Shown: one piece after another, positions 1-64,000 of the stretch
Numbering within the stretch: position 1 is the first letter of the stretch
Layout: each line of letters opens with the position of its first letter
Assembly: GCA_964658305.1 (NCBI GenBank)
Contig: OZ210885.1
Coordinates: forward strand, 8,246,001 to 8,310,000
Origin: Leptogorgia sarmentosa
Taxonomy: Eukaryota
DNA: 64,000 nt
Direction of reading: 5' to 3'
Notes under the pieces: generated by a model
The model's input: only the letters and a program-made list of their open reading frames with translations
What the model was told of the DNA's origin: nothing
Database searches by the model: none
Program-made: the position numbers and the translations under genes

Positions 1-577
1 ATCTTTTCTTGTGCTATATCGTACGGTCTTTACGTTCAAAGTACTAAACATAAAAGTGTAAAGACTTCGAATCCCAAATAGATAATCTTCTTTTAGTTTC
101 AAAACGAAAGTGGAAATAAATCATTAGGCTGTACGTATGCCAAGAGCAATGCCAGGAATATTGAAACCTGACACGTTAAAAATACATGGCATGTTGCTTG
201 GGAAAACAAAAACTTCAATCAAGAGTATCGAAAGGGGGTTAACATACGCAGTTTAATTTCCTCACAGTTGAATATGGCCTCTTTCTACTACGTACGACTT
301 GTGTTAATTATAAATTGCATTGCACATCATTTTGGCAGCCTGTTATAATTTAGTTGGTGTAACTGTAAAATTATGACTTAAAAAACATTCAAAATTAGTA
401 ATAGATACCATATAGTGTCATAGATTAACTCGGAATAAAAATAGGTGTGGAAATTTAGCTATAAAATAGTAAACCAGAATATATAGCGAAACTCCCAACG
501 CACTCGTGAATACCGCTGGGTTACATTAGTGCATGATGAAAATGTTTATTGGTACTGAAGCAGATAACCTTGATTGT

Positions 578-1134
578 CAGGCCCGCCCAGACAACGTTTG
601 GGGCCCGGGGCAAAATTTTCCTTGGGGCCCCCTCGGAGTATACCTACATAAGCGTACGGGCTACATTTTTCCAGGGGGGGGGGGCAGAAAGATCTTTGCC
701 CGAATTTGAGGGTAGGGAATGTCACGAGGCGCCACCATGGTTGGCGCCGAGCGAGAAATTTTTGAACTTTTACAACCTCTGGATTGCCGGAAACGGCGAT
801 GTCAGAGTCCTAACTCCACTTTCTTCGTACGCTCGTTCAGGTGAACGACTGGAGGATTGTTGACATTACCTTATTCCTCAGATTTTTGCGCGAATTATGC
901 TCAAAATCAGTGCCCGAATTTTCCAATTTGAAATTTTTTGGGTGCCCCCCCCCCAACCGCGGGGCCCCCGCCTCGTACGCCTATGTATACCTATACTAAT
1001 ATACAAGTAGTTAAATGAGCTTCATGTGTATATGTTGAAGTCGGAGTTGCGATTGCGAAAGCTCGTTGGGGGCCCCAACAAGCCGGGGGCCCGGGGCAAA
1101 TTGCCCCCTTTGCCCCCCCCTCTGGGCGGCCCTG
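578..1134. mobile_element. hAT-type non-autonomous element (MITE)
   Basis: TIRs CAGGCCCGCCCAGA / TCTGGGCGGCCCTG; 8-bp TSD TTGATTGT at 570-577 and 1135-1142; GGGGCCC-rich subtermini. Confidence 0.85.
647..985. mobile_element. hAT-type MITE nested in the 578-1134 element
   Basis: TIRs CATAAGCGTACG / CGTACGCCTATG; 8-bp TSD TATACCTA at 639-646 and 986-993. Confidence 0.85.
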
Positions 1135-1533
1135 TTGATTGTCAATGCTTGAACTCATTAACTCCAATCCATTTACCTTATTATTTTACTCTGATGTCAG
1201 ATGATATTATTTACTGACAAAAAAAAGCGATGATTATCAATGACTTACCCATTAAATTGAAAATACACCTTGATCAGTACTACTTTATCTTTGGACACAT
1301 TCTAATGCCCGACAATTCATATTTCATTTGACAAGCGAAAACCACTGTGTTTTTAACGAGTTAGCGAAAAAGTCATCCAGAATGCTCAGTTAGAGCATTC
1401 AACTGCAATATGGCCTGATACAGCCTTCTCAATCAACCAATAACTAATGGGGCAATTTTAACTCCTCCCCGCCCCCGTTGAGACTGCGCCACTGAGCTAA
1501 AGAATTACTGGAGAGAATGCACGGCATCAAAAA

Positions 1534-2132
1534 GTGAAGCCAAAATTATGGCGTGGATTCATGCATGCCACGTCATATCCACGCCACTGGTTCCTAATTT
1601 TCATTGGAGAACCACTGACCACAACTAACTTTGAGCCCACTAAAGATTTGTTTTGGCGAAAATATTTTGTTTTTTACAAAGGATTTTTCGGTTTTTCTTC
1701 CTTTTTTGACATTCTGATATCATTTGCTGCCTTCAAGACGACTGGAGAAGTGGCGACATCTATTCTAGTTAGTTAAAAATTAAGCGACATAGATATTCAG
1801 AGCTCGAAAATCTCATTTGAAACTTGAAAGGTAGTCTTTTTAGAAAATATTTTATTCGTTTTTTTGCATAAAAAAGGGATTACATATACCTTTCTGGTTG
1901 AAAAAACTCTGCTTTTATATAAGGATTGTGAAACCGTTTCAGCCGTGCAAATATTCTACCTTTTCGTGTTGATTTTTTCAACATAAAAACAAAATTTCGG
2001 CATTTTTTACAAAAACAAAGAGGGAAAATCGTCGTCGGAAACATGAGACCGCTGTTGGTCAGTGGAAATTATATGAGAAATAGGAACCAGTGGCGTCAGC
2101 AACGGTAAAATCCGCCATGTTTCTGGCTTCAC
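1534..2132. mobile_element. Old TIR element, class unresolved
   Basis: Imperfect long inverted repeats GTGAAGCCAAAATTATGGCG...ACGCCACTGGTTCCTA versus TAGGAACCAGTGGCGT...CGCCATGTTTCTGGCTTCAC; no clear TSD. Confidence 0.55.
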
Positions 2133-2152
2133 CCCTTTGTATGGAAAAAGTC

Positions 2153-2671
2153 GAGTGCACTCCATTGAACTAAATAAAACTGAAAGGCTACTTCCGGCCG
2201 GAAATTTGAGGCCGAAATATGCAATATCGGCACAGAGTATATATCATACACAGGTGTAACTGTTGTACCCACTATTTTTGTGCGCATGCTCGGCAAGTTA
2301 CTAGATGCGTGCATCTGATTGGATGAGGACCTGATGACGACTAAATTTAAACTTGCCAAGCATGCGCAGTTGATCATTTTTTGCCGATCGCATTGAAAAA
2401 AAAGTGGGTACGTGAAAATGCGAGTTTTTTCATATTGATTTACATCAGTTATATCTCTGTATGAAATATACTCTGTGATATCGGCCCCAATCTTCTCACG
2501 CAATGTAAACACGGCCAAAACAAATCATTCTTTGTTTTCCGAACAAGCGAGAATGTCGCGCAGCTGAACTCGCGTGAAATTACCCCCCGACACGCGTGTT
2601 TGGCTTCAGTTTTTGCTCTGTCGTTAATATTAAGGTAGCCTTCCAGTTATATATAGTTCAATGGTGCACTC
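2153..2671. mobile_element. Degenerate TIR element hosting the 2231-2477 MITE
   Basis: GAGTGCACTCCATTGAACTAAATAAAACTGAAAGGCTAC near 2153 is inverted at ~2635-2671. Confidence 0.5.
2231..2477. mobile_element. P-superfamily-like MITE (CACAGAG termini)
   Basis: TIRs CACAGAGTATAT / ATATACTCTGTG; 7-bp TSD ATATCGG (2224-2230, 2478-2484); second copy in opposite orientation at 22222-22462. Confidence 0.8.
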
Positions 2672-3466
2672 TCTTCAGTCTTTCTTTAGCTCAGTGGACT
2701 GCGCGCAGGCTACAGACAACCCGGCTGGCAGCCGAACAAACGATGACATTTTTTGCGGCTTTCAGCCGGCGTGAAATCAAACATGCTGATCGGGTGCTGC
2801 GTTTAGTTTGTTCTTCTTGCCAGCAGCTAGAACTGAAGTATTTTACAACCTCAAAAGGAAATTTATTGCTTATCTTTCGAGCAAGATTCAAAATCGTTTC
2901 ACAACCCTTCGTTGTTCCGCTTCACGGACGTAGAAAAGTCGCAATTTAAGGTAAATAATGTCACAATATTGTTATAGTTATATTTTGTCAACTTGACTTC
3001 TTGAGACCATTATCGTTTGATCATTGGAGTATTTTATTATATACATTCATGCGATTTCATATTTAAATTTCTCTGTCTGTTACCAACTTGATTGTGAACA
3101 CTTTAACATTTGTTTCATTTGATGAAATCAAAATGCTTGCAAAATATACAGTTATGTGTACATTTTGTTGAATACCAATGTAGACATGCATTTTTTTCAT
3201 GTGTCATTAAATTTTTATGGTTTGTTATATCATAGATGATATTGATTGCCACAATTTTTCACATTAAAAAGCTGAGCCCTTTGTTCTTCTGTGTCGTCCA
3301 AATGATTTAGTGCAAGATGTGCAAGCTAGCCCACAATAATGTCATGCATTCTATTGTGATGCTCAAATATGGAAATTTACTATCATCATAATAACCACTA
3401 TTCAATTACAATTTACAATTCAATATAACATATACTGAGTGGTAATGTGTTGATTGTGTTTAAGTA

Positions 3467-3905
3467 TCGATGAAAGCCGTATACAGCTAGTATCCTAATA
3501 CAATATGTCCATAACTGCAATCAGGAACATTTGAGAAAAATTCATCAACTATAATGCCCTTTTAGACAAGTAACACAACCAAATTTTCTTTGACAAATTT
3601 CCTGTCTCAAATGCAATTGCTCAAAAGCTAACCAACCAGCTTTCGATGAAAGTCGTATACAGCTAGTATCCTAAATAGAATATGTCCATAACTGCAATCA
3701 GGAACATTTGAGAAAAATTCATCAACTATAATGCCCTTTTAGACAAGTAACACAACCAAATTTTCTTTGACAAATTTCCTGTCTCAAATGCAATTGCTCA
3801 AAAGCTAACCAACCAGCTTTCGATGAAAGTCGTATACAGCTAGTATCCTAAATAGAATATGTCCATAACTGCAATCAGGAACATTTGAGAAAAATTCATC
3901 AACTA
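3467..3905. repeat. Tandem repeat, ~177-bp unit, ~2.5 copies
   Basis: TCGATGAAAG(C/T)CGTATACAGCTAG recurs at 3467, 3643, 3820, nearly identical; a ~58-bp direct repeat lies at 3363-3420 and 3913-3970. Confidence 0.9.
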
Positions 3906-5648
3906 AGGAAATTCAAATATGGAAATTTACTATCATCATAATAACCACTATTCAATTACAATTTACAATTTTTGAACACATGCATTTGTCAAAATAATTT
4001 TGTCAAAAATTCCCAATAAACATGGTCAGAAAAACATTGCTGTGTAAAAGGGGCTTTCGTCCCTGCCCTAACATTGCAGGGTGAATTGATTTTTCAACGA
4101 TTTTGTTAAAAAACACATGAAATGCCCCTGAAACTTCTCTGGTGCCCCTGTATGTGTATAATTTTCACTCAATAATAAGACACATTAACTCTCCTGAAAA
4201 TTTTCACATTAACTCTCCTGAAAATTTTTCACATTTAGTGAAGTTCTATTAAAGCTTATTGATTTACCCCAAACCTATACTGATGTTATATTTCACTGCA
4301 AATTTCAAGTGACAATTGCATTTTGTGTCTGTTTACCTGATTTAGATCAAACGTATTTCATTTCTGTTTTGAAATCGTAAGGGATTGGATTAGATTACGG
4401 TACATGAACCTGTATTAAGCAACTCATTCTGGATTGAGTCCATTTTGAATTTGGTTTTGCTTTCAAACATCCAATCTTAATAGATTCAAATGCTAATCCA
4501 AAAAAATGCATCGAACATGAGATCCAATTTTATTGCAGAACGAAGTGTGACTGGGGAAACTGCAAAGCAAATCATGCATGTTTTTGTGCAGCACATTTTC
4601 CCATTTCTTAAATCCCATTTTGCATGTACATAAACTGTCGAACTAAAAGTGAGTTTGTTTCTGGATCAAAACTTGATCTGGACTGATGTAAACCATCCCT
4701 TACTAGGAAAGTGATCCCAATCATCCCATCATGCAATACATGTGTCAAAAGTCCTCAATTATCCATAAACACTCACCATATACATGGTCGATCCCCCAGC
4801 ATTTTATAGTTGGAATTTTCATTGTCAGATTTGATAGCTAATGATAAATTTATAAACTGTTTCTATGAAACCTGATTGTCAGGAATTGAAATATCTTGTA
4901 ACCCTGAGATTCCAGTCCGAATTCTGACAATGGAGGTCAGTTGTTGAGTAATAACTTCAGGTTCATGAAGATATATCTTGTATTTGCTTAGGTGGCTGGT
5001 TGTCTTTGCTCAGTTTAATATACCGTCCAAACAAGATACCACCAAAGGATATTACTGTAAGTGTATCCCTGGTTCGGTACATTGTATATATACTCCTCAC
5101 ATTGATTATCTCATTTATTATACATTTATGTATAATAAATGAGAATATCTTATAGTAGAGATGGGGGCAGACAACAGGGTGGGGGGGGGGGGGGGGTGGG
5201 GGGAAGTGGACACTGATGTTTTGGTTTGAACCATGTTATACAACAACATTTAGTTGGTCTATAAAATACAAATAAATTGTAAAAATTAACAGCGGCTTTG
5301 CAACTTTTATTTCCATATAGAAATGTGATTGTTTCAGCTGTTGGTATCTTCTAACAAGAATTCATAGTTCGGAAAATTTGATTTTGAACCAGAATTAAGG
5401 CTGCCAAATTGGTCTGGTACATTTAGTTTCCTTGGATTATAAAATGAAATAAATTAAGGTGGGTAAGTTGATTGTCTAGTAACAAACTTCAGTATGTGTG
5501 TTCAGTATTACCAGCGGGTTACGAAATCGACAAGCAGCAAGTGACCCTTATTGGTCGAGAATCAGTGTTGAGAGTTAAAGCGAAACGCAATATTTTTCGG
5601 AGAGTTGACATATTAACATCCTTGTTTTGAATAGTTTCCCAATTTGGT

Positions 5649-6440
5649 TTTTGTATCTGCGCACGCAGTCACGCAGATATATAATTGCTATCGTGTTGTG
5701 TTTGTGTGTTGAAATGTTTGACACTGGGGCAAAGCACGATCTTGCGGGCTGAATATAACAAAATGATGACTGATGCAGGCGCGATCTAAATAGTGGTGAT
5801 ATGTTTGATCGGGGATTTGTTTAGTTAAAAAAGCCAGATAAGAAGAAAATACTATGGCCGGAGCGACGGGTACTTTAGCAGAAATAGAGGTTTATTTATG
5901 AGCTTTTACGCCGTCTAGAATACTATTTACTATGGAAATTTATATCGTCGATCATCGATGCAAAAATATCATGACGCAAATTATACACTGTATCATTTTG
6001 AACACAAGCTTAAACAGCAACGAAGCATAAATATCATGTGCAAATTATACTTTGTGTTACCTTGAACACATATTACTGTCTTCACAAAACTGCACGTATT
6101 ATATTTTCCGTACGATACTTTGAGCGTGTCGGCATTGACATGTTTATACATGCTTGGACTGTCGGCAGTGTCACAGTGATCACGCAAAATGTTCATTATT
6201 TTGACGCTTCGCTATACAGAACAGTTGGAAGATTCAATCCCATTGCCAGGAAAACAGAAAAATACCTTGTATTTTGTAGTTTGTGATGAAACGAGTTGGT
6301 GCAATTTATATTACGCATGCACATATACGCAAATGCTACGTAAATGAACAGAATAATGAGATATAATATGGTTTTAATTCATACAAAAGGTAAACTTGGT
6401 CTTTGGAAAGCCGCATTTTTCACCAACAATCGCAATTTCC
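5649..6440 (+). mobile_element. Truncated DINE-1/HINE-like (non-autonomous Helentron) copy
   Basis: Starts TTTTGTATCTGCG...CGCAGATAT...TTGCTATCGTGTTG; 5960-6430 matches the reverse complement of parts of 33540-34130. Confidence 0.6.
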
Positions 6441-7280
6441 CTATTCCCTAGCAGTATATCATTTCATACATTAAATATCGCGTATTAGGGATTCGCGTTG
6501 AACAAATTTTAAATTTGATGATCGTTTGTAAGCTGGGCGCAAGCTGGTGGAAAACTCGAGAAATATGTAAAAGTGCCAATAATGCGCAGAAACTTAGTAA
6601 TTAGCAGCATAAACGCATTTATGTATTGCTGAAAATATGTACATCTCATGAATAGCTACAAAACCGGAACCAAATACAGTACGTATGTGGGGTCGAATGA
6701 CAGTGTTCGCGGCCCATTTGCTTTCCAATGAATACCGCGGAAGGTAAAAAACATTATTTTCGCATAACATATGTTTTGTTACTTAAGTTAAAATGTTTAT
6801 ATGTGCTTAGGAATTCGGTATACTTTTTGCGTCCACGTTGCTATAGCAACGTAGAGGCTATGTAAGCGTAAAATTTCTGGCTGGCTGTGTTTCAACAACT
6901 AATATGACGTATTTTGACGTCACGAGCTCTCAAGGTAAACACTAACACTCAAGCGTTGTTTTTACTACCGATGATGTATCGAACTGTCAACTAAATAACT
7001 GGTGACGTATGTGATTTACTGCGGCGTGTTTCACTGTCAAGCTGTGCCAGTGTGCGTTGTTCTAACGTTCATTCGAAGGACTCATTTCAAAGCTTCGGTA
7101 AAGCGATTTCTAAAGCATTTTCACTCATCCAGCCTGGAGGGGGATTTAGAATAAGAATAACATTTGAAACTTTGTTGCGTCACATTCCCTATATTTTCGG
7201 ATTGCAATATTTGTATCGTACAGTGAGTTTCAAAATGTATAGTATCAACGTAGGCGTATGCACGCATTGTGCGTGCTTAT

Positions 7281-8152
7281 TTTTGTATCTGCGCTTGCGC
7301 AGATATATTGCTATCGCGCTTGTTAGGTTCGTTAAATACTTTTGAGATGACGTAACGACAAGAGCCAGGCCGTGGAGGAGCGGAGGCGATGTTGCATTGC
7401 TTATGCCGAAAAAATGTAAAGTGTAGTGTTGAAATGCGAACGTTTAGACAAACAATTTTGTCTTTCTGATTAAGTATTATTAAATGTACAATTGCAATTA
7501 TAGCAGCAGCGTGTTATTTCGTCGAATTAGAAGTTGCGATTCTGTAAATTTACTCTCGTAGCATTGCGGTTGCATTGCGAAATATAAATCCCAGTAAATG
7601 TGCCATTACAGTTCGAAAAATCATTCAAAACAGCAGCATGTTATGTTGCAATGTTTGCCCCAATAGAATGTAAAGTGTAGCCTTCAAATACGAAAGTTTA
7701 GGCAATCAATTTTCACATTCTACATCTCAGGAAGTGCGCAATTATATTTTAAAACGACATGGACAATTTAAAAACATGGACAGAATATGTTGCATGTAAG
7801 TGGTCTTATACAAAGGGTAAACTTGGTCACTAGAAAGCCACATATTTCGCGACAACGTTAATAAAATTGAAGGTCTTTAAAATATGCCATATCGTAGCTA
7901 TGTCGCCCAGTTTCAATTCTAATGCAATTTGATATTCGCAGAATGTATTTATGAAAGCTTATATCAAGTACTCAAAGCACAACCTCGCGCCTTAGGAAGC
8001 ACTATTTTCGGGAAAATAGTCGCGCTATTTGTATGCTATTTTATACATGCAAGGTGACACATATGCGGGACAGATTCGACAGGTCGCGCAATGACAAGTT
8101 TGTATCAGCTGGTAACTTGCGCGCAGATACATGTCACTTGGTGTACCTATTT
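7281..8152 (+). mobile_element. DINE-1/HINE-like non-autonomous Helentron
   Basis: 5' TTTTGTATCTGCG-TTG-CGCAGATAT hairpin; 3' subterminal inverted CGCAGATACA, short stem-loop, then TATTTT; homologous to 33251-34550. Confidence 0.7.
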
Positions 8153-9224
8153 TATATATTTCGAATCTCAGCTTTTCGGTGTGACAGTGCCCCTTTAATG
8201 CACTTGTATATATAAAACATGTGTCCCTCACCTCCCACAATAATTCCTGGCGAAGTGGGCAGTCGTTCGAAATATCAAACCTTTTTGTATCAATTATGTA
8301 GGTCATGAGCAAAGAGCTCTATCTGTTACATGTTTAGTCATCACACTCAGACATTAATGAACCCATTAAAGTGTATACAAGATGAATATTTCGAATTTTT
8401 TTACATGATCTGAAAATTCCATCTTTGCGGAGCATATTGATACCAATCTTGTTGACAACGTCGAACGAGAAGTTTGTGAATTTTAGGCTAAAGTTGGGCT
8501 ATAGGACATTTTACATGATGAAGGACTGGTACCAAAAATTCCGGCCTTGTGACGTGTGCATAGTAAGTAAGACATATAATGAATAACAACAAAATTCACT
8601 GATCACAAGACATTAGCTTGTATATTTCTTCTTCTAAATGCGAAACGTGTTCAATAATGGAAGGTTTTAATAGAGATACAGAACAAGCAACAAATAACAA
8701 ATAACACGGACGTTGTTAAACCATCGTCTGTTAGAGCCATGCAGTTGCTGTATTAAAACTATAAGGTAGACAAAACAGACGGGATTGGTGGGCTATATTT
8801 CGTGGAATAACCTTTGAAGTGAGAAAGCAAAGCTGTAGAGAGACTTTGTAAAGAGATTCTTGATTCTCGAATGTATGACCAAAAATATGCAACGGGAATA
8901 TCGTTTCATGACGCAGCGAGCAGATACGATCAAGGTAAATACAGCTGACTGCAGTCAGTGCAATGCCAAGGGCTTTTATACCTGATAGAACAGGGAAAAT
9001 TATCTTGAATCAAAAAGCAAAACGTACGATCCCAAGAGTTGTATTCTACAAGGTTGTATTCTATTCTTCACATTATTCTTCTATTACCTGTATTCTGAAT
9101 TTTAATGAACTTGGACAATATACTAGCTTGCTTAATCGGTCAGCGTACAGGTGTGACGCGAAATTCTTGACTTGCTAAATACATGATAATCGCAGTGCTG
9201 CGCATTCGCAAATGATGTGCGACA

Positions 9225-9602
9225 GCAGAAATTTTTTTTTGGATCACTTTGCTCGGGAGGTACTGGGTCGAGAATATTATATGGCAATTCTGACTGTAAA
9301 AAGAAAATATTGTATTTTCTTTTTGTTTTTCTAATCCAGGCTCAAACAGTAATTCTGACCCTAACAACAAAATGCTGAGAAAAAAAGCTTGAAAAAAAAC
9401 ACAAAATGACAAAAAGCCAACACACGAGATTCGAACCTGCAGGGTCGCTGCTGGCGAGTCGGGACCAGAACCTCTGAGCCAATGAAGCTCGACAAAATTG
9501 CCGGTAAAAACCTTCTATATGAATAGATTTTGCAATACGACATATAAAGTACGCGCGGTTACTAAGTATCCCAAAGAAAGTGATCCCAAAATAAATTTCT
9601 GC
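9225..9602. mobile_element. Mutator (MULE)-type MITE carrying a tRNA-like cassette
   Basis: TIRs GCAGAAATTT..GGATCACTTT / AAAGTGATCC..ATTTCTGC; 9-bp TSD TGTGCGACA (9216-9224, 9603-9611); copies at 27419-27818 and ~44810-45054. Confidence 0.85.
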
Positions 9603-9769
9603 TGTGCGACATCCACGTTGGCTCATAAATTTTGCAACTGCTGAAGCTACAACGACATGTTTTCCTTCGAAAGCTATTTTTAAGTAATTTTTCTGTAAAT
9701 GTTCTTTACGAATGGCTACAAATTCATGTACGGCATCTATTACTATAATTTAATGATACTTTTCACTAC

Positions 9770-12700
9770 ATGGTAGTGAAAAGGTCAACTTAATTTCGCA
9801 ACATATGCGGGATCTGGCACGACTGCAATGCAGCTGAGGCAGTTGTGCCATGTGCCTGCATTGCAGTTGAAGCAGGCAGTTAAACCAGAGTTTTTTGATA
9901 AATTCGTGGAAGCGACCCGAACAGTCAGCGGCTTTGACAAAAAAGAGCGTAATTTAAATCAATACAAAGCCCCATCGAGTGCCAAAAAATCGGGTATGCA
10001 ACAAAAAAAAGCAGCACTCATAGGGAAAGGGCAGGCCATTCGCTGTCGTGATTCCAACATCAAGAAAGACGTTGATGATTTCCTCAGTCTCTACGACGGC
10101 GAATGGTCGGAGAAGGTATCCAGTAATGCCCTGAATGCTCTGGCTTATAGGAAACATAACAAGCCAGAGACACTGCCCCTTACTGAGTACTTGGTCAAAC
10201 TCCGACAATAACAGATGGATAAGGTTAGCTACTTAACATTAATTGATAGCGAAATCGTTTAATACTCGTCAGGGAAGCAATATGCTTAGAGAATTAGCCC
10301 TTAAGTCAGTCAGTCAGCTGGGGCTTGTCTCGACATTCGACAATGAGAAACATCGATAAAACGTTGTTTAAATTATTTCCTCAATAATAATTAAGAATTA
10401 TTAATAATAATAATTTAATAATTATTTATTAAATCATTGTGGTATTTTCGTCACAAACTATGCAAATACCCATATTTTCGTGAGTATCGAGCGATGGTGT
10501 GAAAATGAACTCTTCAGGAGTGCGTGCGTCCTCGGACTGAAAATGAAGAAATACTAACATTTCCTCATTGCGATGCAAGGAGTCAAAACTGTATGGGTGG
10601 GTACAGGAGAGTCTTTGATCAAAATTTGGACCTCTTGAAATTTGGGCCTTTTTTTAAACTGAAACCAACGACTTTAATTAACAACTTCACTGAAGACACA
10701 TGCTTATCAGCTTTCCAGCGTTTTTTCAGATTTTTTTGCTTTACAACTACCAAGTGTTGATTATTATTTAAACATCATTAATAATTCATAAACCATTTGT
10801 CATTTCAATAATTGGCTAGCATGTTAATACGGCTACATAAAAGAGCTAAAATTCATTAAATTTTGTGAATTTCATATTTTTGAACATCATTTCGGGTTGT
10901 ATCAAAAGGCCTAAATTAAATTTTGAAATATGACGTGAGAATATTTGAGCGAAAAATACCTAAAATTTGTTAATGTGGAATCGTTCTATGAAATTAGCAT
11001 TAATTTTGATAAATTGCAAACGTACAAAGACCTTTTCATTTTGGTTTTGCAAATATTACGTTTGAGAAGGACTAATATTGATATTTACAGTTAACATAAC
11101 CAATTTACATTGCTTTCTGTCAAGGTTTGATCTCGTTGAAATCGTGGGGAAGCGTAACCGAAAGGTTCCCATTATCATTACCCCAGAGGTACAAAGAGCA
11201 ATTGAAATATTAATTAATACTCGTGATGAAGTTGGCGTTCATCCGGATAACCCATATGTCTTCGCCGTCAATAATGACAATTCTAAGAATAACATCAGAG
11301 GATGCCAAGCCATTGCAAATGTTGTTCGCCATGTCGAACTCAAGAATCCGGAGCAGCTTACCTCGACAAAGCTGAGGAAATACGTGGCCACCGTCTCGCA
11401 GATTGTGGAAATGAACGAAGCAGAAATTGGATGGCTGGCCAGGCATCTTGGCCATGACATCCAAATTCATAAAGATTTTTACCGGCTACAAGAGAGCACT
11501 ATCGAAATGGCAATCGTTGGGAATCTTCTTGTAGCTGTGGATGAAGGGAAGGCTAGCCAGTTCAAGGGGCGGAATTTTAGAGACATAAAGTTGCAAGGTA
11601 TGAATAAATTCCTATCTAATATTATTGCAGGACCATATAAATCCATGACATCAATGTAGCAACATGGCATTGGTTATATGTTCTAAAACGTTCTTTTAAT
11701 TAGCTATTCTAGTACAACGTCTATTTAACAATTAGACAATGAAGCCGAGTTGTCTAATTGTTTTAGTATACACTCTATGCGCAGAATGATTTATATAAAG
11801 AAAATTTTTCAGAAACCTTAGCAAAACGCGAGTTTTCTGCAGTAGCCATATTGTTTTCCTTTACTTTTTCGCGAACCGTGGTCTATCACAGAATAGCTAG
11901 CCGAGTAGCCAATCAGAATGTAGCATTTGTAATAGACGATGGTTGGGTGTATACTAAAATTTATTAGTATACACCCAACCATCGTCTATTACAAATGCTA
12001 CATTCTAATTGGCTACCAGTCGTTGTCTTTTGCGTGATACACCACGGTTCGCGAAAAAGCAATGGAAAACAATATGGCTACTGCAGAAAACTCGCGTTTT
12101 GCTGAGGTTTTTGAAAAATTTTCTTTATATAAATCATTCTGGGCTTAGAGTGTATACGAAAACAATTAGAAAACTCGGTCTCGTTGTATAATTGTTAATT
12201 AGTAGCTACTGTGAAATAAAGGAAATGCTTGAGTTTTTACAGTATTCATGAACTAAATTATTTGTATTGAAAATAGATGCCGTATATAAACAAACAACAA
12301 ACTGGACGGTATTTTCAAAGTCCTTGTGCATATGAAAGGATAGGGATATAGCATGGAAATTACTCCAAAGTGACTGAGCAAACAATTGAAACCCCCTTAC
12401 CCAGAACTAAGTTTTGCTAATGAATAAAACTTTTTCTCTAAAACGTTTTTTTGTTTCGAGATAAGACGACGTAAAAATTATTATTTTTGCAGAACAATTT
12501 TTATTCTTTTTTAGAATTCGATGGTACCAATAAGGAAGAATCCTTTAGTAAGTACAACTAAACATTGTTCTTTTAGTCTATTTGTTATATAGACAATAAG
12601 ATACAACAGAATTCCTGGTTTTGGTAATCCAGGAAATCGGATTATCGTTTTGGCGACAGTTGAAAGAATTTTAAGTTTTCCTTGTGTGCAAACTTGTTTC

Positions 12701-13866
12701 GGACAAAAATACACAGCAGTCGAAATCTCGCGCTTGCCTTCCGATCACACAGCTAAGATCATAGCTTTATCTTTAACATTTTAACTTAATTAAAATTTGC
12801 AATTGTTAATGTTGATAATTTTTAAATTTAGTGAGTGATCAAGAAGGACGGACTGGGAACTTAAGCAACGAGCCTTCTACTTTCAGCCAAGGTAACAGGT
12901 TCAGTTTGCAAACAACTAAGTCTTCGATAAGGTGCCAGCTTACCAGCAAACTGCCGTGTGCAAGTTTATGTTTTGCTATTTTCATATACTTGAAATATTC
13001 ATAATATTCATAATATTCATAATAATATATGGCACAAAATGGGAGAAAAGGCTAGAATATGGAACTTTCCCGGGAGAGTGGAAGATAAGATATAATTTTT
13101 AGCAGGACTGAAAATAGCTGGCATAATTGAAAATTCTGAAGGTTTCATGTGTTAACATTACCTTTAACATTCAAATGTTTATTACTGTTCAGGAATGATG
13201 GATGATCTCCCTTCAGGAACCACCTCAGCGCACAAAACTGTGACTGCTACCAACGGTAATTGAATAAAAACTGATTTCTAAACAAAAACTCAATAATTCC
13301 ATGATATTCGATGATTGGCTAGCAAGGCTCAAAAACCGTGCGAGTTACATGTTCACTCATTGGATTGCTCATCCCCAACCAATTTGATATAAAAAACGGC
13401 GGCGAATGATCAATGAAACCCGCCAACTGACAGGAGATTACACTAATTAGATTAATTAAGAACGTGCCATTCGTGTTAAAATGATTTTTTTCTTGTGTGT
13501 TGCCCTACCTTAAAGCAAGTGGCTTCGCGGAAGCATGCTGGGACCAGTGACATGATTCTGCAGGCAACGAAAGAAGGCCTTAAGTCACATTATAGTTTGA
13601 AATGTCGAACTTATAATGTATTATTTGTTTCTTTTATTATAGTGCCAAAAAGAAGAACATTTAAGACGCAGGCGTGGACAAAGAGAGAGAAAGACAACAT
13701 TTCAATATATTTCGCTAAATATATAAGTGTTGGAAAAGCCCCCCGGAAGCGTGCGGTGGAAAAATTCCTAGAAGGAAAAGAGCATCTATTTCCAAACAGA
13801 AGTTGGAAGAACATTAAGGATTGCGTGAGGAACAATGGGGACGAAAAACAAGTGAAAAAAATTTAA
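9770..13866 (+). pseudogene. Decayed intron-containing tyrosine-recombinase (Crypton-type) gene with C-terminal Myb/HTH-like domain
   Basis: Exon ~9770-10223 (ISQHMRDLARL...WSEKVSSNAL...PETLPLTE) with frameshift near 9825 and in-frame TAA at 10209; exon ~11125-11597 with GKRNRKVP, LTSTKLRKYVAT and HLGHDIQIHKDFYR (YR catalytic C-terminal half); exon ~13642-13866 WTKREK...RSWKNIKDCVRN. An exon carrying the first catalytic Arg was not found. Confidence 0.75.
11725..12198. mobile_element. Palindromic (foldback) MITE in an intron of the recombinase gene
   Basis: Arms of ~230 bp are inverted copies around centre GTATACTAAAATTTATTAGTATAC (~11949-11972). Confidence 0.8.
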
Positions 13867-15236
13867 ACATTGAAAACCGCTTTAATTTTTTCATAATTGT
13901 TCCGTTTTTTCAAAAACACTGTATTAGAAGTAATACAACAGTGCGAAATTCACAAACCTCGCAAGTGCTATTAATTGACAATAAACTCTACCGCTTATTC
14001 TCGTTTACCCAATGGCCTCGTTTTGCTGATAATGTTGATAAGCTAACATGAAGGTTATTTTCCGACTTTTTCCGAATGATTTTGTTTGTTGAGCTTAAAC
14101 TCAAAAATAAGCTTACTTAATTTTGACCATATTGTGCGCGAAATACGAGTAAATATCCAGCATGAAAACGAGGCCATTGGGTAAAATGTGAATAATCGGT
14201 AGTCTATTGTGCGCAATAACTCATGCATTATTAGCATGGAATAGTAATTGTTATTGTCAATATGTAATATTCTGTCGCTAAAGCCTATTCCAAACAAACT
14301 TTGAGGAATTCCTCTGGGCCAATTGCATTCATAGTTTCGAAATTCTGTTTCCTTTCAGAAAATCATCAGCTGTACAGCAGTACAATTTCGACCTTTGGAG
14401 TGCTTACGTCATACGGTTTTTCCATAGGTGTAAATACAGTTGAATTGACGCCCACATGCATCATGTTTCCCACATTTCATTTAGACACCGACGTGTATAG
14501 CACTTCAAACATTATTAATTATGGTGCTCTTCTCAGCCAATCAGCATCGAATCATATTTCATAATTATGCTAGTAATAAATGATGAGCTGAAAAGACGTG
14601 TAATGTAAATATATATTATATAATCATAAGGATATTAATTAAAATGATACATTGTAGCATAATAAAAATAAAACGACCTATTTGACAGTATTTGTTATAT
14701 TTTGCGAGTGGGAAGCCTAGTCGATCAAGATTATTTAATTTAACATGCATTTGTCGAAAATTAGCATGAAACTTGTTATAGAATAATTCAAAGCAAACTT
14801 ACCTTAAAGCAAAATGTAAAAATAAGAGATTATTTGCACTCGAAACAATTATACTGAATCAGCATTCCACAAAAGGTCAGTAACTTTTTCTGTTTAAACA
14901 CTGCTCTTGGCCAAATAACATTCATAATTTCAGTACAAATAATAAACAATTATTGAATGAGGTCGAGTAGGATATGTTGAATTATTACAAAGGCTTAATA
15001 ACTGGATTTATTATACATTGTAGTTGGTAAGCTTACAGTTAAATCGCTCAATCACGCAACCTGCAGAAAATCCAGTTATGCAGGGGCAGACCCCCTCACA
15101 TCTCTTAACAGTAGAATTGTGATGCAAGTTGCAAGAAAAATTCCATCGTGTAACACGTCTTTACAGATCCACAGAACTTGTTACTGCTCTAACGCTCTCA
15201 AAACAACGGAACATTTATTATCAACTTTAACAACTA

Positions 15237-15279
15237 AGTCGTTACACAGTGTTTCATGCTAGGCAATCATCAGACGACT
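15237..15279 (-). ncRNA. Minimal type I hammerhead ribozyme (pLTR copy 1)
   Basis: Reverse complement reads AGTCGT CTGATGA TTGCCTAGCAT GAAAC ACTGT GTA ACGACT. Confidence 0.8.
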
Positions 15280-15619
15280 GGTTACATTCAATTATTCGTC
15301 TATTTTTATAGTCTACCCAGTTGTTGTTATTCTGGCGACTATTGTTCTTAATTGCTTTTTAATTATCCGGTGGCGTCTCTTTGAAGTTGGTAAGGAGAAA
15401 CTTGTTTTTGTGACGACATGTCGAAAGAATTTCACTTGTTCTGTTTAGCAAGTTCTCATTGCTGTGGAACATGATGTTGAACTTTTCTGAAAGGCAAAGG
15501 TTGCATGTTTTGGAGCTTTTCTGATGTGGAACTCAATTAAAAAGCAATTAAGAACAATAGTCGCCAGAATAACAACAACTGAGTAGACTATAAAAATAGA
15601 CGAATAATTGAATGTAACC

Positions 15620-15662
15620 AGTCGTCTGATGATTGCCTAGCATGAAACACTGTGTAACGACT
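15620..15662 (+). ncRNA. Minimal type I hammerhead ribozyme (pLTR copy 2)
   Basis: Stem I AGTCGT/ACGACT, core CTGATGA, stem II TGC-CTA-GCA, GAAA, very short stem III, GUA cleavage triplet at 15654-15656. Confidence 0.8.
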
Positions 15663-15694
15663 TAGTTGTTAAATTTTTGAATAAAATATCTATC

Positions 15695-15750
15695 TATATA
15701 TATAATATATATATATAATATATATATATAATATATAATATATATATATT
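15695..15750. repeat. Imperfect (TA)n microsatellite
   Basis: Run of TA/TAA units. Confidence 0.9.
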
Positions 15751-15830
15751 CATAATATTCATAATAATACATGACACAAAATAGGAGAAAAGCTAGAATA
15801 TGGAACTTTCCCGGGAGAGTGGAAGATAAG

Positions 15831-16310
15831 ATTTTAGACCATTTTGTCATCAGGAATAGCGATATGTTATATTCCTGAGGGAGGGGGGAGTGCGGTCTGC
15901 GCGAGGATATACCCCACAAGCCCACCAGAAACTTTACGTAAGTTAATTCGAAAGCTGGGGTGACTCCCTAAATCTTAATTATTTAGCAACCGCACACCAT
16001 ATACAGTACGTACACCTTATAAAATTCAACAAATTTGACCTAAATTATTATTATCAGCAAGCCTTAGCGATTAAGCTTTGAGTGACTGATGTGACTAACA
16101 TCCCTATTTCATATTTTATTTCACTAGTCCCATGTCATTCGCAGGAGTATTTGGTTGACGTAAATAGTTCAGATCCGGTTAAAGATGCATGAGGCATCGT
16201 GTATAATTTGTCTGACGAAACAGAAAATATTTTAGAAATTATATTTTGCTCTTTCAATTAATTTTGTTATTGAGCACTCTATTTAAACTACGGAAGATTA
16301 ATTACTGTGT

Positions 16311-16345
<35 letters not shown>

Positions 16346-17081
16346 TCTGAGCTTACAGTTAAATCGCGCAATCACGCAACCTGCAGAAAATCCAGTTATG
16401 CAGGGGCAGAGCCCCTCGGAAAATATCATCACTTCGGATGTGATACGCCGAATCCCCCTCGCTCCGGGTCTATAAATGATAAATATTCCCTGTCCCTGAT
16501 TGGCTAAGAGCAAACCGTGAATTTGTCATATCATCTGAATAGCTAACCAAATATTGATTTTTCACATTCATAAAATCACGTCAAAGAGTCAATTTGAACG
16601 AAAATTTGGACGCGTTTGCACCATATCACTATGACGACGAGAACCATATTGATTCGCTGACTCCATTGTTATGACGAATGTGAAACGCGGCACGAACAAA
16701 AACAAAATTAATTTTTCCCTATTCTTAAGGCTCTGTTACACGGTGCAATTTTTCTTGCAACTTGCAACGCAATTCTTCTTCCAAGACATGTAAAATAAAA
16801 TATGAAATAGGGATGTTAGTCACATCAGTCACTCAGAGCTTAATCGCTAAGGCTTGCTGATAATAATAATTTAGGTCAAATTTGTTGAATTTTATAAGAT
16901 GTACGTACTGTATATGGTGTGCGGTTGCTAAATAATTAAGATTTAGGGAGTCACCCCAGCTTTCGAATTAACTTACGTAAAGTTTCTGGTGGGCTGGTGG
17001 GGTATATCCTCGCGCAGACCGCACTCCCCTCCCTCAGGAATATAACATATCGCTATTCCTGATGACAAAATGGTCTAAAAT
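15831..17081. repeat. ~290-bp near-identical inverted repeat pair (15831-16121 / 16793-17081)
   Basis: ATTTTAGACCATTTTGTCATCAGG...CCCTATTTCATATTTTATTT is reverse-complemented at 16793-17081. Confidence 0.85.
16315..16342. repeat. (TA)n microsatellite
   Basis: Perfect TA run. Confidence 0.95.
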
Positions 17082-17197
17082 TTGGGTACGAGTATGATAG
17101 AAATAGAGCGAGTGCGATGGAAATATATACACCTGTAGATTAAAAAAATGGAATAACCCACAGAGATGCAAGTGCGGTTTCATACCTTCAATTTTAC

Positions 17198-17354
17198 CTT
17201 TGGGATCCGTGATCCTCAAACAGATATCACACAAGTCAAAATTACACATTCGACAATCGTTTGGATATTTGTTTGGCGAAGGATGGAAAGCCATACCACA
17301 ATTATCACAATCCCATCGACTTGAGGATCTGTGATAAATCAATCCCGTGTTTGC
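17198..17354 (-). other. Isolated exon-like segment encoding a Cys-rich (ZZ/C1-like) zinc-finger motif
   Basis: WDCDNCG...CRMCNFDLCDICL in ORF 17034-17366(-), bounded by plausible AG and GTAAA splice sites; no other exons identified. Confidence 0.4.
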
Positions 17355-17817
17355 TTTGAAACACATGTCACAGCAAACAATACAATTTAAAAAATGGTGA
17401 TTATAGTTAATTTACATAATTATAGTTTCTGATAGATAGCGCGAATGTGGGCTTCCGGTCCGGCTCAGGAGATGATAAGTCGCTCATTCAATCCCATTTT
17501 ATCTTGTATATACTTTAGTAAGCTCAGTTACCTCACAAATTGTGTTTATTAACCTTCGATGTTTATTATAGACCTTCGAAGTGCTCAAGTCACGCCAGTG
17601 TCAAAACAATGAATCGCTGCAATGCATTGTGAGAAAGATGTGAGAATAAATTTTATTGTATTTACATGCATTGAAAGACCGTGTGATGTAAGCACTTCAA
17701 AAGTCTGTAGGAGAGGAATGAGGAAATGTCAGTAAGTTAGATTGTTAAATGCATGCAAAATTAAAACACGTTCCTAAATGATATTTGTTAATCAAAATAC
17801 TTTTCCATTTTCTATAG

Positions 17818-20800
17818 CCCCCACGTGCGATCCCTCTTCACAATTCACTTGTGGTGACGGTGAATGTTTCCCTATTTCTTTTCATTGCGACGGCGATAAT
17901 GACTGCCCTGACTCCTCGGACGAACAGGGTTGCCCCCCACCACCCACTTTCGCTCCTTGTCCAGCTCACAAATTCGGATGCGGTGACGGAGAATGTATAC
18001 CGCTGGACCGGAAGTGCGATGGTGCATCAGACTGCAACGATGGAACAGACGAATTGAGCTGTCCTGCAACGTGCATGAGCATGCAGTTTACATGCGCGCA
18101 ATCGGGAAAGTGCATTTCCCAGCATTCAAGGTGCGACGGTATTGAATATTGTGGAGACGGTTCGGATGAAGCGAAATGTGGTGAGTGGCAGTTGAATTAA
18201 ATCAAGTATCGTCGATTGCAATTAAGAATGAACAGTTGCATATAAAAAGATTGATAAAGCTGTTAATTTATTGGTATAGCACAGATTAATATTCACTGCA
18301 TGTTTTCGAGTTAAAGTTTCGTTTTACTAATCATGATTCTGGGGAGTTGGTTGTATCAAGGGTGAATAGGGAGACTGTGGTACACTGAATTTAGGACATG
18401 CAATTGGGCGAAAATTAATGAAGCTAATTTTTTTCCGTTTAACTTTCTTTAGAACACCCCATGTCATGTAGTGATGCTAGTTCGTTTCGTTGTGGAAGTT
18501 CGCCATATTGTATCAACGCGACCAAAGTGTGCAATGGTTTGAGAGATTGTCCCCGTGGGGAAGATGAAGCACCTAACTGTGGTATGTATTATGCTTCTCT
18601 TACCGGAAGAGAATCACATACAGGCCCAAAAAGGCAAAAACTATGTGCGTACTATGTATTATGTACTATGTACTATGTAGTTAACAGATCTACCGATTTT
18701 CTTTGCCGCTTTTCTGTTGAAACTAACATTCATTTGATGCATTTTTTTATAATGCGGATGTAAATTTTCTCATATATAACTGTGTATCTACATTGCATTT
18801 TAATAGGCATCGACGAGTGTTCTGATCATAATGGTCACTGTATTCACAAATGTAAAGATCTTCCTATTGGTTACGAATGCCATTGTAATAAAGGCTACAA
18901 ACTGGCCAACGACAGCAGATCTTGTGAAGGTACGAACGTTGAGGCATGGCTCTGCATTGTCACTATAATATGTTGTGCGCTACTTTTACGATGATTTATA
19001 TTGCAGACCTAAGCGAATGCGAAGAGGTGTATGGCTCCTGCAGTCAGAAGTGTGTTAACTTCAAAGGACACTTCAAATGTGGTTGTGTCCAGGGTTATCG
19101 TAAGGAAGAGGATGTCACGTGTCGAGCGACAGGTGAGAGATCACTGGGTATGCCTTTTCCTGGCGTAACATGTTTGCAATGAAACTGATAAAGGTTGACG
19201 GGGGAAGATATGTTGCTAATGATTGTATATTATTTGCGAAATTTTCTAGGCCCACAAGCGTATCTTGTCTTTGGTGGCGAACATGCCATTCACAATCTCA
19301 CAATATCTGGGATTCACTACGATGATGTTGTTTTAAATCGCAACGCACCAATTGCCATAGGCCATGATGTCAATAATGGATACGTTTACTGGAGTGATAT
19401 TCTTGATGGGACGATTGAACGTGCACGATTATTGGGTGATGGAACTGCGGAGACAGTTGTTAAGAAAGTAGTACACTCAAATGGTACGTTTAACCGATCT
19501 AAGTCAATGTTGTTGGCTACCTGCATGTTTCTATATTATAAATTTGTACGCCTTCTTTCAATCTAGATCTAATGTTGGTTAATATAAATTAAAAAATCTA
19601 GGTGTGGCCATTGATTGGATTGGAAAGAAAATATATTGGACCGATGAAACATTGAAATCCATTGAAGTTTCTGAATTCGATGGCAAGAATCGTTTAAAAC
19701 TATTCAGTGTCAGCTTAGACGCGCCGCGCGGTATAGCTTTGGATCCATTTGAAAGGTAGGATTACTACTTATCTGTATATTTTGAGCTGGGATGGTGCGC
19801 AAGCCATAGCTTCTTGTGAAATGTAGGCTATGTAGCTTTCAATTAACCAATCTTCCGAACTTTCAGCCAATGTTCTTGAGTTAAAAATAATAAACCAGCG
19901 AAACTAAATGAATACTTTAGACAAGCCTAGATAGAAACCAATGAGGATTTCTTTACTTCTAGGTATATATTCTGGACAGATTGGGGTGGACTACATCCTA
20001 AAATTGAGCGAGCAAGTATGGATGGCAATTTCACTTCTCGCAAAGTTATCCTTGACACTGACCTCGTCTGGCCAACTGCCTTGACAATAGATACCATCAC
20101 TCAGAGGTTGTTCTTCGCGGACACAAAATCGCAGCGAATAGCGACGATCAAATACGACGGTTCGGCGAGAAAGACTTTGATCTTCAAAGGACTTGTTCAC
20201 CCGCTAGGTTTGGCAGTGTTTGAGGATCGTCTGTACTATACTGATTATTCGCTTAACACCATATTCACCGTCAACAAAAGAACTGGCCAACAATTACGTG
20301 AACTGAAAAACAATTTGAGAAGTCCTACGGGTGTGAATGTTGTTCACCCATTGCATCAGAAACAAGGTAAGGCAGTGAATGATTTAATTTCTTTCTCCGC
20401 TTCACTGTGTAGTACGTGAAACTGAACAGAAAACGCAACCGAAAAATTATATACACAAAATTTATTTCTTTAGTCCCCACACAGTGCGCCAGAAATAACG
20501 GTGGGTGCTCTCATCTCTGCCTGCTTTCAAGCGTTTCCGCAAAAAATCACACCTGCTGCTGTCCAAACGGAATAATGTTGAGAGAAGATGGCAAATGCTG
20601 CGTTCATAGCGACGAATCAAATTCAACGACACCTCGCAAAACCAGCCCCTCTCCAACGATCAGGATTGTATCTACTGGCAAACCTAGCCAGACCAGTCCA
20701 TCCGGGACGACCGGAAAGAGTACAACAAGTAACAAAGGTAAAGAATGTCTTTGTGATGGCAACAAAAAGTCTTATTTAAAAGAACGTATAAAATAATACT

Positions 20801-21381
20801 GTCCTGTATTAAAGTGACAATCTGCATGTATTGTCACAGCTCACAAGTGGGCTCACGCAAGATTTTTAGCTTTTGATTGTTACTCAGTGACTCACAAGTG
20901 ATTTTATTAGGCTAATCCCGCATGTGACGTCGTTAAAAACATCGTTATTGAGATTAAGAATGGATCCAATTAAGAAAACGGACAGTTTGTTTCAAGAATT
21001 AAGCAAGATATGAAAAATCTGTGAAATAGCTATGCCTTTATAAATAATTTAGAAACGTTCTTTAAGACTTCAAGACTGGTTCTGAAAAGAATTTTGATCT
21101 TTGAACGTTTGTATAATCTAGATGGTACGCTGGGCAAGAAACAGGGTGAATCATCTTCAAACAGCGGACCAATGATAGCTGGAGTTACTGTGGCTGTTGT
21201 GGTACTCATCTTCCTGCTCATTGTCGCTTTCTTGTATTGGCGAAGACAAAGCAAGATGGCGGATAGAAGAATTCTGTTTTACAAAGTTAACTCGACAACG
21301 CCGCAGCAAAACGACTTCTATGAAGAGCTTATCAAAAGCCACGAAAACATTGGCGGAATGTCACGCGTGCAATTTACATAA
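17818..21381 (+). CDS. LDL-receptor family protein (LDLR/VLDLR-like): 4 visible LDLa, 2 EGF, YWTD propeller, EGF, Ser/Thr-rich stalk, TM, short tail; 5' exon(s) not identified
   Basis: GT-AG exons approx 17818-18180, 18453-18581, 18807-18929, 19007-19132, 19250-19483, 19602-19755, 19963-20366, 20474-20737, 21122-21381; motifs [71 protein letters not shown]. Confidence 0.93.
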
Positions 21382-22216
21382 TGTTGTATAGATAGCTGAT
21401 AGGCAAATGCAAAAAACGTACGCTTGTGCAAGTCTCCTGATCATGAATGAGTGCCATATATGATTTCATAACTCGATTGGTTTGTGAAGCTGTTTGTTAA
21501 TTTGAGTTAAGGATTGTCGAGTAGCAGTAAAGCCAAAGACAAACGAAATTTATTCCTACAGGAAGTTGACTGTTGTTTCCTATCCATGCTAATTTTGAAG
21601 GAAGAACTAGTGATCGGCTTAGTCCCCGGGGTGAAGCTGTGCAACGTCAAAAGGTAATAGTGACACAAGTCATTCACTCATGTTTTCCTGGCTAACGACA
21701 GATATTGAAAGAGCCAATGAGCAGTCGAGTTTTATTTCGAAAAGCGTGTCCAGTAAAAGGATAAAAGCATCCCGCATAGCTACAAGCAAAATATCGGCAA
21801 AATATTGAAATATTTCGTCTGTTTGTGGACTGTTCAAGCTGTACTTTGACAAAAAAAGTTGCTAACAGGTTAGTAAAAATATCCTAATTTATATTTGTGT
21901 TGTTTTTCAAGCCGGTTGTGTTCTTGATAAATTTCGGGTTTATTTTGTGTGTGTATTTTCAAAAGTGTAAATAGTTGCCAACCTTAGGATATTTACACTG
22001 AGATATAATATTACATTATAATTATAATTGTAATTCTTTAGCTCAGTGGATATTTACTATATACGTCACTTCGCTGCCCAAGTAGCTGCCATATTTTCAC
22101 ATAAATATTTCATATTTCACATAATTATTTCGTATTGTTCCGATACGAAATACAGCGCTTAGGGTCGGAGTGGACCAGCTACCTGGAACTAGTTCGCCGA
22201 TTAACTTAAGTAAACC

Positions 22217-23145
22217 CATAGCACAGAGTATAAATCATAGAGAGATGTAACTGGCGAAAATCAATATGAAAAAAACTCGCACTTTCACGTACCCACTTTT
22301 TTAATTTTCAATGCGATCGGCAAAGAATGATCAACTGCGCACGCTTGGCAAGTTTAAATTTAGTCGTCATCCAATCAGATGCACGCATCTAGTAACTTGC
22401 CGAGCATGCGCACAAAAATAGTGGGTACAACAGTTACATCCCTGTATGATATATACTCTGTGACTCTGTGCCCATAGGTAGCCCAACGCACGCATGACGT
22501 AGTATTAATTAGTATATAAATATAATGATAAGGTTGTCAAGTAAACAATAATATGACTCGCTAGCACTTAAAACAAGGCGAAAAAAATCAACCTCTTGCG
22601 AACAAACTTCGCTAAAAAATAGCAGCCCCTACTTCTAGGATAGTATTACTAAATATATACAACGTTTTCAGGCAACAAAACGTGTGAAAAAGTCGAAAAA
22701 ATACGAAAAGTTTCTTTCAATTTGCCGTGTCTTGATGCTGGATGCCTGTTGCCGTGCAAAAATTGCCGTTTGAAATAACGAATACGCAATGCTATTGGTG
22801 GTCTGTTATGCCGGTAGATATATAACCAATAGGATCGCGTAGTCGTTTTTCAAACGGCAATTTTTGCACGGCAACGGGCATCCAGCATCGAGACACGGCA
22901 AATTGAAAGAAACTTTTCGTATTTTTTCGACTTTTTCACTCGTTTTGTTGCCTGAAAACGTTGTACATATTTATTAATGCTATCCTAGAAGCAGGGGCTG
23001 CTGTTTTTTAGCGATGTTTTTTCGCAAGACGTTGATTTTTTCGCCTTGTATTAAGCGGTAGTGAGTCAAATTAGTGTTTACTTGCCAACCTTATCATATT
23101 TATATACTAATAAATACTACGTCATACGTGCGTTGGGCTACCATG
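22217..23145. mobile_element. P-like foldback MITE (CATAGGTAGCCC family) with a nested insertion in its left end
   Basis: 7-bp TSD GTAAACC (22210-22216, 23146-23152); arms 22473-23145 palindromic; second copy at 34884-35548. Confidence 0.8.
22222..22470. mobile_element. P-like CACAGAG MITE nested at the terminus of the foldback MITE
   Basis: 7-bp TSD CCCATAG (22215-22221, 22471-22477); extra ACTCTGTG at the right end; reverse-orientation homolog of 2231-2477. Confidence 0.8.
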
Positions 23146-23555
23146 GTAAACCAAACGCAATTCCAACTATTACTTTAACTAATCGACAACAACTATTTTC
23201 TAAAATTGCGAACACCACTCCTCACATTAATTTTATTCTAATAGAAGAAGGTCCCATTAGCCTACGAACTGTATTAAGATATCTACCGACACAAAAACGA
23301 ATAAACAGACTGTCCCTTCATTATTTTTAACTAATGCTTGCCACATTCTGAATAACATAGATGACGTAATACAAAAGTATACAAATTTTTCTTATTTTGC
23401 ACGGTTATATTTTCCGTATTTTACAACTTTTTCAACCCAAACTTTGCAATTAACGCTGTTGTTATGAATTGTACTATTTCGAACTTTTTATGAATTTTGC
23501 CTACTATGCAATTGGTCCATTGAAACGGCTGGAATGCAGCAAAATGAAAATATTC

Positions 23556-23625
23556 TGCGTTGGCGGGGATCGACCCCCGATCTCCCGCGTGGCAGGCGAG
23601 AATTCTACCACTGAACCACCAACGC
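23556..23625 (-). tRNA. tRNA-Gly(GCC), T-arm variant (possible pseudogene)
   Basis: GCGTTGGTGGTTCAGTGGTAGAATTCTCGCCTGCCACGCGGGAG...; T-loop altered with a 1-nt deletion. Confidence 0.7.
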
Positions 23626-23891
23626 AAAGTTGCCCAATTGTTTCGCTATAATGTTCATATTCCACAAGATGCCAAACACCTTCAATTAATAAATCAGGGT
23701 AAGTTCTAAAAAATTGTTACACTTTAAACATGATCAGCAAAATCAATTTTTTTTGGAATATCAAAATCATGTCAACAAAGACTTAAATACCGAAAACACC
23801 AAATTATGGGTAAGAGAGATAGAGCTGGTATAATAGCAATGGTTTTGCTAATTTTTCAAATTGCATTTTTCCCCTTCTCTCGCAAGTATTA

Positions 23892-23963
23892 TTCCCATCC
23901 CGGGAATCGAACCCGTGCCTTGGCGGTGAGAGCGCCAGATCCTGACCACTGGACCACATGGGA
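23892..23963 (-). tRNA. tRNA-Glu(CTC)
   Basis: TCCCATGTGGTCCAGTGGTCAGGATCTGGCGCTCTCACCGCCA...GGTTCGATTCCC...GGGAA. Confidence 0.85.
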
Positions 23964-24059
23964 GAAACATTCATCTTTTCTCGGAATGTGAAAATAACGA
24001 TAATATTTTTAATTTGAATTTCGAAGAAAATTTCGAGAGACAGCGTGGCCAGAAGTGCT

Positions 24060-24132
24060 TGACCTTGAAGTGAGTTGAACACTTAACCTTCTGATCTGGA
24101 GTCAGACGCGCTACCAATTGCGCCACAAGGTC
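24060..24132 (-). tRNA. tRNA-Trp(CCA)
   Basis: GACCTTGTGGCGCAATTGGTAGCGCGTCTGACTCCAGATCAGAAGG...CAAGGTCA. Confidence 0.9.
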
Positions 24133-24376
24133 GTAGCGCTGTTAAAATGGTTTGGTTTCAGAGAACGAGTTTGAGAATGTGAACACAAGCAGCTTCATTT
24201 ATTGATTGCCACGCCCATATGCGCAGTTTTATAACATTTTGTCTATTTTTACAACTGTTGAAAAAATCCCTATCCAATCGAGAAAGTTGTCGGAATTTCG
24301 TACAACTGGCCTCTGATGCTATCGGCAATTAATGCCGTAATTGGATTTATATTCTGAGTTTCAATGGGTAGAATTT

Positions 24377-24449
24377 GCCTCATTAGCTCAGGGGTTAGAG
24401 CACTGGTCTTGTAAACCAGAGGTCCAGAGTTCAAATCTCTGATGAGGCT
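24377..24449 (+). tRNA. tRNA-Thr(TGT)
   Basis: Complete cloverleaf; anticodon arm CTGGT-CTTGTAA-ACCAG. Confidence 0.9.
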
Positions 24450-24687
24450 CAAAGTATCGTTATCAAAAAGTTAGTTTTGAGAATGCGAAATAATCTTCAA
24501 GCAACTCAGAGTACCGCTTACTAGCTTGAAATATATTCCATATTATAAATCAATCAAAGACTAGATGCTAACCTTTTACAAAGAATGAAAACAAGTGAAT
24601 AGTCTTCACTCTCATTTTTAACATTTTGAAACATCACATCAGTGCAGGATGGCAAAGTAATATAATTCTACAGCAAGCTTTTGAGTT

Positions 24688-24741
24688 GCCTCATTAGCTC
24701 AGTGGTTAGAGCACTGGTCTTGTAAACCAGGGGTCCAGAGT
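24688..24741 (+). pseudogene. 3'-truncated tRNA-Thr(TGT)
   Basis: Stops inside the T arm. Confidence 0.8.
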
Positions 24742-24837
24742 GAGTTTATTTCATGAAAACACGTGATAATACGGGAATTTAAGTTCAATTAACTTCGTTA
24801 TTGGATTTACATTCTGAGTTTCAAGGGGGAAGAAGTT

Positions 24838-24922
24838 GCCTCTTTAGCTCAGGGGTTAGAGCACTGGTCTAGTAAAACAGCTAGGAAACCAGGGGTCCAG
24901 AGTTCAAATCTCTGAAGAGGCT
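24838..24922 (+). tRNA. tRNA-Thr(AGT) with a 12-nt intron-like insertion (24875-24886)
   Basis: All four stems perfectly paired; insertion AAACAGCTAGGA between positions 37 and 38. Confidence 0.75.
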
Positions 24923-25060
24923 TTGTGAATAAGTGTTCATCCATTTCCTTTTTTGTAATTGGTTACAACGTATGCAGTTAACTCTCGAAAATGTATGGGA
25001 AGTGTGCCATGAAACAAAATTTTTGAAGTGAAATTATTTTATTAAAAACACGTGATAGTA

Positions 25061-25125
25061 CGGGAATTGGCCCCGGCCCATGGCGGTGAAAACGCCAGAT
25101 CCTAACCACTAAAAACCATATGGGA
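25061..25125 (-). pseudogene. Degenerate tRNA-Glu(TTC)
   Basis: Anticodon arm retained; T arm and 3' acceptor strand damaged. Confidence 0.75.
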
Positions 25126-25170
25126 GTGATAACTTGTTCACTATTCCTGTGCTTCAAAGCCAGTTTAATC

Positions 25171-25241
25171 TGCGTTGGCGGGGAATCGAACCCCGGTCTC
25201 CCGCGTGGCAGGCGAGAATTCTACCACTGAACCACCGACGC
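25171..25241 (-). tRNA. tRNA-Gly(GCC)
   Basis: 71-nt cloverleaf, one acceptor-stem mismatch. Confidence 0.88.
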
Positions 25242-25863
25242 AAAGTTGCCCAATTATTTCGTTTTATAATATAAGCAGGGTAAAATCTGCAACGTGATTG
25301 GCTAATGAGCGTGCATTATAACAGCGTAATGCACGCATCTAGCTATTAAATTTCTCCCGCGACTCTTTGGTTTGACAAAAAGACAATAAAAATACATATA
25401 TACTAAAAATACATCCATAAAAAACGCTTGAATTGTTTGCTTTCGCTCAGCTAAAGGAGTAAAGCTGTGTTGCTGCTTGGCAACATTTGAGAACACGCTT
25501 GATTACATGTAAAGAGAATTGTAATTTTGATCTTCCTAACGAAGTTTTTTGAATCAAAACCGGGCCATAAAGGCATACTCTGTTAAAAGCTCCTTTACCC
25601 AAAAACAAAATCAAGGACTTAAAATCAAGAATTTAAAAAACGATACAAAACTAAAAACAATTATGTACAGTATGAATCAATTTGTGGGCATTATTCCTGA
25701 ATCTTTTGTTGCTGGAATTAATTCTTTATTAATCGTGCCAACACGTAAAAGAGGTTGATATCGGAAAATATTGACTTTACTTTTTTTCCGTTATGGATGA
25801 AATTACGAGTTTTCCCAAAATATGGATAAGAAACATGAACTTTTGAAATTCATATTAACTATC

Positions 25864-25914
25864 GATTTTCGCTTTGGGTGCGAGAGGTCACGGGTTCGAT
25901 TCCCGTGCAAGCCC
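25864..25914 (+). pseudogene. 5'-truncated tRNA-Pro(TGG)
   Basis: Only anticodon arm to 3' end present. Confidence 0.8.
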
Positions 25915-25991
25915 TTATAATTAACCAAGTAAGACGTTGTATTTTTTGAAAGCTTTCGTAAATCCTTAGAAAACCCCACCCAAACACGTCA

Positions 25992-26065
25992 CGTCCCTTG
26001 TTGGACTCGAACCAACAACCTTTCGGTTAACAGCCGAACGTGCTAACCGATTGCGCCACAGAGAC
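25992..26065 (-). tRNA. tRNA-Asn(GTT)
   Basis: GTCTCTGTGGCGCAATCGGTTAG...TTCGGCTGTTAACCGAAAGG...GGGACG. Confidence 0.8.
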
Positions 26066-26232
26066 CGACTCCATTGAAAACCTTCCGAAAAGAAACAAAA
26101 AATACTGGATATTATTTTTGTTCAAAATCTGATTTTTAGCCAAGGCCATATGCAACGGCAACAATAAGTAGAACTTCAACGGTGACGATGCCCGCAATGG
26201 TGATTACAATAGTTTTTGGTGTTTGAAACAGA

Positions 26233-26304
26233 TGCTGTGACCAGGATTCGAACCTGGGTTATTGCGGCCACAACGCAATGTACTAACCACTATACGATCA
26301 CGGC
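26233..26304 (-). tRNA. tRNA-His(GTG)
   Basis: GCCGTGATCGTATAGTGGTTAGTACATTGCGTTGTGGCCGCAA... Confidence 0.85.
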
Positions 26305-26393
26305 GACGTCGTTGGAAGATTGGAAAGTGTTTTGGAACTGCTGGGATATTACATTAATCCCCCATTTTTCTCCGTCATTTTGATACCACCAAT

Positions 26394-26466
26394 GGCTTGC
26401 TGGGTCTAGTGGTATGATTCTCGCTTTGGGTGCGAGAGGTCACGGGTTCGATTCCCGTGCAAGCCC
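26394..26466 (+). tRNA. tRNA-Pro(TGG) with a 1-nt insertion near the D arm
   Basis: CTCGC-TTTGGGT-GCGAG anticodon arm; extra G compared with 31525-31596. Confidence 0.75.
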
Positions 26467-26509
26467 TAGTTAATTAACCAAGTAAGACGTTCTGTTTTTT
26501 GAAAGCTTC

Positions 26510-26583
26510 CGTCCCTGGTTGGACTCGAACCAACAACCTTTCGGTTAACAGCCGAACGCGCCAACCGATTGGACCACAGAGAC
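26510..26583 (-). tRNA. tRNA-Asn(GTT), D-arm mutated
   Basis: Full length; D stem mismatches. Confidence 0.65.
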
Positions 26584-26840
26584 CAACTCAAAAACCTTCC
26601 AAAAAGAAATGTAAAAATAATGGATATTACTATTTAATATAACATACACTCGTGAGTTTTCCGAAAACCGCAAATAGCACTCGTCCTTCGGACTCCAGCT
26701 AGAAGTTGAAAACTTTGCTTATCCAAGAAGTTTCCTGGACAACTTCTTTTTATAACTTTTCTCTTTTTTCTCCTACACCCAAATCATAACCACCCATAAC
26801 ACCAAAATTTTGCTAAATACATTCTGGAAATTTGCTCTTC

Positions 26841-26922
26841 CGTAGTCGGCAGGATTTGAACCTGCGCGGTAATTTCCCAACAGATTTCAAGTCTGTCGCC
26901 TTAACCACTCGGCCACGACTAC
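26841..26922 (-). tRNA. tRNA-Ser(TGA)
   Basis: 82 nt, long variable arm, ACAGA-CTTGAAA-TCTGT. Confidence 0.88.
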
Positions 26923-27132
26923 GTTGGCATTAATCTTGGCTTGCACTTCGAAATGAAAATATCTTCAATCTGCTGGTAAAATCCAACAAAATATTTTAGT
27001 AATCGTTTTCAAGTATTGGTGGATAGATTTAACACGAATCGTAGTATATGCATCTCAACTCTTTGGGTCGCATATTTCCCATCCGCCTGCTTTAAAGAAT
27101 TTGAAAGTTTTCCAGTTTATAGGTAGGTTAAG

Positions 27133-27204
27133 AAGGAGCGGGTGGATTTGAACCACCGACCTCTCGATCTGCAGTCGAATGCTCTACCACTGAGCTACAC
27201 TCCC
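27133..27204 (-). tRNA. tRNA-Cys(GCA)
   Basis: GGGAGTGTAGCTCAGTGGTAGAGCATTCGACTGCAGATCGAGAGG... Confidence 0.9.
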
Positions 27205-27418
27205 TGTGCAGTCTACTAGGTTAATTACGTACATATACTTTCAAACGCAGCTATAATCAATTCACGGACCTCTGTTTTTTCAATTTTACATTCAAATACA
27301 AAATCTTTCTTGGGATGTTTCATAGCCTTAATACAAATAAAAAACGCGACTTCTTTCGGTTGTTTTGTAGATGGAAAACGTAGGCATTGAATCTGTCACT
27401 TTAAACACTCAGCCGCCA

Positions 27419-27818
27419 GCAGAAAAATTTTTTAGGATCACTTCGCGGCTTGGATACCAAGCACTGATCCAATTCTGAATCTATTAAAACAGAAAATATT
27501 GTCTTTTCTTCTTCTTTTAGTTTTCCTAATCCTGGCCCAAACAGTAATTCTGACCCTAACAACAAAATGCTGAGAAAAAAACCCCTTGAAAGAAAGCAAA
27601 CAAAATGACAAATAAACAAAATGAGAAAAAGCCAAGACGCGAGAATCGAAACTACAGGGTCGCTACTGGCGAGTCGTGACCATATCGTCTGAGCTAACGA
27701 AGCTCGAGAAAATTTGGCGGTGAAAACCTTTTATATGAATAGAATGTTGCAATACGTAATGTAAATGAAATGAATGCTTAGTAACCAAGCCACGAAATGA
27801 TCCCAAAAAATTTTCTGC
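27419..27818. mobile_element. MULE-type MITE (same family as 9225-9602)
   Basis: TIRs GCAGAAAA..GGATCA / TGATCC..TTCTGC; 9-bp TSD CAGCCGCCA; empty paralogous sites near 32725-32760 and 44290-44330. Confidence 0.88.
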
Positions 27819-28103
27819 CAGCCGCCACCACCGAGAACACAACTTCCTGTCATCGAGTTTTTCCCCAAAACAATTCATGTTTATCCTCGAGGCCAAAATT
27901 GTAAAGACTTTGCATAACGTAGTCGGCAGGATTTCCACTCGAAACCATTCTATTAGCAATACTTATTTTTTTTCCAAACGTAGTAAAATGGTGGAAAGAT
28001 ATGAAACTTGAACCAAAATATATAGAATGCTACCTACCTGTGCAGGAACATGCCTGAATTTGGCTGAAGCCACATTTTACCTCCAGACAAGGGCGTCAAC
28101 TTT

Positions 28104-28174
28104 GCGTTAGTGGTTCAGTGGTAGAATTCTCGCGTGCCACCCTTGAGACCGAGGCTTGATTGACAGCAAACGCA
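28104..28174 (+). pseudogene. Degenerate tRNA-Gly(GCC)
   Basis: 5' half conserved, 3' half heavily mutated. Confidence 0.75.
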
Positions 28175-28253
28175 GAATGTTTTCAATTTTGTTACATTTC
28201 AATTCGAGAAAAAATGTGGGTTCGTAACAGAGACATGATCTCGAAATTGTAAC

Positions 28254-28325
28254 TCCCATGTGGTCTAGTGGTTAGGATCTGGCGTTTTCACCGCCATGAC
28301 CTGGGTTCGATTCCCGGCGTGGGAA
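28254..28325 (+). tRNA. tRNA-Glu(TTC)
   Basis: TGGCG-TTTTCAC-CGCCA arm; followed by T6 terminator. Confidence 0.87.
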
Positions 28326-28802
28326 TTTTTTCTGAAAATTTCTATTTGGAACAGTTTGTCTTCACATATTCAATCTCGCCCGAGACTGGGATTAGATTCC
28401 CGGCTAACGCAGAATATTATCATTCTGACGAGTTTAAATTTCAAATGCAACACGAGAAAAACGTAGATTTGTAACACAGACATAATCGAAAAATTTTATC
28501 TAGGACAGTAAAATTAATATTTTCTGATATCACCGTCACTTATGAAAACTATTTGATAGCCGCAAACTATTTGATTTTGGACAGAGTTTTTGCATTGGTT
28601 TATAAATCCTTGATTTTTACTCTTTATAATTTTATTGGGGAAATTAGAGAATATCCCTTTAGGAATTAATTTTACAAGCTCCTCTTCGCATTAATTTCGT
28701 TCTTAGATCAATTTGTTTCAATTAACTCTGGATAAAAAAAAGGAAGGCGGAAGAGAAAGGTAATAAAATTCGCAGCATTTTAAAATATTCAAATGTCCAA
28801 AT

Positions 28803-28874
28803 AGTTTCTGCCGAGACTTGAACTCGGATCGCTGGATTCAAAGTCCAAAGTGCTAACCATTACACCACAAAACC
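28803..28874 (-). tRNA. tRNA-Gln(TTG)
   Basis: GGTTTTGTGGTGTAATGGTTAGCACTTTGGACTTTGAATCCAGC...; one acceptor mismatch. Confidence 0.78.
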
Positions 28875-29148
28875 TTAACTCAATTAACTCGTAATTTTAT
28901 CCTGGAAAAAGCGAAAGAGTAAAAATGATGTTTTCTGATATCACCCTCTTTTGGTCGAAGCTATTTGATAACTACCAACTATTTGATCATGGACAGAGTT
29001 TTTGCATTGTATTCTCAATTCTTGATCATTTTTTAACTCTTCTATAATTTTACTTGCCGCTAACTTTTATTATGTTGCATTTCAATTTTAATTGCACGAC
29101 GAGAAAAAACCTGGCTTTGTAACACAGGAATGGTCAACAAGTTATCAC

Positions 29149-29220
29149 TCGCATGTGGTCTAGTGGTTAGGATCTGGCGTTTTCACCGCCATCGCCCGAA
29201 TTCGACTCCCGGCGTGGGAA
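29149..29220 (+). tRNA. tRNA-Glu(TTC), mutated (likely pseudogene)
   Basis: Full length; acceptor and T-stem mismatches, B box altered. Confidence 0.6.
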
Positions 29221-29545
29221 TTTTTTCTGAAAATTTCAATTTGAAGCAGCTGTGTTCACATTCTCAAACTTGTTCTCTGAAACCAAAAATATGCAAATTC
29301 AGAAATTAGCAAAACTATTGGTAATGTATTATCTCTATCCCTCTTACCCATTTTTTTGGAGTTTTCTGTACTTAAGTTCTTGTTGAAATAATCTTGCTTT
29401 TCGACAAAAAATTGATTTTGCTGATCATGTTTAAAGTGAACCAATTTCCTAGAACTTACTCTGATTTATTATTTGAAGGTGTTTGGTGAAAATGTTCGGC
29501 ATCTTGTGGAATATGAACATTATAACGAAAGAATTGGGCAACTTT

Positions 29546-29616
29546 GCGTTGGTGGTTCAGTGGTAGAATTCTCGCCTGCCACGCGGGAGACCGGGGTTCG
29601 ATTCCCCGCTAACGCA
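29546..29616 (+). tRNA. tRNA-Gly(GCC)
   Basis: Intact 71-nt cloverleaf. Confidence 0.92.
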
Positions 29617-30044
29617 GATTATTATCATTTCTTGCATTTCGGTTTGGGTTGCAACTCGAGAAAAAGCGTGGCTTTGTAACACAGACATAATCTCATAATT
29701 TTCTCCATAATAGAGGAATGTAAAATTAATATTTTCTGATATCACCCTCTTTTAGCTAAAACTGTTTGATAGCCACAAACTATGTCATCATGGACAGAGT
29801 TTTTGCATTGGTTTCCAAATTCTTGATTATATTCCAATCGTTTCTAATTTTACTCATTAAAGAGCTTCTATAATAGATATCACTTTTGTAACTAAAATAA
29901 GAAGTTCACCTTCGCATCAATTGTTCTTCCTCGATGAATGATTTTTTTTTCAACTAACTGTGACTTGCAAAAAGGACATTGTAAGAGAAACGTAATGAAA
30001 TGCGCTACCTTATGCAATGTTTCCAATGCATAGTTGAGTCTACT

Positions 30045-30116
30045 AGGTTCTGCCGAGACTTGAACTCGGATAGATGGATTCAAATTCCAAAGTGCTAACC
30101 ATTACACCACAGAAAC
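30045..30116 (-). tRNA. tRNA-Gln(TTG), mutated
   Basis: Full length; several substitutions relative to 37653-37724. Confidence 0.6.
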
Positions 30117-30241
30117 TTAACACGATAATATAAATTTTCCGAATTGTTTAACGTTTCTTCTTTCTGTAACACAGAAAGGCATCTCTTTAAACAATGTCGA
30201 TGTTTACTAAAAGGAAATTATATCGGTCAGGATGTCACGTA

Positions 30242-30323
30242 GGTAGCGTGGCCGAGTGGTCTAAGGCGCTGGTTTAAGGCGCCAGTCATTTCGATGGCGT
30301 GGGTTCGAATCCCACCGCTGCCA
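30242..30323 (+). tRNA. tRNA-Leu(AAG)
   Basis: GGTAGCGTGGCCGAGTGGTCTAAGGCGCTGGTTTAAGGCGCCAG...CCGCTGCCA. Confidence 0.92.
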
Positions 30324-30810
30324 AATTTTCGTTGTTCTTGCACGTTGTGGTTGATTCAGCTCACATAAGTTTCACAAGCTGACGCTTCTTATCCATATTT
30401 TGGGAAAACTCATAATTTCATCCATAACGGAAAAAAAGTAAAATTCTCAACTCTTGAAAATTTTTCACTTTTTTATCATTTTTCCTGTTAAAGAGCTTCC
30501 ATAAACGAGTATATATCGCTTTAGCACTACACGAAATGTATGCAAACCCACAATTTCACCGTCGAAAACGCTAACAAGATAATACAAAAATAACATAAAC
30601 ACAGTATTTCTGGTGACCATTCAAATTTCCCAATGGTATTGAAATCGTTTGATTTTAACTGGGATTATAGAAAAATTGTAATAAAATAATGTGTACCCTT
30701 TTCACGTATTTGGGTCAGGTAAATTCTCAAGGGAAAGAATCAGAGCGGGATGTGGCATGTTGAAGGTAGCAAAGAATAAAAGTGGTAGCAAATTCCATGT
30801 TTTCATGCGT

Positions 30811-31208
30811 GTCAGGATGGCCGGATCGGCGTTAGATCATAGTCAGCGTAGGAACATATCCGAGACTGCTTTATATGTCGGTCAGCGGTGATAGAAATTT
30901 CTATTCGCGTATTCACAAAATAAACAAGTCCCAAACCATAAATCTGACCCTAACCTTTGGTTATGGTTTGGGACTGGTGATTAGGGTCAGATTTATGGGA
31001 CTGGTTATTTTGTGAATACGCCAATAGAAATTTCTATCACCGCTGACCGACATATAAAGCAGTCTCGCATATGTTCCTACCCTGACTATGATCTAACGCC
31101 GATCGGATGGCCGAGCGGGCTAAGGCGCCAGACTCAAGTGCAAAAATTTGTCACGATCAACCTTGACGTAATAGGGTGTTCTGGTCCACACATGTGGTCG
31201 TGGGTTCG
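30811..31208 (+). pseudogene. Intron-containing tRNA-Leu(CAA) disrupted by a MITE and 3'-truncated
   Basis: GTCAGGATGGCCG, then insertion, then GGATGGCCGAGCGG...CCAGACTCAAG, intron, TTCTGG...GGGTTCG. Confidence 0.85.
30824..31104. mobile_element. Foldback MITE with 9-bp TSD (MULE-like)
   Basis: TIRs GATCGGCGTTAGATCATAGTCAG (~100 bp arms); TSD GGATGGCCG at 30815-30823 and 31105-31113. Confidence 0.9.
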
Positions 31209-31524
31209 CAAAACATATAGAAAGTTTCGGAGATGTGAATCGATGCAACAAAAAATATGAAGCAAGTTAAATACCATGCAGGTCCAAGCCAGATTTAAAC
31301 TGAGGTCTTTCCAGTGTGAGACGCATGCAGTAACCAGTGCACTACACGAAATGTATAGCAATCCCTAAATTTCACCGAAGAATCTAGAAAACGCTAACAA
31401 GATAAAATAAAAAATAACAAAAACACAGTATTTCCGATTACCATTCAAATTTCCCATTGGTATTACAATCGTTTGATTTTAACTGGGATTATAGAAAAAT
31501 ACGTCTTACTTGGGTAATTAACTA

Positions 31525-31596
31525 GGGCTTGCACGGGAATCGAACCCGTGACCTCTCGCACCCAAAGCGAGAATCATACCACTAGACCAGCAAGCC
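31525..31596 (-). tRNA. tRNA-Pro(TGG)
   Basis: Intact 72-nt cloverleaf. Confidence 0.92.
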
Positions 31597-31707
31597 ATTG
31601 ATTTTATGAAAATGTTTTCTAATGTACCTTGTACTGACGGAGAAAAATGGGGGATTAATGTAATGTCTCAGCCGTTCCAAAACATTTTCCAATCTTCCAG
31701 CGAAGTC

Positions 31708-31779
31708 GCTGTGATCGTATAGTGGTTAGTACATTGCGTTGTGGCCGCAATAACCCAGGTTCGAATCCTGGTCACGGCA
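31708..31779 (+). tRNA. tRNA-His(GTG)
   Basis: Intact cloverleaf. Confidence 0.9.
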
Positions 31780-31945
31780 TCTGATTCAAACAGCCAAAGT
31801 ATTGTAATTACGATTGCGGATATCGTCACGGTTGAAGTTCTTTTTATTTTTGTCGTTGGATGATGCCTTGAGAAAAAATCAGATTTTGACCAAAAATAAA
31901 ACCATTATTTTTATATTTCTCTTCGGAAGGTTTTCATTGGAGTCG

Positions 31946-31951
31946 GTCTCT

Positions 31952-31995
<44 letters not shown>

Positions 31996-32019
31996 TTGGT
32001 TCGAGTCCAACCAGGGACG
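31946..32019 (+). tRNA. tRNA-Asn(GTT)
   Basis: Intact 74-nt cloverleaf. Confidence 0.92.
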
Positions 32020-32141
32020 TGTTTGGTGTGATGTTATTCAGACGTCGTGATGGTAAATGTAACCGATTTTTTTGCGCGGGGTTTTCTAAGGAATTATGAA
32101 AGTTTTCAAAAGAGAGAACATCTTACTTGGTTAATTAACTA

Positions 32142-32213
32142 GGGCTTGCACGGGAATCGAACCCATGACCTCTCGCACCCAAAGCAAGAATCATACCACT
32201 AGACCAGCAAGCC
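32142..32213 (-). tRNA. tRNA-Pro(TGG)
   Basis: Full length, two C-to-T changes giving G-U pairs. Confidence 0.82.
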
Positions 32214-32560
32214 ATTGATTGTATCAAATTGTTCTCTAATGTACTTTGTACTGACGAAGAAAAATGTGGGATTAATGTATAATATCTCAGGCGTTGCAAC
32301 TCGATGAGAGGAGATTCTGTTCTCGACGGAAAGAAGTTACATGATGACACATGCCGTGAATGAGTTTGTATTTAAATGCAAAATTGACAAAACAGAGGTA
32401 ATGAAAGAATTGATACTTTTCGTGAAGGTATATGTAGGTAATTAACCTAGGTTAACAGTTAATTCGACTGCAGATCGAGAGGTCGGTGTTGTCACACCCA
32501 TAAACTGGAAATCTTCAAAATTCTTGAATTATTCATTTCGAAATACATGGCAATGCCAAC

Positions 32561-32642
32561 GTAGTCGTGGCCGAGTGGTTAAGGCGACAGACTCGAAATC
32601 TGTTGGGAAATTCCCGCGCAGGTTCAAATCCTGCCGACTACG
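32561..32642 (+). tRNA. tRNA-Ser(CGA)
   Basis: ACAGA-CTCGAAA-TCTGT; intact. Confidence 0.92.
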
Positions 32643-33250
32643 TTATGCAAAGTCTTCAACATTTTCGTCTCGAATTCAAACACGATTTTTTTGGGGGAAA
32701 AACTGGATGAGAGGAAGTTGTGTTCTCGGTGGTGGTGGCTGGGAGTTTAAAGTGACAGATTCAATGTCCAAGTTTTCCATCTAGAAAAATAAAGGAAAGA
32801 AGTCCCGTTTTATTGTATTAAGGTTTTGAAACATGCCAACAATGAGTTTCTATTTGTGTTGCAATTGAAATTGAAATGCAACAAAATCAAAATATTCTGG
32901 GTTTGAAGTTCTTGGAAATTGTTTCACTTTAAACATGATCAGCAAAATATTTTTTTTTTTGGAAAAGCAAAATCATGACAACAAAGACTTAAATAGAGAA
33001 AACACTAAAAGATTTGGTATGAGGGATATGATGAAAGTCAGAATATAAATCCATTACGAAGTTAATTAAACGTAATTTCCTCTATTATCACGTGTTTTTG
33101 ATGAAATAAATTCTGTTCAAAAATTTTGTTTCAGGTCACACTTTTCATACAATCATGACAGTTAACTTGTCTTAACAGCCGAAAGCCCTAACCGATTGCG
33201 CCACAGAGGCTGACACCCTTCGGAAAACTTTCGGGGGAAAAATATAAAAA

Positions 33251-34550
33251 TAGGTACACAAAGTGTAAATGTATCTGCGCCTATGTAGCTTGGTTACCAG
33301 CGATGTATAAAATGATTTATTGCTAGGGAACAGGCGAATAGCGCAAATACTTATTTATTTTTTTGACGTGAGGTTGTGCATGGTTAAGACGTGAGACGTA
33401 CTCAATACTTGATATAAGCTTACATGACTTCTCGCATTCCGGAATTCGCGCGATTCATATCAAATTGCATAATGAATTTAAACTTGACGAAATATGATAT
33501 CGCATTTTATGCTATTGCATCCTTAATAGACAGCGCTTTGCGATTGTTTGTGAAAAATGTAGCTTTCTATAAACCAAATTTACTCTTTTCAAAACCATAT
33601 TATAATAATATATTTATATGCGCTATATTCTATCCATTCATGCAGCATTTGCCTAGACGGTCAAGTGTATGGTCGGTATGCGCGTAGATTCAAAATACGT
33701 ATAATAGTTATATATGATTTCGTTTCTTTTGTCTCGCGCTTAACAAACGCGTTTTATTACAAGCTACAAAATCTATTTTCCTGGGATTGAATGTTTCAAC
33801 CATTCTGTATGGCGAAGCGTCAAAATATAGTAGATATTCCGTGATCACAATGACAACGCGTGCAGTCCAAACATGTACAAATGTGTCACTGTGTCAGTGC
33901 CGGACACGCTAAAGTATCGTAGGGAAAATATACGAGTAATTTTGTCAAGACATAAACCTCTTTCAATCGAAACGTGTATAATATTCGCTCATTTCGCTGT
34001 GTGTTTAAGGTAATACAATGTATAATTTGCGTCATGATATTTCTGCTTTGATGATCTAAATTCCGTAGCAAACCTCTTTAATATCTTTAAAAGCAATGCC
34101 AATGTATAATTTGCGTCGTGATATTTTTGCGTATCTGCGTATAAGTCTGCGGCACGCAGTGTCTCATTTCTATCCTACTTTTGATATCCAAACAACCCGT
34201 AAAACCAGCTGTAATTCTGTCATGTTTACACTTACCAGATCAAGATAGGTCTCCGTATAAAATGGCGACAAAAGTAGGATAGAAATGAGAAAAAAGTGCA
34301 ATATTTTAAACGATTTACCAAGCAAGCTTCGAAGTTCGGAGTATTTGCAAATGGCGGGACATCAGAATTCAGAATCGACATGCGAAAAGCGCTGCTCTGA
34401 TTGGCTACAAGCTAACAGCTAGAAGCTCTGATTGGCTAGAAGCTAACAGCACGAAGCTCTGGTTGGCTACAGGCACGGTTACAGTTACAGTTACAGTTAC
34501 AGCTAACAACACGATAGCAATATATCTGCGTCACTACGTCACGCAGATAC
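33251..34550 (-). mobile_element. Full-length DINE-1/HINE-like non-autonomous Helentron
   Basis: On minus strand: TTTTTGTATCTGCG hairpin, (TGTAAC)4 microsatellite, internal ~31-bp tandem repeats, 3' CGCAGATACA plus TACAC-TTT-GTGTA stem-loop; inserted in a T run without TSD; empty site at ~43820-43845. Confidence 0.8.
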
Positions 34551-34685
34551 AAAAACAATGGACACTATTTTTGGCCAAAATCTGATTTTTTGCCAAGGCC
34601 ACATTGAACGGCAATAAGAAACAGAACTTCAACGGTGACGATGACCGCAATGGTGATTACAATAATCTTTGGTGTTTGAAACAGA

Positions 34686-34757
34686 TGCCGTGACCTGGAT
34701 TCGAACCTGGGTTATTGCGGCCACAACGCAATGTACTAACCACTATACGATCACGGC
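34686..34757 (-). tRNA. tRNA-His(GTG)
   Basis: Full length, one T-stem mismatch. Confidence 0.8.
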
Positions 34758-34883
34758 GACGTCGCTGCAAAATTGGAAATGTTTTGGAACGGCTGAGATA
34801 TTACATTAGTCCCATCTTTTTCTTCGTCAGTACAAAGTACATTAGAGAACAATTTGTTACCATCAATGGCTTGCTGGTCTAGT

Positions 34884-35548
34884 CATAGGTAGCCCAACGC
34901 ACGCATGACGTAACATTCAGTAGTATAATATGACAAGGTTGGCAAGTAAACAATAATATGACTCGTTACCGCTTAAAATCAGGCGAAAAAATCAACCTCT
35001 TACGAACAAACTTCGCTAAAAAATAGCAGCCCCTACTTCTAAGATAGTATTACTAAATATATACAACGTTTTTTGGCAACAAAACATGTGAAAAAGTCGA
35101 AAAAATACGAAAAGTTTCTCTTAATTTGCCGTGTCTCGATGCTGGATGCCTGTTGCCGTGCAAAAATTGCCGTTTGAAATGACGAATACGCGATCCTATT
35201 GGTTATAAATAAACCGACAAAACAGCCCACCAATAGGATTGCGTATTCGTTATTTCAAACGGCAATTTTTGCACGGCAACAGGCATCCAGCATCGAGACA
35301 CGGCAAATTAAGAGAAACTTTTCGTATTTTTTCGACTTTTTCACATGTTTTGTTGCCAAAAAACGTTGTATATATTTAGTAATACTATCTTAGAAGTAGG
35401 GGCTGCTATTTTTTATCGAAGTTTGTTCGTAAGAGGTTGATTATTTCGCCTTGTTTTAAGCGGTAGCGAGTCATATTATTGTTTACTTGCCAACCTTGTC
35501 ATATTATACTACTGAATGTTACGTCATGCGTGCGTTGGGCTACCTATG
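34884..35548. mobile_element. P-like foldback MITE inserted in the A box of a tRNA-Pro 5' fragment
   Basis: 665-bp near-perfect palindrome, termini CATAGGTAGCCC / GGGCTACCTATG; 7-bp TSD GTCTAGT (34877-34883, 35549-35555). Confidence 0.9.
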
Positions 35549-35572
35549 GTCTAGTGGTAAAATAAATGTTTC

Positions 35573-35648
35573 TCCCATGTAGTCTAGTGAGTGCTCCGGA
35601 TCTGGCGCTCTCACCACCAAGGCCTGGGTTCTATTCCCGGCATGGGAA
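35573..35648 (+). pseudogene. Degenerate tRNA-Glu(CTC)
   Basis: D-loop insertion and B-box mutation. Confidence 0.75.
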
Positions 35649-35806
35649 TAATACTTGCAAGAGACGGAAAACAAACGTGCAATTCCAGAAATTAGCAAAA
35701 CTATTGCTATTATACTAGCCCATGATTTATTATTTGAAGATGTTTGATGAAAATGTTCGGCATTTTGTGAAATATGAACATTATAACGAAAGAATTGGGC
35801 TACTTT

Positions 35807-35877
35807 GCGTTGGTGGTTCAGTGGTAGAATTCTCGCCTGCCACACGGGAGACCGGGGTTCGATTCCACGCTAACGCA
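35807..35877 (+). tRNA. tRNA-Gly(GCC), two stem mismatches
   Basis: Full length. Confidence 0.72.
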
Positions 35878-35967
35878 GATTATTTTCATTTTGTTGCATT
35901 TTAATTTCAACAGCAACGTGAGAAACAAACTGGCTTTGTAACACAAGAATAGTCAACAAGTTATCAC

Positions 35968-36033
35968 TCCCATGTGGTCTAGTGGTTAGGATCTGGCGTT
36001 TTCACCGCCATGGCCAGGGTTCGATTCCTGGCA
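35968..36033 (+). pseudogene. tRNA-Glu(TTC) lacking the 3' acceptor strand
   Basis: Ends after the T arm. Confidence 0.78.
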
Positions 36034-36123
36034 TTTTCCGAAAAATTCATTTTGAAGCAGCTTGTGTTCACATTTTCATGATCAAACTCGTTCTCTGAAA
36101 CCAAACCATTTTAACAGCGCTAC

Positions 36124-36196
36124 GACCTTGTGGCGCAATTGGTAGCGCGTCTGACTCCAGATCAGAAGGTTAAGTGTTCAATTCACTTCAAGGTCA
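36124..36196 (+). tRNA. tRNA-Trp(CCA)
   Basis: Intact cloverleaf. Confidence 0.9.
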
Positions 36197-36345
36197 AGCA
36201 CTTCTGGCCACGCTGTCTGTCGAAATTTCTTCAAATTCAAATTAAAAATATTATCGCTATTTTCACATTCCGAGAAAAGATAAATGTTTTTCCCATGTGG
36301 TCCAGTGGTCAGCATCTGGCGCTCTCGAAAAGATTAGATAACTTT

Positions 36346-36416
36346 GCGTTGGTGTTTCAGTGGTAGAATTCTCGCCTGCCACGCGGGAGACCGGGGTTCG
36401 ATTCCCCGCTAACGCA
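36346..36416 (+). tRNA. tRNA-Gly(GCC)
   Basis: Full length, G10T in the A box; preceded by a Glu(CTC) 5' half at 36291-36326. Confidence 0.75.
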
Positions 36417-36466
36417 GATTATTTTCATTTTTTCATCCATTTTATTCCCAAGCAACCTTGGGCCTA

Positions 36467-36715
36467 CAATCATATTCATAAGTAGTTGGGACACCAATGG
36501 TCTTAGGACATCAGTGGTATTGTGCGAATAATTAAAAGCCATAATAACACCCCTCCCCCACCCCATTCAATATTGTTTTTCCAATACATACATGATTGTA
36601 CGTAAAAACCAAGTGGCAACTATAACACAACATTGCATTGGGGGCAAGGGGGATTAACGATTCAGAAAATGATGCGTATTTGTGGAATCTGTCCCAACAC
36701 ATCTAAAAGTGATTG
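36467..36715. mobile_element. Tc1/mariner-type MITE
   Basis: TA|CAATCA...GTTGGGACA and TGTCCCAAC...TGATTG|TA; TA TSD. Confidence 0.7.
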
Positions 36716-36803
36716 TACGTCCCACGCGGTCACCTCAGAGTGTAGGTCAGTTGGAGATGTGAATGTTTAGTTCAACAACGCGAAACTTGTTGGTTGTAGC
36801 AAC

Positions 36804-36885
36804 GTAGTCGTGGCCGAGCGGTTAAGGTGACAGACTAGAAATCTGTTGGGAGTTTCCCGCGCAGGTTCAAATTCTGCCAACTACG
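36804..36885 (+). tRNA. tRNA-Ser(AGA)
   Basis: ACAGA-CTAGAAA-TCTGT; a few mismatches. Confidence 0.75.
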
Positions 36886-37178
36886 TTATGCAACGTCTTC
36901 AACATTTTGGCCTCGAATGTAAACACGATTTTTTGGTGAAAAAACTCTAGGAGAGGAAGTTCTGTTCTCGGTGGTGGTGGCTGATTGTATAAAGCACAGA
37001 TTCAAGGTCCACGTTTTCCATCCACAAAATCAACGGAAAGAAGTCGCGTTTTTTATTGAATTAAGCTTAATATGAAACATGCCAAGAAAGATTTTGTATT
37101 TGAAAGAACAGAGGTCCGTGAATTGATGATAGCTGCGTTTGAAAGTATATGTAGGTAATTAACCTAGTCGAGTACGCA

Positions 37179-37250
37179 GGGAGTGTAGCTCAGTGGTAGA
37201 GCATTCGACTGCAGATCGAGAGGTCGGTGGTTCAAACCCGCCCACTCCTT
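37179..37250 (+). tRNA. tRNA-Cys(GCA)
   Basis: Intact, followed by T run. Confidence 0.9.
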
Positions 37251-37461
37251 TTTATCTTAGCTATAAACTGGAAAACTTTCAAATTCAATAAAGGGGCCTG
37301 AAGGGAAATATACCACCCACATACTAAGATTCGTGTTAAATATATCCACTAATACTTGAAAACGATTAGTCCTGCTGTTAATTACTAAAATATTTTGTTG
37401 GATTTTACTGCAAGATTGAAGATTTATTCATTTCGAAGTGCAAGCCAATACTAATGCCAAT

Positions 37462-37551
37462 GTAGTCGTGGCCGAGTGGCCGAGTGGTTAAGGCGACAGA
37501 CTTGAAATCTCTTTGGAAATTCCCGCGCTGGTTCAAATCCTGCCGACTACG
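37462..37551 (+). pseudogene. tRNA-Ser(TGA) with an 8-bp duplication in the A box
   Basis: GGCCGAGT GGCCGAGT (37470-37485) plus stem mismatches. Confidence 0.8.
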
Positions 37552-37652
37552 GAAAGGCAAATTTTCAATATTTTTTCTAGAATGTAGCTATTTGGCAAAA
37601 GGAAGAGGAAGGAACGTGAAACAATTGGGAAACATTGTCACGATCGTGTTAA

Positions 37653-37724
37653 GGTTCTGTGGTGTAGTGGTTAGCACTTTGGACTTTGAATCCAGCGATA
37701 CGAGTTCAAGTATCGGCAGAGCCT
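37653..37724 (+). tRNA. tRNA-Gln(TTG)
   Basis: Full length; T-stem mismatches. Confidence 0.72.
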
Positions 37725-37991
37725 ATTTTAGACATTACATTTGATTTAATTTTTTACAATGCAGCGAATTGTATTACCTTTCTCTTCCACCATTCATTTG
37801 GCAATTCAGAGTTAATTGAAACAAATTGATCCAAGAACAAAATTAATGTGAAGGTGAACTTGATAATTTAATTACTAAAGGAATACTCGTATTAGACTCT
37901 CGTCAGTTCTCGAAAGAAAATCAGAACGGGATGTGGCACGTTGAAAGTAGCAAAGAATAAATGTGGTAGGAAATTCCATGTTTTCATGTGT

Positions 37992-38115
37992 GTCAGTATG
38001 GCTGAGCGGTCTAAGGCGCCAGACTCAAGTGCAAAAACTTGTCACGATCAACCTTGACATAATAGGGCGTTCTGGTCCACACATGTGGTCGTGGGTTCGA
38101 ATCCCGCTCCTGACA
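37992..38115 (+). tRNA. Intron-containing tRNA-Leu(CAA); 40-nt intron 38030-38069
   Basis: CCAGA-CTCAAG-[TGCAAAAAC...ATAGGGCG]-T-TCTGG; a few substitutions. Confidence 0.8.
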
Positions 38116-38237
38116 ACAAATTTACAAAATTATTGAGAACATTTCTTTTCAGAGCTGGTCTATTTACACAAATTCGATATCACCAAGAAATGTTTCTGGT
38201 TTTTACTGAAAAATTCCAATGAAAAAATTCATATGTA

Positions 38238-38310
38238 TGTTTCCGCCCAGGTTCGAACTGAGGACCTTGCACGTGTTAAGCGCATGTGATAATCACTACA
38301 CTACGGAAAC
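38238..38310 (-). tRNA. tRNA-Val(AAC)
   Basis: GTTTCCGTAGTGTAGTG...TTAACAC...CGGAAACA. Confidence 0.75.
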
Positions 38311-38424
38311 TGACATATGCGCGGAGATATAGAAATAGATGTATTCACTTTAATGAATTTTTTTCGTTTTTTATTGAAAAATTCCAATGAAAAAAATATC
38401 TGCAGTTAAAAAAGCTCATTTGTA

Positions 38425-38497
38425 TGTTTCCGCTCAGGTTCGAACTGAGGACCTTGCGCGTGTTAAGCGCATGTGATAACCAATACACTACGGAAAC
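38425..38497 (-). tRNA. tRNA-Val(AAC)
   Basis: Full length. Confidence 0.8.
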
Positions 38498-38953
38498 GAA
38501 TTGGAAGAAAATTACGAGACAAAGTTTCGGAGATGTGAATCGATGCAACAAAAAATATGAAGCAAGTTAAAGGCCATGCAGGTCCAAGCCAGATTTAAAC
38601 TGGGGTCCTTCCAGTGTGAGACGCATGCAGTGACCAGTGCCCTACACGAAATGTATAGCAATCCCTCAATTTCACCGTCGAAAACGCTAACAAGATAATA
38701 CAAAAATAACATAAACACATGCAGAACTTCCGGTGACCATTCGAATTTCCCAATGGCATTAAAATCGTTCGATTGTAACTGAGAATCGTTTGATTTTAAC
38801 TGGGATTATAGAAAAAATTATAATAAAATAATGTGTACCTCTTTCACGTATTTGGGTCAGGTAAATTCTCAAGGGAAGGAATTAGAACGAGGAGTGGCAT
38901 GTTGAAGGTATCAAAGAATTAAATGTGGTAGGAAATTTCGTGTTTTCATGCGT

Positions 38954-39077
38954 GTCAGGATGGCCGAGCGGTCTAAGGCGCCAGACTTAAGTGCAAAAAC
39001 TTGTCACGATCAACCTTGACATAATAGGGCGTTCTGGTCCACACATGTGGTCGTGGGTTCGAATCCCACTCCTGACA
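38954..39077 (+). tRNA. Intron-containing tRNA-Leu with TAA anticodon
   Basis: Same body and 40-nt intron as the Leu(CAA) copies, but anticodon TAA at 38988-38990; stems intact. Confidence 0.85.
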
Positions 39078-39221
39078 ACAAATTAACAAAAAAATTGAAA
39101 ACATTTCTTTTAAAAGCTGATCTATTTAAAAAAAAATCGATATCATCAAGGACATTTTTCTGGTTTTTTACTGAAAAATTCCAAAGAAAAAAACATCTCC
39201 ATTTAAAAAAGCTCATATGTA

Positions 39222-39294
39222 TGTTTCCGCCCAGGTTCGAACTGGAGACATTGCGCGTGTGTGGCGCACGTGATAGCCACTGCACTACAGAAAC
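39222..39294 (-). pseudogene. tRNA-Val(CAC), U33 lost
   Basis: Loop CA-CAC-AC; several substitutions. Confidence 0.7.
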
Positions 39295-39459
39295 GAATTG
39301 GAAGAAAATTACAAAACAGAGACAAAGTTTCGGAGATGTGAACATTTCTTTTCAGAGCTGATCGATTTACACAAATTCGATATCACGAAGAAAATGTTTC
39401 TGGTTTTTACTGAAAAATTCCAATGAAAAAAATTTCCCCATTTAAAAAAAGCTCATGTA

Positions 39460-39532
39460 TGTTTCCGCCCAGGTTCGAACTGAGGACCTTGCGCGTGTTA
39501 AGCGCATGTGATAACCACAACACTACGGAAAC
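39460..39532 (-). tRNA. tRNA-Val(AAC)
   Basis: Full length. Confidence 0.8.
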
Positions 39533-39643
39533 TGGCATATGCGCAAATATATGGAAATATATGTATTCACTTTAGTCAATTTTTCAGCTTTTTTACTGGA
39601 AATTTTAAAAAAAAGTATCTCCATTTAAATAAGCTCATTTGAA

Positions 39644-39716
39644 TGTTTCCGCCCAGGTTCGAACTGAGGACCTTGCGCGTGTTAAGCGCATGTGATAACC
39701 ATTACACTACGGAAAC
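39644..39716 (-). tRNA. tRNA-Val(AAC)
   Basis: Full length. Confidence 0.85.
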
Positions 39717-39830
39717 TGACCTATGCGCAAACATATAGAATTGGATGTATTCACTTTAATTAATTTTTTCGTTTTTTATTGGAAAATTTGCAAAGAAAAA
39801 AATAGCTGCAGTTAAAAAAGCTCATATGTA

Positions 39831-39903
39831 TGTTTCCGCCGAGGACTGAACTGGGGACCTTGCGTTTGTAAGGCGCACGTGATAACCACTACACTACGGC
39901 AGC
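39831..39903 (-). pseudogene. Degenerate tRNA-Val(TAC)
   Basis: Loop CT-TAC-AA; T arm and acceptor mutated. Confidence 0.7.
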
Positions 39904-40423
39904 GAATTGGAAGGAAATTATAAAACAGAGACAAAGTTTGGGAGATGTGAATCGATGCAACAAAAAGTATGAAGCAAGTTAAAGGCCATGTAGGTCCAAG
40001 CCAGATTTAAACTGAGGTCTTTCCAGTGTGAGACGCATGCAGTAACCATTGCACTACACAAAATGTATAGCAATCCCTCAATTTCACCGTCGAAAACGCT
40101 AACAAGATAATACAAAAATAACATGAACACAGTATTTCTGGTGACCATTTAAAGTGCAACACGGGAATCAACATAAACGCATTATTCCTATGACGATTGA
40201 AAATTTGCAATGGTATTAAAATCGTTCGATTTTAACTGCGATTGATTGAAAAAATTCCAATAAAATAATGTGTGCCTCTGTCACGTAAATTGATTTTGCT
40301 GGTCATGTTTAAAGTGTAACAATTTCCTAGAACTTACTCTGATTTATTATTTGAAGATGTTTGGTGAAAATGGTCGGCATCTTGTGGAATATGAACATTA
40401 TTATGAAAGTATTGGGCAACTTC

Positions 40424-40494
40424 GCGTTGGTGGTTCAGTGGTAGAATTCTCGCCTGCCACGCGGGAGACCGGAGTTCGATTCCCCGCTAACGCA
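40424..40494 (+). tRNA. tRNA-Gly(GCC)
   Basis: Full length, one T-stem mismatch. Confidence 0.82.
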
Positions 40495-40584
40495 GATTAT
40501 TTTCATTTTGTTGCATTTCAATTTCAACTGCAACACGAGAAACAAACTGGCTTTGTAACACAGAAATAGTCAACAAGTTATCAC

Positions 40585-40656
40585 TCCCATGTGGTCTAGT
40601 GGTTAGGATCAGGCGTTTTCACAGCCATGGCCCGGGTTCGATTCCCGGCGTGGGAA
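40585..40656 (+). tRNA. tRNA-Glu(TTC), anticodon stem mismatches
   Basis: Full length. Confidence 0.68.
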
Positions 40657-40742
40657 CTTTATCTGAAAATTTCAAACTGAAGCAGCTTGTGTTCACATTT
40701 TCATACTCGTTCACTGAAATCAAACCATTTTAACAGCGCGAC

Positions 40743-40823
40743 GACCCTGTGGCCCAATTGATAGCATGTCTGACTCCAGATCTCCAGATCAGAAGGTTAA
40801 GTGTTCAATTCACTTCAAGGTCA
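40743..40823 (+). pseudogene. tRNA-Trp(CCA) with an 8-nt duplication in the anticodon loop
   Basis: CTCCAGAT CTCCAGAT; D arm mutated. Confidence 0.8.
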
Positions 40824-40919
40824 AGGACTTCTGGCCACGCTGTCTCTCGAAATATTTTTCGAAATTCAAATTAAAAATATTATCGTTATTTTCACATTCC
40901 GAGAAAAGATAAATGTTTT

Positions 40920-40991
40920 TCCCATGTAGTCCAGTGGTCACGATCTGGCGCTCTCACCGCGAGGGCCCGGGTTCGATTACCGGCATGGGAA
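40920..40991 (+). tRNA. tRNA-Glu(CTC), mutated
   Basis: Full length with several mismatches. Confidence 0.6.
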
Positions 40992-41449
40992 TAGGGTTAG
41001 TGTTAGATGATATCGAGTTAACGTACCATGACGTCAGAATTTTATTATTAACGGAGTTTTCTCTGTAAAATGTTTTTTTTGAGGAATTTTGTGGAAAATA
41101 AAGGAGTAAAGAAATAATGGAAGAGCAGAAGAAAGAACCTATTTGTCTAATTGTCTGATAAGTTACGTTTGTAAATTCATTTTGGCCATTTCCGCGCTTG
41201 TACATGTTTATCAAAGAATGTATGAACAATCGAAACAAATTTGTCGGAAATTCGCAAATCATAAAGTTAGTTTTGAGAATGCGAAATAATTTTAAAGTGG
41301 AACTGAGAGTACCGCTTACTAGCTTGAAATATATTCCATATTATAAATCAATCAAAGACTAAATGGTAACGTTTTACAAAGAATGAAAACAAGTGCATAA
41401 TCAGTGCAGGATGGGAAAGTAATATAATTCTTCAGCAAGCTTTCGAGAA

Positions 41450-41522
41450 GCCTCATTAGCTCAGGGGTTAGAGCACTGATTTTGTAAACCAGGGGTCCAG
41501 AGTTCAAATCTCTGATGAGGCT
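41450..41522 (+). tRNA. tRNA-Thr(TGT), anticodon stem mismatch
   Basis: Full length; Thr fragments follow at ~41677-41721 (CGT, 3' half) and 41932-41984 (AGT, 5' part). Confidence 0.7.
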
Positions 41523-42028
41523 TTGTTTTCTCCGAAAACGTTGAAGGACGGGGAAGACAATCGCCCAGATTGTATTCTAGGTGCTGTTGAACTGTTCAGT
41601 GAGTTAAGACTGATGAAATAAAAAAGCTATTGGAAGAGTACTATGTTGGAAAAAAATGCTATGAAGATTTTGCACGGGTTTCGTAAACCAGCGGTCCAGA
41701 ATTCAATTCTCTGATGAGGCTGTGGCAATAAGTATCCATCGTGAATAAGAATTCATCCATTACTTTTTGTGATTGGTTACAAGGTATGCAATTAACTCTC
41801 CAGATTGTATAAGTGTGACCTGAAACAAAATTTTTCAAGTGAGTTTAATGAAAACACGTGATAATACGGGAAATTCAGTTTAATTAACTTCGTAATTGGA
41901 TTTATGTTCTGAGTTTCAACAGGAAGAAGTAGCCTCATTAGCTCAGGGGTTAGAGCACTGGTCTAGTAAACCAGCAGAGTTTGAAAATGTGAACACAAGC
42001 TGCTTCAAATGGAAATTTTCAGAAAAAA

Positions 42029-42100
42029 TTCCCACGCCGGGAATCGAACCCGCGCCATAGCGGTGAAAACGCCAGATCTTAACCACTAGACAACATGGGA
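42029..42100 (-). tRNA. tRNA-Glu(TTC), mutated
   Basis: Full length with mismatches; followed by a 5'-truncated Gly at 42185-42236. Confidence 0.62.
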
Positions 42101-42241
42101 GTGATAACTAGCTGACTATTCCTGTGTCACAAAGCCAGTTTGTTTCTCGTGTCGCATTTGAAATGCAACAAAATGAAAATGATCTGCGTTAGCGGGGAAT
42201 CGAACCGCGGTCTCCCGCGTGGCAGGCGAGAATTCTGTTAA

Positions 42242-42313
42242 GGTTCTGTGGTGTAATGGTTAGCACTTTAGACCTTGAATCCAGCGATTCGAGTTCAAGT
42301 CTCGGCAGAACCT
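42242..42313 (+). tRNA. tRNA-Gln(TTG), U33C variant
   Basis: Full length; loop CC-TTG-AA. Confidence 0.6.
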
Positions 42314-42809
42314 ATATTGGACAGGAGATTTAGAGGTTATTTTAAGGTCGCCAATTTTATTACCTTTCTCTTCCAACATCCTATCTTGCAATTCGGAGTT
42401 AATTGACAGAAATTGATCCATGAACAAAATGATTGCAAAAGCAAACTTGTTATTTCAATTACAAAAGGGATACACTCTGTTAAAAGCTCTTTTAACCAAT
42501 AAAATTATAAAGGAGTGAAAATCAAGAACTTAATAAAAACCAATGGAAAAACTCTTTCCATGATGAATTAGTTTTTTTTTTCATTATTCATGGATTCGAA
42601 GGTTTTCCAGCCTATCGCGAATAGCTTTACTGTGCTGGAATTACATCTTTATTAATCGTGTCAGCAAGCAAAAACGGTAAAATGAGAAAATATTAATGTT
42701 ACTTTCTTCCGTTAGGGGTAAAATTTTTTCCGTACGGACGTCCAAGCTGGTAAATAACATTTATTTATTTTTAGTTTATATTTCTTTCGGAAGGTTTTTC
42801 ATGGTGTCA

Positions 42810-42883
42810 GTCATGGTGGCGCAATCGGTTAGCGCGTTCAGCTGTTAACCGAAAGGTTGTTGGTTCGAGTCCAACCAGGGACG
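42810..42883 (+). pseudogene. tRNA-Asn(GTT) with acceptor mismatches
   Basis: 5' strand GTCATGG instead of GTCTCTG. Confidence 0.7.
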
Positions 42884-43112
42884 TGTTGGTGTGATGTTAT
42901 TCAGACGTCGTATTTCGTAACAAGGGGCGGATCCAGGCCATATCGAACGTATCAGCTGATACGGTCAGAAAAAATACAATAATAATGGATATTATTTTTT
43001 GACCTAAATCTAATTTTTGCCAATGCCACATTGAAGGGGAATACGAAAAAGAACTTCCACGGTGACAATGCACGCAATGGTGATTACAATACTTTTTGGT
43101 GTTTGAAACAGA

Positions 43113-43907
43113 TGCCGTGACCAGGATTCGAACCTGGGTTATTGCGGCCACAACTACTAGCCACTATACGATCACGGTGACTACGCTGGAAGATTGGAAA
43201 ATATTTTGGAACTGCTGAGATATTACATTAATCCCATATTTTTCTTCCTCAGTACAAAGTACATTAGAGAAAATTTTGATACCATCAATGGCTTGCTGGT
43301 CTAGTGGTATGACTCTTGCTTTGGGTGCGACAGGTCACGGGTTCGATTGCTGTCGAAATTCTGTTCTTTATTCCCGTTCAATGTGGCCTTGTCAAAAAAG
43401 TTGTCAATAGTGTCAGTCTCAGTGGCGCATTCGGCTGTTAACCGAAACGATTTACGGAAGCTTTCAAAATAGAGAAGGTCTTGCTTGGTTAATGAAGGGC
43501 TTGCACGGGAATCGAACCCGTGGCCTCTCGCACCCAAAGCTTAAAGCGAGAATCATACCACTAGACCGGCAAACCATTAATATTGATGGAAACAAATTGT
43601 TCTCTAATGTATACTTTGTACTGACGAAGAAAAATATGGGATTAATATGGATATGTGATCGTATAGTGGTTAGTACATTGCGTTGTGGCCGCAATAACCC
43701 AGGTTCGAATCCTGGTCACGGCATCTGTTTCAAACACCAGAAAGTATTGTAATCACCATTGCGGGCATTGTCACCGTTCAATGTGGCCTTGGCTAAAAAT
43801 CAGATTTTGGCCAAAAATAGTATCCACTGTTTTTATATTTTTTCCCGAAAGTTTTCCGAATAGTGTCAGCCTCTGTGGCGCAATCGGTTAGGGCGTTCGG
43901 CTGTTAA
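43113..43907. pseudogene. Group of damaged His/Pro/Asn tRNA copies
   Basis: His with internal deletion 43113-43178(-); 3'-truncated Pro 43290-43348(+); Pro with 7-nt insertion 43497-43575(-); His lacking first 3 nt 43655-43723(+); Asn 5' half 43869-43907(+). Confidence 0.78.
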
Positions 43908-44409
43908 GATTGTATGAAAAGTGTGACTTGAAACAAAATTTTTGAACAGAATTTATTTCATCAAAAACACGTGATAATAGAGGAAATTAAGTTTAATTAA
44001 CTTCGTAATTGATTTATATTCTGACTTTCATCATATCCCTCATACCAAATCTTTTAGTGTTTTCTGTATTTAAGTCTTTGTTGTCATGATTTTGCTTTTC
44101 CAAAAAAAAATATTTTGCTGATCATGTTTAAAGTGAAACAATTTCCTAGAACTTCAAACGCAGAATATTTTGATTTTGTTGCATTTCAATTTCAATTGCA
44201 ACACAAATAGAAACTCATTCTTGGCATGTTTCATATAATCTTGATACAATAAAACGGGACTTCTTTCCTTTATTTTTGTAGAGGGATATTGAATCTGTCA
44301 CTTTAAACGTTCAGCCACCACCACGAGAACAGAACTTCCTCTCATCAAGTTTTTCCCCCAAAAAAATCGTGTTTGAATTCGAGACAAAAATGTTGAAGGC
44401 TTTGCATAA

Positions 44410-44491
44410 CGTAGTCTGCAGTATTTGAACCTGCGCAGGAAACTCCCAACAGATTTCGAGTCTGTCGCCTTAACCACTCGGCCACGACCAC
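44410..44491 (-). tRNA. tRNA-Ser(CGA), mutated
   Basis: Full length; acceptor and T-arm mismatches. Confidence 0.62.
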
Positions 44492-44809
44492 GTTGCAACA
44501 ACCAAGAGGTTTCGCGTTATTCAACTTAAGGGGGTCGTATACAAAAAAACTTTTTTTGTGTTTTAATGCGATGATGTTCATTTTTTGTCGGTTTTTAGGG
44601 CATTGTACCACTAACGGAAAAAAATGTTTGTCAAAGTTACCGTTGCCATGGTTACCATGTTAATTACCCCCTGGTGGTGAAAAATTACCATATTTGTAAA
44701 CATGATATCTCAAGAAGTATGAATGATAAAAACCTAAAATAACTTTTGTTTAATAGTATAGGACGTACTGTTGGGGATGAACTAGAACTATGGTGATCGA
44801 GGGAAAATA

Positions 44810-45054
44810 TTTTTTTTTATTTTTTGTCATTTTGTGCTTTTTTGAAATTTGTTTGTTTTTTTTCAAGGTTTTTTTTTCTCAGCATTTTGTTAGGGTCAGA
44901 ATTACTGTTTGGGCCAGGATTAGAAAAACAAAAAGAAAAGACAATATTTTCTGTTTGGACTCTCATATAATATTCTCGACGATAAAGTGTGTCCAGTGAA
45001 AATATAGATCGGTGCTTGGTAACCAAGAAAAGTGATCCCAAAAAAAAATTCTGC
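44810..45054. mobile_element. Partial third copy of the GCAGAA MULE MITE, abutting a tRNA-Asn A box
   Basis: Ends AAGTGATCCCAAAAAAAAATTCTGC directly followed by TTGCGCCACAGAGGC (tRNA-Asn nt 1-15, minus strand). Confidence 0.75.
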
Positions 45055-45358
45055 TTGCGCCACAGAGGCTGATACTAGTGAAAACCTGCGGAAAAAATTA
45101 GAAAAATAATGGATCCTATTTTTTGACAAAAATCTTATTTTTGCCAAGGCCACATTGAACGGTCACGATGCCTGCAATGGTAGCTAATTACAATACCGTT
45201 TTGGTGTTTGAAACAGTTGCCGTGACCAGGATCACGGCGACTTCGCTGCAAGATTAGAAAATGTTTTGGAACGACTGCGATATTACATTAATCCCACATT
45301 TTCCAATAATCAATTCACTGTTCACTTTCCAGGCAAAAATTGTGAAGACTTTGCATAA

Positions 45359-45440
45359 CGTAGTCGGCAGGATTTGAACCTGCGTGGGAAACTCCCAACA
45401 GATTTCTAGTCTGTCGCCTCAACGGCTCGGCCACGACTAC
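45359..45440 (-). tRNA. tRNA-Ser(AGA), D-loop variant
   Basis: Full length 82 nt. Confidence 0.7.
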
Positions 45441-45743
45441 GTTGCTACAACCAACAGGTTTCGCGTTGTTAAACTAAACATTGACGTCTACAACTCACCT
45501 ACACTCTCAGCTTTATACACTGTGAATAATATGAGTAGAGTAGTGAGCAGAGTTTACCACGTGGGGACTGGGGCCAACGTTGCTTGCGAATAGAATGGAT
45601 TATTTTGGGTGTTTCTTTCTTAATAATATATAAATGAAAGCATTACTCAAAGTTGCCCAATTCTTTCGTTATAATGTTCATATTCCACAAGATGCCGAAC
45701 ATATTCACAAACACCTTCAAATAATAAATCAGAGTAAGTTAAA

Positions 45744-48700
45744 ATTCTCACGTGCATGTCTACCAAACTCTTTCCCTCTGTAACACATGACTTATGGTTG
45801 AAAATCACGGTAACATTTACTTCACTGTGATGGGTATTTAACTGCCAAATTCTTTGCGAAATTTCATATGCGAACTTTCTTTAATTTTACATTTATATGA
45901 TAATTATATTTCCCAAGAAGAGGGACAATGCCACCCGATGATTTTAAATTCATGACGGATTAAAAACAATTCCACTTACTGACAACACAAGTTGTGTCGT
46001 ATTGTGCGGTTCTGTACAGCTACGAACTCATAACAAACGAACCATATTTTTGTATTTTATTTCATACGGCAACTTTCTATTGGTCGTTCAGACATCGCTT
46101 TTAAATAATAGTTAAATATTAAATCCAGCGAATGTACAATTGAATAATCTCTTAATCTAATTCTGTTCAACCTGAACTAATCATTCTTGCTCTTCGCTCC
46201 CACGCAACTTGTGACATGAGTGTCTTCCTGTTATATTGTTCTTCGACCCAGCATTATTCAAGTGAAACCCGCAAACACAATTGCTGGAACGTTCTCGATA
46301 TGTGACGACATGTATTTACGTCGTTGAGGTTGAATACAGAAGCGTTTGTCCTTTTAACATCATTGCAAATTCAACATTCGGTGAGTACCAATAAATGTTT
46401 TTGAAACTATTTCCAGTTTGCACAATAACGTTATAAAATCCCATATAACAGATTCCCTTTCAAAGCACAATATCCATCTGATGACGTTGCAACACAATGA
46501 CAAACAAACATGCCTTTACGCTTCTACCATTCGTGTAAAATCGTTTCAGGTTATGTGACGGTGTTCTATGTCGCTCTTACTTTTAATTATCTGTGATCTC
46601 GTGAGCCTTGTATTGCACATAAACTCCTCATATCACCACTTAGTTTATCTAAGATATTCGTCATGCAAGAGCGTTTGTTTGTAAATTAAACTTAATTTAT
46701 TCAGACAAGATACTGATAAAACTAGGCAAGATTTGGATCTTTTAATAAAAGCTGAGGTCATGAATCATTATTTATTAAATGCTTTAAAGCTTTTCGTTAC
46801 TATCTGTACTGATTCTTGGGTGGTTATATCATCGTGAACATACATATGACTGGTGCGTGTTCAATCGCTGACATGTCATGCATACAGCGCTACTTGGCAC
46901 GATTTGTTGAAAATCCTAAATTGAATTGAGCATTGCCAAACAAAGCAGCCTCCATCCTCTCTTCGGGTTTATTCAATACAGACTTGAGCATGCAATAACC
47001 AGGGACCAAACAACAGGTGGACCTTTATTGCTTTCAGGTTTTCAGCGATATAACTGCAACTTAGCAACGCTCAGTCTGTGGCGCTGTTAGCAAATTTGCT
47101 GTTCTTGACTAATTAGGTTGCGACGAAGTCTTCAAATTCATACGAAAGCAAACTTCAATACTAGCAGTGTATACCTCACGCAAGTTTGTTTACAAGTTTC
47201 ATTAAAAACTATAGTATATGATTGCCAACATTTCAGTCCGTAAAAGTTGATACATTCTTTCTAGCATAAAACATTCACTGTTAATTAATCAATACAAGAC
47301 TGAGATTAAATCGACTGATAGCATGCATGTAAATTGTATTATAGCGGACGTTTTTGCGATTGTTTATTATGCCCTCGGCCCTCAAGTGTACTACATGCAT
47401 ATTTTTTGTCTATTATAGTGCAATATGGACCGAATGTCCCAAGACAGATAACACATGCAATCTCAATATCATGCTATAAAAATAGTACACTGAAATAAAC
47501 CTATAAAGGCCTATCCACACGATGTGAATATCTTATACGATTCGTGTTCTGACTTATGGAAATGAGTAGTGATCTCTCATTCCCTGTTGATTACGTTACG
47601 TCGGCATTTCATTGTATTCACGCATGTTTACTGCATGCATTCCATACGCTAGAATACAAATTTTATCGTGTAAATGGCCTTGGAAGAATCTCAATACCAC
47701 GGGATGACAAAATTCAATACATTGAAATGAACCCAAAGCAACTTGTCGTGCAGTGGAGATATTAAAAATATTTCAAAAAACAAACTGTGGGGTTCTTCAA
47801 AGGAATGTAGGATATGTGCTTTCGTTTTAATATTCTCACGTGTATATCTGTAAAACTCTTTCCCTCTGTAACACACGACTTATGCTTGAAAATCACGGTA
47901 ACATCTACTTCACTGTGATCCATGGTATTGAACTGTCAAAATCTTTGCGAAATTTCATATGCGAACTGGCTTTAATTTTACATTCATATGATAATTATAT
48001 TTCCCAAGAAGAGGGACAATGCCACCCGATGATTTTAAATTCATGACGGATTAAAAGCAATTTCATTTACTGACGACACAAGTTGTGTCGTATTGTGCGC
48101 TTCTGTACAGCTACGAACTCATCAAAAACGAACCATATTTTGGTATTTTACTTCATACGGCAAGTTTCTATTGGTCGTTCAGACATCGCTTTTGAATAAT
48201 AGCTAAAGATTAAATCCAGCGAATATACAATTGAATAATCTCTAAATCTAATCCCGTTCAACCTGAACTAATCATTGCTGCTCTTTGCTCCCACGCAACT
48301 TGTGACATGAGTGTCTTCCTGTTATATTGTTCTTCGACCCAGTTTCAAGTGAAACCCGCAAACATAATTGCTGGAACGTTCTCGATATGTGACGATCGAC
48401 ATTTATTATGTCGTATAGAAGTTGAATACAGAAGCGTTTGCCCTTTTAATATCATTGCGAATTCAACATTCGGTGAGTACTAATTTAAGGTTTTGAAACT
48501 ATTTCCAGTTTGCACAATAACGTTAGGAAATGCAATATTACAAATTTCCATTCAAAGCACAGCGTCCATTTGATGACGTTGCAAGTTGCAACACAATGAC
48601 AAACAAACATGCCTTTACGCTTCTACCATTCATGAAATATCGTTTCAGGTTATGTGAGGGTGTTCTATGTCGCTCTTACTTTTAATTATCTGTGATCTCG

Positions 48701-51250
48701 TGAGCCTTGTATTGCACATAAACTCCTCATATCACCACTTAGTTTATCTAAGATATTTGTCATGCAAGAGCGCTTGTTTGTAAATTGAACTTAATTTATT
48801 CAGACAAGATACTGATAAAACTAGACAAGATTTGGATCTTTTAATAAAAGCTGAGGTCATGAATCATTACTTATTAAATGCTTTAAAGCTTTTCCTTACT
48901 ATCTGTACTGATTCCTGGGTGGTTATATCATCGCGAACATACATATGACTGGTGCGTGTTCAATCGCTGACATGTCATGCATACAGCGCTACTTGGCATG
49001 ATTTGTTGAAAATCCTAAATTGAATTGAGCATTGCCAAACAAAGCAGCCTCCATCCTCACTTCGGGCTTTTTCAATACAGACTTGAGCATGCAATAACCA
49101 GGGACCAAACAACAGGTGGACCTTTATTGCTTTCACGTTTTCAGCGATAAAACTGCAACTTAGGAACGCTCAGTCTGTAGTGCTGTTAGCAAAATTGCTG
49201 TTCTTAACTAATTAGGTTGTGACGAAGTCTTCAAATTCATAGGAAAGCAAACTTCAATACTAGCAGTGTTACCTCACGCAAGTTTGTTTACAAGTTTCAT
49301 TAAAAACTATAGTATATGATTGGCAACATTTCAGTCTGTAACAGTTGATAGATTGCGTCTGCCATAAAACATTCATTGTTAATTAAGACTGAGATTAAAT
49401 TGACTAACAACATGCAAGTAAACGAACTATGGGGTTGTTTAAAGGAATGTAAGTTACGTGCTTTAGTTTTAAAATTGCCACGCGTATGACATCTACTTCA
49501 CAGTGATGGGTATTTAACTGCCAAAATCTTTGCGAAATTTAATATACGAACTGTCTTTAATTTTTCATTCATATAATAATTATAGCTATTTCCTAAGAAG
49601 AGGGAAAATACCACCGGATGATTAAAAACAATTTCGTTTACTTACAACACAAGTTGAGTTGTATCGTGCGCTTGTTAAAGCTACGAACTCATATCAGGCG
49701 AAAAACATTTTTCTATTTTCCTTCATAGGGTAAGCTTGTATTGGTCGTTCAGACGTCTTATTATTATTGTGACAGAAATCATTTCAATGTACAGCTGTTT
49801 TGTTGCATGAAACCCAACATGTATTACTTTGCACTTTGCAACAATATTCCCGAAGCTTAAACAGCAACTTGCTTCAGCTTCATGTAGTTTATACACCGAA
49901 TGTCTTGTGGTGAGTAGAATTCATCAAATTTATTATTGTCACTGAATTATTTTTACCGAGTAGAGTGTAAGGAAATATTCAATATGCGGCGCGTCAGTGC
50001 AGGTAGCGGATCACATCAGCAAACACCAGAAAGGGTTTTGCTCACTACCTAAACGATGCAATTAATAAGTTTCAATATTTGGAGCGAACGCCTTTTGTCG
50101 GAGTTCATCGTTTAATTTAGCTTTAGTCTAACGAATAATAGCATCAAGAGCACCGGAAAACACATGTAAATAAATTGTGCTATCAGTTATATTTATAACC
50201 TTTATTGCAGACAGTAATCTAATCATTGCGGCTTTCTGTTCCCACGTAAATGTCACATATGAGTATCTTGCTGAGTTATGTCAGTTATATTGTTCTTCGA
50301 CCCAGCACCATTCAAGTGAAACCCGCAAACAGAGTTGCTCGAACGTTCGCGAGATATGACGGCGTTGAGTTATGTGACACAAAATGAATACAGAATCGCT
50401 TTTTCTTTCAAAAGTCATTTTAACACTCGGTGACTCTACGAAAATGTTTCGAAATTGTTTCCAGTTTGCAGAGTAACGTTATAAAATGTCACATTGCAAA
50501 TTCCTTTCAAAACACGATATCATGCGTCTGCAACAAAATGCCAAATAAACGTGCACTTGGAGTATGTTTCTCTTACTTTATCTGTGATTTCGTGAGCACA
50601 TAATAAACTCCTCACACACCACTTAGTTTATCAATTCGTCATGCAAAAGCGTTTGTTTGTATGTTGTAGTGTTGTAGACTTCAATTTTCAGTTCAGACAA
50701 GATACTCCTAAAACTAGATATCATTTCAAACGCTTAATTTGATCTGAAAAGGTCGGGATCATGAATCATTAATTATATTTATTGAATGCTATAAAAAGCT
50801 TTTCATTACTATCTCCATGGCCAGTGTATTCTTGGGGTTATTATATCATGGAGACGTATGACTCCGGCGAATGTTCAGTCATTGGCATGTCATGCATTAG
50901 ACATACAGCGCTACGTGGCACGATTTACTGAAAATCCTAAATTGAACTGAGCTTATTCAGACTTGAACATGCAATGACCAGAGAGTCAAACAACACGCAG
51001 ACGGACCTTAATTGCATTGTAATTTGACAACTTGCAGTCTGTATCGCAAATTTCCTGTTCTTAATTATGATTAGATTACGATGAGGCCTTTAAATTCACA
51101 GGAAAGCAAACTTCAATACTGGTAGTGTGTACCCTCGCGCAATTTTGTTTACAAATTTCATTAAAAACTATATTATATCTTCAGCAACATTTCTATCATT
51201 AAAAGGTCATGGATACATCTCATAACATAAAACTTTCATTTTTAATTATT
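45744..51250. repeat. Tandem triplication of a ~1.6-2.1 kb non-coding unit
   Basis: Unit 1 ~45744-47340 and unit 2 ~47783-49420 are highly similar (offset ~2088); unit 3 ~49424-51250 is more diverged and interrupted at ~49760-50200. Confidence 0.9.
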
Positions 51251-51954
51251 GCAAGATGCAAGTACCGTAAATGCTCGTAATTTTTATTGCCCAAAAACCT
51301 AACGAATGAACACAACTGTTCAGAATAGAATATTAATTTCCTTCACATCATCGTCACATTGACAACCGTGTTGTTAAAAACGTCCCCTGCTTCAGCACTC
51401 TTTTATCCTCGATTAACCGCCGCACTGTAGTTGCGAAGGTGCGACGTTTATTAATAAATTCATTATTCCCTATATCTGTAGGCTATGTATAGATATACAT
51501 ATGCATATTTCCGGATTGACTTTATGTGTAAAAAGAACAATGTTTTACTTAAATTTAAGCATAGACGATTGTCTATGATCTAAGTGACTTTAAAGCGATT
51601 ATTATATATAATTTAGAGTGGCACAGCTTGAATGACACAAATAACGAAAGAAACATATTTGATCGTCGTCAGTTTACAACTATCCATAATATGCTCTCGA
51701 AATACGGAACATACTGCGAGGCAACGAAGCCGAATATTTGGAGACAGCGTTGAGTGGTCAATACTTTCCACTCGCCTTACAAATTGAATAAATCTTGCTT
51801 GTCTGATTTTTCAAAACTGGGTTACCCATACAGTATTTTCAAAGGACAGACCAGTATTTTCAAAGAAACTTTCAAAGAAACTGTACTGTTTACAAAAGCT
51901 TTGTGTTTTGGTAGCTAAAATTATAAACCAGAATATTTTATGTTTACTTCATAG

Positions 51955-54900
51955 AACGATAATGATGTCAAAGGAAGAACAACATTGGGTTTTAGTTGGC
52001 ATTGCCTTTACCAAAGTTCTTGCACCTGCATTGAGGAAAGTTGTCGCCACTGAACTTGGGATATGGTATCATTCTTTATGCCAACCACCTGATGAAATTC
52101 ACAAGCAAGATTTCGCAGCATACAGAAGGAAGAAATTACCCCCTTCCACCGATAATCTACAATATCACAACATTAACAACAACATTATCCACAAGCCTAC
52201 TAAATCAGCTTATGATTATGCTGTTAAAGATCCTGTCTCGTTGGCGAGACTACTCGTCACCGATTTTATTGCAGATATCACTGGATTTGATGAAACCATG
52301 GATATGTCAGCACTTTTAACTATTATCGGCAAGGCAGCTCCTTTCGTATCTTCGGGTGCTGCAGCTGAAGCAAAGAAAGTTAGGTCGGACATCAGAAACC
52401 CATGGGCTCATTGTAACATCTCTGAATGGACACTACATATGTTCAATGACTCGTTTCAAGGAATGAAATCTTTAGTCAATTTGTTAAATTTACCAGAAGC
52501 TGACAAAAAAATAATTTGTGATGAACTAGATTTCTGGAATAAAACAGGTACTGTATTATTAGCATTATTGCCGGAATTTCATCATGCCTTTAAATATGTT
52601 TTGCGCAGATCATTTCAAATCAAAACTTCAATCATTCAAAAGTCGAATAAACTAGGGAATGTTTAACGCAATTTTGCCAATTTTTTTTCATTTTAGTGTA
52701 GTTAATTGTAGACTTTTCTCGATACGGATATAAATTTTGCATGGGTATTATACTAAAATATACAAAATTACAACAAATTCTACTAAAATATACATATTTT
52801 ACAACATTTCTCAACCAAACTTTACAATTTTACTAACTTTGTATTGCTCTTTAACTCTGTTGCTCTGAATTGTACTATTTCGAAATTTCTAAAAATTGTC
52901 TATTGTGCAATTGGTCCATTCCCGACGGAAAAATCAACTTTACTCAAAACGTCCAACCTGTTTGCATTGTTTAAGTAGTGGGTATATGACATGTGCTGCT
53001 TGCTGAGGTTGTATATCCCCTTCCTACTACACTGGCCGCCTATTGAAGTTTGCTAATAGCCACAGCAGACCATGTTTATCAAATATATGGACAGCAAGGC
53101 ATGCTTTTTCATGTACCCTTCGTGCTACGCGCATTAGCAGCGATGTATTTATAGTGTTTGTGATACTCAAGATAAGTTTTCTTCATTATTTCCAGACATT
53201 CTTGTTGATAGTCGTCACGCAAAACTAATTGCAGAAAGTGTAGCTGAACTTTGCCGTTGTATCAAAAACTGCGATTTGGACGCCACAAAGGTTTGACGAA
53301 CTTTTGTTGTTTCATTTAACAGTCGTTGAAGAAGTAGGAAGACGCTGTTCAAATTAATATAAGACATCTTTCAAATGCGAGCGAGTACACGAAGCGTGTA
53401 CCGATGAATAAAACACACTACATATCAATTACTGTTAAATACTGTAATATAAATACCCCATTAAGCAAAACAATTGAGCCATTCTTATAGACAAGAGATA
53501 AACATAAATTTTGATAGATAACAATTATTTTTCCTTGCAAAATTGCTATTTAAACGTTGAACTACAAATTTCTGAAAAGTTTAAACTAGGAAACTTGCAT
53601 ATCAGATTTCAATAGACCTTATGTATAATGTCGTCACAAAAATTTTAGCTCGTATTCGACTTTACATCTGTGTCGACCAAGCATTGAAATATTTCGTCCT
53701 CACAGTGACGTAAAAATTATTCGATGGCAATTTGAAAATTTTGAGAAAAAAGGGCCAATTTATAAGAGAGGAAAAAATAGGTACGCATGTGGGTAGCCCG
53801 TAAAAGATCGGCGAAGCAATTTTCCCTTTCCCTAAAATCCCAACCATTAAAGTCAGGAAAATATTGATAAAGCTCAGACGGTTAAGAACACCGGCGTGCG
53901 TCGCTGTTCAAACAAAACAAGTCCACAGAGTTTCCGTCTTCTCTCTTTAGCTAGCCACAATGCGTAGTTTCTGTCCCTAGGATTCTTGACTTGCTCGGTA
54001 ATTGCCTTGAAGTTCTTCAGTAATTCTATTTAATTTGGGAATTAACTGTATAAGCGACTGTCTTCGGTTTCTCGGCGTTGCTGGGCGAGAGGTGGATATA
54101 ACTCTATCGTTTATCGACTGAGAGTTTTATTTTCAGTTTGCCAAAGCACTCCAAGTATAGAACGACTGTCTTTAAACTTCAGGATATCAGACCGTAGTTG
54201 ATTCTTTTCAGTGTTGGAACTTAGTTCACCCCACGCTAGTTACGCTTTGTCACCTTTTTTTTCATTCAAGAACTAACAATTTTACTTTACTCATCTCGCC
54301 TAAGATTGTTTTCAGTCACCTCGATACACGCTTTCAATTCCAACTAAATCTTCTCGAATCCTTGTGACCCTGCCCTCTTTACTTGTCTTGTCGTCCACAC
54401 AACCACGAACTCTGTCCTTGCCTCATATATATTGTCTCATTAATTTACATACTCATCTTAATCTCTAATCTGATAATATACATGAAAAAATTTCACGATT
54501 CTGAATTGCTAAGAGCAGTGCAATATTAAGGAAATACAGTGGCAAAAAGGAAATTCAGTGCAAAAAAAAAGAAATTCAGTGCAAATTTCTTCAGATGTTT
54601 ATGCCTTCTGATTGGCTGAGATTACAAAGCTAGCCAATCAGATTAAGCCATTTCTGGCGAACAATAACAAAATATGAAATTATTCGAGAATGAAAAAATG
54701 GCTGCCTCTTTGGGTAGATTCTTTTAGGAACAGACAAATGATAGAGGGGCTTAAAAATAGTTCGAAAAATGAAAATACCACCAAAGATATCTAGTCTTTT
54801 GGTTGATTGTGCGGAGACAATGGTGCATTGAAAAGGAAATACAGCGCGAGATACAAAATATTCCGCAAGAGGTGTTAGATTAGATATTTTGCTCGATTGT

Positions 54901-57900
54901 TTTTATGCTGAACGAAAACTGCGAATTAAAAAAAGAAACGGCGATGAATATGAAGCTGACAGCTTAAAAGTGATATTAACAGCAGTCGATGATGACAACC
55001 TTTTTATAATACGAGACAGAGATTTCTCTTCGTTCAAGCAAGTGCTCGGTGGACAAGCGAAACAACTTCGTATATTAGCGGCCGAACAAAACGAGAAAAA
55101 CTCGCTCGTGAATGTTTTTTCCAAATTGCACTCGAAACCATACAATTACCTATACTAATAACGTCAGATTATAACTATTATTACATCACACACCTTAACC
55201 CGCTTTGTGAAGTTGAGAGTGATTTCAAATTTGTTTCAGCCCGTAAATTGAATTTACTAAATCAATTTTATCTATTCAGATAAATCCAGTGATGGAGAAA
55301 CTCGATAACATACAATCCACACTGCTTCGCAAAATTAAAGAGGTTGAAAGGTCTGCAGCTGAGAAATTTGAACATCATTCAATGGAGCTTAAACGTCTGG
55401 CGGAGAAAACAGATGAAATCGAATGTCGTCAGAAAAAGCCGAGGACGGAGCATTCAGATTTTGCAGAGAAAAAAGGTAGTGTTTCAATTAACTAGGAAAG
55501 ATGGAAACTATTTATGCAAAATATATTATGCAGAAAAATTTACAGACTGTCAGCCAGCCATTCAATTTTCAAAATTTGTCCCCCACGAACCTTCCCGGTC
55601 TTCAACGTTCTTTTTCTAAGAATTTCTTGTAGGAAAATATCTCGTTAGAGTAAACGGCAACAGGAATGCAATATGTCTTCTAACACTTCCCAGATTTAGT
55701 GGGAATCCGAAAGCATTGGCAGTGCAGTACGCGCTGTCGCACTCATCATCACTAAAAATGAATTTTAATGTTGGGCGGGTTAACTGCGTAGGGCACAACC
55801 AAATAAAAAACGCTCGTGAAAAGTTGACGCCGCTCAATTGCTACAAGAATGCTTAAATGTTGCTGATAGTAGTTAAATGCTTCTTCTTTTGATTTATGTC
55901 CTAAAATGCTTCATTAATAGGAGATTCAGCAGTCAATGTTGAAAGCCAAGTTGTCAAGTTGCGAACTGTGGTAGAAAAATCTTCTGAAAAATTAACTAAA
56001 TTTGTATTTAATGGAAAGATTGACTAGCTTATTCGAAAATTTCAAGAAGGGACCAGACAATGGTTCTTTGACGACTTTGAAAAATGGCTTCGCGATACGA
56101 AATCGAGAGTTATGATCCTAAATGGAGGTCCCGGCGTTAGGAAAAGTGTTCTGTCGGCAAAATTATGTGACTTGTATGAAGAGACTGGCCAGCTTGCTGG
56201 TTGCCACTTCTGTTACTTTAGAGGCTCTGATTGCCGAGATGTCACTGTTCGTTTGTACTACTTTCTAAAAATCCATGCTGTAAATGATGTTTATAGCTTT
56301 ATTCTATAGCATGATTTGAAAGCTTCAACTGAAATAGACGCTGCGCGATATATACAATGAAACGTCGGCTGTCCAGAAGCCGAATCATACCCTAGAATGT
56401 CTAATTCTTATTTGTATAGGTACATATTGGCATGGTTTCGAATGCAATTTCGATAAAGTATGCACGAGTGACCTCGATGACTAGGAATGGTAGTTTGATA
56501 TTACATATCTTTATATCACCACTGCACTCAGTGGACAGCACTTCAAAATCATACCGTACTCCAAGTTCTCTCACGCTGCAGTACAGGTGGTGAGGAAAGA
56601 CTGTACCAATTAGCACCTTCTGCGCGCGCACGCATAAACGACCAAACAGGAACAGCCACAACGTAGAAACTTCTCATCAATAATCGTAAAGCACACTACA
56701 AATTGCTTTTCTTGGTAAAGTTTAAATAAAGTTTAGACTCACTTCAGTAACAATACACTGCAAACTGTAGCAAGAGATTTTCATGCCAGGGCGACGTAAA
56801 ATATTGAACGAAATTAATGTTCAAAGTTGAAATTATACAAATATGCATTCTGGTATGCACAATTATTTGAAGCGTGCAGCAGAGTGATTTCAAAATTATC
56901 ATCTATATTTTTTAATCGATATTCTAGTTCCGTATGGATTACGCAATCTACCTGCTCACATGGTGGAAAGGCCATCAGAAGTAACCGAGATATTGGAGTT
57001 ACTCAAGCAGGGAAATAAAGTGGGTGTTGTTGGACGTCATGGTGGCGACGTTGGTATCCGTGGAATGGGAGGCCTCGGTAAGACGGTGTTAGCACAAGCT
57101 GTTGCCTGGGAAGTCTCAAAATCTCGTCAAGTTGTCTGGCTTGACATTGGTCAAACACCTGATCGCTTGAAACTGATTAACACCCTCGTCAGAGTCCTTG
57201 GTGGAGATGTGTCGTTCAGTGATATTGTTGCAGCGCAATCTTGGTTAAGAAAATACACGGTATGTATGCTGTGCTATATTTGATGTTTGTGAGAAAATGT
57301 GATAGGGCTATTTTCAAGATAGGGACGATTTTTAATGGGATGTAGCTCGAATAGCCAAGTTGCACGAATACAGAAAAATATATCCGGTACAGCGTTGGTA
57401 AACGTAAATTAAAGCGACGTTAAATGTAGAAGTCTGATGTTAGATGGACGTTAAAGATAGAATAGTGGCAATTCTTCCAAGTCTTTTCTTTCGCACGACC
57501 ACTTACCCAGGGCGGTAAGCTTTATTACTTGTCTTTAATTTTTAAAATAAATTTAGCATTTTAACCCGGCTTCGCCTTGTTCAGTATTGAAAATTTCTCG
57601 TGCGTTGTACAGCCAGTTCGTGTAAGTATTTGTAAATAAAGCACAATTCTTAACTCGTGCATTCTTGTTAAACGAAAACAATATATATTTGCATACGACT
57701 GATGTGTCGAAATATTTCCTTCATGCAGTGATGATATTTCCCTTGGGCTAAAGCCATCAGGTCTTCATGAAATATTTCGACGATTATATGTAGCCCCCGG
57801 GTCTATAAATGATAATTAAAATAGTACCTCTACTTTCTCAGTTCGTTAAAAAACCTCATTCATCTCATGCATTGGTGGTGAGATGATGGCAGCTGGGACT

Positions 57901-59689
57901 CTTTTACACTTGCAATTTTTGCAGCGATTTCTAGTGCGAGTTTTATTATTGAGGTGAAAGACTAAACCAGTTGCGGAATTCAGAAATAATAAAATCAGAA
58001 CATTCGTCATAAATCCACCTATGCATGAACATGTGCCTCGTATATCAGAAAGGCCAGAAAATGCCACTAAAAAATTGCAAGCGAGCCTTTGAAGGCCTTG
58101 GCTAGTAAGAGTGGTAAATTTTACCAACCTTTGAATGCAGTTAACAGATACGGTTTCTGAGCTAGTTTTCAACTCATTTTTAGATGGATAAAGATTGTTT
58201 GGTTGTTGTTGATGATGTTTGGAAGGTGGACGACGCTGCTGTATTCAATTGCTTATCTGGCAAATGCCAATTACTAATAACAACTAGAGATGCTACTGTT
58301 CTCTGCGTTTCGGGAATTACCAAGTACGAACTTGTTATTATGCCACAAGATAAATCCCGAGGGCTCTTGTATCAGAGCGCTGGGATAAGTCCAGAAGAAC
58401 AGTTAACGCCAAACTTACGGCGAATTATTGCAGACCTGTTAGAGCAGTGTCGAGGTTTACCCCTGGCTCTGTCACTGGTGGGTTCAAATTTAACGGACAC
58501 TCGTGCGGAACAAGACTGGGAGGATGTTTTAGATGATCTTAAAAATGCTGACCTGGAGAGAATTCGTTCATTATTTCCCAAAGTCGATTATCCTTATGAT
58601 AACCTCTTAGCAGTCATTGATGTGAGCTATCAACGCCTAGACGAAAGTGTACGCGAGATGTTCCTTTATTTGGCTATATTTCCAGAGGATACAGATATAC
58701 CGTCAGATGTACTCGAGCTGCTGTGGTGTTCGATACAGAACCAGAATGGAAAAACTTCGCGCAAATCTCAGAAACACAAAGATATACTTGCTGTGCTCGA
58801 GAGAAAGTCGCTGATCTTAAAAGGTACAGTTTTATCTTTTAACGGTTTTGATCTGCACATCCTCCTAAAAATTTTTATCTTCAGTGCCAAGTTCACTTTG
58901 CAGTATTGTCATTAGTAACGAAAATTTACAACAGTCAGTGAACCAGTAATACAGGTTGCAAAGTGGATCAAGTGGATTTTTCGATGTTTTGTATTAATAA
59001 GGAGAATCATGTAAATTAAAAAATATTGTTTGCTTTTTAGGAATTAGGAGTTTTACCAAGACTACCTTAAGTCTATGTGTCTTTTTACAGATATTGCATT
59101 ATTCTTGGCTCGCTATAGCCAATAATTATTCTTATTGTGACTAAGCCATTTCGTATTTACGAAAACCTGATAGCACAACTCCTTCTATACTACTCAACGG
59201 CGATTTTGAGATTTCAAAAATTGTCCGCCTCTAGTACAGATTTCCTAACACTTCGATCAATTTCAGGGCCTGAACTCCACGGAAAGAAAAGCTATCGTGT
59301 CCATGACTTGCTTTTGGATTTTGCCCAGAAAAAACTTCAAGACATGGGTACACTAAATGATGTTCAGGATAAGTTCGTAAAGACACTTTGTGGCCTGTGC
59401 GTGGATGGTGACTGGAATGATAATTCAACTACTTGCCAAAAAGACTATTATTTCAAGTACCTACCCTATCACATTTATTCTTCGGGACGACATGGTGAAA
59501 TACTCCAGTTGCTGTTTGATCTACACTGGCTCAAACAGAAAGCGAAACACGTCAGCGTATTCTCTGTAATATCAGATTTTCGTTTTGTGGACACAGAATC
59601 GGAGGAAATCCAACTTCTCAAATCCTCGTTAATGTTCTCTGCCGATGTCATCAACGAAAACCCAGATTCAATCTGTCCTCAACTCCTAG
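51955..59689 (+). CDS. APAF-1-like NB-ARC protein with apparent N-terminal HEPN (DZIP3/hRUL138-like) domain and coiled coil; 3' exons (WD40 expected) not seen in the window
   Basis: Exons ~51955-52547 (VRSDIRNPWAH, RxxxxH), 55280-55475 (coiled coil), 56928-57259 (GMGGLGKT), 58184-58823 (LVVVDDVW, LLITTRD, CRGLPLAL, FPEDTDIP), 59267-59689 (VHDL, YYFKYLPYH..LLFDLHWL). The phase between the first two exons does not match, so a small exon may be unidentified. Confidence 0.8.
54470..55160 (+). mobile_element. CryptonA/DUF3504-type (KIAA1958/ZMYM-like) relic in an intron
   Basis: Broken frame ...FYAE..KKRNGDEYEADSLKVILTAVD..IIRDRDFSSFKQVLGGQAKQLR, with stops upstream. Confidence 0.65.
55921..56240 (+). 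pseudogene. Inactivated NACHT-type (NPHP3-N-like) NTPase exon
   Basis: FQEGTRQWFFDDFEKW..SRVMILNGGPGVRKSVLSAKLC..LAGCHFC; in-frame TAG 56025-56027; Walker A GKS changed to RKS; truncated. Confidence 0.75.
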
Positions 59690-61054
59690 GTAATTCAAAT
59701 AATGAACTTTAATTTATCTCATTCTTTGTTTAAGTTGCCTCACTATTTAGTGCAAAGTTTCGAAGAAATTTTGCATTATTTTGATGAGTGGGGAAAATTC
59801 ACATCAGTAATTCATTCATAGTGTAAACTCGGGAGGGGGGGGGGGGGCATGGGGGTGCTTCCCAATATCTTGGCATGTACAAACTCCATAATTGACTGAT
59901 ATCCTTACAAATATTATGCAATTGCATGTAGTTATAAATCGTTGATCATCATGGTTTGCAGTTACTCTAATGAATAGAAAAGTAAGCTAGGTGAGTAATG
60001 TCACTAATGTGACCTAAGAAGCCCACAAGTTAGAGTACACAATGCCGGAAAGCCCCTCCGGAATTTCAATTTTTGCAAAAATTGCAAACTCAGCGTTCAT
60101 TCGGGGCATTAAAATTTCTACACAACATGGCGAACGCTTAGAGTGGGGCCGTCAATCAGTGAAGTGGTTAACGATGTTTGACTACCACAAGGCCACAAAA
60201 TGTAAACGCTGTAATTACAGCAAATGTAATCGTCACATTACGTGCGTCTACGCATGACGCAGTACCTCGTATAGCACGTGTAAAGCATGCTTTGGGTAAT
60301 TCAATGTGATTGGCTCACTAAATATGGAAGTACACTCAGTTGAGTAAAGATGCCAAAGATCATTATAAACAGCCAGAACACGTGCACAACACGCTGCGTG
60401 TAATGAAAATAATTAGCTGGCCGATCGATACGTATCAATGTGGCTGTCGCACAATGTCATATGAATTCGTGCCAACACACAAGGAGTTGTTCGTATACGA
60501 TCGAAGAAAATGAAGTGCAAACCTTGCGACATTTCTGAAAACCTCTTGACTCGTCAGAGGGCTGACTTTAAAAGTAAAAGACGAGGAGATAACCAACGTG
60601 TTGTCGCCACTCGCTTCCCTTGCCAGCGAACCTCATGTAATCGAGACTTATCTGAAATGATGAAAAATTTATATATGAAACAATTACGCTTATGAGACGC
60701 TTACTTGTATGAATCAAAGTGCAGATGACCTTGGGAATGTGTCAAGAGTATTCAAAAGCAACATCCGATGCTAGTTTACAGCTAAGTAACAATGATTATA
60801 ATACGAATATAAAATGTGAACTTTTATCTACAAAAGTAGGTCATGATGTATAAAACATTTGGGACATGCTAGAAAACGTGATCGTGAACCATCTAGACAT
60901 TCCCATGAAAAAGTTGGTTTATTAAATGAGCACAATAAAGACAAAAGGCGTAGAATGAAAAGCTTCATTTCATTCAAAAATCATCATGTTGGTACAATTT
61001 TCTCTCTACAAGATACCGTAAATATGTGATTCAAAAACCTGCAAATACAAACAT

Positions 61055-64000
61055 GTGGCAATTTCTGAAGCCTACACAAAGTTTCATACAAAGAATGATT
61101 GTCTCAAAAGGAGTTTGACAATTACTAACACGCATACTATCAGAACAAGAAAACACAAATGTTTTCAATTAAACAATGCTAAAATTGTTCGTGCAAATAA
61201 ATGTAATGTACAAAGAATTTTTACATGTGATAATTTGTTTCTTATTTGTGTGCGTGGTGATATTGAGTTAAATCCGGGTCCCGTGAATGTTATTCGTATG
61301 TCAGTGTTGACGACAAGATGAGCTCGCAAAGGGCGTAAGCAAGTAAATATTGTCGGTGATGCTAACTACTTCTTTCGTAGTGTTAGCCAGCAACTTTACG
61401 GAACTGAAGATCGTCATCTCCAAATAAGAGCTCTCGCAATGCAAAATTTAATAAACTGTCCAGAACATTTCATTGAACATAACACTGAGCCGTCATGGTT
61501 CCATTGTTTACGAGGTATGTCGACACTTGGTATATGGGCAGACAATATTATTATACAGGCAGTTGCTAATACAAATAAGTTACGAATAATTCATCACGGA
61601 AAGTGGACTGAATTTTTCCGAGTCAACAATTGTGAACTATTTATACTGAGTTTGAAGGAGGAAATGCGAGAGATATTTATATAGGCCATCTTGATGAGCT
61701 GCATTACGTGTCAACCACGTCTACCACACAATCTTTTTCTGTACAAACAAATCAAATGACAGATTCTGAAAGCGAATCAAACTCGCGAGATTCTCAAACT
61801 AAATCCGAAAATTTATCAAAATAAAACGAATTTGCCTTATTAAAAATATTAGACGAGAGGAAAAAATATATAAAAGAGCGAAGAAAAGATGATAAATTTA
61901 AAAACAAAGAACTTGAAAGAAAAAGTCTTATAATAAAAACTATAAAAATTTGAACACTTAAAAAATTAAGGAATCTTGGCAAAAAGCTTCTGCAACATAC
62001 AAAGAATGAAATCCCGAGAAGGTTAAACGGTCCTCCAAGAAAGCCACTGCAAAGTATATTCATAATAATCCTGAAAAACCTGAAGAATGTAGAAACCGAG
62101 CTACTGCATTTTACAGAAATTTAAATCCTGAGAAGGTTTTGGAATCATCTAAAAACTAAAATAGAAATTATAATAAAAACTGTCCGGTATAAAGAGTTCA
62201 AAATATTCTAAAAAGGGGGTTATATTGAAAGGAAACGGTCTTGTACGGAAACAAACGAAATTAAAATGTAACTTCCAAGACAATTCATTTGAAACTTTAA
62301 AATTAATGTAACTCCTTCTGATACGAGGTTGTCAACAAACATATCAACAGCCATTGAATTATTTCATTAGAACGTTAGTGTTGGACCAGAATACATTTGT
62401 ACATGTTGTGACCAGTATATAATACCAGTATCAGACAAATATAATGTTTCTTTGTATAAGTCGTGTTCAAAAGAATTTCTCAATTTATGTATTACTTTTC
62501 TCAAAAGCATTGACAATACTGAAGTGATATGTAATACCTCCCGAACCTAAAAGCTGTCAAACGTCCTTCTTGTGATAAGGCGAATAAAATAAGTTACCAA
62601 GAAAACCTGATGTCTTAAAGGATTTGACACCTCTCGAAGAAAGACTAATCTCGCCAAGAATACCTTTTATGCAAGTACCGCGAACTTCCCAATTAAGTTC
62701 GAGGAGGCCAATTAAGTATTCATGGGAATGTAGGTAATGCACCTGATGATGTTAATTCTACTATAAGCGTTTTACAAAGACCAATTGATGAATCGAAACC
62801 ATTTCAAATTTTCAATTAAATTAAAACGATCCCTTGGTACAAACACCATTATCAATTTCAGAATGCTATTAGTAAAGCTTCAGAAGCAGCTCAATACTTA
62901 GATCGTACCAGTGAAATATTTGAAAACGAAGGAATACAAATGGACAGTTATGTATTAAATCAAGTGGATAATAATGAAGAGAAGTGGTCAGAATTTATTT
63001 CCACGGATGGAATAGTGACTTGAGAAAATCTGAACGCTCACAGTCAAGAAGTAGTTGAGACAAATGCAAATAATGACTTCATTGACAATGATACATATGA
63101 TGAGTGGTGTGCAGTGACTGAACGGTCATCAGGTCTTATGGATACATTATTACAAGAAACCGACATTACCCAAGATGGTGACAGAATAATAAGTTTTGCA
63201 CCAGGAGAAGGAATTAGACCACGTGGTATATTTGCAGACAAAGATTCTGAATTTCTTTTTTTTCCACCATTAATTGTGGAAAACGTCAAGCTGAAAGCAT
63301 TATACCACAATGTGTAAATGGGAACTGCGAAGCAAAGATAGAAGAGTCGCGCAGTCTGTGCCGAACATTTTTTACAAACTAAAAAAAATACAGATCAGGC
63401 AAATTCAAGGAAGTGCAAGTTTATCATTGCGTAAATGTAAAATTAAAGTTAAAATTTAAAATCAGAGTTAATAATTTTGGATGAAGGATTACGAAATTTA
63501 CGCGGATCACCTGCATACTTTGAAAAGTGTAAAAAAGATCTATTTGCCATGATTCGTCAGCTTGGTAGTCCTATACGTGGTTGTGTTCATTGTTAGCAGT
63601 GGATTCATTTGACTAAAATTCTTGGTCGTCTTATAGACAATAAAGATTCTACTAACGACGAAATTAAACAAATGACATGGCTGAAGAAATCTGAACTGAT
63701 ACAGAAAGATCCAGTCATATATGCAATAAATTTTCGACATAGGTACAATTATTCATTCACAACTTTATTTAAAGCTCAAGTCATCCAGTTGGTGAAGTTG
63801 TTGACTTCTTCTATTCTATCGCGTTGAATTTCGGCAAAGAGGTTCTCCACATATCCACGGCTTATTCTGGATAAAAAATGTTCCTGAGTATGGTAAAGAT
63901 AGTGATGAAGATATTGCCGAGTTTGTCGATAGTTATGTTTCATGTAAAGCTGACTCAGATGATTTAACTGATCTCGTAAATTTACAAAGGCATAACAACT
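61055..64000 (+). mobile_element. Decayed Helitron/Helentron Rep-helicase ORF with N-terminal OTU domain, running off the window
   Basis: OTU boxes VGDANYFFRSVSQQLYG, WADNIIIQAVAN, IGHLDELHYVS; GPEYICTCCDQ; LTPLEERLISPRIPFMQV; FAPGEG; LRGSPAYFEKCKKDLFAMIRQLG; HUH motif FYRVEFRQRGSPHIHGLFW (~63815-63870); many stops and frameshifts. Confidence 0.88.

Follow-up and report, generated by a model that had tools for sequence, protein, structure and literature searches.

Introns in eukaryotic tRNA genes lie between positions 37 and 38, and nucleotide N32 pairs with the antepenultimate base of the intron within a bulge-helix-loop (PMC10275265). The TSEN endonuclease reads the mature body of the tRNA and is described as having no sequence preference (PMC10539383, PMC10485636), and a distance of 6 nt from the proximal pair to the exon end is among the published determinants of cleavage (PMC10275265, PMC6614914, PMC10539383). 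In the structure of human TSEN, a 4-bp A-form helix starts at C32 and is accompanied by a 3-nt bulge (PMC10539383). Work with fly and human reporters indicated that a strong proximal pair is needed without being sufficient and that extra helix pairs, or full pairing of the helix, reduce splicing without abolishing it (PMC6614914). The survey in PMC4090602 gives a range of 6 to 133 nt for intron length, takes lone short insertions in the D or T arm as marks of pseudogenes, and reports that intron-bearing and intronless genes of one isodecoder often differ in origin. Metazoan introns are described as prevalent in Tyr-GUA, Ile-UAU, Leu-CAA, and Arg-UCU and as essentially absent from other tRNAs (PMC12530127). 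Orthologous tRNA groups of primates and flies are reported almost never to differ in intron state, and rapid pseudogenisation of tRNA copies is presented as the norm (PMC4981973). The idea has also been put forward that weakly conserved tRNA introns are tolerated neutrally, with the machinery being kept for Tyr, Ile, and Leu (PMC12168002).

The gain of an intron at the canonical position is treated in PMC4090602 as an open question, by a route that is hard to imagine; the authors offer a speculative combination of cleavage and reverse transcription, and the single mention of tandem duplication in that paper concerns the origin of tRNA itself. The yeast gains described there (Ala-UGC of Lachancea thermotolerans and Gly-UCC of Kluyveromyces lactis) are late events in isotypes that are intronless in relatives, and their source is unknown, the proposal being anticodon cleavage, untemplated extension, and reverse transcription. 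In a targeted literature search, which covered few subscription or older papers, duplication-born tRNA introns were proposed in no title or abstract opening. For spliceosomal introns, a model put forward by Rogers in 1989 reportedly explains gain by tandem duplication of a segment containing a proto-splice site.

Here we confirmed that a 12-bp tandem duplication, with two differences between its units, is present in a tRNA-Thr(AGT) gene at 24838-24922 of the window, by which we mean the whole 64,000-nucleotide stretch that was analysed. As in the model of Rogers, both junctions come from one duplication, and the mature RNA is predicted to be unaltered; unlike in that model, the signal is an RNA shape (a palindromic loop plus a ruler) and not a pair of GT-AG motifs. 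The locus resembles the yeast gains in that the isotype is intronless in relatives and the gain appears late, but the source of this candidate intron is visible as a tandem duplication at the DNA level. The locus illustrates a simpler route of gain than cleavage and reverse transcription, with the source sequence still readable. Its value lies in this mechanism, a one-step intron gain through a duplicated palindromic anticodon loop.

The tRNA-Thr(AGT) gene and its duplicated segment

The gene (24838..24922, + strand) was recovered by ARAGORN and by Rfam (RF00005, 56.9 bits), and at 85 nt it is 12 nt longer than the intronless Thr paralogues. From tRNA numbering and pairing, the predicted 5' exon (positions 1-37) lies at 24838..24874 (+), with the anticodon AGT at 24871-24873, and the predicted 3' exon (positions 38-73) lies at 24887..24922 (+). 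Comparison with intronless Thr copies places between them a 12-nt insertion, the predicted intron, at 24875..24886 (+); its length is within the 6- to 133-nt range given in PMC4090602. Repeat unit 1 (CTAGTAAAACAG; 24869..24880, +) represents tRNA positions 32-43 with one change, and repeat unit 2 (CTAGGAAACCAG; 24881..24892, +) likewise carries one change. The AGT paralogue at 41932..41974 (+), which is intronless and truncated, has the single unit CTAGTAAACCAG at 41963-41974, from which each of the two units differs at one base (11/12 match). Both differences between the units, at 24877 and 24885, fall inside the insertion. Because the duplicated segment spans positions 37-38, the insertion can formally be placed at 37/38 with both exons intact, and taking out 24875-24886 gives a 73-nt cloverleaf. 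The earlier note on this DNA had described a tandemly duplicated anticodon-loop unit amounting to a 12-nt insertion at the canonical 37/38 site, and this description holds. It had also named the sequence at 41932 as a paralogue with one copy of the unit; the single unit is there, but the sequence is a fragment matching positions 1-43 only and not a full paralogue.

A 12+12 tandem with at most two mismatches appeared in 21 of 20000 shuffles of the gene; Tandem Repeats Finder, run at score 30, did not list the duplication. The 12 nt could in principle be an old or imported intron that merely resembles a duplication, as might be proposed from the frequent difference in origin within mixed isodecoders (PMC4090602). 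This explanation is close to refuted: each unit matches the single unit of the paralogue at 11 of 12 positions, the local family of intronless Thr genes accounts for the exons and for both flanks, and Thr introns are described as essentially absent in animals (PMC12530127).

The remainder of the gene has the appearance of an ordinary Thr copy. Positions 8-19 (24845..24856, +), which we take to be the A box, are identical to the same region of the full-length Thr paralogues of the window, and positions 53-61 (24902..24910, +) fit what we assume to be the consensus pattern of the B box. The predicted 5' exon differs from the AGT paralogue solely at position 6, where T6 (24843) pairs with A67 (24916), a base that is rare among the Thr copies of four sequencing runs. 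The first run of at least four T, a run of six at 24949..24954 (+) located 26 nt past the gene, is a likely Pol III terminator. A scan for bacterial promoters and terminators, a method that does not apply to Pol III genes, found nothing. Marks of a pseudogene are missing, with 0 broken pairs, an intact B box, and full length.

The 5' flank (24739..24837, +) is common to the AGT paralogue (24739-24881 against 41838-41975, 88.8% over 143 nt), and the 3' flank (24923..25066, +) is a multicopy Thr spacer, which is 75.8% identical to 41685-41872 and occurs in many contigs of the four runs. Five other Thr pieces are present in the window, and none has an insertion where the site is covered. Two truncated Thr pieces on the + strand sit on the spacer of the candidate, namely, the 5' part of a TGT copy at 24688-24741 and the 3' part of a CGT-type copy at 41672-41721. 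These pieces point to repeated rearrangement of what looks like a Thr gene-plus-spacer unit.

Predicted fold and its origin in the duplication

All 21 stem pairs of the tRNA body are Watson-Crick pairs (acceptor, 7/7; D, 4/4; anticodon, 5/5; T, 5/5). When the acceptor, D, and T stems were enforced, the minimum-energy fold was the canonical register, with -31.8 kcal/mol and a probability of 0.64 in the constrained ensemble. In this fold, the anticodon loop pairs with the insertion as C32:G(-3), U33:A(-4), A34:U(-5), G35:C(-6), and U36:G(-7), that is, four Watson-Crick pairs and one G-U with a 6-nt loop, and G(-2), A(-1), and A38 form a predicted 3-nt bulge at the 3' junction. The proximal pair C32:G(-3), which is C24869:G24884 in the window, has a predicted pair probability of 0.96-0.99, and the 3' strand of the helix (24880-24884) is supplied by the first bases of repeat unit 2. 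A register slipped by one base has a share of 0.21 in the same ensemble. With the change at 24885, the probability of the U31:A39 pair drops from 0.97 to 0.73.

ARAGORN reads the gene with a long variable loop and calls no intron even when introns are allowed; this reading was rejected (-19.4 versus -31.8 kcal/mol; probability of about 0). The minimum-energy fold obtained without constraints is a rod and not a cloverleaf (z, -3.54). An intact paralogue folds into the same rod, which is therefore uninformative on the Thr(AGT) copy. The anticodon-intron helix still forms in the unconstrained fold, with probabilities of 0.95-0.99.

The folding reproduces the perfectly paired acceptor, D, and T stems and the anticodon-intron pair with a 3-nt bulge that the earlier note had seen, and its assertion that this is the geometry recognised by TSEN agrees with published determinants in the C32-antepenultimate pair, the 3-nt bulge, and the 4-bp helix. 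Like canonical introns removed by TSEN2/15/34/54 and RTCB (PMC10275265, PMC10539383), the insertion is short, lies at 37/38, and combines a pair of C32 with the antepenultimate G, a 4-bp helix, a 3-nt bulge, and an intact body. It is unlike canonical animal introns in its Thr isotype, which lies outside Tyr-GUA, Ile-UAU, Leu-CAA, and Arg-UCU; that Thr tRNAs are normally intronless in animals, as had also been claimed, is in line with PMC12530127. It further differs in that most copies lack the intron, which occurs in a small minority of them, in that the helix is fully paired, and in that the intron can still be recognised as duplicated sequence from the adjacent exon; splicing of the Thr precursor is a prediction. 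The inference of a new, spliceable intron drawn in the earlier note is partly supported; the note had not remarked on four other short insertions in the array or on the lowered splicing of fully paired helices in reporters (PMC6614914).

We consider it somewhat probable that the insertion is a neutral proto-intron that is splice competent, since TSEN would likely cut the transcript if the gene is transcribed and many redundant Thr copies exist. The duplication across positions 37-38 itself supplies the insertion and leaves the exons whole, and in silico the second CTAG pairs with C32-G35 of the first, giving the C:G pair, the 4-bp helix, the 3' bulge, and an open loop at the 5' junction. Judging from the literature on TSEN, the enzyme would measure from the intact body and cut after A37 and before A38, and RTCB would join the exons into a normal tRNA-Thr(AGU); full pairing of the helix would probably make the process less efficient. 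We therefore expect splicing, if the gene is transcribed, to be accurate but possibly inefficient. The duplication itself would have come about by slippage or repair in a fast birth-and-death array and would have drifted unselected since, acquiring the two changes that now separate its units; one of these makes the splice-site register slightly weaker. If the precursor is spliced, the locus would provide an intron in an isotype essentially without introns in animals and would fit the idea of neutral tolerance of weakly conserved introns (PMC12168002).

The same fold also allows a less favourable outcome. The pre-tRNA may be a poor substrate for TSEN, given the helix pairs and the slipped register, and the duplication could be an inactivating lesion, with the precursor being misspliced owing to the tight helix or the slipped register and then degraded, which would make the gene a young pseudogene like its neighbours. 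The reduced splicing seen in fly and human reporters when the helix is extended or pairs completely (PMC6614914) and the slipped fraction of 0.21 speak for this, as do the view that lone short D- or T-arm insertions mark pseudogenes (PMC4090602) and the reported speed of pseudogenisation (PMC4981973). Against it, the gene is predicted to display every known structural determinant, albeit with a fully paired helix, 0 of 21 body pairs are broken, its 4-bp helix begins at C32 as in the human TSEN structure (PMC10539383), and in the reporters splicing was reduced and not lost (PMC6614914). We regard a lesion as rather unlikely; if the precursor is not spliced, the gene merely adds to the damaged copies of a decaying array.

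The ease with which duplication produces such a fold was assessed by simulating, for 16 array genes, all possible tandem duplications with a length of 6-20 nt (n = 15075). In this set, 23% of the duplications equalled an insertion at 37/38, 7% gave a C:G or G:C proximal pair, and 3.4% gave a 4-bp helix. With the exons of the Thr(AGT) gene (n = 915), the numbers were 220 (24%) at 37/38, 187 (20%) with a C:G pair, and 128 (14%) with a 4-bp helix. The C:G pair was obtained at 18-20% in Thr and Ser genes and at 0-3% in Asn, Trp, Cys, Gly, His, Pro, Glu, and Gln genes. The rates for the Thr(AGT) gene are high because the last intron bases are then a copy of positions 35-37 and because CTAG can pair with itself, and any duplication covering positions 32-37 in a gene with a CTAG loop yields the geometry. 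The geometry is hence a by-product and no evidence of function or selection. On paper, one duplication event is enough to create a full TSEN-type site in a Thr or Ser gene.

It is tempting to generalise from this, and we tentatively propose that canonical introns can arise in one step when a tandem duplication spans a palindromic anticodon loop and that the Thr(AGT) copy would be a living example that is transcribed, spliced by TSEN into a normal tRNA, and common to two related octocorals; taken as a whole, we hold this to be doubtful. Were it true, genes with C32 and G35 (Thr and Ser) would be much more prone to intron gain than Asn, Trp, Gly, His, Glu, and Gln genes, and many such proto-introns would be expected in large animal tRNA arrays. 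Rare Thr introns may already be annotated in animal genomes, for instance in GtRNAdb.

The duplication in independent sequencing runs

The region 24500-25300 was partly present in 20 of 24 listed runs, none of which contained more than 43% of its words, and among the RNA runs none contained more than 8%. Contigs of four DNA or unlabelled runs (X1, X2, X5, and X6) were compared over 24869-25108, from repeat unit 1 onwards. Among the contigs listed, one from X6 covers 24869-24947 without a gap, with 4 other letters and a depth of 7.3; for an intronless copy, 12 mismatches would be required in the duplicated part. X6 is an independent run from 2016 with species label B; the runs with the largest shares of the region carry label A. 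The rule for a bridge was 31 letters, and the contig has only 19 left of the unit junction. It stops fitting past 24947 and may represent another allele or locus. In X1, X2, and X5, no contig spanning the repeat was found among the 32 listed of 438 pieces.

Repeat unit 1 was covered in all four runs, with a depth amounting to 3.3-6.9% of that over the shared 3' half. The base at 24916 is T in nearly all contigs, and A67 made up 1.6%, 2.4%, 0%, and 0.4% of the depth in the four runs; the 0% is that of X5 and is not proof of absence, and contig depth is not a copy number. In X6, the A67 remainder is as large as the depth of the supporting contig. For two of the runs (X5 and X6), Thr contigs without the duplication were clipped at 24886, and their loose ends before this position are ordinary intronless Thr 5' halves. 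Together, these contigs indicate a large intronless Thr family with a rare variant that appears to exist outside this assembly.

An error of assembly or consensus might be suspected in an array as repetitive as this one, particularly as all listed contigs fall short of the whole stretch and the supporting contig reaches so little beyond the junction. It is nevertheless very improbable, because a gap-free contig covers both units in an independent run with another species label; furthermore, two sites distinguish the units from one another and from all other Thr pieces of the window.

A scan of metagenomes for Thr family genes with a 4- to 30-nt insertion gave 0 matches, and a scan of prokaryotic genomes likewise gave 0; both collections hold little coral DNA, so that these blanks carry no weight. 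With the 3' half of the family as the query, the metagenome collection yielded one locus (L001), an intronless Thr(TGT) gene with unrelated flanks.

The question then arises of whether the inserted copy is conserved. The location of both unit differences inside the insertion has a P value of 0.018 when the whole 85-nt gene is considered and 0.24 when only the duplicated 24 nt are considered. Compared with the nearest paralogues, the exons differ only in the compensated pair T6:A67, a T:A combination that L001, an unrelated Thr gene, shows at 6:67 as well. At 9 of 138 sites in the 3' flank, the window departs from the base supported by most of the contig depth in X1, and at this rate 4.8 changes would be expected in the exons; the probability of 0 uncompensated changes is 0.009, and that of at most 2 changes is 0.15. 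These clean exons do not prove selection, because the divergence of the flank may be older than the duplication and because gene conversion, as we infer, can keep exons alike. In addition, the change at 24885 weakens U31:A39 and is therefore not what selection for splicing would favour.

These data bear on a further explanation, in which an established, transcribed and spliced Thr(AGT) subfamily, marked by T6:A67 and with exons under purifying selection, would predate the divergence of at least two related octocorals. The gap-free contig from a label B run set beside label A runs with the largest shares, the depth on unit 1 in all four runs, the exons that stayed clean while the flank and the insertion changed, and the compensated 6:67 pair with its T:A counterpart in L001 are all consistent with such a subfamily. 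Conversely, the duplication occurs in only one of the contigs listed, and depth does not translate into copies; A67 is absent in one of four runs; ordinary copies in the array are equally intact in 22 of 46 cases; and the metagenome scan for inserted Thr genes was blank, albeit in a collection with only one match to the family 3' half. The signs of conservation are compatible with neutrality, and a subfamily of this kind has a minority chance and is in our opinion improbable. As intronless copies are abundant, the insertion is likely neutral.

The surrounding tRNA array

The Thr(AGT) gene belongs to a mixed tRNA array of 22 kb (23555..45441), in which a BLAST survey with 13 reference genes identified 68 tRNA-derived pieces, 52 full-length and 16 partial. 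Other methods gave 47 genes (ARAGORN) and 51 matches (Rfam); octocoral tRNA counts are given nowhere in the main text of PMC11803306. For scoring, 52 copies were used, with two full Leu intron genes left out and one Ser and one Asn partial copy included. Indels of at least 4 nt were absent from 46 of the 52 scored copies, and among these 46, all pairs and the B box were intact in 22 and a pair or the B box was broken in 24. The intact stems of the Thr(AGT) copy are weak evidence, because 22 of 46 copies are equally intact.

Six of the 52 copies contain larger indels, comprising insertions in Thr (12 nt), Glu (4 nt), Ser (8 nt), Trp (8 nt), and Pro (7 nt) copies and a 6-nt deletion in a His copy. 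Three of the five insertions of 4-12 nt are in anticodon arms, an excess that is not significant (P = 0.086 at a rate of 0.233). The array thus holds, Thr(AGT) aside, four short in-gene insertions, two of which are in anticodon arms with no good anticodon-intron pair. One is a perfect 8-bp duplication of positions 32-39 in a Trp(CCA) copy (40743-40823, +), which equals an insertion at 37/38. In this copy, C faces C where the proximal pair should form, three body pairs are broken, and the case lends some support to the explanation of the Thr duplication as a lesion. The other is a 7-nt insertion in the anticodon arm of a Pro copy (43497-43575, -) with an intact body, in which the anticodon is altered and the proximal pair is only U:G. 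If cut at 37/38, this copy would yield a tRNA that combines a Pro body and the Leu anticodon TAA. The remaining copies all have broken pairs: 8 bp are duplicated in the D arm of the Ser copy (37462-37551, +) and 4 bp in the D loop of the Glu copy (35573-35648, +), and the His copy (43113-43178, -) has the 6-bp deletion. Short in-gene duplications therefore recur in the array, and the Thr copy is the one with good geometry. Like the tRNA pseudogenes of birth-and-death clusters (PMC4981973), it sits among many copies in an array rich in truncated or mutated genes, several of which have short insertions; unlike such pseudogenes, it has no broken stem, an intact B box, and a terminator, and its lesion could in principle be removed by an enzyme.

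Leu(CAA)-type genes with a genuine intron of ~40 nt are found in the same array at 37992-38115, 38954-39077, and, as a partial copy, 31107-31208 (all +), which suggests that the host has the splicing pathway. When this intron was examined as a possible duplication, the best 12-mer match was 8/12 over many offsets. ARAGORN mislabels these genes as Ala. The copy at 38954 has the anticodon TAA, an apparent switch from CAA to TAA with the intron kept.

Other repeats are present in and around the array. An element of ~670 bp occurs twice, at 22472-23147 and 34884-35550, with self-matches on both strands of 88-90%, and is likely a non-autonomous inverted-repeat transposon. Just past the array, 45739-49422 contains a tandem segmental duplication of ~1.6 kb with 91.7% identity. 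Reading frames at 9780-11659 (+) have the look of a tyrosine-recombinase-type element, an impression from the translation alone.

Two protein-coding genes flank the array. The gene at 17778-20796 (+) is LDL receptor related and has a named relative in Dendronephthya (69% identity). An Apaf-1-like NB-ARC gene at 56888-59712 (+) has named relatives in Dendronephthya, Paramuricea, and Xenia (53-61%), and many of its next matches are cyanobacterial, at about 40% identity. These relatives of the flanking frames likely put the host among the octocorals.

Follow-up and report, generated by a model that had tools for sequence, protein, structure and literature searches.

Anthozoans encode Apaf-1-like proteins in which a DEATH or DED head precedes an NB-ARC switch and a WD40 tail; they include the Dendronephthya and Xenia "APAF1-like" records, OG0002938 (Noel et al. 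2023) and the Apaf-1 paralogs of Zmasek et al. (2007). The heads listed by Zmasek et al. (2007) are CARD, DD, DED and TIR, all adaptors, and the NB-ARC-WD40 rows of a coral catalogue are DEATH-headed in five of five cases. Corals and bivalves also carry DZIP3-like proteins of the types HEPN-NACHT-(LRR/WD40) and HEPN-NB-ARC-TPR (PMC10236652, PMC8260672, PMC9646362), with an N-terminal HEPN domain, an Rx4H motif with N after the R, a STAND ATPase and a repeat tail, and an immune RNase role has been proposed for them. HEPN-NACHT-WD40 and HEPN-NB-ARC-TPR are both published in corals; HEPN-NB-ARC-WD40 is absent among the 180 WD40 rows of the coral catalogue, and we did not find this combination in print. 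The available text of Anantharaman et al. (2013) describes cnidarian fusions of CXorf38-type HEPN domains with NACHT and with DEATH, and no NB-ARC-WD40 fusion appears in the rows of its HEPN table that were examined. Bacterial STAND defence proteins likewise fuse an enzyme effector straight to the STAND switch, as in bNACHT proteins with HEPN effectors (Kibby preprint, in the part available) and cyanobacterial Apaf-1 homologs bearing a protease instead of a CARD (PMC13581612, from an excerpt).

The window, the whole stretch of 64,000 nucleotides of Leptogorgia sarmentosa DNA that was analysed, contains a six-exon gene model whose parts follow one another as a HEPN-like head, a coiled linker, an Apaf-1-type NB-ARC and a helical domain. 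The features, with the homologous protein P0001 used for alignment, are the following.

51955 to 52547, forward strand: exon 1, HEPN-like domain of 195 aa, coding from the ATG at 51962, phase-1 donor
52394 to 52411, forward strand: motif RNPWAH of exon 1, at aa 145, in a domain modelled as all-helical
53196 to 53290, forward strand: exon 2, 95 nt, begins the helical linker and restores the frame
55280 to 55475, forward strand: exon 3, likely a coiled-coil linker by its sequence, phase-1 donor, aligns with aa 234-345 of P0001
55921 to about 56246, forward strand: within intron 3, a broken NACHT exon of the NPHP3_N type, Pfam E 4e-11, profile positions 1-69 of 164
56928 to 57259, forward strand: exon 4, start of the NB-ARC, with Walker A GMGGLGKT at 57062-57085
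58184 to 58823, forward strand: exon 5, Walker B, sensor-1 TTR, GLPLAL and the start of the winged helix
59267 to 59689, forward strand: exon 6, carrying the VHD motif and the helical domain of APAF-1 type, ending at a phase-1 GT donor
61322 to 64000, forward strand: degraded Helitron-like element with OTU-like, DUF6570 and Helitron_like_N fragments, at the expected place of intron 6

All introns of the model are GT-AG, and its 757 codons in the window contain no stop. An earlier note on this DNA had regarded a phase mismatch after exon 1 as a possible sign of a pseudogene; a chain lacking the exon at 53196-53290 is indeed out of frame, with 33 stops, and the mismatch disappears because this overlooked 95-nt exon restores the frame. 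The broken NACHT exon in intron 3 had been overlooked as well. Exon 2 was matched at the nucleotide level in two further sequences, L001 (88%) and L002 (82%), in both of which it is joined to exon 1, and reading through its donor leads to a stop one codon later. An alternative acceptor at 55290 also gives an open frame; it was set aside, since the 53196 exon is present in L001, L002 and P0001. No splice joint of the gene was found among the 15 of 64 joints listed from four sequencing runs. We give no weight to the greater depth that bins containing exons showed in run X4, a run of unrecorded type, with contigs added together at 88% likeness.

The same fusion was found in P0001 (59% identity over 813 columns, colinear, continuing into WD40 repeats) and in P0199 (60% identity over 773 columns, same head with HMM E 7e-82, WD40 repeats); with the window gene, these are the only three fusion sequences found. 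The contig L001 is intronless, reads as one uninterrupted frame and matches the window as five blastn pieces in the window's exon order. Judged by dN/dS against L001 (0.30 for the head, 0.32 for the linker and 0.26 for the NB-ARC, values that average both lineages), all three parts are shown to be under purifying selection. The proposal that the head and the Apaf-1-type NB-ARC belong to one gene is thus borne out by the six-exon chain, P0199 and L001, and we consider the fusion gene almost certainly real.

All the APAF-1-type motifs named earlier, together with RNPWAH, lie in frame within this one model: GMGGLGKT at aa 338, VVVDDVW at 410, LITTRD at 434 and GLPLAL at 494, followed in the C-terminal part by YRVHDLL at 626, YLPYH at 681 and LLFDLHWL at 698. 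Pfam assigned NB-ARC to exon 4 (56928-57259, E 2.5e-6) and exon 5 (58184-58823, E 2.6e-18) and APAF1_C to exon 6 (59267-59689, E 1.6e-10), and the Walker A, Walker B, sensor-1, GxP, WHD and MHD-type motifs place the protein among NB-ARC/AP-ATPase STAND proteins. With the vertebrate APAF-1 apoptosome it shares APAF1_C and a likeness in exon 5, for which APAF-1 is the best solved relative (E 7.8e-17), and it differs in having no CARD. No CARD or death fold was matched in exons 1 and 3 by Pfam, nor in the joined head, in agreement with the earlier reading of the upstream exon. APAF1_C and the grouping with anthozoan Apaf-1-like proteins mark it as a CARD-less Apaf-1-like paralog, with WD40 repeats seen in P0001 and P0199 only.

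In a tree calculated without a vertebrate APAF-1 sequence, the NB-ARC nests among anthozoan Apaf-1-like proteins with DED or death-domain heads; from NB-ARC to helical domain it is 53-64% identical to octocoral-type members. These relatives share with it the motif at the entry from linker to NB-ARC, and have the WD40 tail in common with its homologs. Their heads are a DED in P0196 (by Pfam) and in P0195, P0197 and P0198 (by similarity to P0196), and a likely death-domain pair, weakly matched, in P0200 and P0201, in contrast to the HEPN-like head of the window gene. The replaced head was therefore a DED or DD and not the CARD that had been supposed. Bacterial NB-ARC-WD40 relatives share 31-39% identity with it and lie outside the anthozoan clade, and the window gene is an intron-containing animal gene; the bacterial design is thus a parallel one.

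The head itself was less easily classified. Exon 1 matched no Pfam family at E<=1, and the window's own head had no match in PADLOC or NCBIfam, whose families, including CARF-HEPN and Csm6, each matched just one or two of 90 head-family members. Weak matches at E<=0.1 were obtained to HEPN_Swt1 (PF18731) in 45 of the 90 members and to DUF4559 (PF15112) in 24, with none for the window exon; in many members they fall on the motif-bearing end of the HEPN models. One member, P0180, passed the DUF4559 cut-off (29.4 vs 27 bits). The likeness to the CXorf38/DUF4559 and Swt1-like HEPN domains of Anantharaman et al. (2013) is therefore one of weak profile matches around the motif, with the window domain under all cut-offs. 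HEPN_DZIP3 (PF18738) had no match in the window exon and matched four of 90 members at E<=0.1, the sole strong match falling on a distinct second domain of P0048. The ESM Atlas placed the head at 0.97 to clusters in which 11% of members carry HEPN_DZIP3 or 11% DUF4559; its recognition score, 2048, falls short of the 2300 that known families typically reach. The predicted model is all-helical (pLDDT 96.5), and its best-covering structural match is the C-terminal domain of yeast Swt1 (Z 7.4, rmsd 3.4, 119 of 136 residues aligned), near which lie the HEPN toxin 7ae2 (7.1), sacsin HEPN (7.0) and 2hsb (6.6); all scores are below 8 and tied with acyl-CoA dehydrogenase, MOB1 and bromodomain bundles. 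A second fold comparison gave MOB1 as best (Z 7.1), with Csm6 at 4.9 and AbiF at 3.9. Foldseek returned no match at E<=0.001, and a profile search of head alignment A2 against PDB sequences returned only vimentin (E 0.77).

Shuffling the exon 20,000 times produced Rx4-6H in 48.7% of cases and R[NDH]x3H in 3.3%, so the motif alone is weak evidence and its conservation is what counts. Of 181 homolog domains that cover the motif, 169 have an intact R..H pair and 172 have N at +1, and R145, N146 and H150 are each retained in 95-96% of the homologs, among which identity falls to about 30%; the available part of PMC3710099 describes such a HEPN motif, with R..H and N after the R. D114 (93%) and D110 (90%) are also conserved, no Ex3[KR] motif was identified, and a conserved insert spans about aa 40-113, with N72, N74 and L97 near-invariant. 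A STAND, ROC or AIG1 NTPase occurs in 31 of 47 longer head homologs scanned, the usual setting for an immune effector. We conclude that the head very probably has a HEPN fold, below Pfam cut-offs and with a suggestive fold search; the HEPN assignment of the earlier note is upheld to this extent, and its HEPN_DZIP3 form is not. The sequence matches lean towards Swt1-like/DUF4559 HEPN rather than HEPN_DZIP3. Unlike the DZIP3-like proteins of corals and bivalves, the window gene joins a head failing PF18738 to an Apaf-1-type NB-ARC with APAF1_C and, in homologs, WD40. The combination had been called less familiar; this holds for HEPN-NB-ARC-WD40, and the novelty is narrower than implied because HEPN-NB-ARC proteins with TPR tails are already catalogued in corals.

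Our main reading, to which we give a probability of about 0.55, is that this spliced gene encodes an Apaf-1-like NB-ARC switch with a likely HEPN ribonuclease head, which on a trigger would oligomerise, activate the predicted RNase and shut the cell down without caspases. By analogy with known families, the WD40 repeats or the helical domain would autoinhibit the protein and sense a ligand, the trigger would cause ADP/ATP exchange and assembly of an NB-ARC ring, and the ring would pair the heads such that two Rx4H motifs make one active site, as in the juxtaposed motifs of HEPN sites described in the available text of the Las1 preprint. The paired heads would then likely cut RNA. That the head is a catalytically active RNase is a probable prediction, and its switching on by NB-ARC oligomerisation, argued from analogy, is somewhat less so. 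For CARD-less Apaf-1-like proteins, the part of Krasovec et al. (PMC10959488) at hand proposes relaxed constraint and no oligomerisation, which counts against our proposal.

The head could instead be a HEPN-derived RNA-binding, adaptor or decoy module signalling through partners. Non-catalytic HEPN families exist, including eukaryotic Swt1, the head's best-covering structural match, and the conserved insert could serve as a binding surface; the same source (PMC3710099, as far as available) describes inactive HEPN families as motif-less, whereas the window family keeps its motif residues, and we regard this alternative as unlikely. That the head is a helical bundle unrelated to HEPN, its motif having arisen by chance, would fit the shuffling frequency of Rx4-6H and the lack of a significant profile or Foldseek match, but the position of the weak Pfam matches and the agreement of Atlas and fold search make it highly improbable.

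The window copy might also be a young pseudogene or yield a truncated product, a rearrangement having left the NACHT stub and the Helitron having severed the WD40 exons. The stub has a stop (TAG at 56025-56027) and a broken Walker A (GPGVRKS), and the WD40 exons, which homologs have and which the earlier note proposed to seek beyond the window, are missing from the window, including the 4.3 kb between exon 6 and its end; the tails of four of four homologs tried had no match in it, and Helitron-like debris lies at 61.3-64 kb, its three matches all under Pfam cut-offs. Against this stand the canonical splice sites, the uninterrupted codons without frameshift, the dN/dS values averaged over both lineages, and a window that ends 4.3 kb past exon 6 in a gene whose other introns reach 2 kb. 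We find a decayed copy quite unlikely, and on balance the window copy is probably still complete. Finally, the head may act mainly as a short, NB-ARC-independent form, a 228-aa HEPN-only protein made by retaining intron 2, or NACHT and NB-ARC bodies may be alternated by splicing. In L002 the exon 1-exon 2 joint is followed by intron-like sequence with the window's GTTTGA stop, and the stub's phase-1 acceptor is compatible; however, L002 may be unfinished pre-mRNA, P0001 and P0199 carry the full fusion and the NACHT exon is broken at this locus, and we consider such forms very unlikely.

The trees of head and body are discordant, and monophyly of the three fusion heads was neither shown nor rejected (p-AU 0.31). 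Together with the NACHT stub in intron 3, this conflict points to heads having been swapped between receptor genes, and the head-plus-linker exons, which end in phase 1, may represent the exchanged cassette. A broader, tentative reading is that soft corals converted a ring of the apoptosome type into an RNase machine that works without caspases, with a phase-1 HEPN-plus-linker cassette swapped among NACHT, NB-ARC-TPR and Apaf-1-like NB-ARC-WD40 bodies and this locus caught just after a swap, its NACHT exon barely decayed. As part of it, the head would belong to a large cnidarian-mollusc HEPN subfamily missed by standard annotation; because this subfamily fails PF18738, domain-based catalogues would list the head as undetected.

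Corals and bivalves have hundreds of NLR-like genes with HEPN heads, whose products are assumed to be immune RNases; in the literature searched we found no test of one, and no activity assay of a DZIP3-, Swt1-like or CXorf38-type HEPN domain on an animal NLR. Among STAND scaffolds, the Apaf-1-type body is understood best, with known autoactive mutations and ring geometry, and a protein of this type therefore offers a direct route to testing in-cis nuclease switching by an animal NLR. Such activation would mirror the way bacterial STAND defence proteins activate their enzymes. Here the Apaf-1-like family is seen trading a death-fold adaptor for a predicted enzyme, and the tree discordance and the intronic relic appear to record how heads get exchanged.

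On the + strand, the window carries a spliced animal gene of six exons, encoding an N-terminal HEPN-like head, a helical linker, an Apaf-1-type NB-ARC and a helical domain. Its exons (757 codons, 0 stops) and a broken NACHT exon lying among them are as follows:

51962-52547, +, exon 1, head with the motif RNPWAH
53196-53290, +, exon 2
55280-55475, +, exon 3
intron 3, acceptor 55921 (phase 1), +, NACHT exon stub: one stop, Walker A GPGVRKS, about 105 codons without frameshift
56928-57259, +, exon 4
58184-58823, +, exon 5
59267-59689, +, exon 6

The earlier note had correctly assigned its exons to one gene, but exon 53196-53290 was absent from its five-exon chain, which was ruled out because it gives 33 stops when translated. 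This 95-nt exon has a pyrimidine-rich acceptor and a GT donor and links phase 1 to phase 0. Its addition opens the frame and removes the phase mismatch between the first two exons of the former chain, which had been considered a possible pseudogene mark. In Pfam, exons 4 and 5 match NB-ARC, and exon 6 matches APAF1_C. Among solved structures, exon 5 comes closest to APAF-1 (E 7.8e-17), with plant NLRs ranking behind, which confirms the APAF-1-type reading of these exons. No Pfam match was obtained on exons 1 and 3, in line with the description of the first exon as lacking death-fold features. Of the relatives that carry a name, the nearest belong to Dendronephthya and Xenia, which makes an octocoral the likely source.

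Elsewhere in the window, tRNA predictions covering many isotypes, 47 in all, are densely packed on both strands (23555-45441), the cluster ending 6.5 kb upstream of the gene with the HEPN-like head. At 17778-21378 (+), the exons of an LDL-receptor-related gene encode repeats of classes A and B together with EGF-like and transmembrane-like stretches. Two ORF fragments at 9780-11656 (+) have no Pfam support and presumably resemble a degraded tyrosine-recombinase-type element. A repeat of about 200 nt is present upstream of the gene in three copies 79% alike (47090-47287, 49189-49385 and 51046-51248).

A search of longer proteins with exon 1 revealed seven relatives. The protein P0001 (1205 aa) matches the entire gene model at 59% and continues into WD40 repeats; P0199 (1709 aa), found with the NB-ARC region of P0001, matches at 60% over 773 columns. 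Among 120 listed matches to that region, only these two match the head profile. P0001 is encoded in a single unbroken frame by the 4084-nt contig L001, whose five blastn pieces are ordered as the window exons, exon 3 being alignable only at the protein level. In a second contig, L002, exon 1 is also joined to exon 53196-53290. Both contigs represent relatives in spliced or intronless form and are not transcripts of the window copy. The dN/dS values against L001 are 0.30 for the head (192 codons), 0.32 for the linker (91) and 0.26 from NB-ARC to helical domain (463). The presence of the fusion in P0001 and P0199 and the colinearity with L001 uphold the placing of head and NB-ARC exons in one gene, and the predicted HEPN-like head plus NB-ARC fusion is real at the family level. 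L002 (979-1097) and the window (53288-53296) both run on into intron 2, to an identical GTTTGA stop, and such read-through could possibly yield a head-only short form. The 5' part of L002 contains a tandem repeat of about 114 nt. Searching the 64-kb window by tblastn with the tails of four homologs gave no match; 61.3-64 kb is occupied by a degraded Helitron-like element (61322-64000, +), frameshifted and including an OTU-like fragment.

The Rx4-6H motif alone is little evidence for the identity of the head; it occurs by chance in 48.7% of shuffled sequences, and R[NDH]x3H in 3.3%. The head family comprises 341 representatives at E<=0.001 (150 of them listed). In 203 aligned domains (196 sequences), the motif was covered in 181, of which 169 keep both R and H. 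Residues N146, W148, D114 and S116 are conserved at 93-96%, a pattern agreeing with the available part of the HEPN description of Anantharaman et al. (PMC3710099). At E<=0.1, 90 aligned members gave Pfam matches to HEPN_Swt1 (45), DUF4559 (24) and HEPN_DZIP3 (4). In 14 members examined singly, it is the end bearing the motif that is matched; the DUF4559 cut-off is passed by one of them. ESM Atlas gave 0.97 to mostly mollusc clusters, with HEPN_DZIP3 or DUF4559 in 11-38% of members, the recognition score of the head being under the usual value for known families. AlphaFold2 predicts a wholly helical model (pLDDT 96.5). The structural check was mixed: a wide search matched the yeast Swt1 C-terminal domain (Z 7.4, 119/136 residues), but acyl-CoA dehydrogenase bundles score 7.3-8.0, above entries titled HEPN (7ae2, 3o10 and 2hsb; 6.6-7.1), and Foldseek found no significant match to the model. 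We take the 5yep, Roquin, Cas13 and Csm6 rows of the wide search to be HEPN also. Since conservation, Pfam, Atlas and fold, each weak individually, all agree, the head very probably represents an HEPN subfamily outside current Pfam cut-offs, in keeping with the HEPN reading of the earlier note.

The NB-ARC tree comprised 23 regions (the window, 12 top animal-type and 10 bacterial-type matches), omitting P0204 (without Walker A), the remaining listed matches (for size) and vertebrate APAF-1. The window, P0001 and P0199 form one clade (0.998) nested in octocoral-type death-fold-headed proteins, with Nematostella and Actinostola outside the octocoral-type group. Constraining these six death-fold proteins to a separate clade was rejected by the AU test (p 0.022) but not by SH (0.13). 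Among the relatives, the head is a DED by Pfam in P0196 and by similarity in P0195, P0197, P0198 and, weakly, P0202; P0200 and P0201 show weak death-domain similarity. Because the HEPN-headed clade lies inside these proteins, the predicted HEPN head took the place of a DED or death domain; a head swap had been proposed, but with a CARD as the head replaced.

In the NB-ARC, the window pairs with P0199, and grouping it with P0001 is rejected (p-AU 0.0015). The window head is 67.5% identical to that of P0001 and 56% to that of P0199, and a head tree in which the window groups with P0008 and P0199 to the exclusion of P0001 is rejected (p-AU 0.005; 16 sequences; 5,000 replicates, fewer than advised). 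Head and body trees thus conflict, and differing rates could contribute. The NACHT stub resembles the NACHT of P0176 (E 2e-14) and P0184 (3e-11), both bearing the head family of the window. The dS to L001 is 0.6-1.0, so that far more decay would be expected had the stub evolved neutrally from that split onward; we therefore infer that a HEPN-NACHT gene donated head exons again at a later time, or else that the stub was in use by alternative splicing until a recent date. Contigs from two sequencing runs (X2 and X4) both start at 56026, beside the stop codon of the stub, where other alleles or paralogs may differ.

Domain scans of 47 longer head homologs (30 + 17) found nSTAND3, NACHT, NPHP3_N-type NACHT, NB-ARC, ROC-COR or AIG1 in 31, and NB-ARC together with WD40 in none. 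In Dendronephthya P0002 and P0003, a 58%-identical head precedes an NB-ARC-TPR body. Judged by these architectures, the HEPN-like head is a mobile putative effector. P0171 combines it with both a kinase and a Ribonuc_2-5A domain (IRE1/RNase L-type), so that this protein may contain two RNase domains, and in P0048 a second, distinct domain of DZIP3-type HEPN (248-308), above the Pfam cut-off, comes after it.

The portion of supplement 17 of Noel et al. 2023 (PMC10236652) considered here (part 1 of 14, all 180 WD40 rows and 5 OG0002938 rows) belongs to an InterPro-based table, which would miss this head, and covers five stony corals and no octocoral. It holds DZIP3-like HEPN-NB-ARC-TPR proteins (4 rows in part 1), many HEPN-NACHT-WD40 proteins, and NB-ARC in 5 of the 180 WD40 rows, DEATH-headed in all 5. 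The fusion of HEPN with NB-ARC, which the earlier note called less familiar for the APAF-1 type, is already catalogued in corals with TPR tails, but not in the NB-ARC-WD40 rows. Coral HEPN-NACHT fusions, as stated in the earlier note, are listed there and number 83 in D. gigantea in the accessible part of Emery et al. (PMC8260672); the pearl oyster study, likewise in part, gives >50 (PMC9646362). Apaf-1-like proteins without CARD are described by Zmasek 2007 (PMC2246300) and Krasovec 2023 (PMC10959488), in the accessible portions of which no HEPN head was seen. Bacterial STAND proteins offer parallels to an HEPN-headed NB-ARC receptor (available portions of PMC13581612 and the Kibby preprint). 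Literature mostly outside subscription journals, with supplements partly covered, yielded no link of Apaf-1-like proteins to HEPN; nor, in a similar scope, was exon shuffling found tied to NLR N-terminal domains and HEPN. The gene brings known parts together in a new arrangement, and there is evidence for an exchange of heads.

In STAND proteins, a repeat tail keeps the ADP-bound monomer closed, and ligand leads to ATP exchange, ring formation and gathering of the N-terminal heads. Here, the repeat tail would hold the ADP-bound monomer shut, predicted ligand binding would permit ATP exchange, and ring formation would bring the predicted HEPN heads together, the helical linker (about 100 aa) allowing them to pair over the ring. 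An HEPN site is built from two motifs, according to the part of the Las1 preprint consulted (10.1101/760058). The gene is real, and its reading as a receptor with a predicted RNase head on an Apaf-1-like body is plausible; we give this mechanism as a whole a probability of about 0.55. Its likely outcome would be RNA cleavage and translation arrest, with death or viral restriction for which caspases would not be needed.
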